IMG/VR virus record: IMGVR_UViG_3300021197_001584
Span: 1-64,000 of that record
Length of the DNA: 64,000 nt
Source: a virus
Strand: one strand, 5' to 3'
Part shown: positions 1 through 64,000 of the stretch, in pieces
How positions within the stretch are numbered: position 1 is the stretch's first letter
How the letters are laid out: each line of letters starts with the position of its first letter
Notes under the pieces: model-generated
Database searches by the model: none
Seen by the model: only the letters and a program-made list of their open reading frames with translations
What the model was told of the DNA's origin: nothing
Program-made: the position numbers and the translations under genes

Positions 1-71
1 GCTGCGACCGCTGATTGGTCGATTTCTCTTAGTTCAATTCCTGGGGACAAAAAGTCAAACTTGGTAGGCAT
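1..71 (-). CDS. Tail sheath protein (T4 gp18-like), 5' end only; runs off the window
   Basis: Reverse complement reads ATG..MPTKFDFLSPGIELREIDQSAVA, matching the (F/L)SPG(I/V)xxxE N-terminus of contractile sheath proteins. AAGGAG SD and the ACTATTTA motif lie upstream; it follows the neck genes. Not in the ORF track. Confidence 0.8.
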   Translation of the reverse strand, partial: MPTKFDFLSPGIELREIDQSAVA

Positions 72-105
72 TAAAAACTCTCCTTTTTAAAATTCATTTT
101 CCTAG

Positions 106-113
106 TAAATAGT
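106..113 (-). promoter_or_regulatory. Putative late promoter ACTATTTA (representative copy)
   Basis: The same octamer lies shortly upstream of starts at 2715, 3579, 7723, 10901, 32846, 34552, 34734 and 63096; variants at 15886, 19635, 29053, 40980 and 50947. Confidence 0.65.
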
Positions 114-130
114 GCTCTGAAACCTCAAAG

Positions 131-946
131 TCACAAATCTCGGTATTTCTCGCCGTTCTTATTCCACGGCTTTTCTTCACCCACAATGACGCGCTCTCTT
201 GAGATCTTGACTTCAACAATTGTTTCTTCTCTTTTGATGAATGGCTCTTGAGCCTCAACGCTAGATTGGTTGATGTATCCGAGCACTTTAATTTGGACTT
301 TTGCATTAAACATTCTTTCGTCTTGACCAAGGTTTGCTTGGTTGCTGTTGATTCCGTAGTCATCTTGGATGAAGGCTTCATACTGATAGCCGTTGTTCTC
401 GACGATAAAATAATTCTTAACACTGTTCATGAACAATGGTAGCACTTCATTCATCTGTTGTTGATATTCTGTTCTTATGTTGATCTCGAACATACATGTC
501 AAATAAGTGGGTTTTGGTATCGAAATTGTCTCGTAGACAATCTTTTTTGTAGAAACAGGTCCTGTATCATCACCTGTTTCCGCTCGCTTTCTAGAAGCGT
601 TTTGAAAATTCTGTGTTTTATCTTGTTGAATGACTTTTCGAATAACAATTCGTTCATCGTCTCCAACATAAGCAGCTTGCACGGATCCTTTAAATGCGTC
701 ATCTCTAGAGACAGATGTTCTAGAGATTGTAATCAATGGCAAACGAAGCTTTCCAACCTTGTCTCTCAACTCTTTGTTGTTCTTGATTTGGAAAGTTCTC
801 TCAGTTCCCATCCATAGGACGTTAACCTTCTCTGTTCCAGCATTTGTTCTGGTGTGAGGGCTTAGTGTCTCGTCAATAAAGCGATAGATTGCTGTATCGA
901 TGTTCTCAAGGGTTGAGGGGTGTGAGATTTCGTTGTTAGCCTGCAT
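131..946 (-). CDS. Tail completion / sheath stabilizer (gp15-like)
   Basis: 271 aa with LPLITISRTS motif; lies between the neck genes and the sheath, as in T4-like synteny. Confidence 0.55.
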   Translation of the reverse strand: MQANNEISHPSTLENIDTAIYRFIDETLSPHTRTNAGTEKVNVLWMGTERTFQIKNNKELRDKVGKLRLPLITISRTSVSRDDAFKGSVQAAYVGDDERIVIRKVIQQDKTQNFQNASRKRAETGDDTGPVSTKKIVYETISIPKPTYLTCMFEINIRTEYQQQMNEVLPLFMNSVKNYFIVENNGYQYEAFIQDDYGINSNQANLGQDERMFNAKVQIKVLGYINQSSVEAQEPFIKREETIVEVKISRERVIVGEEKPWNKNGEKYRDL

Positions 947-1421
947 TGAATAGTCCGTCTCTTGCTCTTATACATTCAGCTCCAACTTCAAATCTTGTTT
1001 CGGGTTGTCCAAACAGAATTTTTGGTTCAAGAAGCTTTACAATCTCGTAGAATATGCTTCCGAATCTTACGAAGTCACCTTCTCGGACAAACAAGTTCTG
1101 ATCTTCTGTCAATCTTCGCTTATGAAAGTTCACTTTGATCTTTGTTGCTTTGTCGAGAGCGATGTTCTCCATGTCGGAGGTCTCTACTCCTTGAAATTCA
1201 ACCAAAGCAAAGACTCTGATTGGATGCAAGAAGTTTTTCTCGATTGCTTCTCCATAAATAGGGTGGAAATCTGTCGATTCCACATCAATCGGAAAGTAAA
1301 GTACTTGTTGTCCAACGACTCTCTCGATAATCTCGTCGTTTATTTGTTTGACGAGGTCTTTTTCTTTCTCTCCAAAGAACATTGGAGATGGCGGTTGAGT
1401 TGGTCTTTCCCATTCTGACAT
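936..1421 (-). CDS. Neck / head-closure protein (gp14-like)
   Basis: 161 aa; GQQVLYF..HPIYGE..REGDFV pattern; adjacent to the gp13-like gene. Confidence 0.65.
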   Translation of the reverse strand: MSEWERPTQPPSPMFFGEKEKDLVKQINDEIIERVVGQQVLYFPIDVESTDFHPIYGEAIEKNFLHPIRVFALVEFQGVETSDMENIALDKATKIKVNFHKRRLTEDQNLFVREGDFVRFGSIFYEIVKLLEPKILFGQPETRFEVGAECIRARDGLFNAG

Positions 1422-1426
1422 CTATG

Positions 1427-2695
1427 TTACCCCACGAAGATCTTTAAAGGTGTTTTCCCTACAATAGCATCGGCATTGTCAACCATTGCTTTATCTGTCT
1501 CTGCTAATTTAGCATATAACATCTCGTCAAGTTGCTTGTTGAGTTCTTCTCGAAGGTTTTGTTGTTCTGTCGATGCTTGAGATAAAAGATCAGATGCATT
1601 CAATTGAATGTTGTCTCCGGGAATTGGCACGTTGCCACCGAACTTGCCTCGGATTTGTCCGAGAGTCTCTTTTGAAAGAGCCAAAGCAAAGCGTCGGATC
1701 CATTGCTTACCAATCGAGTTGATGCTTTCATAAGGAAGGTTCTCCATTGGCATGGTGTTCATGTTGTTTACACCATCGAGTCCTGAGTCATACTCTCCCT
1801 CTGTGAATGCTTGGTTTCCACCATCGATAGAGAATCTAAACCAAAAGGTTTTCTGAGTTACATTGTCTGGCATTGGGTAAAGTCTAAGCTTGTTGTCGAT
1901 GATCTCATAAGAATAGTGAGATGTTCTTGTGTAAAGGTGATCTTCATAAGCCATAGCTTGCAGCTTATTCTGCCAAGCAGGGATGACTTCAAAGGTAGAG
2001 CCGTCTGCATACTGTCCATAGTTATGGAAGTTACCAACGACGTTCAGGCCGCCATAGTATCCATAGAATCTCCACATCTGTCGAGGAGTCACGTAGTACA
2101 TTTGGCGAATCTTAATTCTATATTTCTTATCTCCGTCTCCAATTGCATCAGCAAAAGGTGGAGGGTTGACGGTGTCTGCTGCAAGATCCTCGACTATCTC
2201 CTGAAGATCATAATCTTGATTCAAAGGAGTGATGTCGAACGAAGCAGAGTAGATTGGCGTGGTTCCACCAACAACTGATTCTGTCGAGAACTTGTCTGCG
2301 ATCTTGAAAGCATAGTCAAACTGAAACTTTGGATATTTGAGAGCAACGTTCTCACCATCAGTGATGGCACCTGTCTCATCAAAAGACCCTGTAGGAGAGC
2401 CTAGAGCGCTCCCTAAGGCGTTTCTAGCTTGATGGAGGTTAACTATGTAAGAATACTCTAAACATGCCTCCTCGTAGTTGTTATAGACCTCCTTGGCGGT
2501 CAATTCAATGTCAAGGACATCTCCACCAAGTCTGTTGTAAGTGTATGCAACTTGTGATGCTGCTCCGTCTCGAAAGACACTGTCGTCCTTGTAGAAGCCA
2601 ATTGCCAATGATGTTTGAACATCTGCTGCGGTACCTTCGGATGGTAACGTAATTGCCGATGTTGTCGATGCCGGCGTTAATGTTGGGAAAGCCAT
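1427..2695 (-). CDS. Neck / head-tail adaptor (gp13-like)
   Basis: 422 aa; RLGGDVLDIEL at the N-terminus and QWIRRFALALSKETLGQIRGKF..IPG..LN at the C-terminus are typical of gp13-like proteins. Confidence 0.75.
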   Translation of the reverse strand: MAFPTLTPASTTSAITLPSEGTAADVQTSLAIGFYKDDSVFRDGAASQVAYTYNRLGGDVLDIELTAKEVYNNYEEACLEYSYIVNLHQARNALGSALGSPTGSFDETGAITDGENVALKYPKFQFDYAFKIADKFSTESVVGGTTPIYSASFDITPLNQDYDLQEIVEDLAADTVNPPPFADAIGDGDKKYRIKIRQMYYVTPRQMWRFYGYYGGLNVVGNFHNYGQYADGSTFEVIPAWQNKLQAMAYEDHLYTRTSHYSYEIIDNKLRLYPMPDNVTQKTFWFRFSIDGGNQAFTEGEYDSGLDGVNNMNTMPMENLPYESINSIGKQWIRRFALALSKETLGQIRGKFGGNVPIPGDNIQLNASDLLSQASTEQQNLREELNKQLDEMLYAKLAETDKAMVDNADAIVGKTPLKIFVG

Positions 2696-2728
2696 AGTAA
2701 ATCCTCCGTCTTACTAAATAGTCGAAAT

Positions 2729-2763
2729 AAAAGGAAACCCCCGAGCAACGAATCACTCGAGGG
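2729..2763 (-). terminator. Probable intrinsic terminator
   Basis: Minus-strand hairpin CCCTCGAG...CTCGGGGG followed by TTTCCTTTT, downstream of the 116-aa gene. Confidence 0.55.
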
Positions 2764-2786
2764 CAAGGAGGTTAAATGAAACAAAC

Positions 2787-3137
2787 TTAATTCTTTTTCT
2801 TGGAGGATTTGCGAGTTGTTTTCTTTTTGCGAGTTGCTTTCTTTTCCTTAACTTCTTCTACTGCTTCCTTTGTCTCTTCGACAATGTCTTCAGTAGTTGC
2901 TTTGACTTCTTCGATTGCTTCTTCGACTTTTTCAACAATCTCTTCAGCGATCTCTTCTGCTTTCTCTGCAGCTTCGACAACTTCTTCTTTTATTTCTTTT
3001 GCAATCTCTACAGCCTTTTCCGCTACTTCTTCAACGGTTTCGGTGATTGCTTGTTTTGCTTCGAGAGCAGCTTTGCGAGCAGCAAGAGCGCGTTCTCTAA
3101 TCATTTTTCTTTTCATTTTTTTTCTATTGCTAGCCAT
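2787..3137 (-). CDS. Small charged protein: basic termini, acidic helical core (possible nucleic-acid binder)
   Basis: 116 aa; K/R-rich ends and E/A/V/K-rich middle; AGGAG SD. Confidence 0.6.
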   Translation of the reverse strand: MASNRKKMKRKMIRERALAARKAALEAKQAITETVEEVAEKAVEIAKEIKEEVVEAAEKAEEIAEEIVEKVEEAIEEVKATTEDIVEETKEAVEEVKEKKATRKKKTTRKSSKKKN

Positions 3138-3155
3138 GTTATTCTCCTATCTTTA

Positions 3156-3557
3156 TTATGACTGTGCCCACGTTACGCCGTGAGTCATTCCTTGAACATA
3201 CCATTTGTCTCCATCGCAAATTAAATCAATGTAAGATCCACTTGCAGCGCCATTTGGTAATACGATGGTTGTCTCTGTGTTGTCACCAAGCGACAAGACG
3301 CCAACTCCACTATTGTCATAAATGACCACTCCTTCCATTGCTGGAAGTGTTAGTGTTAAGTCATATCCTGTTTCAGTTAGAATGATCTTCATGTAAGATC
3401 CTTTCTCAGAATAGTTCACTGTTAAAGTTACAGCATTGCTTGATGCATCAACAAATAGACAATATCCGCTGAGCTTATTAGAGATTGAAGAATCAGATGA
3501 GATGTTTTGAGTAAGCCATCGAGCGGCATTGAATGGTGTTCTTGCGATTTTAGCCAT
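3156..3557 (-). CDS. Small virion/decoration protein (beta-rich anchor-type domain)
   Basis: 133 aa; VDASSNAVTL..GSYIDLICDGDKWYV pattern, also seen in the N-terminus of the 1345-aa neighbour and the C-termini of the fibre proteins. Confidence 0.55.
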   Translation of the reverse strand: MAKIARTPFNAARWLTQNISSDSSISNKLSGYCLFVDASSNAVTLTVNYSEKGSYMKIILTETGYDLTLTLPAMEGVVIYDNSGVGVLSLGDNTETTIVLPNGAASGSYIDLICDGDKWYVQGMTHGVTWAQS

Positions 3558-3653
3558 TGTTTTAATTCCTTTTGTTATTAAATAGTTTGTTTATCAGAAG
3601 ATGGAGTGATTATTTCAACGCCAACTCCAGTTGTAAAATGGTTGGCGTAAGAA

Positions 3654-6600
3654 CTAGCATGCTCCATTACCAGCATTGTATCTTGTGGTCACCTCTGTGG
3701 GAGACAAGACTTGGTTCAAAACCTCCACTCTTGATATTTCACCATCGAAGAAGTCATATGGTCCGCTGTTGACATTGTTGATTGCACCAATATAGAGAGG
3801 TTGACCAGCCACATACCCAGTAGCAGCGGTGTTACCAGCATTTTGCTGATGGTAAAGTGAATTATCAACATATAGTTTTCTATTGGGACTCCCAAGGGTC
3901 CAGGTTACAACAATGTGATGCCATTGACCATTATTTAGACCATTTGGGCCATCGGTTTGAACGTTGGTCTGATTCGGAGTTCTGTATTGAAGTTTTCCAT
4001 TGTTCAATCCTATGAAAAATCCATTATTCCCAGCACCAGCAATGTGAGAAGAGATTATCCTACTAGTTGAATCTGATGTCTTGAACCACAGAGAGATGGA
4101 AATTGAGTCTGTATATCTAAAGCCATCAGAAACTGTAGCATAGTCACCATTCCCATCAAGATGTAAGGTGCAGTTTGCAATAGATGCATTATCAAACAGT
4201 GTTGCTGACTGCTCTATAAAAACAGGCAATGCTGCAGCTTCTGCAATAGTCATTTGGCGATCTGTTTGGTTGTAAATTGCGACGACTTGAGACTCTGCCA
4301 ATGCTGTCCCTGAAGCGATTTGCCATGAGTCGGATGAGTGATCCAAGGTGTTTCCACTAATATTTCCACCGCTAGAATATCCACCAATCCCAAATGTTCG
4401 ATCTGTTATCTTCTTAAGAAGATTGTTGCTTAAGTTTAGAGTTTCGCTTACTTTTTCTCCATTCACAAACATCTTCAAATCATGATTTGATGGATTTGAT
4501 GCATTTTGAGAATATGTTACAGCAAGGTGGTACCACTCACCCACGTTCAGTGCACTAGTGCTACTACCAAATTTTTGCTGATTATTAAAGAAAATGCATC
4601 GAAATTCTAGATTACCATTCCCCAATAAAGAAGTGGCGAGTCTAAATTCATTATTTGAATCTTGAGCATTACCTCCAACATATCTCCAATTGTTAGCCCA
4701 AGTTTGATCAGGTCTAAACCAAAAAGAAACAGTAAGCTCTTCGTCTACTCGCGTTCCGTCTGAATTAAAATCAACAACACCTTCTGTCTCCAAGTTAAAC
4801 GTGGCTCCATGTTGCCCGCCATGTCCATTGTTCCTAGAAAATATACCAGAAGAAACGGTCGCGTTACCAACGATTGCCAGCCCAGACAAGTCTTCTAGGA
4901 ATAGATCAGTTCGTTCTATTGTTATTTGATTATCGAAGCCTGCATTATATAAATCTGAGACTTCTTGATCTGTCCAAATAAAGTTATTAATCACCATGTT
5001 GGTCATCTTTCCTCTGAATGCTTCTCCTGCTCGGATTCCACCAGCGGTACCGGTACCGGTTCCAATGATTAATCCGTAAACATCATCTCCGTCTCTAAAT
5101 GGATCTGACTTGGAATTGAAGGTCACAGTGCTCCCAAGCTGTTGACCGTCGTAATAAAATTTCTTTTCTCCGTCGATGTTATCCCAAGTCAAGGTTAGCA
5201 TGTGCCATTGTTCATCATTCCAATCACCAGATGGTACTGCTTCATCGATTACTCCACCACTAGGTGTGATGACTCTAAATCCATTATATGGACTGCTTGT
5301 CTGGTTTCCTATTACGTGGGCAAATTTCTGATTTCCTGAATGTGCCCAACCAAGAGACACAAACTTGTTGACTGCATCTTGAGTATTTTCTGTTGATTTA
5401 ATCCAAAAACTAATAGATAAATAATCTTGATACATATATTCGGCAATGTCACCATTTATAATATATTCATCTTCCGTTATTTCCAGAATTGAATTGGTTA
5501 GTGTAGGCGACCCGACTATCGTAGAAGATGGATCGTTATAAACCTCGTCTATGATGCTGGCAATACCAACTTCTGATGTGCCCCCTCCTGCACCTGTGAC
5601 AGTGACACCACCAGTTGCTGAGCTTTGAGTCGACTCTTCATCAACAGAGTTGACGGTTGAGGCTTCAAAAGTGTATTCACCAGCACTCAATGTCAATGTT
5701 GCACTGAAAGTTCCGTTAGTGACTTGGAACTCTACGTCGACATTGTTCTCTTGGTAAACTTCTTCCAAGCCATTGCTGTCTGTGACATAGATTTTAACAC
5801 TAAGATTGTCGGCATAAGTTCCAGTAACGTCACCAATAACGACCGCCTCTAGAGAACTGGCTGTTGCTTCAATGTTTGTTGGGACAACTACTTGTGTAGA
5901 AACATTCACGGTTCTGGCTGCATTTGCAGAGTTGCCTGCGTTGTCTGTGGCGTTGTAGGTAACAGTGTAAGAGCCTTCTGCCGACAACACTTGTGCATCC
6001 CAGTTTGATGTCTGCGTTGCAACTCCTGATCGCGCATCTGAAACACTAAACCCAGCGTCGTTACTAGAATCGATGTTTCCTAGATAAACTGTTTGTGTTC
6101 CATCAGCCAATGTGATCTCTGGTGGAACACGGTCTACATTCAATTGGAAGCTTGCTGCTTGCGATTGGTGATGGTTCGGAAGAGTTGCCTTGACTGATAG
6201 CGATGTGACTGATTCATCTGCAACAGCAATGGTCGCTGACCATTGGCCATCAACAGCAACTGTTGGACCAGAAACTAGTGTCGCTGGATTTGCTCCATCA
6301 AATACTTCAATCGTTGCACCGATCTCTGTCGTCCCTAAGATCGTAAGTGAATTGCTGGTGTTTGTCCACACGCTCGTTTGTTCTCCGTCAACTCCAATAG
6401 TCGGTGTGTCCGTAACTGGCTGAACATGATTAAAAGCAGGGGAATATTCTCCGAAATCACTTAGGTTTGGATTGCCAACGCCGGCTTCGCTTGCTTGGGC
6501 TTTTAGTGTAAAAATTCCGTTGAAAGCAAGGACTATGGGTCCAATCGACCATTGACCAGTAACTGAATCTGAGACAACTGTGGGGCTTAATGGTTGATTG

Positions 6601-7691
6601 TCTCTAAATAAAGTAATCGTCTTGCCCGGCTCTGCTGTCCCATTCGCAGACAACTCATTTATGTTTGTAATAGAAGCTGCTAAAAATACTGGTGCTGCAG
6701 GTGGTGTGTCATCAACGATTGTTCCTGTCACAGTTTGAGAAACAGTAACTCCACCGTTAACAGCAGGGTCTGTGATTGAGTAGATGATGTCGAAAGTATC
6801 TCCATGAACTAGATTTTCGGTCCATGCATTGCTATCAACAGCTACGGTTATCTGTGTTCCATCGGGCTTAGCAGCACTGGCTCCTGATGCGAAATTAACA
6901 ACCTCCGCAGGATCTGGGGAAAATGCTGAAGGGACAGTGAAAGTGATCGGACCAGTGTCTCTAAAGAATGACCTATTTTGAACGCCGTTTCCTCTAGAAG
7001 TATTAAAGTCGAACGTGTAAGTCGCATTTGGAAGATCAGTTGCTCTCGTCACAGTCCAGCGACCTGTTGATGGTATTGTAATATCTATCGGAGTAATTGC
7101 TCCTCCGTCTTCAGTGATAGTTAAGGATGCACCAGGTTCGCCTTCACCTGAAAAAGTCAAGTCATGTCGTGCTTCCAGTGCACTTCCAACAAAACGAACA
7201 TCAGATGTTATTACAACATTAGTGATGTCTGCATAAGTAGGCCCCGTAGGCGTTGGCGTGTAAGTTGTAATAGTGCCACCTGCTCGAACATTTATTGTTC
7301 CACCTGTTGCAATAGACCAAATAAACCATTGATTCCCATTTGACAATGTCTGAATATAGCATCCATCTTTGACATCGCCTTCGAGAGTTATCTCATCGGT
7401 TCCAATTTGAATTGGATTAATTGACAATGATCCGTTATCAGTGTTGAGAACTAGACCTCTAAGGGATGCACCACTTGATGTTTTTAATGTGATATCTCCA
7501 GTCATCTCGGCTGTATTGATTATGTTGTAGGTGTAGGTCTTTGATAAATTTGGAAGTTTAATAAATAAATCATCTGATCCGATAGGGATCACAGTTTCTC
7601 CAAAGTTTTGATTTGGAGCCAGTTCCTTATTTGCTCTAGTTTTAGAAATGACGTTCTTAAATGATTTAACAGTTGATTTTGTAGACTTCAT
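3654..7691 (-). CDS. Large virion protein with Ig-like repeats and three LamG/concanavalin-like domains
   Basis: 1345 aa; Ig-like motifs (GTAEPG, VDRVPPEITL, YNATDNAGN); LamG motifs (SISFWIK..QWHMLTLTW, WYHLAVTY, QWHHIVVTW..FFDGEISRV). Confidence 0.75.
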   Translation of the reverse strand: MKSTKSTVKSFKNVISKTRANKELAPNQNFGETVIPIGSDDLFIKLPNLSKTYTYNIINTAEMTGDITLKTSSGASLRGLVLNTDNGSLSINPIQIGTDEITLEGDVKDGCYIQTLSNGNQWFIWSIATGGTINVRAGGTITTYTPTPTGPTYADITNVVITSDVRFVGSALEARHDLTFSGEGEPGASLTITEDGGAITPIDITIPSTGRWTVTRATDLPNATYTFDFNTSRGNGVQNRSFFRDTGPITFTVPSAFSPDPAEVVNFASGASAAKPDGTQITVAVDSNAWTENLVHGDTFDIIYSITDPAVNGGVTVSQTVTGTIVDDTPPAAPVFLAASITNINELSANGTAEPGKTITLFRDNQPLSPTVVSDSVTGQWSIGPIVLAFNGIFTLKAQASEAGVGNPNLSDFGEYSPAFNHVQPVTDTPTIGVDGEQTSVWTNTSNSLTILGTTEIGATIEVFDGANPATLVSGPTVAVDGQWSATIAVADESVTSLSVKATLPNHHQSQAASFQLNVDRVPPEITLADGTQTVYLGNIDSSNDAGFSVSDARSGVATQTSNWDAQVLSAEGSYTVTYNATDNAGNSANAARTVNVSTQVVVPTNIEATASSLEAVVIGDVTGTYADNLSVKIYVTDSNGLEEVYQENNVDVEFQVTNGTFSATLTLSAGEYTFEASTVNSVDEESTQSSATGGVTVTGAGGGTSEVGIASIIDEVYNDPSSTIVGSPTLTNSILEITEDEYIINGDIAEYMYQDYLSISFWIKSTENTQDAVNKFVSLGWAHSGNQKFAHVIGNQTSSPYNGFRVITPSGGVIDEAVPSGDWNDEQWHMLTLTWDNIDGEKKFYYDGQQLGSTVTFNSKSDPFRDGDDVYGLIIGTGTGTAGGIRAGEAFRGKMTNMVINNFIWTDQEVSDLYNAGFDNQITIERTDLFLEDLSGLAIVGNATVSSGIFSRNNGHGGQHGATFNLETEGVVDFNSDGTRVDEELTVSFWFRPDQTWANNWRYVGGNAQDSNNEFRLATSLLGNGNLEFRCIFFNNQQKFGSSTSALNVGEWYHLAVTYSQNASNPSNHDLKMFVNGEKVSETLNLSNNLLKKITDRTFGIGGYSSGGNISGNTLDHSSDSWQIASGTALAESQVVAIYNQTDRQMTIAEAAALPVFIEQSATLFDNASIANCTLHLDGNGDYATVSDGFRYTDSISISLWFKTSDSTSRIISSHIAGAGNNGFFIGLNNGKLQYRTPNQTNVQTDGPNGLNNGQWHHIVVTWTLGSPNRKLYVDNSLYHQQNAGNTAATGYVAGQPLYIGAINNVNSGPYDFFDGEISRVEVLNQVLSPTEVTTRYNAGNGAC

Positions 7692-7750
7692 CGATGTGCT
7701 CCGATTGTTTTTTTATTCTCAATAAATAGTCTTCCAAAGCCTTAAGAAAC

Positions 7751-7784
7751 AAAAAAACCCCAACTCCGAAGAGAAGGGGTTTTT
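7751..7784 (-). terminator. Intrinsic terminator after the major capsid gene
   Basis: AACCCC..CTTCGG..GGGGTT stem with UUCG loop and T7 tail on the minus strand. Confidence 0.75.
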
Positions 7785-7814
7785 GAGTTACCTAGAAAAG
7801 GACTAGGTTATGGC

Positions 7815-9674
7815 TCAGGGTTGACCTCCGTCAGCAGCACCAAGAAGGTCACGAACGATAACCAATCCGTACATATCCGGACGGACCATCTTCTTTCCGT
7901 AACGTGTCATGACACCTTTACGAGGAACGAAGTCTTCAGGTCCAAAGATAGTTGGAGTTGTTTGCAATGGCACGTATGGTGCATAAACATATCCACTTTC
8001 CAAGAAAGAAGAACCTTTACGTCCAACCAAGATAGCATTACGTGGGAAGTAAGGATCAACGATAACGTCGAACTTACGGTTCAAAGAACCAACCTTAACA
8101 GCACCGATGTCGCCTTTGTCAGCGTCAGCAGTAACGTTTGCACGGAAACCAGCAGTGAACTCAAGAATGTTTGCAACTTCAGGAGAAAGAACTACGAAGT
8201 TAGCGCCACCACGCAAAGTCTTGCGATGGATTTGTGCAGAAACGTCGTTGATAGTTTCGATCAAAGTTTCATACCATTCAGAAACAGTACCCGTGAAGTC
8301 AGGAGTAGTTGCTTGAGCGCCAATCTCAGCACCAGTCAAGCGATTAACGAAACGACCAGGAGCACGAGACCAGTAGAATGAACCAGCTGTTGCGCCGTTG
8401 ACCAAGTCACCCAAGATTTCGCGATCGATTTCCAAAGCAATTTGTTCAGACAAGATAGAAGTCAATTCAACTTCAGCATCCAAGTTGTGATAAGCGTTCA
8501 AGTCTTGTCCCAATTCAGGAGTCCACTTTGCTCTCAACTTTTTGGTCACTGCGGTGATTGCGATTGAGTCAACCTTGATGTCGATCTCTGGGATATCAGT
8601 GTTGTCTTCAAGGCCCCAGTTATCGATACCTTTTACAGAACCAAGAGCATTAGATCCAGTCAGTCCATCGATCATTGGGAATTCAATCTTACCCATTGCA
8701 GAAGTGGAAGTCCCAACAGTTCCAACATAGGCAGCGACAGCAGCACTAGCTTTACTTGCATCATCGGCACAAACATAGTAGAATGTGAAAGCATCTGCAT
8801 CAACATCGTATTCAGTCAGGCGACGAACTTGAGTAAAGTTAGTAACCGTTACAACATTCCCCGATGCATCAGTCAAGGCTGCTGCATGATTAGTTAGGTT
8901 CAATGGAGCAACGATTTGAGACAACATTTTCAAATTGATTTTGCTCTCTGATGATGATGAAATAGATTCAATTTGAGAACGAAGAACAGTCAAAGAAAGC
9001 AAGAAACCAGCATTAGGGTTTGCTTCAGCTGAAAATTCTCCAAGAACATCTGCATCCCATTGGATTGCCTTGAACGCTGTGACGTTAGGACCACTTGGAT
9101 CACTCAACAATTCAGCACCAGTCGCACCGGCCGTAAAACCATCAAAGGCAACAGCTGAAATTTGAGCACCAGCTGCTTTAGATCCAGTTGGTGAAGAATA
9201 AGCAGAACCAAGACCATATGGTTGAAGATCCATGGTTTCATTGTTCAACAAAACACCACCAGTGATCTGAGAAGCAATTCGTCCTTGACCATAAATTGAT
9301 TCGCGATCTTGACCGGATCGTGGAGACCCATCGGTGTCAGAAAAAGTGAAATCCATGAAGAAGATCAAACCAGAAGGCAAAGACATTGGTTGTACAGAAA
9401 CCAAATCGTTAGCAATCAATCCGGCGAATACACGACGAACGATTGGGAAAGCAACAGCAGCGAAACCTTCAACGTCGCCACCAGCCATAGTGTTAGACTC
9501 ACGCAATAATTCGCGAGCTTGATTTTCCAAAAGGCGAGCCATGCCAGCCTTTTGTTCGTCGCTAGACAAGCCTTCCAAAAGACCAGTCTGTGACCATTTA
9601 TTCAAAAGTGATGCACCTTCTTGTTGCATGTTGCGGTGTACCATCCCTTCTGTAAGAGTTTCGATAATTGACAT
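7815..9674 (-). CDS. Major capsid protein (T4 gp23-like)
   Basis: 619 aa; FPIVRRVF..VSVQPMSLPSGLIF, KLRAKWTPELGQDLNAYHNLDAEVELT, GYVYAPYVPL, GVMTRYG. Confidence 0.95.
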   Translation of the reverse strand: MSIIETLTEGMVHRNMQQEGASLLNKWSQTGLLEGLSSDEQKAGMARLLENQARELLRESNTMAGGDVEGFAAVAFPIVRRVFAGLIANDLVSVQPMSLPSGLIFFMDFTFSDTDGSPRSGQDRESIYGQGRIASQITGGVLLNNETMDLQPYGLGSAYSSPTGSKAAGAQISAVAFDGFTAGATGAELLSDPSGPNVTAFKAIQWDADVLGEFSAEANPNAGFLLSLTVLRSQIESISSSSESKINLKMLSQIVAPLNLTNHAAALTDASGNVVTVTNFTQVRRLTEYDVDADAFTFYYVCADDASKASAAVAAYVGTVGTSTSAMGKIEFPMIDGLTGSNALGSVKGIDNWGLEDNTDIPEIDIKVDSIAITAVTKKLRAKWTPELGQDLNAYHNLDAEVELTSILSEQIALEIDREILGDLVNGATAGSFYWSRAPGRFVNRLTGAEIGAQATTPDFTGTVSEWYETLIETINDVSAQIHRKTLRGGANFVVLSPEVANILEFTAGFRANVTADADKGDIGAVKVGSLNRKFDVIVDPYFPRNAILVGRKGSSFLESGYVYAPYVPLQTTPTIFGPEDFVPRKGVMTRYGKKMVRPDMYGLVIVRDLLGAADGGQP

Positions 9675-9692
9675 TTTAAAATCTCCTTAAAA

Positions 9693-10871
9693 TTATTTTT
9701 TTATGCCTGCAAGCTTTTGCATCTTCTCCATAAAAGGATCAGCGCTTTGCTTGCTTTCGTTAATGTTTTGCCTAGAATTCAGCATTGAACTTAAGTTCGA
9801 ACGACGGTTGACTGACTCGCTCAGTGATTGTGGACCTCTTTTGCTATTAGGCGACGATCCCACTGTGGCTTTGAGTGTCTCGTGAAGTTGCTTTGCTTCT
9901 TTCGTAGACTCCGCATTTGCGATGGCTTCGACAATTTTAGATTTTTGTCGCTCATTCAGGGAGGCATCACCCAGAGTGCGGTTCTGGTATAGTAATTTTG
10001 CATTGGACAATAGAGCCTCGTCAAGATGGTTTTCAAGTCTCTCAAGGACGTCAACCAACTTATCGTTTTGTGAGCTCAAGGCTTCAATTGTCTCATATAA
10101 TTCTGTTTGTTTGTTTTCGGCGGAATCATCTTCAGAAGATTCTTCTTCGTCTTCTTCGAGCATGTTTTCTTCGTAAGCTTCTCGATGATCCATTTCTCTT
10201 TTCTTGTCAGTTGGATTAACTGCTGATCCGCCAAGGCTCTTGCCGTTTGGTCGGACTTCTCCGCCTTCTTCCATGTGAAGTTCTTCTTCTAACATGTCAA
10301 GAATTTCTTGAAGTTGAACATCTTCTTCGTTTGTTTCTTCTTTTCCTTCTTGGAGTGTCGCCAATAGGTCGTCAAGGCTTTCATCACCACCGGAGGTGTC
10401 ATCACCTTCTGGTTCTGCTGCAAGGTCTCCTGATGGCTCTGAGGGGCTGTCAAGGCCCAATCCGTCATCTGATCCACCCATTGCTTCTTCTTCCTCTGCA
10501 GACATCTCAAGTTCTCCGAGATCGAGATCTACCATACCATCGTCTGTTTGAGGTAAAGAGTCAACAAGAGCGCTGAACTTTACAGACATGTCTTCATAGC
10601 GAGAGTCCCATGCTGGAGGAGCTTCGATTGTTGCTCCTTCTTGACCACCACCAAAAGATGAAGGCATTGCATCTGCTTCTTCGTTAAGTTCTTCTTCAGC
10701 TTCTGAGATCATGTTGTTGGCTGCTTCGAGGTTTTGGTTCTCAAGCATTGCATCAACTGCATCTTTAATCTGGTGAGAATACTTTTCAATTACAGATTGC
10801 TCTGCGTTCTTAATCGCCTGTTCTCGCAGCGCTGCAGCGTCGGCGATGGCTTGCTCTAGCATGTTTGACAT
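9693..10871 (-). CDS. Prohead core / scaffold protein (gp22-like)
   Basis: Acidic coiled-coil protein directly upstream of the MCP with many L/I-x-E sites; ends MQKLAGIK. Start reassigned to MSNMLEQ (AGGAG SD, late motif upstream). Confidence 0.75.
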   Translation of the reverse strand: MSNMLEQAIADAAALREQAIKNAEQSVIEKYSHQIKDAVDAMLENQNLEAANNMISEAEEELNEEADAMPSSFGGGQEGATIEAPPAWDSRYEDMSVKFSALVDSLPQTDDGMVDLDLGELEMSAEEEEAMGGSDDGLGLDSPSEPSGDLAAEPEGDDTSGGDESLDDLLATLQEGKEETNEEDVQLQEILDMLEEELHMEEGGEVRPNGKSLGGSAVNPTDKKREMDHREAYEENMLEEDEEESSEDDSAENKQTELYETIEALSSQNDKLVDVLERLENHLDEALLSNAKLLYQNRTLGDASLNERQKSKIVEAIANAESTKEAKQLHETLKATVGSSPNSKRGPQSLSESVNRRSNLSSMLNSRQNINESKQSADPFMEKMQKLAGIKK

Positions 10872-10940
10872 CAATTTTCTCCTAGAATTCTTTTCTCCTT
10901 TAAATAGTGTTGCGAGAAACAAAACTCCAAAAGGGCGCTT

Positions 10941-10976
10941 AAAAAGAAAATGCCTCGATGCTTTCACGTCGAGGCA
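10941..10976 (-). terminator. Intrinsic terminator
   Basis: TGCCTCGACG..CATCGAGGCA hairpin followed by TTTTCTTTTT on the minus strand. Confidence 0.7.
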
Positions 10977-11020
10977 AGATGACTTTCAAAGTTTAATTGA
11001 AATTAAGGAGTTGGCGATGC

Positions 11021-12814
11021 TCAAGAAGCCGCAGCAGTCTCAATAGACATTTGACGGTCAGACTGAGCTGCGATCATCGCTACTTGTGATTCCGTCAACG
11101 CAACGCCATCGCTGATTTGCATTGAGTCAAACTGTCCTTTTACAGATTTTGTCTGATATCCACCTCCGAAAATGAAGGTTTGGTGCGATGCTGGTGGGAA
11201 AAATTTAGTTCCAAGCGGATAGCTAATGCTATTGTTCAGTTTGGATCCATTCAGATACAGACTAGCAATAATATTAGAGCCATCATTTGCTATAACGATT
11301 GCAACATGAGTCCATGCTCCAGCCATTGGTATGCCTGTGCTCAAGTTGTTTGTTGTTCTTGGTCCTCGAGTATATGAAATAAAGTGAGGATTGGTGAGCG
11401 AACTACCTCCTCCAAGATCAAATGCGAATCTTCTGACTTCGTCATTCACTGAACCTACATTCATACCTGCTAATCCCAAATTGTTTGCTGCTTGAGATGA
11501 GTCTAAATTCATCCACCACGAAATAGTAAACTCATCATTTACTGTTTCATTTGTGTTTAAGTCATATTCTAGAACGCCATCATCCTTCAGTAAGACTTGC
11601 ATCCCTCCAGTCCTTGCGGAATTGTTATCGGTATAAATTCCGTTTGAGAACTTAGAAGGATCTCGAGCTATAACGGAGTCAATGTCTTCCAAGAACGTTC
11701 CAGCAATTACTTCCGGCCCTTCAGCAGGAGCTTCTGTGACATAGCCTTCGGCAAACTTGGATGAGATTTGAGTTTGATCCCAAACAGCATTCTCAATAGC
11801 CATTTTGGTGAATTGTCCCATGTAGGCTTCGTGGCCTCTAACGGATCCCGCTCCAGTTCCAGTTCCAATAATCAATCCGTAAACATCATCTCCATCTCTA
11901 AATGGGTCTGACTTAGATGCGAATGTAATATCTGAACCGAGTTGCGTGCCGTCCAAATAAAGCCTCTTGACTCCATTTACATTATCCCAAACAGATGTGA
12001 TCATATGCCATTGACCATCATCAACGGAACTGTGAGTTGGGTCGGAGGTTGCACCGGCTGCGGTCACAAATCGAAGATCCACATCTGTGTTTTGTTGCAG
12101 AACATGAGCATATTTGTTCTCCGAAGTTCTAGCCATTCCGAAAGACCAAAATTTAGATTTTCTAGAGCCTCCGGTATTCTTGAACCACAAATTTGTCGTC
12201 ATAACATCTTGATACATGAATTCAGCTATGTCTCCATGAATCATGTAGGATGATCCATCAAGAGTTAAGATGTTGTTTTCATAAACAGGATTACCAACGA
12301 TTGTTGTGTTCGGATGAGCTAGAACATCAGCGATTAAACTTTCCGGCTCTCCTCCAGTTCCAATAACCTCAACGACATAAGATTCGTTGATACCAAGCCA
12401 AGATAAAGACCCATCAGTTCTAACGGTTAAAAACTTTCCTTCGTCGGATGAAGTGTAAATAGGAACTTCATCAACGTCATAAAGTTTAACCCCTCTATTG
12501 ACACCAGCCAATGTTGGGATCGACCCTTGGTATCTACCTGTAGAGAAGAAAGAAACAGACACGGTTTCTTCACTTCCAGTCAAGGATTTTACGTAATAAT
12601 TTTGATAAGTATTTGGAAATGAAAACTGCTTATCATCGCCAGTTCTCGAATAAATGGTAGACCATACTGATCCATCCCATCCATGAATAGAAACATCGGA
12701 CCCACGGAACACAATTGATATGTCTCCATTGTGGGTTGATGGTGCCTCAAAGGCGCCTTCTAAATTAGGATTGGAAGGAGAAGCGGTCATTTTTAAAGTT
12801 TTTTGCTTTCTCAT
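11021..12814 (-). CDS. Virion protein with two LamG-like domains; N-terminus paralogous to 12830..13231
   Basis: 597 aa; QWHMITSVWD and AWTHVAIV LamG motifs; shares SKSDPFRDGDDVYGLIIGTGTG with the 1345-aa protein. Confidence 0.7.
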   Translation of the reverse strand: MRKQKTLKMTASPSNPNLEGAFEAPSTHNGDISIVFRGSDVSIHGWDGSVWSTIYSRTGDDKQFSFPNTYQNYYVKSLTGSEETVSVSFFSTGRYQGSIPTLAGVNRGVKLYDVDEVPIYTSSDEGKFLTVRTDGSLSWLGINESYVVEVIGTGGEPESLIADVLAHPNTTIVGNPVYENNILTLDGSSYMIHGDIAEFMYQDVMTTNLWFKNTGGSRKSKFWSFGMARTSENKYAHVLQQNTDVDLRFVTAAGATSDPTHSSVDDGQWHMITSVWDNVNGVKRLYLDGTQLGSDITFASKSDPFRDGDDVYGLIIGTGTGAGSVRGHEAYMGQFTKMAIENAVWDQTQISSKFAEGYVTEAPAEGPEVIAGTFLEDIDSVIARDPSKFSNGIYTDNNSARTGGMQVLLKDDGVLEYDLNTNETVNDEFTISWWMNLDSSQAANNLGLAGMNVGSVNDEVRRFAFDLGGGSSLTNPHFISYTRGPRTTNNLSTGIPMAGAWTHVAIVIANDGSNIIASLYLNGSKLNNSISYPLGTKFFPPASHQTFIFGGGYQTKSVKGQFDSMQISDGVALTESQVAMIAAQSDRQMSIETAAAS

Positions 12815-12829
12815 GTTAGGGATCCTCCG

Positions 12830-13231
12830 TTATCTTGCGATCCATGTTAAGTTCCCGCTGTTATCAACAGAGAGTACTTTTCCAGCATCTGATGCTGAAT
12901 ATGCCGGCATGTCGCCAATCTCTTCGATTGAAGCCGGTGCCGGCGCTGCCGACTTTACGAGCGAATCTTCCATGAAGACTGCTCTAACTGTCTCTTCTTG
13001 TCCAGAGTTGGACTTGAAGAAGGCTTCCGAATAAGTTTCGAAAGGAACGAAAACGATTTTGTCATCTGTGTTTGTGGTTCCGATAAGTTCCCAAGATGAA
13101 CCGTTCTTTCCATAAACCTCAACCTCTGAGAATCCGATACAGATCATTGTGTTGTGATTTGCTTCAGGTGGAATTCCTTCTGATTGAGCTGTTGGTGCCG
13201 ATGTTCCGGCTGTAAATTTAGTAATAGACAT
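12830..13231 (-). CDS. Small virion protein, LamG-less paralog of the 597-aa protein N-terminus
   Basis: 133 aa; KSNSGQEETV / SDAGKVLSVDNSGNLTW vs KSLTGSEETV / SDEGKFLTVRTDGSLSW. Confidence 0.6.
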   Translation of the reverse strand: MSITKFTAGTSAPTAQSEGIPPEANHNTMICIGFSEVEVYGKNGSSWELIGTTNTDDKIVFVPFETYSEAFFKSNSGQEETVRAVFMEDSLVKSAAPAPASIEEIGDMPAYSASDAGKVLSVDNSGNLTWIAR

Positions 13232-13262
13232 TTTAAATCCTCCAAAGATATTTTGTCTTAAT

Positions 13263-13296
13263 AAAAAAGGGCCTCGAAAGTTTCCCCTCGAGGCCC
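13263..13296 (-). terminator. Intrinsic terminator
   Basis: GGGCCTCGA..TCGAGGCCC hairpin plus T6 on the minus strand. Confidence 0.75.
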
Positions 13297-13338
13297 AAGG
13301 TCATTACCTCTAAGGCATTGCACTTAGCTAATCAAAGA

Positions 13339-15825
13339 TTAGAACAAGTACATAACTCCACCTTTCTTAACGAACATAGCAGAAGTTCCACCATGAAGAA
13401 CAACGTTTCCGTCAGATTCACCGTCGATAGACTCACCAACAGCAGCGTTGAATGTAACAGAGTTAGATCCTTCAGCAACTTTAACCATGATGAAGTATTC
13501 TTCAGTCATGACTGGCAAAGTGAAAGACTTCGGAGAAGATGCATCCACGATGTAGTGAGTAGCAGCACCCATTGCAGCAGAAGTTTCAGTCAAGAAAGCA
13601 ACCTTAACGAAACCGTCAAAGTGTGCATCATGCTTAGCTTCGATGCGTGCTTCTTCACCAGACGCGCGAGTTACTTCAGCAGCCAAGTTGGCAGTCAAAG
13701 TAGCTTCAGCAGCATCAGACTCAGACTCAACGCGAGCAATCTCACCCAAGAAGTCAGTTTCCATAGAAGCGAAGTCAGCTGCAACAGCACCAGACAATGC
13801 GTCAATGTTACCTTGAAGAGTAGAGTCACCAGCGATTCGTGCAGCTTCTTCAGTAGTGATAGAAGCAGACAAGATAGCTTCAGCAGCCAATGCACGAGCA
13901 TCAGCATCATCAATGTTGCTTTGAAGAATTACATCAGCAGCATCACGGTCAAGAAGTTCTTGAGCCAAACCAGCAGTCAAAACTGCATCAGCAGCTTCAA
14001 ATGCAGAAGTTACAACTGCGTCAGCAGCAATGTAGGCAGATTCCATTGCAGCGAAATCAACAGCAACAGCACCAGACAATGCACTCAATTCAGAAGTGTG
14101 AGTAGCAGCCAAAGTAGTGATAGCAGCATTCAAGTTACCATCTTCAGCTTGGAAAGCAGCAACAATCTCAGTCATAGAATCCAAAGCAGCTGGATCTGTG
14201 TTAGAGATGATGTCGTTGATTTGAGATTGAAGACCACCTTCAACACCTTGAGCACGAATTACTTCAGCAGAAACCAAACCTTCGATACGAGTATCTTCGG
14301 CAGCAAACTCACTACGAATAGCAGCTTCTTGACCTAAAGCACGAGTCTCTTCAGCAAGGATAGCAGCGTCAGCGTCAGCTTCATTACCATCAACGTCAGC
14401 TTGAAGAGCAGAGATTTCACCAGCAAAGAAAGTTTCCATTCCAGTTCTTGCAGCAAGAGCAGATGAAGACAATGCAGTGATGTTACCTTGAAGAACACCT
14501 TCAGCACCAGTCGCACGAGTTACCTCGGCAGCCAAGTCAGCAGTCAAAGTAGCTTCAGCAGCATCAGATTCTGATTCAACGCGACCGATTTCAGCCAAGA
14601 AGTCAGTTTGCATTTGTGTAAAGTCAGCTTCAACAGCGCCAGAAAGGGCATCGATGTTACCTTGAAGAGTAGAATCTCCGGCAATACGAGCAGACTCTTC
14701 AGAGTCAATGTTACCTTGAAGAACGCTATCGGCATTTGAACGAGCAAGTGCTTCTGCGGCTTCGCGAGTATCAGTGTAAGCTTTTGCGTCAACCAAAGTT
14801 TGAGCATCACCAGCAGCACGGTCAAGAACTTCTTGAGCCAAGTCAGCAGTCAAAGTAGCTTCAGCACCCTGAGCACGAAGAACTTCAGCGTCGATGTTAC
14901 CTTGAAGGACACCATCAGCAGCCAATCGAGCAGCAGCTTCAGAAGCGTCAGCATTTGCAAACTCGGTACGGATCGCAGCACGATCAGTGGTTGCAGTAGC
15001 GTCAGCAGCAGAACGAGCATTTGCTTCATTAGTGATGTTAGCTTGAAGAATACCTTCGGCAGCAAGAGCGCGCAGTTCTTCAGCATCAACGTCAGCACCA
15101 CGATCGATGATCTCTTGGTCAATCTTGCCATCAAGAGTAACGATTTGAGAAAGGATAGAAGTGTCAGCCAATTGATAAGCATCAGCAATTTCTTTCAAAG
15201 TGTCGAAATCAACATCAGCACCAGCTAAAACAGCATCCAAACGACCTTTTTCAATGTCGATTGCAGATTGAAGACCAGCGTCAGCAGTAGTTCGAGCCAA
15301 TTCTTCAGCATCCATAGCAGCTTGGAAGTCAAGCTCCAACTGGCTAAAGTCACCAGCTACAGCACCAGACAAAGCATCAATGTTGCCTTGAAGAGTAACG
15401 TCATCAGCAAGACGAGTTGCAGCTTCAGCAGCCAAAGCAGCGTCATTAGAAAGAACATAAGCATCATGCTTATCTTCGATGCGAGTTTCTTCGCCTTGAG
15501 CACGAATTACTTCGTTAGAGATAGCAGTAGCGTTTGCTGACTCAGCACCTTGAGCACGAACGATTTCGCCATCAAGAGCAGATTGAATACCTTGACGGCC
15601 CAATTCTGCTGCTGCTTCAACATTTTTTAAGTGTTTTTCTTGTACAAGTTTGTCTCCGTCAACGACAGGAGCATTTGCGACACCAACTTTAACAGCATCA
15701 GAAATTTCTGAAATGTTCTTTACGGCGCCAACTGGAAGTGTAAGTTTACCTTCCGCCAATCCTAACATATCAAATTCAGTAACCTGATCGTCAATCTTGA
15801 CTTTTCCTAAGAATAATTTTGACAT
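13339..15825 (-). CDS. Ala-rich coiled-coil fibre protein with internal repeats
   Basis: About 828 aa from MSKLFLG (GGAGG SD). Repeats of LQGNIDALSGAVxxDF and EVxRAxGxE; FDTLKEIA/LDSMTEIV motifs typical of phage fibres; C-terminal beta anchor-type domain. Confidence 0.7.
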   Translation of the reverse strand: MSKLFLGKVKIDDQVTEFDMLGLAEGKLTLPVGAVKNISEISDAVKVGVANAPVVDGDKLVQEKHLKNVEAAAELGRQGIQSALDGEIVRAQGAESANATAISNEVIRAQGEETRIEDKHDAYVLSNDAALAAEAATRLADDVTLQGNIDALSGAVAGDFSQLELDFQAAMDAEELARTTADAGLQSAIDIEKGRLDAVLAGADVDFDTLKEIADAYQLADTSILSQIVTLDGKIDQEIIDRGADVDAEELRALAAEGILQANITNEANARSAADATATTDRAAIRTEFANADASEAAARLAADGVLQGNIDAEVLRAQGAEATLTADLAQEVLDRAAGDAQTLVDAKAYTDTREAAEALARSNADSVLQGNIDSEESARIAGDSTLQGNIDALSGAVEADFTQMQTDFLAEIGRVESESDAAEATLTADLAAEVTRATGAEGVLQGNITALSSSALAARTGMETFFAGEISALQADVDGNEADADAAILAEETRALGQEAAIRSEFAAEDTRIEGLVSAEVIRAQGVEGGLQSQINDIISNTDPAALDSMTEIVAAFQAEDGNLNAAITTLAATHTSELSALSGAVAVDFAAMESAYIAADAVVTSAFEAADAVLTAGLAQELLDRDAADVILQSNIDDADARALAAEAILSASITTEEAARIAGDSTLQGNIDALSGAVAADFASMETDFLGEIARVESESDAAEATLTANLAAEVTRASGEEARIEAKHDAHFDGFVKVAFLTETSAAMGAATHYIVDASSPKSFTLPVMTEEYFIMVKVAEGSNSVTFNAAVGESIDGESDGNVVLHGGTSAMFVKKGGVMYLF

Positions 15826-16008
15826 TATTATTTTCCTCCAAATAATGTTTATAACACCCTCGGACACAGGTCCAAGAGTTACACCTAACTATTTCGATAA
15901 TATCTAAAAAGAAATTTTATTTTGACTAGTTTAGCAATGCTCTTTCTAAACGCTAAAAAAAGTTTACAAAAACCCTAGATGTTCGATTCTAGCGGAAAGA
16001 TAGAGGAA

Positions 16009-18168
16009 TTACATTATGAAGAATTTGGATTGTCCATCAGTGTAAATGTTGATGGATGATCCGGGAGAAACGAAAGTCAAACTTGATCTGTTTTCAACCA
16101 ACTGATTTGACTGTGGTATGATGGTGATTGTGAACTGGTCTGCGTTTTCAGCCTCATCTTTAATTACGAAGATTTGGCCATTGAACAATGTTGATGCATC
16201 AGGTAAAGTTACGGTCGTATTTTGTGTTGCTTGTAAGCCAACAAAGTAGTCTGTGTTCAACATGCTGTAGTTTGAGGCTACGACCACTCTGTTTCTAACT
16301 TCTATACCAGATTGAACTGCTGGTGACATGATGACGTTACCGTTTGCATCCAGAGACAAGAAGTTGCTAGATGACCCTTGTTGGACATTTGTTAGGTTTA
16401 GAGATGGAATGATCACCTTTCCCGATGATGGTTCAAGCGATAAGTCTCCTGCTGGAGTCGCATTGAGATCTGCATATCTGTATTGAGATATTCCAAATAC
16501 AAACTCTGAGTTGGTTAATCTTAATTGAGGATTTGTTGTGTCTTTGATCTCGACCATCTTGGATGGGTTGTTGATGTTGATTCCGAGAGGTCCTCCAATG
16601 TTTGCTGCATTTGCAACATTAAGTGAAGTTAGCGTCCCCAAACTTGTTACGTTCGGCTGAGCAGCGGTGCTAAGTGTGCCTCCAAGATTTGTAGAATTCA
16701 CTGTTGTTGCGTCAAGAGTTGGAGTCGCAATGTTGTCACTATTGATCGTTGTGTTGCCATTCGTGATTGTCGTCGATGTGATGTTTGTAAAATATCCCGC
16801 AGCAGAGGAAACAGATACTGATGATGACACTTGTCCGATGTTATTAAGAACTATGTCGCCATTAGAGCCTACCACAAGCTCACCAAGAACGTTTGTGTCG
16901 TTGCCTATGTCTAGTGTCGTAGAGTTCGTTGAAAGAGTTGTGGAGCCATTGTTGACGCTTATAGATAGTTTTTCGGTTGTGGTTCCGACTTTAAATTGAT
17001 TTGATGGTGCTTCTATCTCAAACTTTGCACCGTCAGAGTAATCTCCAACGCCAATGAGTCCGTTGTTGATAAATAACCCATTGTCAATTGCAAGACCATT
17101 AGGAACAGAGATTGTGTCTGCGTTGACGATAATCGTGTCTGTTGCTTCATCTCCAAGAGTCAAAGTGTCTGCCGATACTGCAAAGTCTGTAGTTCGCGCA
17201 GTGAAGGATCCTGTAACCACAAGATCACCAGAGACGTTAAGATCTCCTGTGACATTTGTTTGACCGTTAGAAGGACTTATGGTAAAGTCTCCGTCTGTGT
17301 TTGTGTGTAGATCTGTGTATTCGTGATCTTGTACTCCGAAAACTCCTCGTTGACTTGTCAAGCGCAATTGAGTCGAAGTGGAAAGAATTTCCGATGTTGC
17401 TTGAGGATCGGAGACGTTAACTCCAATCTTGTTCTCTGATGACTTCACATAGAATGTCCCATTAAAGGTTGCATCGTTTGCAACATTAAGATTCGTTAGT
17501 GTTCCGACATCGGTTATGTTCGTTTGAGATGGTGATGTTAATAGTCCCTCAAGGGTTGTTGATTGGATGTGAACTGCATTAGCAATTGTTCCAGTCTCCA
17601 TAGTAAGGGTTCCATCTGTAAGTTGGTCAGCTTGAATGTCGCCAACGTCCATGGATTCGAAAAGTCCAATTGAGCTACTGATTTGCGAGGCGTCGATCTC
17701 TAGAGCTTGTATGTCTCCAATGACATCTAATAGTGCGCCATCGAATGTTAGATTCTCTTCTGCATTGACGGTGTTGTCAGTCACAGAAGTTACAAGCCTG
17801 TTATCGCCGTGGTTCGTGTAGTAGTTGATTGGTACACCATCAAGGTCTCCACCCCATCCGTAGAAGTTCTGAGCGGTTACGTTGCCGTTTACATCCACTG
17901 AGCCGGTAAATTGATGAAGGTCATCTGGTGTGTCTCCAAACACTGAAGATCCTGAGACTTCAAAGTGGAAGACTGTTTGAGTTTGGTTTTGGATCTCGAA
18001 GTTGTGAGCAACGATGTTTCCGGAAACTAGCAGTGAGTTTAAGTCATCAGACCAAATTAAATTTGGATCGTGCTCGAGTTCGGTTCCAGGACCAGCAAGT
18101 TGGATTGATCCTTTAGGACCCGATCCTTGACGGCCGACAACATATGCCCATCCAAATTCCTTCGCCAT
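16009..18168 (-). CDS. Beta-rich fibre/spike protein with an internal ~95-aa duplication
   Basis: 719 aa; QTNITDVGTLTNLNV..QLRLT and QPNVTSLGTLTSLNV..QLRLT units; C-terminal VTLPDAS..GQIFVIKDE domain. Confidence 0.65.
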   Translation of the reverse strand: MAKEFGWAYVVGRQGSGPKGSIQLAGPGTELEHDPNLIWSDDLNSLLVSGNIVAHNFEIQNQTQTVFHFEVSGSSVFGDTPDDLHQFTGSVDVNGNVTAQNFYGWGGDLDGVPINYYTNHGDNRLVTSVTDNTVNAEENLTFDGALLDVIGDIQALEIDASQISSSIGLFESMDVGDIQADQLTDGTLTMETGTIANAVHIQSTTLEGLLTSPSQTNITDVGTLTNLNVANDATFNGTFYVKSSENKIGVNVSDPQATSEILSTSTQLRLTSQRGVFGVQDHEYTDLHTNTDGDFTISPSNGQTNVTGDLNVSGDLVVTGSFTARTTDFAVSADTLTLGDEATDTIIVNADTISVPNGLAIDNGLFINNGLIGVGDYSDGAKFEIEAPSNQFKVGTTTEKLSISVNNGSTTLSTNSTTLDIGNDTNVLGELVVGSNGDIVLNNIGQVSSSVSVSSAAGYFTNITSTTITNGNTTINSDNIATPTLDATTVNSTNLGGTLSTAAQPNVTSLGTLTSLNVANAANIGGPLGININNPSKMVEIKDTTNPQLRLTNSEFVFGISQYRYADLNATPAGDLSLEPSSGKVIIPSLNLTNVQQGSSSNFLSLDANGNVIMSPAVQSGIEVRNRVVVASNYSMLNTDYFVGLQATQNTTVTLPDASTLFNGQIFVIKDEAENADQFTITIIPQSNQLVENRSSLTFVSPGSSINIYTDGQSKFFIM

Positions 18169-19187
18169 TACTCATCGATTCCCGGTCCGGTTAATTCATA
18201 CATGCGAGATGCAGGAATGCCTGTGAGTGGTGCGTCTATTCCAACTTCTAAAGCGCCGATGGCATGCAAAAAGACTTGCTTACATTTGGCAGATAAGGTT
18301 ATCTGCTCTTGGCCTGACAATGTTATTTTGTGTCTTGCTTCGGCGTTTTCGATTAAACGACCGTCAACGAAAAATAAGGGAGTAGAACCACCGATAAGGG
18401 AAAGATCGTTTGCTGATATTCTGTCATAAATAAGATTTGTTGCATCTGGGGTTGCATAGAAGTTTTTGTAATTATTGTCTTCGAAGGCCCAATGCGACAC
18501 TAAACTAGAAGCTTGGGAGTGGTTCTTGATTTTCATAGCAGCACCATCATTGTAAAGCTCTGCCACCTCACTATCTCCGAGAGCAGTTGAGAACAAAACT
18601 AGTTCATCGTAGATTCCATCATAACCAGTCCCTCCAGTCCCTCCGATGTCTAGACCAGTAAATCCTACACCAGCATCATGGGTGTTTTCTACTGCAAAAT
18701 TTCCATTAAGATAAAGTCGATTGGATGTACCGTTTATAGAAAGTGTTACGTTGATCCAATCTCCAGAAGACAATAAAGTAGCATCATCGGCATTGTTTCC
18801 ATCTACTCTTAGTCTTAGCCTGTTAGTCGATGTCGTTTGAATTCTCACTGCATTGCCGCCAATCAACTCGAATAATCTTAGTCCTGTAATTGGGTTCTGT
18901 AATTTTATCCAAGCAGAAACTGTAAACTGATCGATGGAGGAAAATGTTGAAGACAAATATTCAGTCGTACCACCAAAGTCAATAGCACGTTTTGGTTCGC
19001 AAAACATAATCTCTAACGAGTGTCCAGCACCATTGTGATCATTGCAAATTTTAATTTTGTTTGTTACACTAGGAAACTCAACAAGAACCTTTTGACCACT
19101 TGTCAAGTTCAAATCTTTAAGAAAAGGCCTACCAGAAACCTGATAAGATCCTACATTTTGCAACCCTACGCTATATCTAAAAGTCAT
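18168..19187 (-). CDS. Virion protein: paralog of 19187..19612 with an inserted LamG domain
   Basis: 339 aa; YSVGLQNVGSYQVSGRPF start and CKQVF..LTGIPASRMYELTG end flank a LamG (FTVSAWIK..YDGIYDEL). Confidence 0.7.
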   Translation of the reverse strand: MTFRYSVGLQNVGSYQVSGRPFLKDLNLTSGQKVLVEFPSVTNKIKICNDHNGAGHSLEIMFCEPKRAIDFGGTTEYLSSTFSSIDQFTVSAWIKLQNPITGLRLFELIGGNAVRIQTTSTNRLRLRVDGNNADDATLLSSGDWINVTLSINGTSNRLYLNGNFAVENTHDAGVGFTGLDIGGTGGTGYDGIYDELVLFSTALGDSEVAELYNDGAAMKIKNHSQASSLVSHWAFEDNNYKNFYATPDATNLIYDRISANDLSLIGGSTPLFFVDGRLIENAEARHKITLSGQEQITLSAKCKQVFLHAIGALEVGIDAPLTGIPASRMYELTGPGIDE

Positions 19188-19612
19188 TATGAACTTACTC
19201 CATCCAACCCTTCTAGGTCATACATTGAACCAGCCGGAATATTCGTTAATTCTGCAAAAACTTCCACATCACCAGCCTGTAAAGCAGCTACGTTGCCGAT
19301 AGAGAAAAACACTTCTTTGCATTTAACATCAAAAGTGTGTGTTGTGTTTGCCAAGACAATAAAATAATTTCCACTTGTTGAAGCGTCAGTTGTGAAATCA
19401 AATGTTGGTGCAATTGTGCGGTCATAAGGTGCAAAATGAACTTTAATTTGATGCTTTACTTTGAATGTGATGCTTTTTGTCACATTAGGAAATTGAATTC
19501 TAGCAGACTCATCATTCAATGTTGGCAATGTCGGAACCAGCAAGAATGGTTTGCCGCTTACTTGATATGCTCCAACGTGATTTAGACCTACGCTATAGAT
19601 ATTTGAACTCAT
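19187..19612 (-). CDS. Small virion protein (LamG-less paralog of 18168..19187)
   Basis: 141 aa; YSVGLNHVGAYQVSGKPF..CKEVF..LTNIPAGSMYDLEG; late motif upstream. Confidence 0.6.
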   Translation of the reverse strand: MSSNIYSVGLNHVGAYQVSGKPFLLVPTLPTLNDESARIQFPNVTKSITFKVKHQIKVHFAPYDRTIAPTFDFTTDASTSGNYFIVLANTTHTFDVKCKEVFFSIGNVAALQAGDVEVFAELTNIPAGSMYDLEGLDGVSS

Positions 19613-19641
19613 GATTGTCTCCTCTCTTTAGGACTAACTAG

Positions 19642-19836
19642 TTATTGCTTCTTCTTCTTAAGGTTTGCTCTCCATTTTTTGCGAGCAAGACGCTTCTTTT
19701 CGGACTTCGAAGTGAAGTGTTTGTTGTCTCGGATTTCTTGCATGATTCCGAGCTTTTTGCATTTCTTTGTGAAACGCTTGATAAATCTTTCCATGTTCTC
19801 GCCTTTGCGAGGCTTGTCTTTAAAATTGGTAGCCAT
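19642..19836 (-). CDS. rpsU: Ribosomal protein bS21 (phage-encoded)
   Basis: 64 aa from MATNF; GENMERFIKRFTKKCKKLGIMQEIRDNKHFTSKSEKKR fits the bS21 pattern (E.....LRRFK..G...E.R...F.KPS..R). Confidence 0.85.
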   Translation of the reverse strand: MATNFKDKPRKGENMERFIKRFTKKCKKLGIMQEIRDNKHFTSKSEKKRLARKKWRANLKKKKQ

Positions 19837-19838
19837 TG

Positions 19839-20264
19839 TTATCCCTTTGCTAATTTTGACCATAGAGCCGAAGATGTTCCGAAAGCTGACAAGTCAACGC
19901 CGGGATCATTTGGTGCAACGCCATCAAGAGCTTTCGCTCCTTGTGGTGATGTTGCTGATCTCCCGCTATCTCTGCTAGACAAAGGCGTTGTTCCTTCGAA
20001 CAAGTCGACTCCGTTAAAAGAGTCTCTACCAATTGAGTCAAGCATTTTGCGACGTTGTTCTTTACGCTTCCGCTCTTGGGCTTCGTAATCGATTTGTGGT
20101 TTTTGATAAGTTGGTTGTGCTTGAGTCTCGACGATACGCTGACCACCAGTCCCTTTCACAACCTCTGAAATAATTCCGGAGAGAACTCCTTCTTCAAAGA
20201 TTACTTCTTTTATGCACTCTTTTATGAGTGGCTTTAAAGTTTTTCTTAATTGTTCTTTGTTCAT
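19839..20264 (-). CDS. Hypothetical head-module protein
   Basis: 141 aa; N-terminus LKPLIKECIKEV resembles the shared leader motif. Confidence 0.55.
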   Translation of the reverse strand: MNKEQLRKTLKPLIKECIKEVIFEEGVLSGIISEVVKGTGGQRIVETQAQPTYQKPQIDYEAQERKRKEQRRKMLDSIGRDSFNGVDLFEGTTPLSSRDSGRSATSPQGAKALDGVAPNDPGVDLSAFGTSSALWSKLAKG

Positions 20265-20888
20265 TTAGTCTCCAAGAATCTTCTTAAATAGATTGTCAAT
20301 GTTATTTTCTTTTTGTTCTCGCAACTTTGTTGAGAAACGAGATGGCTTATTAGGGCCTCCTTTCGGATAAACATAGGCATCTGGCGTTGACGGTTCTGAC
20401 ACAATGTCAAAGCAGATAAGTTGGAAATCTTCTTGAACAACGGTCTGTCCTCTTGACTCTGATACGGATCCAAGTCCACGAGATGAAATTCCAAGTTTCA
20501 CACCAGCATTGATGAGGTCCTTTAGAATTCTACCGCTAGGAGTGTCGAGGATCTTGATCTTGCCCATTACATCTCTTCCCTCCCACCAACACTCTGTGAC
20601 GATGTGAGAAACGTTTTTAAGGTTAATTACGGAGTCGTCAGGGTGATCTAATTCACCTGTCGCTCTGTTATCCTTGATAATTTTTTGATAGTTTTCGATT
20701 TCACGTTTGAGGACTTTGTCTGGATACACACGACCATTACCGTTTTGCTTCTCGGCAGTTTGGATGCGACCAGTTAAGTACATCGCACCATTGTCTGTGA
20801 TGTCTCTCTTTTCTCTTTCGGTAAGCAAGTCTTGACACATTCCATCTGGACATAGTGCATGAAATTCTCTTAGCAATTTTTTTGACAT
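20265..20888 (-). CDS. Prohead protease (T4 gp21-like)
   Basis: NGNGRVYP, GELDHP, TPSG, GISSRGLGS and FDIVSEPST motifs; start taken at MSKKLLRE. Confidence 0.92.
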   Translation of the reverse strand: MSKKLLREFHALCPDGMCQDLLTEREKRDITDNGAMYLTGRIQTAEKQNGNGRVYPDKVLKREIENYQKIIKDNRATGELDHPDDSVINLKNVSHIVTECWWEGRDVMGKIKILDTPSGRILKDLINAGVKLGISSRGLGSVSESRGQTVVQEDFQLICFDIVSEPSTPDAYVYPKGGPNKPSRFSTKLREQKENNIDNLFKKILGD

Positions 20889-20901
20889 TTCTTTCTCCAA
20901 T

Positions 20902-20948
20902 AAAAAAACGGGCAGAGATTAACTCCGCCCTTAGCGGGCACTACCCGC
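20902..20948 (-). terminator. Double hairpin ending in an intrinsic terminator
   Basis: GCGGG-TAGTG-CCCGC, then GGGCGGAG-TTAAT-CTCTGCCC plus GT7 on the minus strand. Confidence 0.65.
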
Positions 20949-20953
20949 GCGAG

Positions 20954-21013
20954 CTAGGAGCCGCTGCAACAGCGACGGACAGGTTGTAAAACCCAGCGCT
21001 TAATCATCAACAT
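20954..21013 (-). CDS. Putative 19-aa peptide MLMIKRWVLQPVRRCCSGS
   Basis: Read directly. ATG preceded by GGGGGTGAG, overlaps the upstream stop, ends in TAG just before the hairpins; below the ORF-track cutoff. Confidence 0.5.
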   Translation of the reverse strand: MLMIKRWVLQPVRRCCSGS

Positions 21014-21329
21014 GCTCACCCCCTGATCTTGATGATAGTCTAAGGCCGAAATCATCGACCAAGACCGAAATTAAATAGGATGTTCCAGCTGACAAACAGC
21101 CAAGCAGGAACGCATTCACGAATGAACGCTCGTAACTAAATAGTTCAGTATACGGAGAAAGGCATGAAATAAACACACCAGTCCAGAAGCCCATGCATAA
21201 CGGACAGTTCCATAGAGTGTTCCACTTCTTTGTATAGTCTTTTTTTGGCCTGATGTCTTCAAAGATTTTTCCGTAGACCATGATAAAAGTCATGCCGTAG
21301 CAAATCAAGATAAAATGTAGTGTGCCCAA
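21000..21329 (-). CDS. Small membrane protein with CxxC (DUF1360-like)
   Basis: About 3 hydrophobic segments and WNCPLCMGFWTG. TTG start inferred from a GAGG SD just after the upstream stop. Confidence 0.55.
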   Translation of the reverse strand: MGTLHFILICYGMTFIMVYGKIFEDIRPKKDYTKKWNTLWNCPLCMGFWTGVFISCLSPYTELFSYERSFVNAFLLGCLSAGTSYLISVLVDDFGLRLSSRSGGEHVDD

Positions 21330-21339
21330 GAGAACCTCG

Positions 21340-21975
21340 TTAGTAAGTGTAGCGGCCGTAGAGATAGGGAGCAAACAAGTTTCGTTGACGGATAGATCCC
21401 TTTTGATCTTCATGAGGGACCTCGCCAAGCTCTGTTGAGTATTCTCCATCAGGATTGACCATGTGCTTCTCTACGTCTTCATCGTGACCCTTGAGTCGCT
21501 TGACGTAAGGCTCTTCGTCCTTCATCCATTCGTGAATTGCTAGCAACGTAATCTTGTTTACATCGTGCTCTTTGGCATCCATGAGTTTGCCTTCCATGGA
21601 TCCATAGATGTTCCCGCCTTGAATTGAGTCAAATTCGAGTACACCTTTCTTTCTTAGAAACTCAAACAATCTAGATTCAGCACCATAGACGAAGTCTGAA
21701 TTCATTTCTTTGGCAAATGCCGTGACCTTTCGGTCTTTCTGATTGAGTACGATATCGATGTCTCTGTGAGCGAAGATCATGAGGTCTCCATTAACTGCTG
21801 ATTTTGCTTGAAGTTCGAACTCAATACGTTCTTTGTCTAGGATCTCGATCTTCACAGTTGGTTCCTGAGGTTCTTCCGGTCGATCAACTTGCTTGATTTT
21901 AATCTTTATGTTTGAACCTTCTTCTTCCGCTTCAACGATTGGCTCTTCTCGAGTAACTTTGACTTTAACTGACAT
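21340..21975 (-). CDS. Hypothetical protein (head module)
   Basis: 211-aa ORF tightly packed in the operon. Confidence 0.6.
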   Translation of the reverse strand: MSVKVKVTREEPIVEAEEEGSNIKIKIKQVDRPEEPQEPTVKIEILDKERIEFELQAKSAVNGDLMIFAHRDIDIVLNQKDRKVTAFAKEMNSDFVYGAESRLFEFLRKKGVLEFDSIQGGNIYGSMEGKLMDAKEHDVNKITLLAIHEWMKDEEPYVKRLKGHDEDVEKHMVNPDGEYSTELGEVPHEDQKGSIRQRNLFAPYLYGRYTY

Positions 21976-22780
21976 TGCGCTTTACCTCCGCTAAAAGGTC
22001 TTGAATGTAAAATATCTCTTCGACTACGGCCTCATTTAAAGGCTGAGATGCGTAGTTGTCCAGCTTTGCCTTAACTTTTTTAAAATTTTCATTTAAGGCA
22101 CTATTACGTCCTTCTACAATCTCGGCGCTTACGGCTTCTTTGAGACGTCCGATTTCCGAATTTAGATAAGACTTAAGTCCCAATCCATTATCGGAAAATG
22201 ATGTAATAAAGTTTGTCAAAAGCTCTTTCTGCTCTGTTAACAAAGAATGTTCATAAGTGTCGTTAAATCTGTTAACGAACATTTTGAATTCTAACTTGTC
22301 GAGATGTTTCATTTCTGTTAAAACCTTTTCTGATCTACAAAGGTATCTCACACAATTGTCTTCAAGCATTATGCGCTTCTTTGCAGAGAGATTGTCTTGT
22401 TGCAAGAACAAGCCTACTGTTGCAAGGTCTTTGTAGTTTGGAACGAAGATCCCAAATGAGTCAGAACCCAGTGCTTTATTGATTCTGTTAATGAGCTTTG
22501 TTTGCTCATTGAACACTTCTCTTCGATCTATGGAATCAAAGTCCTTCTTTGTTTCAGCCAATAGACGGCGTGAGTAATTAGCTTTCAAATCCTTTGACTC
22601 AAGAAGAGATCGATAGATCTCAAGTTCACGAGCTAGTGTTGTTCCTTTTGTAAAGAACTCTTTTAGGATTGCTTTTACGATTTGCTGCTCTTGTTTGTTT
22701 TCGCGAATGACAGACTTTGTCAATGAGCGAACAAGGCATTCGTAAAGAAAAGCGGTATTTCTTTTCTTATTGTGTTTCAT
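21965..22780 (-). CDS. Hypothetical helical protein downstream of the portal (possible prohead core component)
   Basis: 271 aa starting MKHNKKRNT; AGGAG SD; overlaps both neighbours. Confidence 0.6.
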   Translation of the reverse strand: MKHNKKRNTAFLYECLVRSLTKSVIRENKQEQQIVKAILKEFFTKGTTLARELEIYRSLLESKDLKANYSRRLLAETKKDFDSIDRREVFNEQTKLINRINKALGSDSFGIFVPNYKDLATVGLFLQQDNLSAKKRIMLEDNCVRYLCRSEKVLTEMKHLDKLEFKMFVNRFNDTYEHSLLTEQKELLTNFITSFSDNGLGLKSYLNSEIGRLKEAVSAEIVEGRNSALNENFKKVKAKLDNYASQPLNEAVVEEIFYIQDLLAEVKRNVS

Positions 22781-24659
22781 CCTGATCTCCTTTCATGGTT
22801 AGTGATTCTAATAGTGTTCTAATTTCAGCTTCAGATTTAAATAGTTGGCTTTCTTCGAAATCGGTAGATTCTGTTACACCTCGAGCTAATGAGTCTAAAC
22901 CACCAAATCCGACTTTGCCGGGAAAGGTCTTGCGAGCAGTTCCGATCTCACCAGAAGCAGTGTTGTTCATTTGTTTTTTCATTCCACCTTTTCTATAAGT
23001 CAACTTGTGCCGCTTGTAAGGTCCTCGGGGTTTTGCATCATCATCACGCTTTGCTGGAGGTTCTGCCATTAGATCGGGTTCGCCACCAGAATCACCACCA
23101 GCGTCATCGCCAGCGTCATCGCTTCCTGTATCTAAGTCCCCACCTAAATCATCCCCGCCTAGGTCGAGGTCTCCACCTCCACCGCCAGAGTCACCGCCGC
23201 CTTCATCTCCTTGACCAGCCCCTTCGAGAGCGTTCATGAACTTCTTATCGCTAAACATTTCACGTTGCATTCGCAAGTATTCTTCTTGTGACAAACCGAG
23301 TAAGTTTTCAGAAACCCAACGACGAGAGAAGTAGCCTTCTGTTGCTGCTCCTGCAATGTCAAACTTTGTCTTCCAATGTTCGAGTTCTTGCATCTCGGCA
23401 ATCTTTGATGGATTATTAAGACGAAGCTTGAAGTTCAACAGATCATCATCGCGATATCCCATTGTGTAAAGATGAACAATTCCAACTTTCTCAAGTTCCG
23501 AAATGAGAACTCGTTGAAGTCTCTGAATGGTTCTTGCGAATCGGATGTCCTTTTGAGCAAGAGTTGTCTTGTCTTCAGTTGCTCCTTCACCCATCGATAG
23601 ATATGATTGTGGAACTTTGAGAGCAGAAAATAGTTTGTCTCGAAGATATTTGACATCTTCGATCTGTGCTGTAAATTGTCCTCCAGGAAGGTTCTCAATG
23701 TTCGTAGAGGACTGTCCGCCTCTAACTGGGATAAAGTAGTCCTCTTCAATCGAAAGTGGGTTGTAGCGTAAATCTACGCGACCTGTGGTTGGGTCAACAA
23801 CTTGGTGACGCTTCATCTGAGTCATGACTTTTTGCATGTATTGTTCAACGTCTTGAGGTGCGATTCCACCAACGTCAATCTTGAAAACACGACGCTCTGG
23901 TGAGCGAGTGATTCTGTAAGCCATCATGGCATCTTCCAATAGCGTAAGTTGTCTCCAGATCCGTCTAGCGGGCTCTAGGACGCTTGTTCCGTAAGGAGCA
24001 TGTTTGTCATTACCTAACACTCTAAAGTGCGCTATTTGCCAATTTTCGAGCGTTAAAGAGGCATTGTTCCATTGGTATTGAACATAGTTGGGATTTGTTG
24101 GATCCTCGCCTTCAAGTCTCTCGACTTCTTGAGGAGGAAGTCCGATGCAGTTTTGGATTCCTTTGCTCTCGTCAATGTCGAGATAGACAAATAGGTCTCC
24201 GTACTTACACATGGTTCTCGCCCAGCCGAAGAGGTTGTGTTCAACATTCATGATGTTGTAGTAAAGATTGTGCAAAATGTATTTGATTTCATCATTTGTG
24301 CAATTGATGTGGAGCATTGGAGTCAATGCTGAGTGAGTTGTCATCTCGTCTGCGTAAATGTCGAGAGAAGATGCAATCTCTGGTGTAAATTCCATTTGGT
24401 CGAAATCGATGTAACGCTCTGCTCGGTTTCTGTTCGAGATCATGTTGAGCGTCATGATGTTCATTGGGTTGTATTCGGTCTTCTTGAACTGCTGACCTGA
24501 TGCGGACTTGAAACGCTTTGCGTAAATATCCAAGTGGCGTCGTCGGAGTTGTCGTCCTGATTGTGTTCGTCGTTGGGTCAGAGGCCCCGAGAACATTCTA
24601 GTTAAAGCTTTGAATAAATCGTTTTGATTGTTATTCGGGTTTCTTTCGTTGCGAGCCAT
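22767..24659 (-). CDS. Portal protein (T4 gp20-like)
   Basis: 630 aa; PYGTSVLEPARRIWRQL.LLEDAMMAYRITRSPERRVFKIDVG, EEDYFIPVRG, LFSALKVP. Confidence 0.95.
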   Translation of the reverse strand: MARNERNPNNNQNDLFKALTRMFSGPLTQRRTQSGRQLRRRHLDIYAKRFKSASGQQFKKTEYNPMNIMTLNMISNRNRAERYIDFDQMEFTPEIASSLDIYADEMTTHSALTPMLHINCTNDEIKYILHNLYYNIMNVEHNLFGWARTMCKYGDLFVYLDIDESKGIQNCIGLPPQEVERLEGEDPTNPNYVQYQWNNASLTLENWQIAHFRVLGNDKHAPYGTSVLEPARRIWRQLTLLEDAMMAYRITRSPERRVFKIDVGGIAPQDVEQYMQKVMTQMKRHQVVDPTTGRVDLRYNPLSIEEDYFIPVRGGQSSTNIENLPGGQFTAQIEDVKYLRDKLFSALKVPQSYLSMGEGATEDKTTLAQKDIRFARTIQRLQRVLISELEKVGIVHLYTMGYRDDDLLNFKLRLNNPSKIAEMQELEHWKTKFDIAGAATEGYFSRRWVSENLLGLSQEEYLRMQREMFSDKKFMNALEGAGQGDEGGGDSGGGGGDLDLGGDDLGGDLDTGSDDAGDDAGGDSGGEPDLMAEPPAKRDDDAKPRGPYKRHKLTYRKGGMKKQMNNTASGEIGTARKTFPGKVGFGGLDSLARGVTESTDFEESQLFKSEAEIRTLLESLTMKGDQDETQ

Positions 24660-24662
24660 TTT

Positions 24663-26240
24663 CTATCCTTTGTAAATCCAGAGAAATTCTTTTGTCTTCT
24701 CTATTTCCTCCCTATGTTTTTCGTTAAACGTTTCGTTATAGAACTTTTGACCTTTGATTTGCGTGTTCATGGTTGTGGTGCTTTTAAAAACACCTCCAAG
24801 CATTGCTTTCTTATATGCCATGTCTCGTTCGTTTTCAGCCAAGGCAGTGTCTCTAACCCAGCAAGCGATTGCCAAAGACATTACGAGATCATCATTGTAA
24901 GAACGCATTGCTTGAGGTTTACCATTGAACCAAATAAAAGTCTTCAATTCGTGAAAAACTCTAGCGGAGTGCATAGTAATTAGTTTGTTTCTGACGTACT
25001 CCTCCAATTTAGCCACGATTAAAGGTCTTGTTTTGGTAGATGTGGTGAAGCCCATGACTGCTCGGTCGTCATTCTCAGCAAGGTAGGCTTCGACATATTC
25101 GTGAGTTGACTTGATAGAATAGTAAAGTTTTTTATAATTCATATCTTTTAGCTTCTCGAGAACAGCAATTCCAACACCAACATTTTCAACAACGAGCAAA
25201 CATGTGCCATACTCTGTTCCTGCATCATAAAGGATCTTTGAGTACATGTCAAGGTCTGGTTTGCCTTGATATTCTGCAACAACAGTCATTGTGTCAACGC
25301 GGAGGATGTGAAAGCAACTATAGTCAGCTCCGTCACCTCGAGCAACATCGGCCGACAAAAGGTAAGGAACGCCTTCTTCAAATTTTTCCCAAATCCAAAA
25401 GTTACGATCATAGCCCACTCGATATTGTGGATCGCAGACATCGCTATGGATTCTCTGTAGATCCTCGGGATTAACAACAGTCTCACCAGAAGCATTGAAT
25501 GAGCACTCCAACTCCTGTGCGATTTGTCTCTTGGACATGTTGTTTGTCTCTTTGTCGAACCATGCTTGGTCTCGATCTGGGTGAACATCCCAATGGAGTT
25601 TCGTTGGAAAGAAATCGTTGTTCCCTGATTCAGATTCCGTGTAGGTTTTGTGGAACCAGTTTCCAACGCCGTTAGGGGTGCTTAGAGCGATGCAGCGGCC
25701 CCCTGTAGACAAAGTAGGGTAAAGACCCGTCCAAAGCTCGTCGAGGCCGTCAACGAACGCTGCCTCGTCTATAATAAGAAGCGACAAAGCTTCCGAACGA
25801 CCAGCGTCACCTGATGTGGTTCCAGCTTTTACTTGAGAGCCGTTTGTAAGTTCGAATGATTGTTTGTTGTCCGTTTGGATCTTTGCGATTAGCATCCAAG
25901 ACGGAAGGTTCTTGAAGATCATCTTGACCTTCTTTACAAGATTTGTTGCTGTGGATAGTTTGGTTGCGATGACGAGAACATTCTTTTCTCGGTGAAATAA
26001 CATAAACCAAGCAACATAGGCAGCCGAGATGGTTGAGATCCCGAGCTGTCTTGCTTTTAAGATTACGTTAAAACGATAATCGTTAAAGGACTTGAGCATG
26101 TCTTTCTGATAGTCATAAGTCTTGAAAGGAATTTGACCATGCATAGGATGCGAGATCTTACAATAATTGTCAATGAAGTATTGAGGATCCTTTCCGCACT
26201 TTACAAGTTCTTTAACGATTTCATTTTTTGTAAGTTTCAT
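24663..26240 (-). CDS. Terminase large subunit (T4 gp17-like)
   Basis: 525 aa; KARQLGIST (Walker A), LLIIDEAAF (Walker B), STPNG, nuclease DVARG..D and DDLVMSLA. Confidence 0.95.
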   Translation of the reverse strand: MKLTKNEIVKELVKCGKDPQYFIDNYCKISHPMHGQIPFKTYDYQKDMLKSFNDYRFNVILKARQLGISTISAAYVAWFMLFHREKNVLVIATKLSTATNLVKKVKMIFKNLPSWMLIAKIQTDNKQSFELTNGSQVKAGTTSGDAGRSEALSLLIIDEAAFVDGLDELWTGLYPTLSTGGRCIALSTPNGVGNWFHKTYTESESGNNDFFPTKLHWDVHPDRDQAWFDKETNNMSKRQIAQELECSFNASGETVVNPEDLQRIHSDVCDPQYRVGYDRNFWIWEKFEEGVPYLLSADVARGDGADYSCFHILRVDTMTVVAEYQGKPDLDMYSKILYDAGTEYGTCLLVVENVGVGIAVLEKLKDMNYKKLYYSIKSTHEYVEAYLAENDDRAVMGFTTSTKTRPLIVAKLEEYVRNKLITMHSARVFHELKTFIWFNGKPQAMRSYNDDLVMSLAIACWVRDTALAENERDMAYKKAMLGGVFKSTTTMNTQIKGQKFYNETFNEKHREEIEKTKEFLWIYKG

Positions 26241-26252
26241 TTTTGGTGAGTT

Positions 26253-26771
26253 TTAATTTCGATTCATAACCGTGCCTCTTTCATCTTGAGACAATCTTAA
26301 GATTTCATTAAATTCTTCTCTAATCCTCTTTTTTTCTCTTTGCATCGTTGGTTTACTGCTCCCACTGCAGTAATGATTGATCTTATTACTGTATAGGCGT
26401 AAAATCCCACTCATAATTCTTGCATCGCAGGGGTCGATTTTTTTAGATTCAATGGCATCGAACAAATATTTTTCTTGTTCATCGGCAGTGGGAAACCTAG
26501 ATTTCATGTTGAATGCATTCTTGAATGCATTCAAACCTGCTTTTTTTAAATTTTTAGATGTAAGCTCTGGATTGTCGTCAAAGGGGTCTAATGGTTGTCC
26601 AGATGGACCTAGTGGAATAAATTCGAATGACTCTGGTGCTTGTTGTTGAGGCTCTTCCTTATTCTTTTTTTTCCCAAAACCGAAGAATCCTTCGTCAAGA
26701 TCTTGTTCGTTAACAACGGCGTCAAGCTCTTCTTTGATGATTCGTTTTAAAGTTTCTTTTGTAAGTTTCAT
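26253..26771 (-). CDS. Hypothetical protein with MKLTKETLKRIIKEEL leader
   Basis: 172 aa; ATGA overlap with the upstream gene. Confidence 0.65.
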   Translation of the reverse strand: MKLTKETLKRIIKEELDAVVNEQDLDEGFFGFGKKKNKEEPQQQAPESFEFIPLGPSGQPLDPFDDNPELTSKNLKKAGLNAFKNAFNMKSRFPTADEQEKYLFDAIESKKIDPCDARIMSGILRLYSNKINHYCSGSSKPTMQREKKRIREEFNEILRLSQDERGTVMNRN

Positions 26772-27328
26772 TTTTGATTATCTCCAGCCTTAATCTTTTC
26801 GTTTTGAGGACGCTTTGCTTTTGCGAACTCTAAAAACTTTTTTGTAATGTCATTAGTGGTATTTTCCGAAGGCTCCAACATCTCATCCATTTGTAAGCCG
26901 CCAATCTTGTAGTGTTGATAGGCTTGAACAAATGTTCGAACGTTTGAGGTTGTCTGAACGATAACCTGTGGTTCGCCCTTTGCAGTCAAGGAGACAGACT
27001 TTCCAGTGATTGCTTTGTATTCTTTTTGTAAGAACTTCTTAACTTCATTAATGGTTCTCATGATTTCATTTTCAAAACCACTTTCTTTCAAGTCTCGCAT
27101 CATGACATCTGATTGGTAATTGATGATCATGGAGTTTCCGTAAAACTTTACTTTAAAGCCATCGATGACTCGCTTGTCGAGCAAAGGGATGCCTTGCTCT
27201 CGCATAAGTCCGGTCTTTCGTGCTTTGCCATCATGGGAGTAGTTCTCCATGTGTTGTCCGCCGTCGTATGAACCGTTGGCGGCTGCTTGGGAAAGTCCCT
27301 GTATGATTTCTAATGTTTCTTTGCTCAT
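26768..27328 (-). CDS. Hypothetical protein
   Basis: 186-aa ORF in the operon; GAGG SD. Confidence 0.6.
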   Translation of the reverse strand: MSKETLEIIQGLSQAAANGSYDGGQHMENYSHDGKARKTGLMREQGIPLLDKRVIDGFKVKFYGNSMIINYQSDVMMRDLKESGFENEIMRTINEVKKFLQKEYKAITGKSVSLTAKGEPQVIVQTTSNVRTFVQAYQHYKIGGLQMDEMLEPSENTTNDITKKFLEFAKAKRPQNEKIKAGDNQK

Positions 27329-27344
27329 TTGTTTTTAGCCTCTT

Positions 27345-27656
27345 TTATTGATTCATTTTTTCTTTGATTGCCGAAACTAATTTCTGCACTTCTGGTGGGA
27401 GAGTCTGGATATAATCCGTTGCCATCTCGCTACCCTGGACAAGAATGGTTCCAGGAGAACCATCTTTTGGATAATAAGCTATAACATTTGTTCCTCTATC
27501 ATCTACAACTTTAATTTGGTCACCAAGACCTAGTTTTTCTGCAGCTAATTTGGCAAACTCCATAACGTCTGCGCCCATGTCTTCTGGTCCTTCCGCCATC
27601 ACTGCAGCTAATTCTTCTTTGATGATTTGTTTTAATGTTTGCTTTGTAAGTTTCAT
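27345..27656 (-). CDS. Hypothetical protein with MKLTKQTLKQIIKEEL leader
   Basis: 103 aa; start reassigned to the ATGA overlap with a GGAG SD. Confidence 0.65.
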   Translation of the reverse strand: MKLTKQTLKQIIKEELAAVMAEGPEDMGADVMEFAKLAAEKLGLGDQIKVVDDRGTNVIAYYPKDGSPGTILVQGSEMATDYIQTLPPEVQKLVSAIKEKMNQ

Positions 27657-28021
27657 TTGTTTGGTCTCCAGCCTTTTTTCCATCTTTCTTCTCGGCCTTC
27701 TATCCATTGGATGTAACATTTGTAGCAACAATCAAATTTCGTCATGTAAAGATCATCAACGGATTTGAATGAATAAGTGTTGCAAGTTGGACATGAACGC
27801 TCGGATTCTTTATTAAGTAGTTCTTTTGAGATTAAAACTCCATCTAGATCTACCTTTTGAGCCTCGGCTTTACCAAGTCTATAGTTGGACTTGAGTTCGT
27901 CGAGATACTCTTTTTCTTTCTCGTCATCCCAGTGGGACTTGGGATTGGCTACTGCTTCTTGGCCGTACTTTTCTGCAATTGCTTTTTCGACCTTTACGGC
28001 GTAATTTGGATCTTTGCTCAT
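27653..28021 (-). CDS. Putative zinc-binding protein
   Basis: 122 aa; CPTC..CCYKC. Confidence 0.55.
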   Translation of the reverse strand: MSKDPNYAVKVEKAIAEKYGQEAVANPKSHWDDEKEKEYLDELKSNYRLGKAEAQKVDLDGVLISKELLNKESERSCPTCNTYSFKSVDDLYMTKFDCCYKCYIQWIEGREERWKKGWRPNK

Positions 28022-28428
28022 TTAACACTCACTTCTATTTGATTTGCAGCATAGTAAGTCAAAAGAGATGCTGATGTTCCGAGGACAAAGCCACCGAAGA
28101 ACACCCAAGTTTGCCTTTTGGTGTTTGAGTTTCTTCTAAGAACCTCGATCTCTTCGTCTTTGATTTCGATCATCGCATCGTATTTTGTTTGCAATGCTGT
28201 CTTTTCTATATCTAAATAGTCAATTTGACGCTGTTTTTCCGCAAGTTGAAGTGAAAAATCTAAAGCAGCATTGATCGTACACTGTTCTTCTGTGAACTCT
28301 TTCATGGCTATTATAGATACAACCGCCTCATCATTAAACAGTCTACCGGCAAAAGGTGCAACTTCTCCTTCAGATAAAGGAGTCATCAACGGGGTTGCAG
28401 TTGCGAGTGCAGTCAAAAGCCAAATCAT
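28018..28428 (-). CDS. Exported/membrane coiled-coil protein (spanin-like candidate)
   Basis: N-terminal signal-like segment, coiled coil and a C-terminal TM (WVFFGGFVLG). Confidence 0.45.
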   Translation of the reverse strand: MIWLLTALATATPLMTPLSEGEVAPFAGRLFNDEAVVSIIAMKEFTEEQCTINAALDFSLQLAEKQRQIDYLDIEKTALQTKYDAMIEIKDEEIEVLRRNSNTKRQTWVFFGGFVLGTSASLLTYYAANQIEVSVK

Positions 28429-28814
28429 TTTAGCCTCGAGATGTTTAACTCTTCCATTAGAATGCGATCAATGGCATCCGGGTCTTCCTTGGCTAGCTCA
28501 ATCAATTCAAGCTTTCGATTTACCGTCTCTCTCTCGAGTTCGGTCTGGGCTTGTCTATGTTGTCTTCTCAAGGCTGTTCGAGACTGCATGTATTTTTTGT
28601 TGGCTCGAGCAAGTCTCAACTTTTCCTCAGCTGAAATCTCTTCGATTACTTCAATTTCTTTTTCTTTTGCTTTGACGGTTGCTTCTGCGGCTTCGACTTG
28701 CTTCTCTTTACTTTTACGTCCGAGAACGAAAACGGTCAATACGACAACACCGGAAGCGATCAGCTCCCACTTATCCTTAATCCAATCCCACTTATCCTTA
28801 ATCCAGTTCGACAT
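28425..28814 (-). CDS. N-terminal TM plus coiled coil (i-spanin-like candidate)
   Basis: Starts MSNWIKDKWDWIKDKW; TM LIASGVVVLTVFVLG; charged coiled coil. Confidence 0.45.
   Translation of the reverse strand: MSNWIKDKWDWIKDKWELIASGVVVLTVFVLGRKSKEKQVEAAEATVKAKEKEIEVIEEISAEEKLRLARANKKYMQSRTALRRQHRQAQTELERETVNRKLELIELAKEDPDAIDRILMEELNISRLK
28765..28805. repeat. 21-nt-period tandem duplication
   Basis: TCCCACTTATCCTTAATCCA occurs twice and encodes WIKDKW(D/E) twice. Confidence 0.85.
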
Positions 28815-29029
28815 TATCCGTGCCTCCATGTTCTTGCGAAGTCAATCGCAGTTTGGCCACCAATATAAGTCATGGCAATCATTCCCCATGTTTCGGCATC
28901 GAGACCAACGCCCAAATACAAAAGGGCAGTAGCGACAGCGAACACAAGGAGCTTTCGTGAAATTGCCCTCTCCATTACGCTATCGATAATGCCCTTCTTT
29001 TCATTTTTATTCTCATTAGAGTCTTGCAT
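28814..29029 (-). CDS. Putative holin (2 TM)
   Basis: 71 aa; SRKLLVFAVATALL..WGMIAMTYIGGQ; late motif and AAGGAG upstream. Confidence 0.55.
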   Translation of the reverse strand: MQDSNENKNEKKGIIDSVMERAISRKLLVFAVATALLYLGVGLDAETWGMIAMTYIGGQTAIDFARTWRHG

Positions 29030-29068
29030 AGTATTTCTCCTTTGCTTGGCCCTAACTAGTTCTTAACG

Positions 29069-32000
29069 CTACAATTTGACTTGTGCATAGCCATCAGTCT
29101 TATCTATATCGATTGACATATCGACTATGTCTTTCAATCCTTCTAGGTGAGTAATCAATAGAACAGTCTTGAATTGTGCTTTGATCATTTGCAACAGTCT
29201 CGTGAAGCCTTCCATGTGCTCTGCATCCAACGCTGTGGCTGGTTCATCAAGAACAAATATGTTTGACTTTGGCAAAGATGAAACAGAAATCAACGCAAGA
29301 CGAACAGCCATCGATGCAATTGTCTTCTCGGCACCTGAACCCATAGATAAAGGTCGTGGATCATAGTTTGGATGCTTCAGATAGACTTCAAGCTTATCTC
29401 CATCTTCTGCAAAGAATACTTGGAACTCAACAATTGACGAAAGAACTTTTTGGATCTCATCATTGATTACTGGGAGCATTGACTTGATAACCTCATAAGA
29501 GATTCCATTTGCATGTGTCGCCTTTACAAAGATGTCGTAAGCAATGTAGTCACGTTCGGCAGCAGAGATTTGATCGATTTTTTCTTTTGCTTCTTCAATA
29601 ATTCGCTTTGCAGATCCCTTCTCGGACATGAACTCTAGAACTTTTGACTCACAAATTTTGATCTCCGCTGCTTTTAGTGACACAGTCTTATTGATTGCTT
29701 GTAGATCTCGACGCAATGAGGATAGGTTTTCATAGGCCTCGATGTTGTCGTTGTAGTAAGCGATGTCGGCTTGACGATCATTGATTCTTCGTTCCATTAG
29801 AGACACTTTGCCTTCACAATTTTCCCACTGCAAAGACATGTTGCGAACTTCAGATTGTTCTCTCGCAAGAGTGTCGCGTTGGGCTTCGTAGTCTCGAACA
29901 ACTGCTTGTGAATAAGTTTCGTTGATCAACGATGCTTTCATCTTTAAATCAAGCATTTGAGAATTAAGAGTCTCGATAAGTTCACTAACCTCAACGATTG
30001 TGACCTTTGCTTCTTCTGCTTTCTTTACAAACTCGTTGTTACTGCAGAATTTGCAGTCAGGATCATACTCGTGATCATGGAGCATGTCGATCTTGCTTTG
30101 CAACCTTTGCTTCTCACGTAAAGCCTTGTCTCTAGACTTGGCCGTCTTTTTGATTTCATCTTTAATAATCTTGAAAGTATCAAGATCAGATTGAGCAACT
30201 ACCGACTCCTCAAGCAGAGATGGCAATCTAGCCGTTAAATCTTCGATTCTAGAGCGCTTAGAAGAGATCTCGGTAGATAACCTATCCATCTCACTAGAGT
30301 TCTTTAGAAGAGATTTTTGAGCCTTTGAGAGCGCGTCTTTCAACATATCTATGTCAAGGTCTCTTTGCGAAGCTGCTTCTACTTGATCTCGAATCAATTG
30401 CTGGTCTTCTTTGAGAACTGTCAATCTAGCAGTGTGTTTCTCGCAAAGAGTCTGTTGTGTTTCGATATCCTCAAGGATCTCTGCAAACTCGGCTTGGGCT
30501 CTTGAGAGCTTCTTCTGCCAATCGACTGATGTTAAGTGCTTGATAACTCCTCGCATCTCAGATGAGTCGGTCTTCGCAAGTTTATGCATTTGGTCGAAGA
30601 TCTGGAGATCTAGGAACTTTGCAAGGATCTCTTTGCGTTTTGTCGATCCTTCGTTAATGAATCCGAAAGATTCATTTTGAGCGGCGAGGGAAGTCATCAT
30701 GAAGTCTTCAAGCGAACCAAAGACATTTCTAATATTGTCGTCTGTCTTGTTGCGAGTGTCTCCGTTCTTTGACTCTGCTCTTGTACCAAGCGTTAGTTTT
30801 CGGAAGTTGAGTTCCGTTTTGGCTGAGACGACTTCTCTACCTTTAGACCTTCCGGTTGTTTTTTCGAGGCTTCGATCAATTTTGTAAACATCATCGCCGA
30901 CAGCGATCTCGAGTTTACAAGAAGCTTGTTCTTGGTTTTGATTGATGATATGGACATTCTTTCTTTCTCCTTTTGATGTCGTATTGAAAAGACCAAACAG
31001 TGCAGCATCAATAATAGATGATTTACCTGAATAGTTCTTTCCGAAGATTCCAACAAGGCCGTTTAGCCGGCTGAAATCTAAAGTATTACCTTTTCCGTAA
31101 TTAAATAGGTGGTCCCAACTCATTTTCTTAATATCCCACACAACATTTCTAGCGATAGGCGAGGATGAATCTATCTTCTTTAGATAGTCTCGGGACAATT
31201 CGACAACACGATCTCGAACGGAATCATCGATTTCTCTGCCTTCCATGAATTCTCTGAGGAACTTTTCTTGGTTATCAGGGTTTCTCATGTTCAACGACTT
31301 TCCGTTCTTCGCAGATGCCACATCGTTTGACAATGTGGAATTGTTCACGAAACTGACAGAATGTGTTGACCATTTGACTTGAGCATAGTCACACGCTCTT
31401 TTTAATTTTGCCATTGGCAAGTTGTGATTGCACACAAGTCTCAGACGCGAGTTCTTTGGAACATCGGTCACAGGTAGTGTCCCATCTTGATTGATGTGGA
31501 CAGTAATGAATGGTCGAGGCGATTGGAATAATCTCTTATCGATTGAGTGCTTATCTTTCGAGTGAATGTTCCACATGAGATAACCTTTCAACCTAGATTC
31601 TCCAAAGTTCTGTTGGACGGTCGAACCGGCGTACCAAACTCTTTGATTGAGGTCCATTGATTGGATCTTGTGAATGTCTCCGAGCATTGCATAGTCAAAA
31701 TCTAAAAAGATTGACATGTCATCCTCTCCGTGATCCAGAGAGAATCCAGAGCCAACCTGAGATCCTCGAATAGCACCATGATAAAGAGCGATGTTAATGT
31801 CATTGTTGTTCGATGGCATCTGCCAATTGTCTCTATCAAAGACAGACAAGACATTAAATGTCAAACCATCTTCGGGAGAATATTCTCCTGAGTTCTTCAG
31901 CAAAGTAAAGTTCGGATGCTGCATAGCATCTGCAATGGGCGTTACTGCATCTTGTCGATCACCATTCTTTAAGTTGCCATCGTGATTACCTAAAATCATA

Positions 32001-32236
32001 ATGGTTGGGGCGATGTCTGCCAGAGACTTGAGAAAGTTTGATGCCATCTCGAAGTACTCGGGAGACAACTGTGTCTTCGTGTGAGCTAGATCACCGGTGT
32101 GAACGATGTAGTCTGGCTGCTCTTGTTTCAAGCTATCGTAAATCTGATTGAAAACGTGGCGATATTCATCATGATATTTAAGATTGCGAATGTGTGTGTC
32201 ACTAATGTGAGCGATGCGGAACATTTTGTTCGACAT
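29069..32236 (-). CDS. Fused SbcD/Mre11 nuclease - SbcC/Rad50 ATPase (gp47-gp46 fusion)
   Basis: 1055 aa. Phosphoesterase motifs SDTH, GDLAH, GNHD, GDIH; Walker A GKNYSGKS; coiled coil with CKFC zinc hook; signature-like LSMGSGAE; Walker B FVLDEP; LITH. Confidence 0.9.
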   Translation of the reverse strand: MSNKMFRIAHISDTHIRNLKYHDEYRHVFNQIYDSLKQEQPDYIVHTGDLAHTKTQLSPEYFEMASNFLKSLADIAPTIMILGNHDGNLKNGDRQDAVTPIADAMQHPNFTLLKNSGEYSPEDGLTFNVLSVFDRDNWQMPSNNNDINIALYHGAIRGSQVGSGFSLDHGEDDMSIFLDFDYAMLGDIHKIQSMDLNQRVWYAGSTVQQNFGESRLKGYLMWNIHSKDKHSIDKRLFQSPRPFITVHINQDGTLPVTDVPKNSRLRLVCNHNLPMAKLKRACDYAQVKWSTHSVSFVNNSTLSNDVASAKNGKSLNMRNPDNQEKFLREFMEGREIDDSVRDRVVELSRDYLKKIDSSSPIARNVVWDIKKMSWDHLFNYGKGNTLDFSRLNGLVGIFGKNYSGKSSIIDAALFGLFNTTSKGERKNVHIINQNQEQASCKLEIAVGDDVYKIDRSLEKTTGRSKGREVVSAKTELNFRKLTLGTRAESKNGDTRNKTDDNIRNVFGSLEDFMMTSLAAQNESFGFINEGSTKRKEILAKFLDLQIFDQMHKLAKTDSSEMRGVIKHLTSVDWQKKLSRAQAEFAEILEDIETQQTLCEKHTARLTVLKEDQQLIRDQVEAASQRDLDIDMLKDALSKAQKSLLKNSSEMDRLSTEISSKRSRIEDLTARLPSLLEESVVAQSDLDTFKIIKDEIKKTAKSRDKALREKQRLQSKIDMLHDHEYDPDCKFCSNNEFVKKAEEAKVTIVEVSELIETLNSQMLDLKMKASLINETYSQAVVRDYEAQRDTLAREQSEVRNMSLQWENCEGKVSLMERRINDRQADIAYYNDNIEAYENLSSLRRDLQAINKTVSLKAAEIKICESKVLEFMSEKGSAKRIIEEAKEKIDQISAAERDYIAYDIFVKATHANGISYEVIKSMLPVINDEIQKVLSSIVEFQVFFAEDGDKLEVYLKHPNYDPRPLSMGSGAEKTIASMAVRLALISVSSLPKSNIFVLDEPATALDAEHMEGFTRLLQMIKAQFKTVLLITHLEGLKDIVDMSIDIDKTDGYAQVKL

Positions 32237-32260
32237 AAGTCCTCCTGTTTGTTTGGCTAC

Positions 32261-32566
32261 TTATAATGTAACATGTTTTGTTTTGAGTGTCAAGTATTTT
32301 TCTTCAAATTCATCATAAAAAATTGGACCTCCATCCATGAAAGTCAAGTCAAAAATGTTGTAGTCAAACCACTCTAGCGCCATTACAGCATCCCATCCGT
32401 AGGCATCTTTTAGACACTGGAGTAACGCGTCAACATTGTAGACCAATCGACTTTCTTTTCTATGAAATTCTTTTAAAGAGTCCTCGAACACTTCTTTTGG
32501 CTCCAAGACCATAAACTCATGACCATCTTCAATGGCATCTTCTATTATTTTATCAGCTAAATTCAT
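32261..32566 (-). CDS. Hypothetical protein
   Basis: 101 aa, acidic; ALEWFDYNI motif; own promoter and AGGAGG SD. Confidence 0.65.
   Translation of the reverse strand: MNLADKIIEDAIEDGHEFMVLEPKEVFEDSLKEFHRKESRLVYNVDALLQCLKDAYGWDAVMALEWFDYNIFDLTFMDGGPIFYDEFEEKYLTLKTKHVTL
32265..32293 (-). promoter_or_regulatory. sigma70-type promoter for the sbcDC fusion
   Basis: TTGACA-17 nt-TACATT with extended TG. Confidence 0.75.
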
Positions 32567-32591
32567 CGTAACCTCCTAAAGTTCACATTAT

Positions 32592-32620
32592 AATATAACA
32601 TGATTTAGGAACGTTGTCAA
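32592..32620 (-). promoter_or_regulatory. sigma70-type promoter
   Basis: TTGACA-17 nt-TATATT with extended TG. Confidence 0.75.
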
Positions 32621-32621
32621 A

Positions 32622-32828
32622 TCAATTGAGAAGAATTATCATTTCGGATGACACTACAATATCAATTCTTCCAAACCTAACAGAATACCACTTTATTTCT
32701 TTTCCAAAATCTACATCTGGTAAGTTATCGAAAGAGACAATAGACAACACAATACCTATGTTTGGCGTTGTTTCGCTCTTGAAATCTTCTAAAAACTCAA
32801 CCAAACTTCCAATTTGAATGTTCTCCAC
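32622..32828 (-). CDS. Small hypothetical protein (SH3-like beta fold possible)
   Basis: 68 aa; IQIGSLV..IGIVL..WYSVRF; GGAGG SD and late motif upstream. Confidence 0.5.
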   Translation of the reverse strand: MENIQIGSLVEFLEDFKSETTPNIGIVLSIVSFDNLPDVDFGKEIKWYSVRFGRIDIVVSSEMIILLN

Positions 32829-32871
32829 ATGAAGCCCTCCACTACTAAATAGTGTCGAGACTAGCGATGAT

Positions 32872-33780
32872 CTACTCGATGTGACCTGTTCCTACAACAG
32901 ACCATTCAAGTTGGACATCAACATAGCCATTAAGGCCTTCGTATGGAACTCTTTGTTGAGAAAATCTTGTCATGTGAATAGCAGTTAATGACCACGTAGG
33001 ATATGATTGGAAATAAGATCCATCAAACATAAAGTATCCACTGTCATTAGTGGAGCACGACACTACACCAAGCAGTTGGCTACCGTCGGGAGAATAGGTT
33101 GCGATTGTAATGTTAAACAAGTCTTGTCCACCAGAAGGGCCCCACGAAAATTGTGTTCCAAACTTTGAGACAACTGCTGCAAAGGCATAGGAGATGTCTA
33201 CATAGCGCATCTCGTATGGCTCGATAAAGTCGAACCCGTGAATTGAACGAAACTGGAATGATGATCCATCTTGGAGTTGGACATTCATATTGACATCTCG
33301 ATCATATTGATATTCTTGAATAAAACCAGTGTAAACGTTCATTCCATTGTTGAAGGCACTAAAGGAGTTCGGATTTCCAAAGACATTAATTGACTGTCCA
33401 ACGTTTTGTGTTGAGACTCCGATTTGGACTGGATTTACGTTGTTAGTGCATTGCCCTGCTTGAGGAAACCGAGTCGGGTGAGTTTCGTTGATTTTGCTAT
33501 GGAACTTAGAATCAAACTGTATTGTGATCTCTTGGCTAACACCCATGCATGCTTGACATGCAACTTGCTCTAGATTAAAGTTTGTAAGCCCAACAGTGCC
33601 CCCTAAGGGCTCTGAGGACGGCTCGGTTGATGGTTCAACTGTTGGTTCGTTTGCCGGTTCTGAAGATGGTTCTATCGACGCTGTGTCGACTGTTTGCGTT
33701 GCCGTCTCTGTTGATTGGACCTTTTCTGTTGTTCTAATTCCGATGTCTCCACCGCAGGCCAAAAATAAGGCTAATAGCAT
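32872..33780 (-). CDS. Lipoprotein with EPS/T-repeat linker
   Basis: 302 aa; very short signal MLLALFLA-C; EPSSEPANEPTVEPSTEPSSEP linker; Cys-containing beta domain. Confidence 0.7.
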   Translation of the reverse strand: MLLALFLACGGDIGIRTTEKVQSTETATQTVDTASIEPSSEPANEPTVEPSTEPSSEPLGGTVGLTNFNLEQVACQACMGVSQEITIQFDSKFHSKINETHPTRFPQAGQCTNNVNPVQIGVSTQNVGQSINVFGNPNSFSAFNNGMNVYTGFIQEYQYDRDVNMNVQLQDGSSFQFRSIHGFDFIEPYEMRYVDISYAFAAVVSKFGTQFSWGPSGGQDLFNITIATYSPDGSQLLGVVSCSTNDSGYFMFDGSYFQSYPTWSLTAIHMTRFSQQRVPYEGLNGYVDVQLEWSVVGTGHIE

Positions 33781-33788
33781 GATAACTC

Positions 33789-33998
33789 CTAGTGTTCGAT
33801 AACAATTATGTAGCCGAGGAACTCTCCTCGCTCATATTCTAGATCGTAGTAGTTCAATAGAGAACAGACAAGATCTTTCATAGCTTCTGAATTTCCGGTA
33901 ATGACCTTCATTCTACGTCGCCAATTGCTATTAATAAATAGTTCGAGTTTGCGTTTAGCGTCTCTATGTGTAGACCCGTGAAGATCAAGTGTCAACAT
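33789..33998 (-). CDS. Stand-alone Smr-domain protein
   Basis: 69 aa from MLTLDLHG (GGAGG SD); LDLHG and KVITG are the Smr signatures. Confidence 0.75.
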   Translation of the reverse strand: MLTLDLHGSTHRDAKRKLELFINSNWRRRMKVITGNSEAMKDLVCSLLNYYDLEYERGEFLGYIIVIEH

Positions 33999-34012
33999 CG
34001 AGCCTCCAAAAT

Positions 34013-34038
34013 AAAAAACCTTGCCGAAGCAAGGTTTT
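34013..34038 (-). terminator. Intrinsic terminator
   Basis: AACCTTG-CTTCGG-CAAGGTT plus T-tract. Confidence 0.75.
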
Positions 34039-34057
34039 GTAAGTAATCGATTATGAA

Positions 34058-34513
34058 TTAGTAGTATTCGTAACCTTGACCCGTGAATGGTCCGCTCATG
34101 GTGTAACCCGCTGTCTCTATAGCATATTTTGTCCAATCAAAGGTGTTATCCATCTGAACTGCATCAGTTGTGCGATTGCCTTCTTGGGCTGTGTGCTCAC
34201 CGTTCGAGCGCCAATGTAAATCAATAGTTTCCCCTGCAGATGCACTGTCTTCATGGCGATAAGGAATTTGAAAACTAACTTCCCAAACGGTCTCATCGTA
34301 ATTGTCATCAATTCTACAATCGTCCATTTTTAATTCACCAATAGAAGCAACTCTTTCTGTAAATTCAGAGCCTTTTAACTGCATGAATAGTCCATTCGCC
34401 CATTCTTGAGCTGCTTGTTTGTGCTCTGGAGGACATTCCTCTTCGTTTTCCATCATTACTCTTTCGAGTTCTTCTTTGATGATTCTTTTTAATGTTTCTT
34501 TTGTAAGTTTCAT
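34058..34513 (-). CDS. Acidic hypothetical protein with MKLTKETLKRIIKEEL leader
   Basis: 151 aa; monocistronic, with its own late motif (34552), AGGAG SD and terminator. Confidence 0.65.
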   Translation of the reverse strand: MKLTKETLKRIIKEELERVMMENEEECPPEHKQAAQEWANGLFMQLKGSEFTERVASIGELKMDDCRIDDNYDETVWEVSFQIPYRHEDSASAGETIDLHWRSNGEHTAQEGNRTTDAVQMDNTFDWTKYAIETAGYTMSGPFTGQGYEYY

Positions 34514-34578
34514 TTGTGGACTCCTAAGTCTTTCGTTTGACGATCTTCACTTAAATAGTCACCAAACATCTATAATGC

Positions 34579-34604
34579 AAAAAAAACCTCTCCGAAGAGA
34601 GGTT
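34579..34604 (-). terminator. Intrinsic terminator after the tRNA
   Basis: AACCTCT-CTTCGG-AGAGGTT plus T-tract. Confidence 0.8.
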
Positions 34605-34647
34605 AAGAGGAGGCGTGAGAGCTCCGATGAACCTAGGTTCTAAAAGA

Positions 34648-34723
34648 TGGTGGAGATGAGGAGAGTCGAACTCCTGACCCCTTGCGTGCAAAGCAAGTGC
34701 TCTCCCAACTGAGCTACACCCCC
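34648..34723 (-). tRNA. tRNA-Ala(TGC)
   Basis: GGGGGTGTAGCTCAGTTGGGAGAGC..CTTGC-TTTGCAC-GCAAG..GTTCGACTC..CTCCACCA; 76 nt, G3:U70 Ala identity pair, encoded CCA. Confidence 0.96.
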
Positions 34724-34732
34724 ACATCACTT

Positions 34733-35566
34733 TTAAATAGTGTGTGTCAGTACATTTGGAATCTTTTCTTTCTGTGTCTTGAGGATCTCGCGATATCGAG
34801 AAACAACTCTGAAATAAGCGCTCGAATTGCTTCTAAGCAGCCAAGAATGCAATTGAGCGAATGTTTGAGTTTGGCTATGCTCTACCATTCCGTAGTGCTT
34901 CGAAAGCAAACGTAGTGCATCCTCGGGGGTCGTAATTGTCCATTCTTTAGACTTCTTCTCTTTAATTCCACTGAAGTGATTAAACGTATATCCAATCTCA
35001 GAGAATAATGCGACAAGAAATTGCGTGCGGTGTAGTCCTTTTAGACTTATCTCACCATGAGAATAGTAAGACCATCGCAACCAGTCGACGTCTCCGACCA
35101 TCCAATCTATTTGAACATAGTCTCCAGTTGGGCCGTTCTCATCATGTTGTTCAAAACAAGTGAAGATGTTACCAGCCGTCACTCTATCGTTTACTTGTAT
35201 GTTATTCTCCGCAAGTTTTGCGGCGATTAGGGTTAACAAAGCACGCATCTTGCTCATTTGTTGAGTCGCAGTCCTTGCTCTTTTGTCAATCTTTAAATAA
35301 AGAAGGTTCCAGTCTTCCCAATCAACATCCCACTTTTCCAACTCTGTGCTCGTGAATGATCGAACTATGTGCAATGCATCGATTGCAAGATCAAGATCGC
35401 CTGATATTTCCTTCTTGCCTGCTGAACCTACTGGTTCGAAGAATGTTAGAGAGTGCTCTTTCATTGGAAAGATTTCCCCTAGAGCCTTGGTGTAGGCCTT
35501 GATTGTTGGTTCGATCCTATCTCTAGGAATTGATGTTGCTGTGCTTTTAAAGATGTTACCACCCAT
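34733..35566 (-). CDS. DNA polymerase beta-superfamily nucleotidyltransferase-like protein
   Basis: Starts MGGNIFK; GSAGKK..SGDLDL (GS..DxD) plus distal VQIDWM Asp. Confidence 0.65.
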   Translation of the reverse strand: MGGNIFKSTATSIPRDRIEPTIKAYTKALGEIFPMKEHSLTFFEPVGSAGKKEISGDLDLAIDALHIVRSFTSTELEKWDVDWEDWNLLYLKIDKRARTATQQMSKMRALLTLIAAKLAENNIQVNDRVTAGNIFTCFEQHDENGPTGDYVQIDWMVGDVDWLRWSYYSHGEISLKGLHRTQFLVALFSEIGYTFNHFSGIKEKKSKEWTITTPEDALRLLSKHYGMVEHSQTQTFAQLHSWLLRSNSSAYFRVVSRYREILKTQKEKIPNVLTHTI

Positions 35567-35588
35567 GTTGTCCTCCGTTGTTTTATAT

Positions 35589-35617
35589 AACTTAACATGT
35601 TTCAATTGACTTGTCAA
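35589..35617 (-). promoter_or_regulatory. sigma70-type promoter
   Basis: TTGACA-17 nt-TAAGTT with extended TG; the -35 box contains the primase TGA stop. Confidence 0.7.
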
Positions 35618-36549
35618 ATACTTTCTAAAAGTTTTTCGAAAAAATACATTTCATTCTTGATAGGGCTTGATGATCCGAGTCTTTGTTTGAACTCTTTCTC
35701 TCCCATCTCTGAAACATCTTCTTCGTCGATTGGAACCTTAAAGACTTCAAGGTCATACTTAAGCATGGATTTAATGATCCACTCAGCTTTCTTCTCGGCG
35801 TCATAATCAAGAGCCATATAGACTGGTGTGTCATGGATGGCGATTGCTTGGAACAAGCGTGACTGCTCTCTAAGAGTTGAGCCAAGAATCGGGATGGCGT
35901 TACCTCCGGCTGCGATTGCATCGAAGACACCTTCGACGAGAACGATTGGCTCGTCCCAGTCAATCATCAGTTCGTTAAATACGATATCACGATCCGCTGG
36001 AGGGTTGAGGTACCTATAAGAATGCCCAACGTAACTGCGAGCGATGAAGTAATTGCAATCTCCATCCACGTCAAACGACGGTATAATAACTCTTCCTGCA
36101 TAACGGCCCTCCTTACAATAGCCAATCTTCCATTTTAATATTTCTCTCCGACCAATCCCTCGAGATGATAAATAGCGGAACACATCCGTTGTCTCTATTG
36201 GCAGGTCTTTGTTGCATAGTGAGATGAACTCTTCGGGTAAAGCGATGTGTTGCTTCTCTTCTATGTTGTGTAATTCTTTGAACAAATCGTCAAACTCGTT
36301 TAGATCGAGCCTGCCTTGTAGTTCAAGATACTTTTGTCGTTGCTGGTAGTTGCCGAACTTTCTTACAATTCGGTAAATGTTCTTGCCTCTTGCATCACAA
36401 ATCCAGCATTTCCAGTAGCCGTTTGCGAAGTTCACCGACATTTTCTTTTTGTGGTGATTGCAATAAGGGCAATGATACAAATGTTCGTCGCCCTTTTGAT
36501 AGTAACTCCCAAGAACTTGGGTTACAATTTGTCTTTTGTCCTCGATCAT
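35614..36549 (-). CDS. DNA primase (zinc finger + TOPRIM)
   Basis: CPYC..CWIC zinc finger, GRVIIP, LVEGVFD, ALDYD; start taken at MIEDK (AGGAGG SD). Confidence 0.88.
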   Translation of the reverse strand: MIEDKRQIVTQVLGSYYQKGDEHLYHCPYCNHHKKKMSVNFANGYWKCWICDARGKNIYRIVRKFGNYQQRQKYLELQGRLDLNEFDDLFKELHNIEEKQHIALPEEFISLCNKDLPIETTDVFRYLSSRGIGRREILKWKIGYCKEGRYAGRVIIPSFDVDGDCNYFIARSYVGHSYRYLNPPADRDIVFNELMIDWDEPIVLVEGVFDAIAAGGNAIPILGSTLREQSRLFQAIAIHDTPVYMALDYDAEKKAEWIIKSMLKYDLEVFKVPIDEEDVSEMGEKEFKQRLGSSSPIKNEMYFFEKLLESI

Positions 36550-36566
36550 AATGTCCTCCTGTTTAT

Positions 36567-36595
36567 AATGTAACACGTCACAGAAGGTTTGTCAA
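36567..36595 (-). promoter_or_regulatory. sigma70-type promoter
   Basis: TTGACA-17 nt-TACATT; the -35 box contains the upstream TGA stop. Confidence 0.75.
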
Positions 36596-37104
36596 GTAAA
36601 AAGTGCCCTAACGTCTTCTTCATTAACTCCGTCGGGCAAAAACTTTGAGATTGGGGTATTGTTTCTCAACGCCGCTCGGAAGTCGGTTGCAGATAGATCG
36701 TCAGTCATCTGGAACATTGGAGCCGTTACGTAATTATCATTTCCATAAAAGTAATCGCCAAATGATGCTTGATAGTTACAATCTTTGCCGGAGCAACCAA
36801 GACCGAACTTAGCATCTTCATTCTCATCACCCCAGTCAAAGCAATCCGCCAAAGGGTTCGTGTAGGTCTTCTTCTTGCCCTCTCTAATCTTCGCACGTCG
36901 ATAGTCTAGCTTAGGGTGCTCCATCAATCCATAAAGGCTTAGAATGGCTTCTGTTTGCTCTAACGTGATGTTGTCTCGAGACTTATCTCCGCAAAACAAG
37001 ATGACCTTTTCGACCTCGGGATTATCAAGATAAAACTTGATGTAGTCGTAGTGGCCTTTGTGTGGCGGCTTGAAACCACCGGGAATTAAAATTGTATATT
37101 GCAT
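36592..37104 (-). CDS. HIGH-motif nucleotidyltransferase (cytidylyl/adenylyltransferase-like)
   Basis: PGGFKPPHKGH and LSATDFR motifs; start taken at MQYTIL. Confidence 0.8.
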   Translation of the reverse strand: MQYTILIPGGFKPPHKGHYDYIKFYLDNPEVEKVILFCGDKSRDNITLEQTEAILSLYGLMEHPKLDYRRAKIREGKKKTYTNPLADCFDWGDENEDAKFGLGCSGKDCNYQASFGDYFYGNDNYVTAPMFQMTDDLSATDFRAALRNNTPISKFLPDGVNEEDVRALFT

Positions 37105-37124
37105 GTGTCCTCCATGATGTTTAT

Positions 37125-37153
37125 AATGTAACACGTTTTGAGGAGCTTGTCAA
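37125..37153 (-). promoter_or_regulatory. sigma70-type promoter
   Basis: TTGACA-17 nt-TACATT with extended TG. Confidence 0.75.
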
Positions 37154-37163
37154 GTTAAAAGTT

Positions 37164-37682
37164 TTATTTTTCTCGAACATCAAAATGAGACATCGCAACA
37201 ATGATTGCATCTGCTTCATCATCAAGTCCCGGCTTTGGATTTCCATGTCTTGTGTAGACCATTTCAAACTGATCGATGTTGTTATCGACCCACTCAAGGA
37301 CGACAACCTTTGCCTTTGTTCCTCTTGGGACCTTAATGCCGCATCTAGAGCGTGCTGTAGTGGCTCCAACAAGCGTTGGAGGTTTGCCTAGGTGTTGATA
37401 GGCCAAGAGACTTACCATCCCGTTAAACCTCTGTAGAGAGCTCATAGTCTTTGCTGTTGTCTTTCCACCAGAAAACATTGAGAACGGCTCTTCGATTCTG
37501 ACTTCGTTGATTTGATACTTTGCAAAGAGAGGCTCAAGGACTTTCTGCTCTAGAGACTCTGCTCGTTCTTCTAAAGGTGTCTTTGGTTTGGTCTTGAAGA
37601 AGTCTGAATCAACATATTCTCCGTCGTCCGTGATTATTGCCCAGCCAATTCTTGTGGTTGAGACATCTAGTCCTAAAATCAT
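37164..37682 (-). CDS. RuvC-like Holliday junction resolvase
   Basis: MILGLDVSTTRIGWA, IEE and DDEADAI acidic catalytic motifs. Confidence 0.8.
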   Translation of the reverse strand: MILGLDVSTTRIGWAIITDDGEYVDSDFFKTKPKTPLEERAESLEQKVLEPLFAKYQINEVRIEEPFSMFSGGKTTAKTMSSLQRFNGMVSLLAYQHLGKPPTLVGATTARSRCGIKVPRGTKAKVVVLEWVDNNIDQFEMVYTRHGNPKPGLDDEADAIIVAMSHFDVREK

Positions 37683-37737
37683 TTTAGCTCCGATTGTTCT
37701 GTTTCTAATCATTTTAGTCAAAAAGTAACAGTTTTTG

Positions 37738-37766
37738 TTGACATATTTAAAATAATATGTTATAAT
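37738..37766 (+). promoter_or_regulatory. Perfect-consensus sigma70 promoter on the plus (antisense) strand
   Basis: TTGACA-tatttaaaataatatgt(17)-TATAAT. Confidence 0.7.
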
Positions 37767-37794
37767 ATAAGTATAGTATTGGTAAGATAATATA

Positions 37795-37823
37795 AGTATA
37801 ACATATTAAAAGGAGTATATCAA
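37795..37823 (-). promoter_or_regulatory. sigma70-type promoter for the resolvase
   Basis: TTGATA-17 nt-TATACT with extended TG. Confidence 0.65.
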
Positions 37824-37828
37824 GTAAA

Positions 37829-38902
37829 TTATAGATCTATTTTCATTTTAAATAAATATTCTTTAGCTTCTGTTTTTCTTATTGGAGTAGCTAACTTACA
37901 TACACCTACTAGTCTTCTATGTTCATCATAGAGACAGATCTTAGATATGTACGTTTCTTTCTGAAAAGGAGGCTCCACATCAGTTTGTTCTGATGGAACT
38001 ACGTTCTTTACTTTGCGTCGTTTCTCGATGAACTCATAAGATGAAGTGTGATAGTGAACAAACGGATTTTCAGACTGTTGAAGGTAAGTTGGGTTGTTCG
38101 AGTGATTAAGCATGCCTTCAGGTGCTTTTGCTAAGATTGTCATGTTTTGAAACTGCGACACTCCTTGAAAGTCTAGAGCAAATGACACTTCTCCTGCAGC
38201 ATTCAAGTCTGCAAAATCTGTCCATGCATAGTTAGCCGCATTGATTGTGGCAACGGTGTCTGTATTGTTCAAGAGGATCACTCCTTCGTCATAGAGGATG
38301 TTCCCTACAATGTTTCCATCGTGAACTAGTTCTCCTCTCCGATTTGAATCTGTAGCTTCCACAGACAAGATTCCTTCGTCAAAAATCTTTAAACTTAAAG
38401 ATCCTTTCTTGATTGATGAACCATAAAAGATAGATGGAATGTTGATCATTGTCACATCCGATTGATAATTTGCATAGTCAAATGATTGAGACCAAAACGC
38501 ATAGTGATTTAGAGATGACCTAAGTGCTCTGAGTTTGGCAGATGGAGAAGTCATCGTTTCTCTCGAGATCGAAGCGGACATATTATAAGATCCGGTTATA
38601 ACCTCGCCATCGTAATTGAATTCCGTGTTCCATGATGTTTTCGAGATAGACTTGAAAGTCTGCTTGTGACCACCTTTTGTAATGAAGGGGTGGATGAGCT
38701 CGCTTGGATCTCGATTGACATTGTATTCAAATAGAGAAACATAGCCTTCAGGGACGCCAAGAATGTTGTCAGAGTAAGTTCCCGACACTGCTTGATGGTT
38801 GTTTAGATAAATGTTTCCATCGTGCACATAGAAGCTCTGCTGAGGGTTAGTCTCGATTGTGTTGACAAATACGTCATTGTCCTTTAGTTCAAAATAAGAC
38901 AT
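37829..38902 (-). CDS. Baseplate/tail structural protein
   Basis: 357 aa; C-terminal SNNPTY..YISKICLYD..KLATPIRK shared with the neighbouring gene. Confidence 0.6.
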   Translation of the reverse strand: MSYFELKDNDVFVNTIETNPQQSFYVHDGNIYLNNHQAVSGTYSDNILGVPEGYVSLFEYNVNRDPSELIHPFITKGGHKQTFKSISKTSWNTEFNYDGEVITGSYNMSASISRETMTSPSAKLRALRSSLNHYAFWSQSFDYANYQSDVTMINIPSIFYGSSIKKGSLSLKIFDEGILSVEATDSNRRGELVHDGNIVGNILYDEGVILLNNTDTVATINAANYAWTDFADLNAAGEVSFALDFQGVSQFQNMTILAKAPEGMLNHSNNPTYLQQSENPFVHYHTSSYEFIEKRRKVKNVVPSEQTDVEPPFQKETYISKICLYDEHRRLVGVCKLATPIRKTEAKEYLFKMKIDL

Positions 38903-38915
38903 GAGCCCTCCGAAA

Positions 38916-39986
38916 TTAGTAGTCGAGACGAGCGCGGATTGTAAATTCTGTGCTTGGTGATTTCTTCAATGCTTCCGATAGTTTAGCTGTTGCCAACAAT
39001 TCGTTACGGTCATTATAGAGACCAACGGTTGTGATGTAAGCAACTGGCTCATCTGTTGATTGTGTCTTGACTCGAACTCTCGAGTCCTCTGTGTAAGTTG
39101 GGTTCGATGAATAGTTGAACTCGTTATGATTAACACGACAGAAGTAAACAGTTGAGTTCAATTCGGTTGTGTTGTTGAATTGGATGTTTTCGATTCTGTG
39201 AAGCAATCCGTTTCCACAATTATCAATCGAAGTATCGGCAAGGGCATCATCCAAGTCAACACCGCCATAGAAATCAGTTGGAGCAGATGTTAACAAACTA
39301 CTGAAAACAGAACCAGTTAAAACAACAATCCCTGCTTGGTAAAAAATTAATCCACATTTAGATGCTTGAGTGCCCAAGGGAGTTCCATTGGCATAAAGAA
39401 TACCGTAATCCCCAGCTGGTGAGTTTACTCGATATTCTGTAGATGCACTGGTGTCAGTAATTGTCACAAGGTCTGTGCTTGGAAATTGACCACCTGCTAC
39501 GTAAGTTGCAACGTCAACTGTCATTGAAAATGTCTCTTTCTTGATTTCGTCTTTTACAAGAAGTCGAGAAAAGGGAAGAACAAAAACTTCCTTCATTTTA
39601 TCAGTTGTGCTTCCATATAGGTCTCCGTCTTCATCGAACAATTGAACAGAACCGGTAAGGTCGTAACCCATTAAGAGTTGCGCCATTTGGCCATAGATAT
39701 TGTTCTTTTTAGATTGCATTCCATTGGTGCTAATGCTTAGAGCACTCTGAGAAGAGATTCCACATGTGACATCGAAGATGTGGTTTGCCGAGGAACTTAG
39801 GTAATTGTAATCGTAAACTGTCTGAAACATTCCATGTGGATAACTTTTTAAATTTGTTGGGACTACTGGGTTCACGTTGGTGTTGACATATGACCCAGAA
39901 ATAATTGATCCAGTCAAGGGGATTGCCTCATGAAGGAGTGTTCGAGTGCTTACAGCATCATTTTCGTTTAGTGGTTTGAAAGTCAT
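38916..39986 (-). CDS. Baseplate/tail structural protein (paralog of 37829..38902)
   Basis: 356 aa; SSNPTY..YITTVGLYND..LLATAKLS. Confidence 0.6.
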   Translation of the reverse strand: MTFKPLNENDAVSTRTLLHEAIPLTGSIISGSYVNTNVNPVVPTNLKSYPHGMFQTVYDYNYLSSSANHIFDVTCGISSQSALSISTNGMQSKKNNIYGQMAQLLMGYDLTGSVQLFDEDGDLYGSTTDKMKEVFVLPFSRLLVKDEIKKETFSMTVDVATYVAGGQFPSTDLVTITDTSASTEYRVNSPAGDYGILYANGTPLGTQASKCGLIFYQAGIVVLTGSVFSSLLTSAPTDFYGGVDLDDALADTSIDNCGNGLLHRIENIQFNNTTELNSTVYFCRVNHNEFNYSSNPTYTEDSRVRVKTQSTDEPVAYITTVGLYNDRNELLATAKLSEALKKSPSTEFTIRARLDY

Positions 39987-39996
39987 TTTAGTTTCC

Positions 39997-40953
39997 TTAT
40001 GCTAATCTTACGTATCTTACTGGGACGTCAATCATCACACCTGTTTTGACACCAGTCAATCGAATGTTTGAATCGATGAATAAGCAGTTGTTAGATGGGC
40101 TTGAGCCAGCGTCGGCTAAAGTTGTTGTTCCGCCAAGTTGTTCAAATAGGAACGAACTGGTGTTCAAATCCATTGAGGATTGGATGCGAAATTCAATTCG
40201 AGTGCCGCGTGGCCCACGAATAACTTCTTTAGGGTCCTTGGTGTCGACAGTTATTTCTGAGACAAAAGTATCTCCGAGGTCGACGGTGTAGTAGGCAATG
40301 TTATCGTCATCAATGTAATCGAATGCTGCGAGAGTTCCTTGAGTGTCAACCAGTTTTCCTAGCCGGTTATCAATTTGAAGAATGTAGCTAGTTTCTTTAA
40401 GATCATCATCTAAACGACGTTTTGGAGAGATCTCCGTTGTATCTAAACCTTGATCTACTTTTATCGATGTTCCACCAATTGTTTCTCCAAGCATGAAGCC
40501 TTGTCGAACACTACCATCAGCTGTCACAGCGACTCCAGTGTCTGTACTTCCACCGTTTCCATCTTCTGTTGATGCGTCAACTGCTACAATGAAAGGTCCA
40601 TCGATTGTTCCATCGCCGTCAAGATCAACTCGCTTGTTCATCTGCAAAGACTCATTGAGTCTCAAGGTTGGGAGAAACAACAGTTCAAGATTGGTGTAGG
40701 TTTGCAATCTTGTCTTCATCGAAGAAGAGTTGTTCGTAAAAGCCTCTAAAATTGGAGTTTGCAAGATCTCAAGATCGTAGTAGGCGCTACCATTTACGTG
40801 CAATTTGTTGTAAAGAGAATAGTCGATCTCTTCATCTCCGAGAGCAAATTTTGTAATTTGAAATGATCCGTCACCTTTTGCTAAAAGCATTCGACCATGA
40901 TCGGTGAGAACAACGTCTAAGATGATGTCACCACTGTTATCTAAAAAACCCAT
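39997..40953 (-). CDS. Baseplate/tail-fibre attachment-like protein
   Basis: 318 aa; VLTDHGRMLLAKG..ITKFALGDEEIDY. Confidence 0.6.
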   Translation of the reverse strand: MGFLDNSGDIILDVVLTDHGRMLLAKGDGSFQITKFALGDEEIDYSLYNKLHVNGSAYYDLEILQTPILEAFTNNSSSMKTRLQTYTNLELLFLPTLRLNESLQMNKRVDLDGDGTIDGPFIVAVDASTEDGNGGSTDTGVAVTADGSVRQGFMLGETIGGTSIKVDQGLDTTEISPKRRLDDDLKETSYILQIDNRLGKLVDTQGTLAAFDYIDDDNIAYYTVDLGDTFVSEITVDTKDPKEVIRGPRGTRIEFRIQSSMDLNTSSFLFEQLGGTTTLADAGSSPSNNCLFIDSNIRLTGVKTGVMIDVPVRYVRLA

Positions 40954-40994
40954 TGTGTTTTCTCCTAATATTTCTTCCCTAAATAGCTCTCTTT

Positions 40995-42977
40995 TTAGAA
41001 TTCTTCTTTAGTTTTGTTTTTTGTCAGCTCAAAATTGATGTTTAGATCTATGATCTTTCCTGAAGTCTTAGATCGAACGCGAAGTTTAATTTTACGCCCC
41101 CATACGGACTCTTTTTGAATGCCCAACTTAAGTTCGTCGAGCTTTCCCTTTATCGATGCATTGTCAGATAGGTTGTTTTGTTCTTCCAAAAACAGCATTT
41201 GCTCTACTGCTGGTTTTATTTGCATAATAGATTTGAAATTAGTTCTCGGCTGACTTATAATTCTTTCCGGAAACTCATAAGTGTCAAGCATCACTTTTGC
41301 ATCGTCTGCATCCACAACCAATCTTGTTTTGAAAATAGAAGTAGGATTTGAGACTAGTCCTTTCTCGTTGACTTGTCGAAACATATAGTAATAGTCTTCG
41401 TTGCTATCGACCATATCGCGAAAGATCGCATCAGTTGATCGGTAAGGCATTCTTACTTCCCCAAGCTTTGCGCTTGAAAAGTCTGCGATAGACTTTGGAG
41501 GATAAGATAGTCTGAAGACTTCATAGAGACCTGAATCAACTTCTGTGTGAAACTTGAATTTACCATCTTTCATTGAAAAGAATCGCTCCATCAATTGCCG
41601 TTGGTCGCTATCGTTCGCTGTTATCTCAACAAAGTCGGACTTAATGCTGTTCTTTGTCGGAGACAAGTAAATCTGAATCTCACTATTTGAGTTGTTCTCG
41701 GTTTTGAATGTGACCTGCGGGTGCACTGGTGGTGGTTGGATAATCGACTTTGAAACCGTGAATAATTCGAATGGCACAACCATTATGCTCGGCCTATTTA
41801 TGACTTCAGCAGTTGCGTAAGTTATGTCATCTTCTTTATAATAGCGAACATTCCTATAAGAATAAGAGTTCCCTATGATCATATAATGAGCTTTGACCCT
41901 ATAAAGGTAAGTTGCACCATATTTTACTTGAGTGTCACTAAACGCAGTTGCTAATGCACCAGCAGGTGCATAAATGTTTTGAAGTTTTGCTGAGTCAAGT
42001 TCGAACTCATTGAACTTTTCAAATGAATAACAAAGAGCTTCTTTGTGACATTCGATGTTGTTTAAAATGTCAGAAAAGCCTCTGAAGCCTGTTTTCGTGA
42101 CACCCTTAATGTAGCCCTTGAAGAGGTGTTTGCGTAGGTCAAGACTCATTTTTGAGGCCTTAGCGTCTTGATTTAGACCATAGAAGTTGTCTAAATCAAC
42201 ATTGATGTCAGAATCGAAAAATGATGTAATGTCATATCCCATAACCTCCGCTTCTTCTCTTACGATTCTACCATCTTGAATGTTGAATTGTAAAGCTGTT
42301 TTATCAGATTGTAAATAATCATTTAATACTTCATCGTAGATTGAGATCTTCTGGAGAAACTTTGAAATGTCCCCTCTTACTCCATCGTTGATACCTATGT
42401 GCACCTTATAGGGAGCGGACTTGGAAAATTTGTCTTGAGATCCTTGAGGAACAACAAAGTTCTTCATTTGATCTCCTCTCGAGAATGTGCTTAGCCTAGA
42501 GTTTTTGCGCTTCTTAAAGTTCAAGATCTCGTCTTGTGTACATTCGTCCAAAAAGGAGTTGAGATTATGCTCGGGGATGCTGACTTGTAGGTCATCGTAA
42601 TCCTGCGAGACATAGTTGAATTGCGCGTCTATTGAGTACGTTGGGGTTGCTTGTGTTATGTTTCCTTGATCTATTGAGTTTAAGTCGACCATTTTTACGA
42701 CCGAGGTAACGTGATTGCTGGTAGTTCGACCGCTACTGAGTGCTGAAGCGATTGTAGATCTTTTCCCATCAACAGCAGTGACTTTGATTTTTGCTATTTC
42801 ATAAATGTTTTCGTCGTCTTCAATCATTTCACTAGACAGCATGTGGATTTTGACTTTCATGTCTTTTGAGTTTTCAATCTTGCTATCGTTGTTGCCTGAT
42901 TGTGTTACGACTTTCGCTTTTCCGAATGCTTGCAATAGTGGGTCGATTCTGAAATCTGCAATCTTAAGTTTCGCCAT
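40995..42977 (-). CDS. Hypothetical tail-module protein
   Basis: 660 aa; FSDTQVKYGATYLYRV is FN3-like. Confidence 0.55.
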   Translation of the reverse strand: MAKLKIADFRIDPLLQAFGKAKVVTQSGNNDSKIENSKDMKVKIHMLSSEMIEDDENIYEIAKIKVTAVDGKRSTIASALSSGRTTSNHVTSVVKMVDLNSIDQGNITQATPTYSIDAQFNYVSQDYDDLQVSIPEHNLNSFLDECTQDEILNFKKRKNSRLSTFSRGDQMKNFVVPQGSQDKFSKSAPYKVHIGINDGVRGDISKFLQKISIYDEVLNDYLQSDKTALQFNIQDGRIVREEAEVMGYDITSFFDSDINVDLDNFYGLNQDAKASKMSLDLRKHLFKGYIKGVTKTGFRGFSDILNNIECHKEALCYSFEKFNEFELDSAKLQNIYAPAGALATAFSDTQVKYGATYLYRVKAHYMIIGNSYSYRNVRYYKEDDITYATAEVINRPSIMVVPFELFTVSKSIIQPPPVHPQVTFKTENNSNSEIQIYLSPTKNSIKSDFVEITANDSDQRQLMERFFSMKDGKFKFHTEVDSGLYEVFRLSYPPKSIADFSSAKLGEVRMPYRSTDAIFRDMVDSNEDYYYMFRQVNEKGLVSNPTSIFKTRLVVDADDAKVMLDTYEFPERIISQPRTNFKSIMQIKPAVEQMLFLEEQNNLSDNASIKGKLDELKLGIQKESVWGRKIKLRVRSKTSGKIIDLNINFELTKNKTKEEF

Positions 42978-42979
42978 GG

Positions 42980-45742
42980 TTAGCTCCTTGGTTGTTTTAC
43001 GATGTTACCAGCTGTGTAGGCCACTTCTGATACTTCAGGTAGATTTTCTACAGCGTCAGGAATTATAGTTGGGTCAGTAGCATTGACACTACTTCCTTTG
43101 ACGATAAATGTCGAGTTTAGAACTGGCATCTTAAACTCTGCTGCTGGAACAACACCTGTTGCTGCGTCTTCTACATAAGACATTTTGCACAAAATCTCTG
43201 CTCTTTCGTCAAGAAGCTCGCTCGTCAACTCAACCCAAATTGGTTTGGACATGATTGATTCGCCATTACTGTTCTTTTCGTAGCCATGAAGTGCTTCGAT
43301 CTTTTGGTTTGCGTGGAAAATCATCTCTGTTGCAACTTTTGTGTCAACTTCTTTTAAGATATCGGATTCGGCTTCGTGGATGTTGTTATTTGCAGCTCTC
43401 GATCTTGAATTAAACAAGGCCTTTGTTGCAAGTGGTAGTTTGCGCAACCTCTCAGGGCTGTAGTGTTTCGACGACTTTAGTTTCTCATAAAAAGATCCTT
43501 TCTCGGTTAAATCGAATTGCTTTTTGCTTCTTTTTACTGAAACTTCGTTTGCAATAGAGAAACGCAACAGAGCTTGTTTCGTGTCTTTTGCATTAATCGA
43601 TCGATCTGTTTTTGTTTCAATGTTTACGAATTCAGAGTTGTCTCCGAGATATTCTGACGACTCGCGATAGTCATCCCTCTTTTTGCTGATTTGATTGATT
43701 TTTAAAGCAATGGGTCTAAAGTTGAATTTGAAGCGACTCTTTTTGAATCTCGACTTTCTCATTGTTTTGCGTTTGCTTGTCGTCTTAGCTTTCATTGGCT
43801 TTCGGTTCAAACGAGGCATTGACCGAGATGAAACTTTACGTTCAGTTTTCTTGTGTTTTGATTCGATGAATTTAATTGAAATACGATCAGTATCAATGTT
43901 AGAGATTGTTTTGGTCGACATTGGCTGTCCTTGAAAATGGAATGCCAATGGTGCGAGGAACATCATCTTGGTAGCCCCAAGATCCCTGAGTGCTTCGGAA
44001 TCATTGTCGTCAATCATGAAAGTGTCATCAGATGAGACAGCCTTTGATGTATCGAAGAATCTTTCAATCTCTTGATCGGCTCTCGCTTCCATCTCTTCTC
44101 TTTCGAGAATTAGAATTTCTTTATTGTCAGTTTTACCAAGAACATCGTAAGATGATTCTACATTGCTGAACTGGACAAGCTCTTCGAATGTCTTTGAGAT
44201 GTTAATGATGTTGGGTGGATAACTGTAAGATGGGTTTCCTTTATTGAACTTCAACTCTTTCGGCGAAACACCGAAACGAAGTGAAAGAAGGTTGTAGAGT
44301 TTTTGATAATCGTCAATAAATCTAAGACCATAGTTGCGTTTATAATTTGACAAATTGAAAGATGATTGTTTCGCTTCTTTCATTTCCATCAAATCTAATT
44401 GATCAATATCTTTAATCATTCCAATGTACTTGTAGTAGTCTCCAACATAGGCTGTCAGAACGTCAGGAATGACCGCTGAAGGTCTTAATGAGTCTAAGGA
44501 GTCATTGTAGTTATTCGGAGAGTTGAGGCGTCTTACAACGTCTTTGAGGCCGTTTAGGTTTGTCTTCACATTCAAGAGAAAACTCTCGATCAATTCTTGA
44601 GTCTTGTCAATAAATGTCATTTTGACTTCATAAACAAACTCTCCACGGTCTCCCTCGTTTTTTCCGGAATCAGTAAAGCTATAAGTTTTGATAAAGTCAT
44701 CGTTTGCGACCTGCAATTCTTTCAAGTCAGCCATTGAGGCAACCATTTCTTTCGGCAACACGTCCTCTTTTGCGAACATGGGTGTTCCGAGATAATTTGT
44801 TTGTCGACGAAATCGAACTTGCCTTCTGTAAATCTCAACAGAGTTGATGACCATTGCATTTGCAACATCAAGAAACAGAGCGTCATCGAGTCCATAGATT
44901 TGCATTCCAAACTTTGTCTTTGACAAAACAAGATTCTTCATATCAATCGAGAAAACACCGAACAGATCGGCTTCTGAATTCAAAGAATAGTGAACATCAG
45001 AGATTATAGGTAAATCTTGGAACATCAAAGATGATCGGTTTGCCAAAGTTTTTGCTCTAAAGTCCACAATCTTTGAGTTCTTGACTCGCTCTCGAGTAAG
45101 TTCTAGACTGCCTTCACTAGGTTGGGGACCAGAGTACCAGTCGCTGTCGATTTGATGGACAGGTCCAGACCAAACTTCACGGTCTGATTTTCTAAATAAA
45201 TTAGAGGTTTTTGGAATCACACCGCCTTCCATTACAATTTCAGAGACAACAGGGCCCATGTAATGCGATAGGAGGCCCGTGAGCTTGATGTGAAGGTAGT
45301 TTGACAACTCTTTGTGGTCAATGTAGGTGTAAGCAAACAAAGCCAGCTCAGAGGCATCCTTGGGCTTCACAATGGATGCTTTTAATTTAAAGTGTTTATC
45401 GTCGATATCCTCAGATTTGTGAAGGTCGCCATATCCATAGACATGAAGCATGCTTCGATTATCCCAATTTGAGGACATCTTTAGTTTTGTTGGGTGAAGA
45501 TTCTCACCAATTGTCAACTCATCTCTCATTTCAGGGTTCGATGTTGAAATCAATGCAATCTTCATGAAGCCGGATAAGAGAGGATCGTTCGACCAAATGA
45601 AGTTTGACTCGTCAAGTTCGTCGAGAGCAATCAAGTGAGAAACAACTCGAAACGATTTTTCATCGTGATCTTCGAGAGTTATCTTTTCAAAATAAACATT
45701 CGGCAATTTGCCAAGTCCAACATTCTCAATAGCCATTAGCAC
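42980..45742 (-). CDS. Large hypothetical tail-module protein
   Basis: 920 aa; contains a K/R-rich patch. Confidence 0.55.
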   Translation of the reverse strand: MLMAIENVGLGKLPNVYFEKITLEDHDEKSFRVVSHLIALDELDESNFIWSNDPLLSGFMKIALISTSNPEMRDELTIGENLHPTKLKMSSNWDNRSMLHVYGYGDLHKSEDIDDKHFKLKASIVKPKDASELALFAYTYIDHKELSNYLHIKLTGLLSHYMGPVVSEIVMEGGVIPKTSNLFRKSDREVWSGPVHQIDSDWYSGPQPSEGSLELTRERVKNSKIVDFRAKTLANRSSLMFQDLPIISDVHYSLNSEADLFGVFSIDMKNLVLSKTKFGMQIYGLDDALFLDVANAMVINSVEIYRRQVRFRRQTNYLGTPMFAKEDVLPKEMVASMADLKELQVANDDFIKTYSFTDSGKNEGDRGEFVYEVKMTFIDKTQELIESFLLNVKTNLNGLKDVVRRLNSPNNYNDSLDSLRPSAVIPDVLTAYVGDYYKYIGMIKDIDQLDLMEMKEAKQSSFNLSNYKRNYGLRFIDDYQKLYNLLSLRFGVSPKELKFNKGNPSYSYPPNIINISKTFEELVQFSNVESSYDVLGKTDNKEILILEREEMEARADQEIERFFDTSKAVSSDDTFMIDDNDSEALRDLGATKMMFLAPLAFHFQGQPMSTKTISNIDTDRISIKFIESKHKKTERKVSSRSMPRLNRKPMKAKTTSKRKTMRKSRFKKSRFKFNFRPIALKINQISKKRDDYRESSEYLGDNSEFVNIETKTDRSINAKDTKQALLRFSIANEVSVKRSKKQFDLTEKGSFYEKLKSSKHYSPERLRKLPLATKALFNSRSRAANNNIHEAESDILKEVDTKVATEMIFHANQKIEALHGYEKNSNGESIMSKPIWVELTSELLDERAEILCKMSYVEDAATGVVPAAEFKMPVLNSTFIVKGSSVNATDPTIIPDAVENLPEVSEVAYTAGNIVKQPRS

Positions 45743-46707
45743 TTCTCCACATCGGTGACACGAGTTCGATAGATATCGAAGTCATCACCTTGTTCATCTG
45801 GACACTCAACTTCAATGTCGAGAAGAATGTCTTCTTTCTTAAGTCTCGCAATTCCTTTACATAGATCAGAATCTGGAATGTCATCGTCAAAAAAGATCGA
45901 TAACCAATATTCTAGATAGCTCTTATCTATATCGATGAATGAATCTTCATCATTATTATCTACCAACATGTCGTTGACGATGTTTTTCGTACGAGGAGTC
46001 ATTTTTAATGGGATTAGCTTTTCTTCGTCTTCAAAGATGAAGGCTTCGATCTCGAGACCTTCTTTGAATGTGAAGCCGTTCTTTTCGATGATTCGAGTGA
46101 TTATTTGATCATCCATTACTTCAAGATAGGTTCCATCATCGAATACTCGAGAGGCTGGAACTGATGGAGAAATCGCTTGACCTCGAACAGGTGAGTCATC
46201 TCTAATGTTGCGAACTTGCATTGTGTATTCTACTGTCATGTTGACTTGTGGAATCTGTCGGAGATAAGACCCTGATGCTTCATAAGTTGACTCAACCTCA
46301 AGTCGCTCTTCGTCTATGTTGTAATCAATCTCTCCGAGAATAGCTGTTAGGTGCCACGAGGATGCCTCTCTCTCTGTTCCATCACTTGTCCCAAGGGGCT
46401 CGGTTAGGTAATTGAGTTGCACATGAGAGAATGGCCGTGAGGAGTTGTCACCTTGTTCGAAGTTTGAGATTAGATTCTCTGGAGATGTTAGATCTCTCTG
46501 AGGTCTTAATCGGGGAGTCTCGTTGAGAATGCGATTTTTGATCCCATCTTGAGTTTCGGTTCCGCCAATAGCGGAGATGTCATAGACGATGTCGTCGTCA
46601 AAGAAGGCGTAATACTTTGGCATCAACTTCCCATTGGACAACAAGGAGCGTCCATAAGGTGTTAATTCGATTTTGAGAACGTCTTGTTTTTTGTCAAAGA
46701 ATGTCAT
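45736..46707 (-). CDS. Baseplate/tail protein related to the N-terminus of 39997..40953
   Basis: 323 aa; IELTPYGRSLLSNG..YAFFDDDIVY. Confidence 0.55.
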   Translation of the reverse strand: MTFFDKKQDVLKIELTPYGRSLLSNGKLMPKYYAFFDDDIVYDISAIGGTETQDGIKNRILNETPRLRPQRDLTSPENLISNFEQGDNSSRPFSHVQLNYLTEPLGTSDGTEREASSWHLTAILGEIDYNIDEERLEVESTYEASGSYLRQIPQVNMTVEYTMQVRNIRDDSPVRGQAISPSVPASRVFDDGTYLEVMDDQIITRIIEKNGFTFKEGLEIEAFIFEDEEKLIPLKMTPRTKNIVNDMLVDNNDEDSFIDIDKSYLEYWLSIFFDDDIPDSDLCKGIARLKKEDILLDIEVECPDEQGDDFDIYRTRVTDVEKC

Positions 46708-49700
46708 TTCTTGGGCTTACCTTTTCCTCTTGCAATGTTGATGCCTCGGGCAGCAGCTCGAGTTTTCGAAACTTCAAGAGGATTCTTCTTTTCAACTTTC
46801 TTGATCGTCTTCTGTCCCTTATCGTCATTTTCGATGTTCGCAAACGTTACTTCAGCATCTATTTTAACTAGTTCTACGAGAGAAAAGAAATCGTAAGGCC
46901 AGTTGTAAGTGATCCCCAAATCGTCACCAGTTTGACCTTGAGCGTTCTCAAGTTGTTCAGATGACGTGTCTTTAGTCGTTCCTTTCTTTGCCACGACCTT
47001 GTCGAAGTAATTTGTCTTTGCTCGTTTCTTTGCCTTGAAGATCATCCACTGAATGTTCGACGGGATTCCGTTTCCTTCAGCGTTATCGTCGAGAACACCA
47101 TTCTTAACAACTGATCCGCCACCAAGAAGTTCATGAGCAAGCAACTCATGAGAGATTGTTGCTTCGGCTTCTTCCATTCTTGTTCCGATCTCTGGAGGAA
47201 GGTTTTGCCAAATGTCGGCAAGGTCTTGCTTTGTCAAGTTGTGCTTGAACTCAAAGACGTACATTGCGAATGGATCAATTTCTTTGTATTTTACGAAGTC
47301 CATTGATGGAGGGAACACGTACTTTTGCATCTTCTTGACCATTTGATAAACAGAGTCTCCGGCTTTTGGTGTCTGTCCTGCTGTAAAGTTGCCGGGTGAT
47401 GATTCCAACAAAGATGAATTGATGCAAGAATCGATGTCTTCTCGAGGAATTGAGAAGAATTGTCGAGTTCCATCTTTCTCGATGAACGGAACGGCAACAA
47501 CAGCTTCGGAGATCTGTTTAACATCGGCAACCTCTCCTAGTCGGACTGGGTCTTTTGAGAATCCGACAAGGTCCGCAAGAGACTTGATTTTGCTTCTTGC
47601 AGTGTCTACTGGTATGTTCAGAGCGTTTGTTAGCCAAGATTCCGGAATGTCTGTTATTTGCAAAGAAACGCTTTGATCTTTTCTTGGTAGAAATCCATAT
47701 TGATGCCACATTCCTCTAGCTGCACTCTCAGCTGAATATAGAGGGCTGGACCCTACATAAGGTTTGCGAAGATTAACATAGCTTCCAAAATCCAAAATAG
47801 GAGTTTCAAACTTTGTTTGAATAATCCATCTAGATTTAGAACTTTTTGTTTCAGAGGAGGCTACTTCTACAACTCTCTCATCGACATTGTCTAATTTTAT
47901 CTTCTTAATAGTTCCTTTTGCGAATAAATTTATGCTAGAATCAAGCTGCATAGCATTATAGTTTACCAGCGGCGGAGATTGAGGTGCGATGATGACCTTG
48001 GTCTCCGAGCTGTAAGCATCTGTCGTATAATTAGTGTTGGCCCACGGATCCCTCCATTGGTTGGAGTCAAGAGCAGTCATGTCATCTAGGTTTGGGTCGT
48101 TATTATCAGTACCGCCTTGTTCAACAACGCTGACGTCCAGGTCGACGAATCCAAGTTCCAACAAGTCCTTCCATTTACTGTTAGCATATGATGAAAACTT
48201 TCCGCTTGAGATGTATGGCTCGGCATCTCCGTCATTGGAGCCAGAATATCCAGTCAAATCTCTAAGTATTTCTCCATATCCTGGTTCCCAAAACCTAGTC
48301 ATGTATGGAAACTGGGAGACTTCGTTAAGAATTTCATCTAGGCTATATTTTTTCGTCCTAGTCGCATAAAAAATTAAGTCACACCACGACTCTCCATGAT
48401 AGTAAGGCGGTGTAAAAAGAAAATTGTAGCCGTGGCTTGGGCCTAGTGGAACGCCATTGGTTGATGTTCCGTAAGCATCTGTACCCCAAGCTGGTGGACC
48501 AAATGCTGTTGGTCTCGAGTACATTGTTAGATTTTCATTGCCATTGATTGTTTGTGGCGGATAAGCATCGTTTAAAGTGCCATTGATAGAATCTGTGGTT
48601 CTTGTCATTTTTACTCTAGCCAAGTAGTAATTACCAGAAACAGCATTTCCAAAATTTGGATCGCTGTTCTCAAGAGAGGATAGCGTCTTAAAATTTCCAT
48701 CCATCATAAAGAAATTCGCTGTCTCTGCTAGAAAGTTGTTCATCTTCTTTTTGTAGAGAGAAATATCTCCTCCATTCCACTTTAGCTTCACTTCATTATC
48801 CGATAGCCCAAATGGATGTGTTTCTTGGACGCTCATGAAAACATCTTGCAAATACAATTCTGGTTCCAAAAGAGCTTCGAATGGAATTCGTCGAGAAAAG
48901 AAAGAATTCAACGTTCGAGGATCTGCGCCGATCAACCAACCTTGCAGGTTGGATCCAATGTTGAAAACATTTATTTCATCATAAACGGAACTCGCTCCCG
49001 CTTTACCATCTTGATCTACGTTGATTCGCGATGGATCATCTTCTGGTAGTACAATTGGATAGTCAACTGCAACACCAGATTTGATTGTGTTGAATAAGAT
49101 CCCCGGAGCAAATAGTGGCTCTAAAATTCCTTGTAGGCCGAGCTCTGGAATACCGGTGACACCAGCGTTACCACTGATCTCAACATTTTTCTTGATAGAG
49201 TCGTAAAATTCTTGCGACAAGTCAACGGTTCTTTGAGCAGGGTAAAATCCATCGTAAGGGATGAATTTCTTTAACCCTTTGCACTTTAAGGTGAGGATTT
49301 TTTCTCTAGATAGATCTTTGTGATCACTCTTGACTAAGTCAAAGTGTTTTAAAAAATCGGTTGTAGATAGGATTTGATAGAAATGATCTTGATTTTCCGT
49401 TGTCGAATCTTGACTCAAAGCACCAGATAACTCAAAGATCTCTTCTAGTTCTTCGGTAATTCCTTTGGTCAAATAGCGTTCTACATGGTTACTAATTCTG
49501 AATTCTGGAACTTTTCCGAAGCCTTTGCCTTTTAGCCTTAGTTCTTCAGCAAACTCTCCATAGGAGTCTCTGAATGGTGACTTATCTACACCTTGTTCAT
49601 TCGATGCTATCTTGGCAGCATCCCAAGCAGGGATACCTTGAAATAACGATCCCGTTGGGATATGGGTCATTCCAGCCATTTCGTTGATAGTCATTCCTGT

Positions 49701-50927
49701 TGGTGAAACAACTGAATTAATTCCATTTATTGCATGTCTTCGAGAGTAAAAACATGACGCCGTTAGTGCATTTTTCAAAGCATTTGAGGAAAGAGTGTCG
49801 TAAACTGGTCTAACGTAACCACTTAAGTAACTGTAGTACCCTCTGGAGAATTGAGAATAAGAATTTACCAAAATTCCAGAGCCTCCCTCAGATGGAGGAG
49901 GAGACAAAATGGTGTCTTCACCGGTGTTGTGGGCTCCAATCCTGTAGATAAGTGTTGGGCCGGTGTTACTGATTAGTTCAAAGTTGGAGCCTTCTTCCCC
50001 GCCGATGTAGTACTCATAGACTCTATAATCATAAGATGTATTATACAGGTTATTGTAGGTTGATATTTGATTATTGTAAATTTGATTTTCGGATGGTTCT
50101 TGCCTAGTGGTCCAATCCGACGCAACATCGAGAGGCCACATGGATTGAGAAGGAACTATTCCTGCAAATCCTGTATCGACATTTGTTTGGGTTCTATCTA
50201 ACCTGTCTGCTCTCCAGAAAGTATTAACATAGTATTTTCTAATTCTTGTTTCGTCAAGGTAAGCGTATTGTTGTTTAGGGTAGATAGACTGTCGGTAAAC
50301 GAACATGTTAAAAGAATCGATTGGTGAACCTTCGTCTTCAAGTCCACCGTCAAGATAGAGGTCTTTTAGTTGCTCGTAGTTCTCATCTGTCTCTGCAATT
50401 GTTTCGAAGTAATCGTTGATCTTGGAGTTTGCAAAGAATGCAGTTTCATTTCCAAACGATGTCTTAAGTTCGACGGATCGGTTTTGGAACTCGTTGGTTT
50501 TATTGTTGTAAACCTTCATTTCTCCAACAAGAGACACTGGCTTATACGAGTCAACTACAACTGGTTCGATAAACGATCTTGTGTTTCCAAATCTTCCGTC
50601 GTGCTCTTCTACGTATGTGAAAATGTTTGATTTTCTTTGGTATCTCGTTAAGTGATTTTCACCAGCTCGAATTTGCTTCCATGTCGGGTACCCATAAGGG
50701 CCGTTGCGATGAAGGTTGAGTAAAATCATCGTAGATCTAGGATTGTGTCTAGTTAATGATGTTATGTTTGAATTCGACTCGTTGCCTTCAATATAGCCGA
50801 TTGTGCCATGCAGGTCGTATCCGATGTAATTACCTTCAATTCCATCTGAATTCATTGTTCCTGCGTCATTAGCAGTCGGGTCATAAATGCCAGAGTTCAA
50901 TCCGACAAAATCTTTAAAAGTTGACAT
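46704..50927 (-). CDS. Large baseplate/tail structural protein
   Basis: 1407-aa ORF in the tail block; late-motif variant upstream. Confidence 0.6.
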   Translation of the reverse strand: MSTFKDFVGLNSGIYDPTANDAGTMNSDGIEGNYIGYDLHGTIGYIEGNESNSNITSLTRHNPRSTMILLNLHRNGPYGYPTWKQIRAGENHLTRYQRKSNIFTYVEEHDGRFGNTRSFIEPVVVDSYKPVSLVGEMKVYNNKTNEFQNRSVELKTSFGNETAFFANSKINDYFETIAETDENYEQLKDLYLDGGLEDEGSPIDSFNMFVYRQSIYPKQQYAYLDETRIRKYYVNTFWRADRLDRTQTNVDTGFAGIVPSQSMWPLDVASDWTTRQEPSENQIYNNQISTYNNLYNTSYDYRVYEYYIGGEEGSNFELISNTGPTLIYRIGAHNTGEDTILSPPPSEGGSGILVNSYSQFSRGYYSYLSGYVRPVYDTLSSNALKNALTASCFYSRRHAINGINSVVSPTGMTINEMAGMTHIPTGSLFQGIPAWDAAKIASNEQGVDKSPFRDSYGEFAEELRLKGKGFGKVPEFRISNHVERYLTKGITEELEEIFELSGALSQDSTTENQDHFYQILSTTDFLKHFDLVKSDHKDLSREKILTLKCKGLKKFIPYDGFYPAQRTVDLSQEFYDSIKKNVEISGNAGVTGIPELGLQGILEPLFAPGILFNTIKSGVAVDYPIVLPEDDPSRINVDQDGKAGASSVYDEINVFNIGSNLQGWLIGADPRTLNSFFSRRIPFEALLEPELYLQDVFMSVQETHPFGLSDNEVKLKWNGGDISLYKKKMNNFLAETANFFMMDGNFKTLSSLENSDPNFGNAVSGNYYLARVKMTRTTDSINGTLNDAYPPQTINGNENLTMYSRPTAFGPPAWGTDAYGTSTNGVPLGPSHGYNFLFTPPYYHGESWCDLIFYATRTKKYSLDEILNEVSQFPYMTRFWEPGYGEILRDLTGYSGSNDGDAEPYISSGKFSSYANSKWKDLLELGFVDLDVSVVEQGGTDNNDPNLDDMTALDSNQWRDPWANTNYTTDAYSSETKVIIAPQSPPLVNYNAMQLDSSINLFAKGTIKKIKLDNVDERVVEVASSETKSSKSRWIIQTKFETPILDFGSYVNLRKPYVGSSPLYSAESAARGMWHQYGFLPRKDQSVSLQITDIPESWLTNALNIPVDTARSKIKSLADLVGFSKDPVRLGEVADVKQISEAVVAVPFIEKDGTRQFFSIPREDIDSCINSSLLESSPGNFTAGQTPKAGDSVYQMVKKMQKYVFPPSMDFVKYKEIDPFAMYVFEFKHNLTKQDLADIWQNLPPEIGTRMEEAEATISHELLAHELLGGGSVVKNGVLDDNAEGNGIPSNIQWMIFKAKKRAKTNYFDKVVAKKGTTKDTSSEQLENAQGQTGDDLGITYNWPYDFFSLVELVKIDAEVTFANIENDDKGQKTIKKVEKKNPLEVSKTRAAARGINIARGKGKPKK

Positions 50928-50978
50928 TTGCTATCCTTTTTTCCTATAATTAGTTTCTTATTTCGAAACTTTTGTAAA

Positions 50979-53900
50979 TTATGGTGGGCTAACTTGGACC
51001 AGTGCTGCATCTTGAATAGTTAGTGTTATCTCATCAGTGTATGGGTTTCCGGCACTATCTGTGCATTGTTCAACAATAACTCGGAAAGAAACGCTGTCAC
51101 CAGCAGAATATTCAACATTAGGTCTAGAATTTGTCGGGTCTATGCCATCGTCTTCCACGACGCCGTCCTCATCGGTGGTGTATAACTGATAAGTTGCCGA
51201 TGAAGCACAAGGCATGTTGGTGGCAACTGATGAGAATGTGAGATCATTATTCGCTTGAGTCTCAGTTATTAAGTTTGCAGAATTTATTGGCGTTGAAGAT
51301 GAAGGATCTTTAAGAGTTATAGTTTGCGTTACACCGCCGTTGACTCTTGAACCATCACTGGTAATTGTCCTTGTTGCCCAACCTGATGTTCCATAATTCG
51401 GATATGAAACAGTTGATTCCAAAAGGGTGTTGTCGAGCGTAGCATTTTCGAAGATAATAGTAGAATCATCTTCAACGATAAGTCCAGTCCCAGTTGATCT
51501 AGATGTCAGAGTAAGGATTACTTGATCACTAGAGTTTGATGAATAGTAAATCTGACTAAACGAAGATGGAACAGTTGCTTGTGGTCCAAATGTCTGACTT
51601 AAATTGAGTGTGGCATCACTCTCAGACAGTTCAAACTCTAGCGATCCATCGATGTTATCTGCTAAGTGAGAAGATGCCACATAACCAAATGTTGTTAAGT
51701 TTGCTTCCGCTTCAGAAACTTGATTTGCTCCCGGCGAAGAGCTTCCCGGAACCACCGTTGTTGTTTTAGACTCCGCTGTTGATGTTGCTCGACCACCTGA
51801 ACCATCATCGTCATAGAAAGTTACGTTACTAACTAATGTCGGCGCGGTCGTTGTTGCATTTGAAAATGAGTTTGAAATTGTGTCTTCAAAATAGCCACTA
51901 CACATGTAAACCGTAGAATCGACCTGTGTAAAGACACCTGATGAATAATAAAGCGTGGGGAGCAGGTTGTTCCAAGGAGGAGCGGTGCTATCATTGCCTA
52001 TAAAGACAGAGTCCACCTCAAGTCCCTGATAGGCATCAGCACATTGAATGTTTTGAGAAGAGAATGAGTGATAAGACTGGTTTGCTTCTGCAATTGTGAC
52101 CTCAAATGCTCCCGGTGTGGAGGAGAACGGAACCAACTCGATGATGTCATTTGGTGTTCTCGTGACAACAGTTGTTGCACCACCGGGCGTTGTTCTTTGC
52201 AAATAATTGATTTCAGACTCTAGAGTCGGTTCGCCAGTGCTAACATTTACCAGTGTTACTTCTTGATCTTCAATGTATCCAGATCTTTTTGTGGCATAAT
52301 CAAAAATGGCACTATTGTCTGGATTGAAATAAAGAGTCGGCAATGACACTGATGACTCGAAGCTTCTTGGTTGACCATTTTCAACTAGGCTTTGTAAAGC
52401 CGACACAGTACTGCAACCAAGGTTATTAAAGGAAAATTGCAATGTTCCAATTTCTGAGAAATCCAAAATAGTTTGGCTTGTTGTTGAGTTTTCTTGAATG
52501 AACAGTGAAAAGTCTTCGTCGTCTGTAAACTGACCTGTACTGCCCCAAGTTACAAAGGGATCGGCAATCGGATCCTGTGTGCAATCGTCGAGTTCTACCC
52601 CAAGACCATTAAACTTTATTGCTTCTTCATAACCATTGGTGGTCCCAATCAGTCCGTTCTTTGGAGCAGTGTTGATAATGTCTTGTTGTGGTGCATCATC
52701 GCCATTCAATGCATTGTGAATCCAAGAGTATTGAAAGTCGGTAGCAGGCATCGGTCGATGAAAATGATCATTGTCTCTTCTTTCGTAAATACCGACAGTA
52801 GGGACTCCACTATCACTAAATTGCTCAGATGGGAATCTTGAAGTGTTTCGGTGTTGTTTGTGAAACGAGGGTTCTTCGTTATAAGTAATTTCTTCATTTG
52901 GATAATTTACAATCGGCGTGGCATGTTGAGGATCTAGTCCAAATTTAGCCGAATGTCTTGATCTTAAAGTTCTTAGGCCCTCTCTGTGGTTTGCATGGGA
53001 CACGACTCTAATTTCGCCATCTTCACCGGAACCATTTAAGCGAACAGAGAGGTTTCTAAAATTCAAAGAGTTGTGAACAGAATATTGTTGAGTCGCAATG
53101 TCGAGATAACCAGACGAATTAATCTCGGGCCCGCCGGGTGCAGAAAATCTTGTGCGGATTACGTTGGCCGACCCTGTTGAGCGGTCTTGTCTATCTATGA
53201 TGTTTGTAATGCCGGGAACAAAATAAGAAGGGACGGAGGCAACATAGTCAACACCATCAATTGAATTGGATGGGTTGATAAAGGAATTATTTGCGCCCAA
53301 TAGAGCTATGTCGAAGTTGCCATAAATCCCATTGTTGAGAGGAACGATTGTGAATTGTGCCTCAGAATCATTTTCAGCGGGAGCAAAATCTACGCCACCG
53401 GTTGAGTCTTGGGGATTCGAAAATGAATTACCAGTTCCTATCGCAACATTGAAATTTCCAAAAGAACCATTACTATTTGGAGTTATTGTGAATTCGGCTT
53501 CAGAGCTATAAACTGCAGAGATAGGATCAGCACCATTTATTGAGTCACTTATCTCGTTGTTTGCAGATGGAAATGACGAGTAATTTGGATCCACGCTTAT
53601 CGCGAAGTTCCCGTAAGTTCCATCGTTGATTGGCACAATTGAGAACTCTGCGTGGTAAACTATCGTACCAGCAGACGTGGGTGGTCCTGAGAAGGATGTT
53701 GATATTCTGTCGCTAGAGTTATCATAAACAGTGAGGTTTTCGCTGTTTGCTACCTTGTTGTGAATGGTGTCGCCGTTGGTGAAACCATCATTTGTTTCAG
53801 AAAATGTATAGAAAGCTTTTGCGTTAGCATATGTTGTTAAGTTGCTTAGGTTACTATAATCAAGCTGGTTGCCGTTATTGTAAATTTCATCGATTAAGTT

Positions 53901-56900
53901 TTGATTGCCACCGAAATAAGCATCAAAAATCATGAATTCATCTAAAATCGTTGTCTCGTTGGGCTGAGAAATTCCACGTGTGTTGGAGAGGGATGTGGTG
54001 TAAGTTCCAATATAGAACTTGTAGATCTCTGGTGATAAATGCGGAAAATTAGGATCTGCTTCGGCATAATAATCTTCGGGAACGCCGCCGTTTAGATTTT
54101 GATCAACGTAGGCATCCCAATTCTGGTATACTCCATTTATATATAGTTTTGTCTGGGTGTTCCTTGAAATTATGTTACCGTTGATGTCATAGGTAGAGTG
54201 ATTCATAGTCCCTTCAGTTGTTATCAAGACGTGTGTTAAATGTCCGCCATATTGGCCCAAAAAGTTATGAAAATCGTGTCTGAAGATTGTGAGTTGTCCT
54301 CCATCCCGTCGGTATCCTATGCTAAAACTTAAAGTCCATCCATTATTTGTTGAATAGGTGAGATTTAACAGCTTAGATGCAGTGTTTATCTGTTGAGTTC
54401 CAGTTGTCCAAAATTCACTATAAATGGTCATTACGCTATTAGTGTTTAAGGCGGGGACAGGTGCATTGATATAGAAGGACATAGTGAATGGCTGTGATGT
54501 TGCTCCCGGTGCTGTTGGCGACCACGATGGCTTTCCAACGAATTCAAGTCCAATGTCTGCATCAGCACCGGTTATTGTCAATGCTTGACCTGCTGAGCCA
54601 GGCGGCTGGCCGCCATTGTCTCCCTCTGTGAAAGTAACGGTAAAGTCATTAACAGGAAAGTTGGCTACCAATAAAGTCTTTAAACTATTAAAGAAATCTG
54701 TGTTTGAGGCCGGTGTGGGAGTCGTCAATAACGTTTGTCCACCTTGAACTGATGTGTCTATTTCATAGTCTATTGAGTCAATGGTTATAAATTCACCAGA
54801 TACAACATCGTCAAAACCTAAGATCTTAAAAGTACCACCCGAGGCTGTCTGGCCAGGCTGGGGTGATTGTATCTGCGTGAGAGTTTCGTTATATGCAATT
54901 GTAAAGTCATTTGAAAAGTTGTTTACCAATAGAGATTGGATGTTGTTATAGAAGCCTATATTCGTAGAGGGTACTGCAATTGTTTGTCCACTTTGAGAGT
55001 TGGTGCCTATTTCATAGTCTACCAAGTCGATAGTTATAAAGTCTCCTGATGCAATGTCATCAACACCCAGTACTCTAAAGGATCCGCCACTCGCGGGTTC
55101 AGATGCGACCTCTGCAAGTGTCTCTGTCAAAAATTCAACATAGTTGACCGTAAAAGTGTTGATTGGGAAGTTTACTTCTAATGCTGATTTTAATCCATTG
55201 TAAAATGCAACATTTGTAGACTCCAGAGGAAATGCAACATCACCTTGTATAGATGTTTCTATTTCGTAAATAATAGAATCGATAGTTATGTATTGACCTT
55301 GTGCGACCCGATCAATGTCTAGGATAGTGAATCCACCACCAGTTGCGGTTTGACCAGCGACACCTTGAACTGCTGGAACAGTATAGCCAGTGTCATTATA
55401 TCTATTGTTTGGCCCTGCAAACAGGTTTCCAACGGTAGTCACGAACTGGCTTGCTAGGGTGTAATAATTCGTCGTCTCGGGCAAAGCGCTTTCAATAATG
55501 TCAGGCAACAGATCACCGGCTCTTCTCAAGAAGTAACCTTGATCTCCAAATGTCGACATGGCTTCGTAGTTTCGAATGAAGTTGCCATAGTTACCTTCTT
55601 GATGCCAATCTCCATTTTCGTCCTGATATAGGTTAGTTTGAATGTTTTTGATATTTACGGGTCGCTTTGCTCTCTCTTCTCGATAAAGAGTTGCTTTTTG
55701 TTGATCAGAATCAAGACTTCCCACAGAGTAGTCTGGGGTTGTGAAACCAATTGCCCCATCGCCAACTCCAGACCCCTCTTGTGTTTCGGTTGCATCAAGT
55801 TCGGCAATGTAAATGTTCCACGATTCTGGTCTATCTGCTATGTTTGGGATGTTCCCAACAGTTTCGTCAAAGCCTTCCATGTAGTGAACGTGTCGTGACT
55901 GACGACCTCCAATGTGAGTGTGAGTAAATGGGCCTTGAATTGAGATTTCATTCGTGATGTCTGTAGTATCTGAGTGGAGGTTGACCAAGTCGAACCCCTC
56001 GCCAAAACCGCCATCGGCGGCAGGACTGTTTATTAAAGCAGAATAACCAGTGTTAACGCTTGATGAAACAATGTTTCCGGGAATGATTTTTGAAATCTTT
56101 TGTCGATATGCATATTGATCATCGTCACTCTTTGGCTCTTGCGACGATAGAATTGCATGTCGACCAAGCACAGCGAATCCGTCATATTTGTATTTTCTCA
56201 ATTCTTCAGGTCTATGTTCATCTATGCATGCAGGCTTGGGATTTGTTCCTGTTCCATCACCCGCGCCGATGATGACAACATTCTCGGGTGTTCCTGCGGT
56301 GGATGCATTACCCACAGCTATCTGAGATGTAATCATGTCTCGATCTTTGTTTGCCGAGTAGTTGATTCCTCCATGAATTGAGTTGCTGAATCCGATATCT
56401 AATGCGTAAGGTTTCGAGAATCTACGTGCAGCGTAAGACCCAGAGATCAATTGAGTTGAGCCAGAAAGAACAACAGGGTTTGTGAACTCTTGGTCGTTTT
56501 GTCTCACAAGAACTTGACGAATCGCCTCTTCTTCGACAACACTATTCTCTTTACGTTCTTTTTGCCATAAGCAGTTTTCGTTTTCGTCTCCGGACAATGG
56601 TGCATGTCCAACTCTCCAGTTGTACTTCAACTCTTGAACACCACGAATTGATGCCTCAGTTGAAGTGATAGTGTTGAGAAGTCCAACTTGACGTTGATAT
56701 TTGTCTCTCTCAAGGAGATGAGGTTCGATGACGTCAACGATCCCACCAGCAAAGTTTGCTGACATTGGAACCAATTGATTGACCATTGAGGAGATGCTTG
56801 AATCGATCCATTTGAAGTACTCGAAGAATTTGTCGAAATCCATGTCGCTCTCGACCTTATCAAAGAACAGCTGTCTTGCTTTTGCTAAGTCTTTGTATTC

Positions 56901-59900
56901 TAAGCGGAATCTCTCAACAGGGCGACCAACTAGGTTGGCGAACTCTAATGTTGTCGAGAACGACTTCAGCATTTCTTCAGAGATCAAAGCAGATGGAGAC
57001 TTCTCCATTATGAAAAGGTTGTCACTGACATCATCGTCATTTGAGAAGTTTATTTCTTGATCACCCTTGATGTAGATGTTTTGAGCGTCATAGGCGCTCT
57101 CTGGCAACTGTTTCTTGTAAGCTTGGATGAACTCATAGCCAACGACCGAAGTGTCGTCAAGAGGGAAATTTGAGCCCTTAGCTTTGTGTTCTCGACGAAT
57201 CAGATCGTCAATCCATCCATAGACTGTGTCGGAGTGTCCACCAGTGGTATCTTCAACTTCAAACTCTCCAATTGAATCAGATGTTGAAACTGTGTCAAAA
57301 TCCCAATTGAGAATTGTCAAGTCCTGTGATGGGATTTGAACGTCATCGATCAAATAAAGGTTTGACCCGTCAATAGAAGAGCTTTGTCCATAATTCAAGA
57401 CATCTTTATTGTGGTTTAAGATTTCGTTGTTCTCGACATAGTCCAGCCATGCTCGCACACCGCCAACTTGGATATCTGTTTCTTGCAGAACTGTTCCTGT
57501 GAAGTCTTGAGCGTGAGCTCCGACATAGACTCTCTTGGATGCATTCATTAGTGCCAATCCATCTGAGTTTGAAACAGTTGTTGACAATAGAACTTCGTTT
57601 TCGATCTCGCCAAAGTTGGTTGTTACGGCATAAAGCTCGATGTCATAGTCTGGGGTCGTATTTGTGACACCACCAGCATATGGATAAGTCTGTGGTTTAA
57701 TTCGCAAAGCAACATTATAATGCTCATTCTCGTAAATGTCGTAAATGTAGTCAGATTCTTCTTCGATATTTCCCGCAATGTCTCGCATTACAAACTTGGC
57801 ATGTCGCGAATTTAAAGAGTCTCGAACAAGATAGACAGACAGATTTTGAGTTCCCCACGTTAAATCAGCAGGGTCGGTTTGTGCTTCGTGGAATCCCATG
57901 ACAGAAGAAGATAGGAATGGAGTGGCGAAATAGCCTCTCTCGTCAATTTCTTTCTTGTAGGGCACCACTATGTCCGCTTCAAGCGTAAAAGCGTTTCTAG
58001 AGGCATCTACGGCGCTTGAAATGAATGATCTGCTGCTTGTTGACGTTATTGATTGAAAAATGCTTGCATCAAAGCTCTCTGGGTGATTAAAATTGACATA
58101 TTTCTTCTTAACAGATGTTGGTCGAGATTTATCGGTGAAGTACTGAACTCCTCCGTCTGTGTAAAGATTGAGTCGAATGAGTTCGTCGTCGATACCATAG
58201 CACCTGATAAGATTGCGAATGGAACTTTCTGTTCCTTTCGTCTTATAGATCTTCTCGAGGTTGTTGTAAATGTTTGTGTAGATGATGTTCTTGATTTCAT
58301 GAAGCTCGGTCTCGAATTGAGCATCTTGAAGGTTTACAGATGCTAGTTTCTCATAGACCTCATTGCTTTCGAACATGTTCGAGATCATAAATCCTTTATC
58401 TTTCAAAAGATCAGCAGCCATTGTCGAGGTCTTCACGCCTTCCATTGGATAGCGCTTTGTCTTCAGTTCGGTCAACTCTTTGATCTGGACGTGAAGCGTG
58501 TCCATGTAAGAACCAAGAATCTGAGCGAATAAACGAAGATTGCCGTTGTCCTCTTCTTGAAGCCATGTTGGCATTGATCTAAAGAATGATTGACCACGGT
58601 CTGCGTCGTAAGAGAGACCTTTGGTTTTCATTTCCGAGATCAAGCTTTTGACATCGGAGTGTTCTTTGTAGATGATCGGTGTTGGAGTTTCGGTGTAACC
58701 CATTGATTCCATTGCACTATCTGTTGAGCGAGCATTCGTTGTGCTTTCGTAGCCGACCCATACGCCATTTGCTAAACGTCCGGAATAGTCGAGCACAACA
58801 GAGTCTGCCGCGTTTGTTCCGACGATACCTTCGTTGAATTTAAGATAGACTCCAAGGTCCGATGTTGCATCGTCAGTGTTGGCTCCACCACCGATGGCGT
58901 TAAACCAGTTAAGCTTAATTTGTCGAGAAGTGCGGTTGGTTTTCCAAAAACGGAATTCATCCATCTGAGCGGACAATTTACCATAACCCAGTCCGCCATC
59001 ACCATTGTCGTCTTGTGTCTGTAGTGCTCCAATGAAGCCATCCATCTTTCCAACAAAGCTGGTGATCGATGTTGACATTGTAAAAGTCTCAAATTCATTC
59101 CCGTTAACATAAACGGTGATCTCAATACCAGAAGAGACCCTAATGAAAGAGAGGGCGTAGTGCTTCCAAGTTGTAAAGTCAATCGAAGTAGAAGTTATTT
59201 GAAATACTTGATCTCCTATGGTTACAACGAAATCTCCCGTTGTCGCTGTAGCTGCATCGAGAGAAATTGTAAATCTACCATAATCACTCAAGGGCAACAA
59301 AGGATTCCCATTCCAGAGATCCAAAACAACTTCTCTTGGCTCGGTGGCTGGATTGAATTGATCTTTCTTTAGCCAGAATTCAACTGTCACACCTTTCTCA
59401 AAATCACAGTTCCAGTTTTGATTGCGATTCTTGTCATTGTCATATTTCGCAGAAGATGCAAAATGATCATTAAGGTTCTTGGCGGAAGAGTCAGTGTGCA
59501 ATCCGCCCCAAATCTTAATGTATTCATTCACGCTTGTTGGAGCCCATGGTCCGCTTGGGGCACCACTAATGGCAGCAGTTGTTCCAAGTTGCACATGTCC
59601 AGTTGTCTTTGGATACTTGGTCTCGAACATCCACCGCTCTAAAGCAGAGGCTTTTTCTTCAAAGGCAATCTGTTCGGACTTCGAACCATCATAAGGATAG
59701 TCTTCGTAAATTCGACGAATAGCGGCGTCATAGTAAAGCTCAGCAGAGCCGTAGTAGACAAAGTTCTCGGGGTCGGAGAAGTCAATTTGAGGATGATAGA
59801 CTTGGTCTGCTTTAGTCTTTTCTTCTACAAATGCGACACTCTCGACATCTTGGACGGTCTCTTCAAGGTTTGGGGAAGTTTTACCAAATAAATCTTTAAT

Positions 59901-59906
59901 ACTCAT
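50979..59906 (-). CDS. Giant baseplate/tail protein with LamG domains and nested repeats
   Basis: 2975 aa; LamG (VTVEFWLK..WKHYALSF..MDEFRFW), YKTKGTESSI wedge-like motif and three repeat sets. Confidence 0.7.
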   Translation of the reverse strand: MSIKDLFGKTSPNLEETVQDVESVAFVEEKTKADQVYHPQIDFSDPENFVYYGSAELYYDAAIRRIYEDYPYDGSKSEQIAFEEKASALERWMFETKYPKTTGHVQLGTTAAISGAPSGPWAPTSVNEYIKIWGGLHTDSSAKNLNDHFASSAKYDNDKNRNQNWNCDFEKGVTVEFWLKKDQFNPATEPREVVLDLWNGNPLLPLSDYGRFTISLDAATATTGDFVVTIGDQVFQITSTSIDFTTWKHYALSFIRVSSGIEITVYVNGNEFETFTMSTSITSFVGKMDGFIGALQTQDDNGDGGLGYGKLSAQMDEFRFWKTNRTSRQIKLNWFNAIGGGANTDDATSDLGVYLKFNEGIVGTNAADSVVLDYSGRLANGVWVGYESTTNARSTDSAMESMGYTETPTPIIYKEHSDVKSLISEMKTKGLSYDADRGQSFFRSMPTWLQEEDNGNLRLFAQILGSYMDTLHVQIKELTELKTKRYPMEGVKTSTMAADLLKDKGFMISNMFESNEVYEKLASVNLQDAQFETELHEIKNIIYTNIYNNLEKIYKTKGTESSIRNLIRCYGIDDELIRLNLYTDGGVQYFTDKSRPTSVKKKYVNFNHPESFDASIFQSITSTSSRSFISSAVDASRNAFTLEADIVVPYKKEIDERGYFATPFLSSSVMGFHEAQTDPADLTWGTQNLSVYLVRDSLNSRHAKFVMRDIAGNIEEESDYIYDIYENEHYNVALRIKPQTYPYAGGVTNTTPDYDIELYAVTTNFGEIENEVLLSTTVSNSDGLALMNASKRVYVGAHAQDFTGTVLQETDIQVGGVRAWLDYVENNEILNHNKDVLNYGQSSSIDGSNLYLIDDVQIPSQDLTILNWDFDTVSTSDSIGEFEVEDTTGGHSDTVYGWIDDLIRREHKAKGSNFPLDDTSVVGYEFIQAYKKQLPESAYDAQNIYIKGDQEINFSNDDDVSDNLFIMEKSPSALISEEMLKSFSTTLEFANLVGRPVERFRLEYKDLAKARQLFFDKVESDMDFDKFFEYFKWIDSSISSMVNQLVPMSANFAGGIVDVIEPHLLERDKYQRQVGLLNTITSTEASIRGVQELKYNWRVGHAPLSGDENENCLWQKERKENSVVEEEAIRQVLVRQNDQEFTNPVVLSGSTQLISGSYAARRFSKPYALDIGFSNSIHGGINYSANKDRDMITSQIAVGNASTAGTPENVVIIGAGDGTGTNPKPACIDEHRPEELRKYKYDGFAVLGRHAILSSQEPKSDDDQYAYRQKISKIIPGNIVSSSVNTGYSALINSPAADGGFGEGFDLVNLHSDTTDITNEISIQGPFTHTHIGGRQSRHVHYMEGFDETVGNIPNIADRPESWNIYIAELDATETQEGSGVGDGAIGFTTPDYSVGSLDSDQQKATLYREERAKRPVNIKNIQTNLYQDENGDWHQEGNYGNFIRNYEAMSTFGDQGYFLRRAGDLLPDIIESALPETTNYYTLASQFVTTVGNLFAGPNNRYNDTGYTVPAVQGVAGQTATGGGFTILDIDRVAQGQYITIDSIIYEIETSIQGDVAFPLESTNVAFYNGLKSALEVNFPINTFTVNYVEFLTETLAEVASEPASGGSFRVLGVDDIASGDFITIDLVDYEIGTNSQSGQTIAVPSTNIGFYNNIQSLLVNNFSNDFTIAYNETLTQIQSPQPGQTASGGTFKILGFDDVVSGEFITIDSIDYEIDTSVQGGQTLLTTPTPASNTDFFNSLKTLLVANFPVNDFTVTFTEGDNGGQPPGSAGQALTITGADADIGLEFVGKPSWSPTAPGATSQPFTMSFYINAPVPALNTNSVMTIYSEFWTTGTQQINTASKLLNLTYSTNNGWTLSFSIGYRRDGGQLTIFRHDFHNFLGQYGGHLTHVLITTEGTMNHSTYDINGNIISRNTQTKLYINGVYQNWDAYVDQNLNGGVPEDYYAEADPNFPHLSPEIYKFYIGTYTTSLSNTRGISQPNETTILDEFMIFDAYFGGNQNLIDEIYNNGNQLDYSNLSNLTTYANAKAFYTFSETNDGFTNGDTIHNKVANSENLTVYDNSSDRISTSFSGPPTSAGTIVYHAEFSIVPINDGTYGNFAISVDPNYSSFPSANNEISDSINGADPISAVYSSEAEFTITPNSNGSFGNFNVAIGTGNSFSNPQDSTGGVDFAPAENDSEAQFTIVPLNNGIYGNFDIALLGANNSFINPSNSIDGVDYVASVPSYFVPGITNIIDRQDRSTGSANVIRTRFSAPGGPEINSSGYLDIATQQYSVHNSLNFRNLSVRLNGSGEDGEIRVVSHANHREGLRTLRSRHSAKFGLDPQHATPIVNYPNEEITYNEEPSFHKQHRNTSRFPSEQFSDSGVPTVGIYERRDNDHFHRPMPATDFQYSWIHNALNGDDAPQQDIINTAPKNGLIGTTNGYEEAIKFNGLGVELDDCTQDPIADPFVTWGSTGQFTDDEDFSLFIQENSTTSQTILDFSEIGTLQFSFNNLGCSTVSALQSLVENGQPRSFESSVSLPTLYFNPDNSAIFDYATKRSGYIEDQEVTLVNVSTGEPTLESEINYLQRTTPGGATTVVTRTPNDIIELVPFSSTPGAFEVTIAEANQSYHSFSSQNIQCADAYQGLEVDSVFIGNDSTAPPWNNLLPTLYYSSGVFTQVDSTVYMCSGYFEDTISNSFSNATTTAPTLVSNVTFYDDDGSGGRATSTAESKTTTVVPGSSSPGANQVSEAEANLTTFGYVASSHLADNIDGSLEFELSESDATLNLSQTFGPQATVPSSFSQIYYSSNSSDQVILTLTSRSTGTGLIVEDDSTIIFENATLDNTLLESTVSYPNYGTSGWATRTITSDGSRVNGGVTQTITLKDPSSSTPINSANLITETQANNDLTFSSVATNMPCASSATYQLYTTDEDGVVEDDGIDPTNSRPNVEYSAGDSVSFRVIVEQCTDSAGNPYTDEITLTIQDAALVQVSPP

Positions 59907-61275
59907 TATTTACCACTCTGAATCTATGTTTGAAAGGAAGCTCTTGGTAGCTCTTGGTCATTACATTAAATAGAGCTAATTTGATTTCATAAACATAATT
60001 AGGCTCCAACATACTAATGTCAAGATCGAAAAAGTTTCCATTTGAATCATAGGAAAGAGTAGTTGAGTCGTCGGTCAAGTCGTAGTCAAAGATAATTTCA
60101 TCTGTGACGACTTTTGATATTTTAAATTTGAGGTTGTCATAAACCTTAGAGTCTGGTCTCGACGTTGCCACAGTGTGGATATTTGGAGACCAATCCTTCT
60201 CGCGGATGTAAAAGTAGAAGCGAGATGTTTGATTAGCATAGTGAACGTCTTGGTTGTTCAGAACGGAAACAACAAGGTCGCCAATGCTAGGTATTCCAGA
60301 GGGTGCTTGTGTTGTGACCGTAATTGACCCTGTAACGACTTCCGTGCCGTTGTTGGACCAAACGTCATAGAGAGTGCTAGCAGACGTTGTAGGGTTCACC
60401 ACGGCCTTATAAACACCTGTTGTTCCTGCAGGTGATGTTGCTGTTTCTGTGGCAATAGGTGATCCTCCTAGGGTTTCATATAGAGAAACTGTCACTGGTC
60501 CAGCTAGATTTGTTAGTGCTCCCCTCAACTCATTGTAGAGATAGATGTCGTTTGACTGACCAGACAAAAATGTCTTGCGATGATCTGTTGTTTGAGAATC
60601 CCATCTCGCTTCCAACAAAGGCTTCTTGAAGAAATTGCTTGTTCCTCGAGCATAGAACATCTTTGTGTAGTATGAGCGAGTCTCTGCGGTTGCAGTGCTT
60701 GGGAGTTTAATGATGAGGCCATAGTTACTGGATAGATTATTTAACCAGTCCGACACGAAACTGGTAACATTTATTACCAGATCCTCATAGCCTTCTTCGA
60801 ATTCGGCTATTGATGGTGTCCCTGTAAAGTCTCCACCTTCAGTAGTCCAAGCGTTGCCTGCGCCACTTTCATTCCAGCTTGAACCTTTGTTATATGTGAG
60901 ATCCGTGTAGTTCTCCATGTCCATTCCTGTGCCTTCTTCCCATGAGGTAGTTAGCGCAGACACTTCAAGTTGAAAGTCTCTAGGTAAGGTTCGGCCGTGT
61001 TCGGCGTTAAACAATCTGAGATAAAATTCAGTCTTGCTTAGATCTACAATCTCAGCGTCGATGTCTTCTTGGATTTGTGAGATGTCGAACTCAATAAGAA
61101 TTCTAGCTTCTTCAGTAGAATAAGCATCGTTCTCATCAAGAACTTGACCATAGATCGAGAAAACCTCAAGAATGTCTGATGCTCCCATGTTCGCATCGGT
61201 CCCTCTAATTGCAAGGCTCTCTCGGAAAGCATTGGTGATCGTGTTGTCCTTTGTTGCATAGTAACGTTTAATCAT
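59896..61275 (-). CDS. Tail/baseplate protein with a DNRLRE-like beta-sandwich domain
   Basis: 459 aa; ARILIEFD..WEEGTG..WTTEGGDF..NYGLIIK..KPLLE. Confidence 0.55.
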   Translation of the reverse strand: MIKRYYATKDNTITNAFRESLAIRGTDANMGASDILEVFSIYGQVLDENDAYSTEEARILIEFDISQIQEDIDAEIVDLSKTEFYLRLFNAEHGRTLPRDFQLEVSALTTSWEEGTGMDMENYTDLTYNKGSSWNESGAGNAWTTEGGDFTGTPSIAEFEEGYEDLVINVTSFVSDWLNNLSSNYGLIIKLPSTATAETRSYYTKMFYARGTSNFFKKPLLEARWDSQTTDHRKTFLSGQSNDIYLYNELRGALTNLAGPVTVSLYETLGGSPIATETATSPAGTTGVYKAVVNPTTSASTLYDVWSNNGTEVVTGSITVTTQAPSGIPSIGDLVVSVLNNQDVHYANQTSRFYFYIREKDWSPNIHTVATSRPDSKVYDNLKFKISKVVTDEIIFDYDLTDDSTTLSYDSNGNFFDLDISMLEPNYVYEIKLALFNVMTKSYQELPFKHRFRVVNNEY

Positions 61276-63074
61276 CTGACCAATACTCCTTTGATGTCAG
61301 TCGTTGGAAACTTCAATTCCATAATAACATTCTTTGGTGTCTTAATGAATGTTCCATCTTGAGACATTGCTTCTTTAAAGTTCATTCGCACCATTGAATA
61401 GTTCCCGCCTGTCTTCTGATAGACATTGACTCTTTTGACATCTGCGACTCCGTCGACCTTCGATAGGATTGCATAAAGCCTTGTGATGTAGATCGGTTCT
61501 CCAATGTAAGATTGGTTCGAGAAATAGTCCCTAATTGCGGCGTTGCATCGGGCTAAAATGTTTTCGTTCGAGAACTGTGGGTCTATGGAGACTTTAAAGT
61601 TCACTCCGAAGTTCACAATTTTTGCGTCATAAATATCAATGACATCATTGAGAGACTTATATTGCGATAACCAGTTCTTAATGTTTTGCTTAAGTCTATC
61701 GTTTGCTGTTGCAAGCTTGCCGTCGTTTCCTTCCGATGCGATGTAGATCGCCATTCTACGGTTGGTGGCAGATGGATCATTTACAACACTAGCTCTCTTT
61801 ATGATCCCAAACTTGTTGGGCATGTTGTAAATTAGCGACTCGTAATCTTGACGAGTTACGGCTCGACCTTGAGTTGCATAGTAGCTTTTCGCTCTTTGTT
61901 TTAATTCTTCGTTTGTCATTCTCTCGGCTGAACCAATGATCGGTTCTTCGTTTGTAAGTTCGAGAGAGCTAACAACTGCGTTCTTCTTTGAAGAGATTAA
62001 GTTGATTTCTGATGGAAACTTCATTCGTGCAGTTCCAACGGATGTTATGCTATTTGCGCCGGCACTTGAGAGGTCTGTAGTGTTTGCTTTTGCAATAACG
62101 GTCAAGGTTGTACCAGACGGAGCAATTCCGAGCTTGGTAGTTCCGATGAGTTTTGATGGATCAAATGTTTGAGAAGATATGTAGTTCTTCCCATGCATCT
62201 CTAGAAAGACCTTTGAAGGATCAGCTATTTCTTCAGCCTCAGAATCCTCTGAGCCGAATCCAAACTGTAAGTAGGTCCCAGTGTCGTCCTGCTCTACAAC
62301 AAAGCGTCTGGTGGCAACGAAGGGCTTTAAAATAGACCTTACACCTTCACTTGATGCTTCTCTGTTCGTAGTTTCTTTGAAAACGACTTCTTGAGCTAGA
62401 TTGTCAACTTCATAATATGTGTTGCCATCTGAATCTTTTACAGATAGGACTTCGCTGAAAGTTGCATCTCCAATTCGGATCTTCTTGAATTTCTCGAATG
62501 CTGAATTCGTCAAGTCAACTGTGATTCTCGAGAACACACCAGAGACAATCTGCCCGACAGCCTTGATGGCAAAATGGGTTGTTTGTCCGCTTGAAGAATC
62601 AAATCGGGCTGCAACCATGTCATTAGTCGGTGTGTCAAATGCAACGTCTTCCGTCAACGTGAACACTCCTCCGCCGGATGCTGTAAAAGATGATCCCTTT
62701 TGAAGGATGGGCATGTAATTAAAATCAGGTGCTGTGCCGTCTAGATTCGATGGAACAAGAACGAACAGGGAGACAAACCCATAAGAGTTAGCTGAGCCTG
62801 CGAATTTATAGCCCATTGATCTCGCATGTTTACGGATATTGTTGAACTCAATTGCCGAGTCCATGAACGATTCATTGGCTTGGTAATCTAGATAGTAAGA
62901 AAGAACGTCTCCAACATAGGCAACCGAATCAACTAATAGCGAGTTAATAGTTCCCTTTGTGAAGTCTTTCCATTGTTCTGGATAGAATCTTTTGGCATGC
63001 TCAACGATGTCTGACTTTATCGAATCGAAGTCTCTGCTGGTGTACTTAATGGGTGTTTTCTTTTGTTTTGACAT
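61272..63074 (-). CDS. Baseplate wedge protein (T4 gp6-like)
   Basis: 600 aa; YTSRDFDSIK, AYVGDVLSYYLD..ANE, LQFG, QGRAVTRQDY. Confidence 0.85.
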   Translation of the reverse strand: MSKQKKTPIKYTSRDFDSIKSDIVEHAKRFYPEQWKDFTKGTINSLLVDSVAYVGDVLSYYLDYQANESFMDSAIEFNNIRKHARSMGYKFAGSANSYGFVSLFVLVPSNLDGTAPDFNYMPILQKGSSFTASGGGVFTLTEDVAFDTPTNDMVAARFDSSSGQTTHFAIKAVGQIVSGVFSRITVDLTNSAFEKFKKIRIGDATFSEVLSVKDSDGNTYYEVDNLAQEVVFKETTNREASSEGVRSILKPFVATRRFVVEQDDTGTYLQFGFGSEDSEAEEIADPSKVFLEMHGKNYISSQTFDPSKLIGTTKLGIAPSGTTLTVIAKANTTDLSSAGANSITSVGTARMKFPSEINLISSKKNAVVSSLELTNEEPIIGSAERMTNEELKQRAKSYYATQGRAVTRQDYESLIYNMPNKFGIIKRASVVNDPSATNRRMAIYIASEGNDGKLATANDRLKQNIKNWLSQYKSLNDVIDIYDAKIVNFGVNFKVSIDPQFSNENILARCNAAIRDYFSNQSYIGEPIYITRLYAILSKVDGVADVKRVNVYQKTGGNYSMVRMNFKEAMSQDGTFIKTPKNVIMELKFPTTDIKGVLVR

Positions 63075-63108
63075 TTAATGGTCCCTCACAAAGACTAAAT
63101 AGTTTGAC

Positions 63109-63537
63109 TTAAATAACTTCCAATTCAAAAACTTCTGGAATTGTGAGTTCATTATAGAAGAATTCGATGCGAATTCTCATCATTGAGTTAATAGGTTCCA
63201 ATGTAACCGATAGATTCGTGATTGTCATGTAGGGCATGTAGGTTTCTGCTTGGGAACGGATTTGGGACTCAAGGCCGCCTGTGTCGACTTCTTGTTCTTG
63301 CAAGAACAAATAGTCTTGCAAGCCGATGCCATAGTTGGCATCCATAACATATTCTCCAGGCCTAGTCAACAGAAGCATTTTTAGATTCTGCTTGATGGCA
63401 TCTGTTTGTGTCCAGTCTGGGTAAGATGCTGCTCCGAACGATGTAGAAGAAACGGCGTATTGACCTGTGATTCCGAGTTTGGGATTCGGCACAACTGGTG
63501 CACCGAGCTCAATGGGAAAAATAATTGAAATTGGCAT
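63109..63537 (-). CDS. Baseplate wedge / sheath initiator (gp25-like)
   Basis: IKQNLKMLLLTRPGEYVMDANYGIGL.YLF. Confidence 0.85.
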   Translation of the reverse strand: MPISIIFPIELGAPVVPNPKLGITGQYAVSSTSFGAASYPDWTQTDAIKQNLKMLLLTRPGEYVMDANYGIGLQDYLFLQEQEVDTGGLESQIRSQAETYMPYMTITNLSVTLEPINSMMRIRIEFFYNELTIPEVFELEVI

Positions 63538-63540
63538 AAT

Positions 63541-64000
63541 TTAATCCTTAAAAAGTTTTTGAAAATCATTCAGGCAATCGTCGCCATCTTCACCGAAAGG
63601 TTTGACGCTTACGACCCTGACTGATTGCCACCAACGGACGCTACCGTCTAGTCCTATATAAGAGTCTGGTAGTAAATTACTCAACCATCTCGCATCAAAT
63701 TGTCGCTTCTCTTGTCTACCGCCTTCATATTCATCGTCATCAGATCGATAAGTAGACCTGAATTGTCTCTTAAGTGTTGTCTTGACTTTGTCAAAAACCT
63801 TTCTTTTCCACTTACCTTTGATTTTTCTTCTTCGAGTTGGGTCCACTTCGTTATCACCAAGGCCAATTGATTCAAAGAAATTGTAGTAAGAGTAGATCCC
63901 AAACAACGATGTGAATGTTGTGGTTTTAATAATCGTTTCGAATATAAACTTGAAGTCGTCCGTCTCCACTAGTTTGTCAACATAGCACTTGAGATCTTCG
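63541..64000 (-). CDS. C-terminal part of a hypothetical protein entering from beyond the window
   Basis: The frame is open to the window edge; only the stop at 63541 is reliable. Confidence 0.5.
   Translation of the reverse strand, partial: EDLKCYVDKLVETDDFKFIFETIIKTTTFTSLFGIYSYYNFFESIGLGDNEVDPTRRRKIKGKWKRKVFDKVKTTLKRQFRSTYRSDDDEYEGGRQEKRQFDARWLSNLLPDSYIGLDGSVRWWQSVRVVSVKPFGEDGDDCLNDFQKLFKD

What the first reader, a model, noticed from the sequence alone, without database searches (positions are those of the whole stretch)
26253..34513. Portable N-terminal leader MKLTKxTLKxIIKEEL on three otherwise unrelated proteins: candidate capsid-targeting tag
Seen: ORFs 26253..26771, 27345..27656 and 34058..34513 begin with a near-identical 16-aa leader that is also conserved at DNA level (ATGAAACTTACAAA..ATCATCAAAGAAGA). 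Each continues xxVxxE and then has an unrelated body. 19839..20264 (LKPLIKECIKEV) and the terminase start (MKLTKNEIVKEL) show weaker echoes. The 34-kb copy is a stand-alone unit with its own late motif and terminator inside the early island. Known: T4 internal proteins carry a capsid-targeting sequence removed by gp21 after (I/L)xE, and a gp21-like protease is encoded here. Inference: the leader is a modular tag that loads interchangeable cargo proteins (possibly ejected effectors or anti-defence factors) into the prohead.
Basis: partly seen in the sequence, partly recalled or inferred. Interest (0 to 1): 0.8.

Follow-up and report, generated by a model that had tools for sequence, protein, structure and literature searches.

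The report
Shared capsid-loading leader on phage proteins
Three unrelated small proteins of this uncultured marine T4-like phage begin with the same 22-residue helix, which is also found on thousands of unrelated proteins in related ocean phages and most likely loads them into the phage head before the head protease cuts it off.

Summary
Three minus-strand genes (26253-26771, 27345-27656, 34058-34513) start with MKLTK[EQ]TLK[RQ]IIKEEL followed by xxV-Phi-x-E. They share nothing after residue 22.

The leader is not private to this genome:
- Degenerate-DNA scans of IMG/VR returned more than 180 loci. These held 260 complete ORFs in 183 body families.
- A 30-column profile found 10,519 protein clusters among 1.84 billion representatives.
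- Copy number reaches 21 per genome.
- Across 185,579 prokaryote genomes the motif appeared only on 5 contigs of marine MAGs.

Evidence pointing to head loading and cleavage:
- Conservation collapses exactly after Phi-x-E at residue 22.
- The same Phi-x-E column aligns with the T4 gp23 cut site in the major capsid protein of all relatives examined.
- An S77 (gp21-type) protease is present in 13 of 14 large leader-bearing contigs.
- The leader is homologous (hhalign E 7e-8) to the N-terminal helix of a conserved, mostly disordered head-module protein encoded next to the protease.
- Leader genes fill hypervariable slots just upstream of the large terminase. The third copy has the promoter-like motif CTATTTA used by structural genes.

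Best reading (about 0.6): a T4-internal-protein-like capsid-targeting propeptide, not homologous in sequence to the T4 one. Packaging, cleavage and ejection are untested, and the cargo functions are unknown. This scan had noted similar leader cassettes at a terminase start in another genome.

The parts
26253..26771 (-). Leader protein 1 (172 aa). The leader is residues 1-22 (bases 26706-26771). The gene occupies the variable slot directly upstream of the large terminase.
   Evidence: ORF. Profile A2 hit E 3e-16. One full-length homologue in a Tara viral-fraction sample. The gene ends 12 nt before the terL start.
27345..27656 (-). Leader protein 2 (103 aa from the ATG at 27656). The leader is bases 27591-27656. 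The gene occupies the slot between conserved genes p122 and p186.
   Evidence: E 1.1e-16. Body homologue in L014. Slot statistics.
34058..34513 (-). Leader protein 3 (151 aa), a stand-alone unit. The leader is bases 34448-34513. The body is a folded alpha/beta domain with no known fold match.
   Evidence: E 2.7e-15. Five homologues. AF2 gives helix 5-22, pLDDT below 50 at residues 22-24, and a body at pLDDT 70-86. No PDB fold match.
34552..34558 (-). Promoter-like motif CTATTTA, 39 nt upstream of the start of leader gene 3.
   Evidence: 22 matches in the window, 21 of them on the coding strand, against 6.8 +/- 2.6 expected. Eleven lie 11-61 nt upstream of gene starts, mostly structural genes.
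34015..34038 (-). Terminator-like hairpin closing the leader gene 3 unit. A second hairpin at 34585-34604 closes the upstream tRNA-Ala.
20265..20900 (-). Prohead maturation protease, T4 gp21 type (S77).
   Evidence: Pfam PF03420 2.3e-33. PHROG head maturation protease 2.3e-61. 34% identity to T4 gp21, with the GELxHP and SSRGLG blocks conserved.
19839..20264 (-). 'KEC protein' (141 aa), a conserved head-module protein directly after the protease. Its N-terminal helix is homologous to the leader and ends in I-F-E.
   Evidence: Eight orthologues aligned. hhalign against the leader profile: prob 94.6%, E 7.2e-8, residues 3-27 matched to leader 1-25. AF2 gives helix 3-24 and a mostly disordered remainder. 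CTATTTA lies 21 nt upstream.
9693..10871 (-). Very acidic 392-aa protein directly upstream of the major capsid gene. It is a candidate gp22-like scaffold, inferred from position and composition only.
   Evidence: Translation. CTATTTA lies 30 nt upstream of the ATG at 10871. No Pfam family.
7815..9674 (-). Major capsid protein, gp23 type. The propeptide is predicted to be cut after L57-R58-E59.
   Evidence: Pfam Gp23 5.4e-74. BLASTP to T4 gp23 9e-30. The T4 LTE65|A66 column reads LRE, LKE or ISE in all 7 relatives.
22767..24659 (-). Portal protein, T4 gp20 type.
   Evidence: Pfam Portal_T4 2.5e-82.
24663..26240 (-). Large terminase, T4 gp17 type. It forms the conserved 3' flank of the cargo slot, and its first 15 bases equal the first 15 bases of the leader.
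26768..27328 (-). Conserved 186-aa gene ('p186'), function unknown. It flanks both cargo slots.
   Evidence: Homologues in 86 of the 184 leader loci. Slot analysis. No Pfam or PHROG family.
27653..28021 (-). Conserved 122-aa gene ('p122'), the 5' flank of the second cargo slot.
   Evidence: Homologues in 83 of the 184 leader loci. Slot analysis.

Best explanation
The 22-residue leader is an amphipathic N-terminal helix that acts as a capsid-targeting propeptide.

Proposed mechanism:
- The leader docks the protein it is attached to onto the prohead core of this T4-like phage. The core would comprise a scaffold-like acidic protein, the KEC protein and the S77 protease.
- The protein is then enclosed when the gp23-type shell forms.
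- The S77 protease removes the leader after the Phi-x-E at residues 20-22, and possibly also after I12-K13-E14.
- The unrelated body is left inside the head with the DNA.

The leader appears to derive from, or share ancestry with, the N-terminal helix of the KEC core protein. New cargo genes are exchanged as cassettes in fixed slots upstream of the terminase gene.

What is shown: modularity, the conservation boundary, motif identity with the capsid-protein cut site, protease co-occurrence, homology to the KEC N-terminus, the cassette slots, the promoter motif and the helix-plus-hinge prediction.

What is inferred: docking, encapsidation, cleavage, and any ejection or effector role.
For: 1. Modularity. 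Similarity among the three window proteins ends at about residue 22. In IMG/VR, 87 ORFs with the exact motif fall into 46 body families. With a relaxed motif, 260 complete ORFs fall into 183 families. A profile search found 10,519 clusters at E<=1e-3.
2. Boundary. At positions not forced by the search pattern: L16 in 59/71, V19 in 45/71, L/M/I/V at 20 in 67/71, E22 in 63/71. Information content falls to background at position 23. The relaxed set shows the same pattern with E at 21 or 22.
3. Protease specificity. In the capsid-protein alignment the T4 L-T-E65|A66 column reads LRE, LKE or ISE in the window, five related contigs and Mel-JY01.
4. Protease presence. S77 is encoded in the window and in 13 of 14 large leader-bearing contigs.
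5. Link to a head protein. The KEC family next to the protease matches the leader profile (hhalign E 7.2e-8). KEC orthologues rank 4th to 7th of 1,117 ORFs, directly after the true leaders. KEC is helix 3-24 followed by disorder, which is scaffold-like.
6. Position and expression. Ninety-four of 184 leader loci contain terL. About 36 have a leader gene ending within 30 nt of the terL start. The slots hold 26 and 23 body families and are empty (under 80 nt) in about 21 relatives. Copy 3 carries the CTATTTA motif seen before the scaffold, KEC and other structural genes.
7. Selection acts on the protein. All synonymous codons are used in the leader.
8. Structure. AF2 gives helix 5-22 and a low-confidence hinge at 22-24.
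9. Restricted to viruses. Only 7 stretches on 5 contigs, all from marine MAGs, in 185,579 prokaryote genomes.
10. Precedent. T-even Ip proteins share only an N-terminal leader that directs packaging and lie in hotspots (PMC12373910, PMC3012670). The T4 CTS is 10-20 residues and is removed by gp21 (PMC5694885).
Against: - There are no virion proteomics, cleavage data or cultured host for any leader-bearing phage.
- The leader is not detectably similar to the T4 CTS. The profile finds nothing in T4 or in cyanophage S-B64.
- Most bodies are acidic: 72% carry net negative charge, median -4. This is not what one expects for proteins packed with DNA.
- Up to 21 copies per genome is far more than the known T-even Ip sets.
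- About 16% of relaxed-set leaders have no Phi-x-E within residues 16-40, although all of them keep I-K-E at 12-14.
- I had no random control set for S77 co-occurrence. Large marine contigs are often T4-like in any case.
- The hhalign E-value applies to a single comparison of short helical segments.
Confidence: 0.6

Rival explanations
1. The leader is a docking or oligomerisation helix that is not linked to the capsid. It would bind a conserved phage or host partner such as a chaperone, a polymerase, the ribosome or a protease adaptor, or it would multimerise diverse small effector domains in the cytoplasm. It would not be cleaved.
For: - The leader is an amphipathic, highly charged helix.
- The bodies are acidic, small and very diverse.
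- Tandem arrays of up to 13 genes lie far from the head module in 270-290 kb contigs.
- The near-invariance of 16 residues implies a conserved partner but does not identify it.
Against: - This reading does not explain why conservation ends at a Phi-x-E that matches the capsid-protein cut-site column.
- It does not explain the homology to a head-module protein next to the protease.
- It does not explain the preferred slot at the terminase/portal operon.
- It does not explain the structural-gene promoter motif on copy 3.
Confidence: 0.2
2. The leader proteins are prohead core or scaffold paralogues. They enter the prohead through the same helix as KEC but serve assembly, for example as filler, size determinants or protease regulators. 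They would be degraded and expelled rather than delivered as cargo.
For: - The leader is homologous to the KEC N-terminus.
- The composition is acidic, like scaffold proteins.
- The genes are placed in the head and packaging module.
- In T4, gp67, gp68 and gp22 are core proteins that gp21 cuts into small pieces (PMC5694885).
Against: - The bodies fall into 183 unrelated families and the slots are empty in some relatives. This fits accessory cargo better than essential assembly parts.
- At least one body is predicted to be a compact folded domain rather than a disordered scaffold.
Confidence: 0.12
3. The conserved element works at the nucleic-acid level. It would be a translation-initiation or mRNA element, or a recombination handle for moving cassettes, and the peptide itself would have no function.
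For: - The first 15 bases equal the terL start.
- Cassette-like slots exist.
- The 5' end is A-rich.
Against: - Synonymous codons vary freely while the peptide stays invariant. All six Leu codons occur at L8. ATT and ATC are both common at I11 and I12, and GAA and GAG are both common at E15.
- Leader pairs within one locus are barely more alike than pairs from different loci (44.7 against 43.0 of 48 bases).
- Conservation follows an amphipathic-helix pattern and ends in a protease-type motif.
Confidence: 0.05

Closest known systems
T-even phage internal proteins (IpI, IpII, IpIII and relatives, Alt) with the capsid-targeting sequence (CTS) removed by gp21
   Same: - A short N-terminal peptide is shared by otherwise unrelated small proteins.
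- The peptide ends in a hydrophobic-x-Glu motif.
- The phage has a gp21/S77 protease, a gp23 capsid, a gp20 portal and a scaffold core.
- The genes lie in hypervariable hotspots and are dispensable in relatives.
   Different: - There is no sequence similarity to the T4 CTS, and the profile finds nothing in T4.
- The leader is longer: a 16-residue invariant core plus a 6-residue extension, against about 10 residues.
- It is far more widespread and diverse: more than 10,000 clusters and up to 21 genes per genome.
- The hotspot abuts the terminase gene.
- The bodies are mostly acidic.
- Packaging and cleavage have not been shown.
Propeptides of ejection and inner-body proteins in giant phages (phiKZ, 201phi2-1, SPN3US) cut by a gp21-like protease at (S/A/G)-x-E
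   Same: - N-terminal propeptides are removed after Glu by an S77-type protease.
- Paralogues keep identical N-termini while their bodies diverge (SPN3US gp53 and gp54, PMC5694885).
   Different: - Those propeptides are mostly longer than 100 residues.
- Their cleavage motif has a small residue at P3, whereas here it is hydrophobic as in T4.
- No comparable portable leader spread over hundreds of families has been described for them.
Encapsulin cargo-loading peptides and bacterial microcompartment encapsulation peptides
   Same: A short conserved peptide or amphipathic helix, joined by a flexible linker, is enough to sort unrelated cargo into a protein shell. For encapsulins the shell has the HK97 fold.
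   Different: - Encapsulin peptides are C-terminal and are not cleaved.
- Neither system involves a maturation protease or DNA packaging.
- This is an analogy only. It rests on my own knowledge and was not tested here.

Membership tests
T4-type capsid-targeting sequence / internal-protein system | A short N-terminal peptide shared by proteins with otherwise unrelated sequences | tested here: met
   BLASTP similarity ends at about residue 22. The ORFs fall into 46 and 183 body families.
T4-type capsid-targeting sequence / internal-protein system | The peptide ends in the prohead-protease cleavage consensus (hydrophobic-x-Glu) | tested here: met
   L/M/I/V at position 20 in 67/71 and E22 in 63/71 at positions not forced by the search. 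I-K-E at 12-14 is invariant. The same motif sits at the capsid-protein column aligned to the T4 E65|A66 cut site.
T4-type capsid-targeting sequence / internal-protein system | The genome encodes a gp21/S77 protease with gp20, gp23 and gp17-type head genes | tested here: met
   Pfam Peptidase_S77, Portal_T4, Gp23 and Terminase_6N. S77 is present in 13/14 large leader contigs.
T4-type capsid-targeting sequence / internal-protein system | Sequence homology of the leader to the T-even CTS | tested here: not met
   Leader profile A2 finds no match in the T4 genome at E<=0.1. The resemblance is therefore functional, not family membership by sequence.
T4-type capsid-targeting sequence / internal-protein system | Genes sit in hypervariable, dispensable loci | tested here: met
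   Two slots flanked by conserved genes hold 26 and 23 body families. The terL-proximal slot is under 80 nt in about 21 of 81 loci.
T4-type capsid-targeting sequence / internal-protein system | Proteins are incorporated into proheads and the leader is removed by the protease | not testable with these tools
   This needs virion mass spectrometry or reconstitution. The only indirect support is a predicted helix with a low-confidence hinge at residues 22-24.
T4-type capsid-targeting sequence / internal-protein system | Processed proteins are ejected with the DNA and act on the host (for example by inhibiting restriction) | not testable with these tools
   Bodies have no informative Pfam, PHROG, PDB-fold or Atlas match.
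RiPP precursor (conserved leader plus variable core peptide) | A short core peptide after the leader, with a dedicated modifying enzyme nearby | tested here: not met
   Bodies are 40-460 residues, with a median whole-protein length of 116 aa. One is predicted to be a folded domain. The neighbours are terminase, portal and conserved phage genes, not maturation enzymes.

The most novel reading that the evidence does not exclude
A large, uncultured lineage of marine T4-like phages, with genomes from roughly 180 kb to over 280 kb, uses one almost invariant 16-22-residue 'address' helix to load an open-ended repertoire of proteins into the capsid for delivery into the host. That repertoire exceeds 10,000 sequence clusters and reaches 21 genes per genome. 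The helix was copied from a prohead core protein. The genes are swapped as cassettes at fixed slots next to the terminase gene. If so, the leader is a sequence tag that directly lists the injected-protein arsenal of ocean phages.
Probability: 0.45. Interest if true: 0.85.

Novelty: new variant of a known kind. Interest (0 to 1): 0.7.

Why it matters
If the leader is a capsid address, a simple sequence tag would identify thousands of proteins that ocean phages carry in their heads and probably inject. Almost all of these proteins have no known function.

- That would open marine phage counter-defence and host take-over to systematic study.
- It would show that the T4 internal-protein strategy is ancient and much more widespread than the few T-even examples suggest.
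- It would indicate how such a tag arises, namely by copying the N-terminal helix of a core protein.
- It would offer a second, longer natural tag for packaging foreign proteins into T4-like capsids.

The full-text search for the motif found no paper describing it.

Tried and rejected
- tblastn of a 22-residue leader consensus and of the 172-aa protein against 50,697 phage records gave no leader match. Among the phage records checked directly, the profile found nothing in T4 or S-B64, only very weak hits in Mel-JY01 and the Flavobacterium phage immuto, and moderate hits in the uncultured 484-kb record LR756508.1.
- Pfam, PHROGs, Foldseek against the PDB and the ESM Atlas gave no function for the cargo bodies. 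Among 150 representatives, Pfam gave one FliG_C hit and one DUF6745 hit, and PHROGs gave six families of unknown function.
- The KEC family shows no similarity to the T4 core proteins gp67 or gp68.
- I rejected the terminase N-terminus as a leader. Its profile score is 2.9. The stretch xKL[TS]KxEIVKE[LI] is conserved TerL sequence in distant relatives.
- Long ORFs with 2-3 internal leader copies first looked like polyproteins with a cleavage site before each leader. The recurring E-[NS]-K before the internal Met is better read as a translated ribosome-binding site (GGAG plus an A-rich spacer). The non-Met first residues (V, L, I, T) fit alternative start codons. These ORFs are therefore tandem leader genes without an intervening in-frame stop, and they are not evidence about cleavage.
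- The giant-virus-MAG contig L091 could not be classified. It carries DnaJ, AAA_5 and KaiC/RecA-like genes, and the record is not held for a whole-contig search.
- A profile query of 30 residues was too short for the search for homologous proteins.


Full report
**Observation**

The window is the first 64 kb of a 79,471-bp linear virus record that CheckV rates about 44% complete. All long ORFs are on the minus strand. Three ORFs begin with the leader: 26253-26771 (172 aa), 27345-27656 (103 aa from the ATG) and 34058-34513 (151 aa). The leader reads MKLTK[EQ]TLK[RQ]IIKEEL and is followed by DAVVNE, AAVMAE or ERVMME. Pairwise BLASTP finds only the first 22-36 residues alike, at E 7e-9 to 3e-8. 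The DNA of the leader is about 92% conserved but differs at synonymous sites. A six-frame fuzzy scan finds no further copy in the record.

**What the phage is**

Pfam identifies the following genes:
- a gp17-type large terminase (24663-26240);
- a gp20-type portal (22767-24659);
- an S77/gp21-type prohead protease (20265-20900);
- a gp23-type major capsid protein (7815-9674);
- a ribosomal protein bS21 homologue (19642-19863);
- a fused Mre11-Rad50 protein (29069-32236).

The nearest cultured relatives by terminase are Microcystis phage Mel-JY01 and the Flavobacterium 'immuto' phages, at about 45% identity. Mel-JY01 has the same order of protease, small protein and bS21.

**The leader outside this genome**

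- A degenerate DNA pattern encoding MKLTKxTLKxIIKEE found 64 IMG/VR stretches holding 87 ORFs, often 2-3 per contig.
- At positions the pattern did not force, conservation continues: L16 in 59/71, V19 in 45/71, L/M/I/V at position 20 in 67/71 and E22 in 63/71. Information content drops to background at position 23.
- The bodies of these 87 ORFs fall into 46 BLASTP families.
It showed the wider consensus MK[IL]TKx[QRTK]LK[QRKE]IIKEE[LI], with Phi-x-E ending at residue 21 or 22 in about 60% of ORFs.
- Together the scans gave 260 complete ORFs with a median length of 116 aa, in 183 body families.
- A 30-column profile (A2) found 10,519 clusters at E<=1e-3 among 1.84 billion representative proteins. 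The ten clusters whose members I looked up are all metagenomic.
- Copy numbers are 3 in this record, 6 and 2 in two related contigs, and 21 each in two contigs of 273-289 kb. In those large contigs up to 13 leader genes stand in tandem.
- Across one genome for each of 185,579 prokaryote species, the motif occurred in 7 stretches on 5 contigs, all from marine MAGs and including contigs of 101 and 306 kb. The leader is thus essentially confined to viruses.
- No paper in the library contains the motif.

**Protein-level selection**

Synonymous codons vary freely within the invariant peptide. All six Leu codons occur at L8. At I11 and I12, ATT and ATC are both common. At E15, GAA and GAG are both common. 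Pairs of leaders within one locus are hardly more alike than pairs from different loci, at 44.7 against 43.0 of 48 bases. The peptide is what is conserved, not the DNA.

**Link to the head protease**

- The S77 family is present in 13 of 14 large leader-bearing contigs. The one exception is rated 24% complete.
- I aligned the capsid-protein N-termini of the window, five related contigs, Mel-JY01 and T4. The T4 column L-T-E65|A66 is the gp21 cut site of gp23. The site itself is from my own knowledge. The residue count was checked on the sequence shown.
- That column reads LRE, LKE or ISE, followed by S or A, in every relative. The proteases of this lineage therefore very probably cut after hydrophobic-x-Glu, as T4 gp21 does.
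- The leader ends in exactly that motif and also contains an invariant I-K-E at residues 12-14.
- AlphaFold2 on leader protein 3 with five homologues predicts a helix over residues 5-22. Confidence is below 50 at residues 22-24. The alpha/beta body has pLDDT 70-86.

**Link to the prohead core**

- The 141-aa gene directly after the protease (19839-20264) has orthologues next to the protease in all relatives examined. I call it KEC after its invariant K-E-C.
- Their N-termini read xKxxxRxxLKx-Phi-Phi-KEC-Phi-xE-Phi-LxEG.
- A profile-profile comparison with the leader gives probability 94.6% and E 7.2e-8, aligning KEC residues 3-27 with leader residues 1-25.
- In an hmmsearch of 1,117 stop-to-stop ORFs, the KEC orthologues rank directly behind the three true leaders. 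The window's own copy is too diverged to score on its own.
- KEC is predicted as helix 3-24, ending at I-F-E, followed by mostly disordered sequence. This is typical of scaffold or core proteins.
- KEC is not similar to T4 gp67 or gp68.
- A second small head-module protein in the large-genome clade also starts like a leader.

**Position and expression**

- Of the 184 loci recovered only through the leader, 94 contain the large terminase. In about 36 of them a leader gene ends within 30 nt of the terminase start, as in the window.
- The interval between the conserved 186-aa gene and terL ranges from 0 to 1,567 nt. It is under 80 nt in about 21 of 81 loci and holds 43 leader genes of 26 body families.
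- The interval between the conserved 122-aa gene and the 186-aa gene holds 36 leader genes of 23 families. These are cassette slots, and the window fills both.
- The motif CTATTTA occurs 22 times in the window, 21 on the coding strand, against 6.8 expected. Eleven copies lie 11-61 nt before gene starts. These include the scaffold candidate, KEC, several large structural genes, tRNA-Ala and leader gene 3.
- Replication-type genes nearby instead carry TTGACA-N17-TAnAnT promoters.
- Leader gene 3 is bracketed by terminator-like hairpins.

**Interpretation**

The closest known system is the T-even internal-protein family. [quoted passage not shown] The CTS is a 10-20-residue propeptide removed by gp21 and can carry foreign proteins into heads (PMC5694885, PMC3012670). 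The element here has the same architecture and context but a different, longer sequence, since the profile finds nothing in T4. It also has far greater diversity and copy number, and a traceable relationship to a core protein.

I put the capsid-targeting, protease-removed propeptide reading at about 0.6. The remaining probability goes mainly to two alternatives. One is a non-capsid docking or oligomerisation helix (0.2). The other is core or scaffold paralogues that are degraded rather than delivered (0.12). A purely nucleic-acid role is unlikely (0.05) given the synonymous variation.

**Caveats**

- There is no direct evidence of packaging or cleavage.
- The bodies are mostly acidic (72% net negative).
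- There is no matched random control for the S77 association.
- The cargo functions are unknown.
- ORFs with several internal leaders are best explained as tandem genes lacking an in-frame stop, with the ribosome-binding site translated as E-[NS]-K.

My slot analysis agrees with the cassette picture. I did not test the specific recombination scar it describes.

Noticed in passing
window 19642-19863 (-): A ribosomal protein bS21 homologue (Pfam Ribosomal_S21, 1.1e-10) sits inside the head module, directly after the KEC gene. The protease, KEC, bS21 order is kept in the related contigs and in Microcystis phage Mel-JY01, where the gene is annotated RpsU.
   Followed up: partly
window 34648-34723 (-): tRNA-Ala (anticodon TGC) has its own CTATTTA motif 11 nt upstream and a terminator hairpin downstream. 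It lies immediately upstream of leader gene 3. A homologue of that gene in another sample was called with a read-through of the same tRNA, so the synteny is conserved.
   Followed up: partly
window, 22 sites (e.g. 2715, 3579, 7723, 10901, 20285, 32846, 34552, 40980, 63096): The promoter-like motif CTATTTA is strongly strand-biased (21 of 22 sites on the coding strand) and about three times enriched. It usually lies 11-61 nt before structural gene starts. It differs from the T4 late promoter TATAAATA.
   Followed up: partly
window 29069-32236 (-): A single 1,055-aa ORF fuses an Mre11-like phosphoesterase (Metallophos) to a Rad50/SMC-like ATPase. In T4 these are the separate proteins gp47 and gp46. 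It is preceded by a sigma-70-like promoter.
   Followed up: partly
window 33789-33998 (-): A small Smr-domain protein (Pfam Smr, 7.8e-4 on the longer ORF) lies just downstream of the terminator of leader gene 3. The scan had already noted it.
   Followed up: no
window 18168-19187 and 19187-19612 (-): Two adjacent genes share the N-terminal motif YSVGLxxVGxYQVSGxPF. The pair is conserved after bS21 in related contigs. The function is unknown and there is no Pfam hit.
   Followed up: no
window 7815-9674 (-): The gp23-type major capsid protein is 619 aa, against 521 aa in T4. Roughly 200 extra residues lie between the N-terminal arm and the conserved core, which may be an insertion or decoration domain.
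   Followed up: no
proteins P0001, P0002, P0008, P0010: Metagenomic ORFs of 300-630 aa hold 2-3 complete leader-plus-body units in one frame with no stop between them. Before internal leaders the sequence E-[NS]-K-M recurs and looks like a translated ribosome-binding site.
   Followed up: partly
L200 (G006:C1:52000-58600): About 14 consecutive small genes on a 289-kb contig all begin with a variant leader M[KR][IL]TKRQL[KR]RII[RK]EE. This is a very dense tandem array of leader genes far from the head module.
   Followed up: partly
window 21000-21449 (-) and relatives (L065-L069): A small, apparently membrane-spanning protein with a conserved CPxC motif is encoded just upstream of the prohead protease in all relatives. 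The function is unknown and there is no Pfam hit.
   Followed up: no
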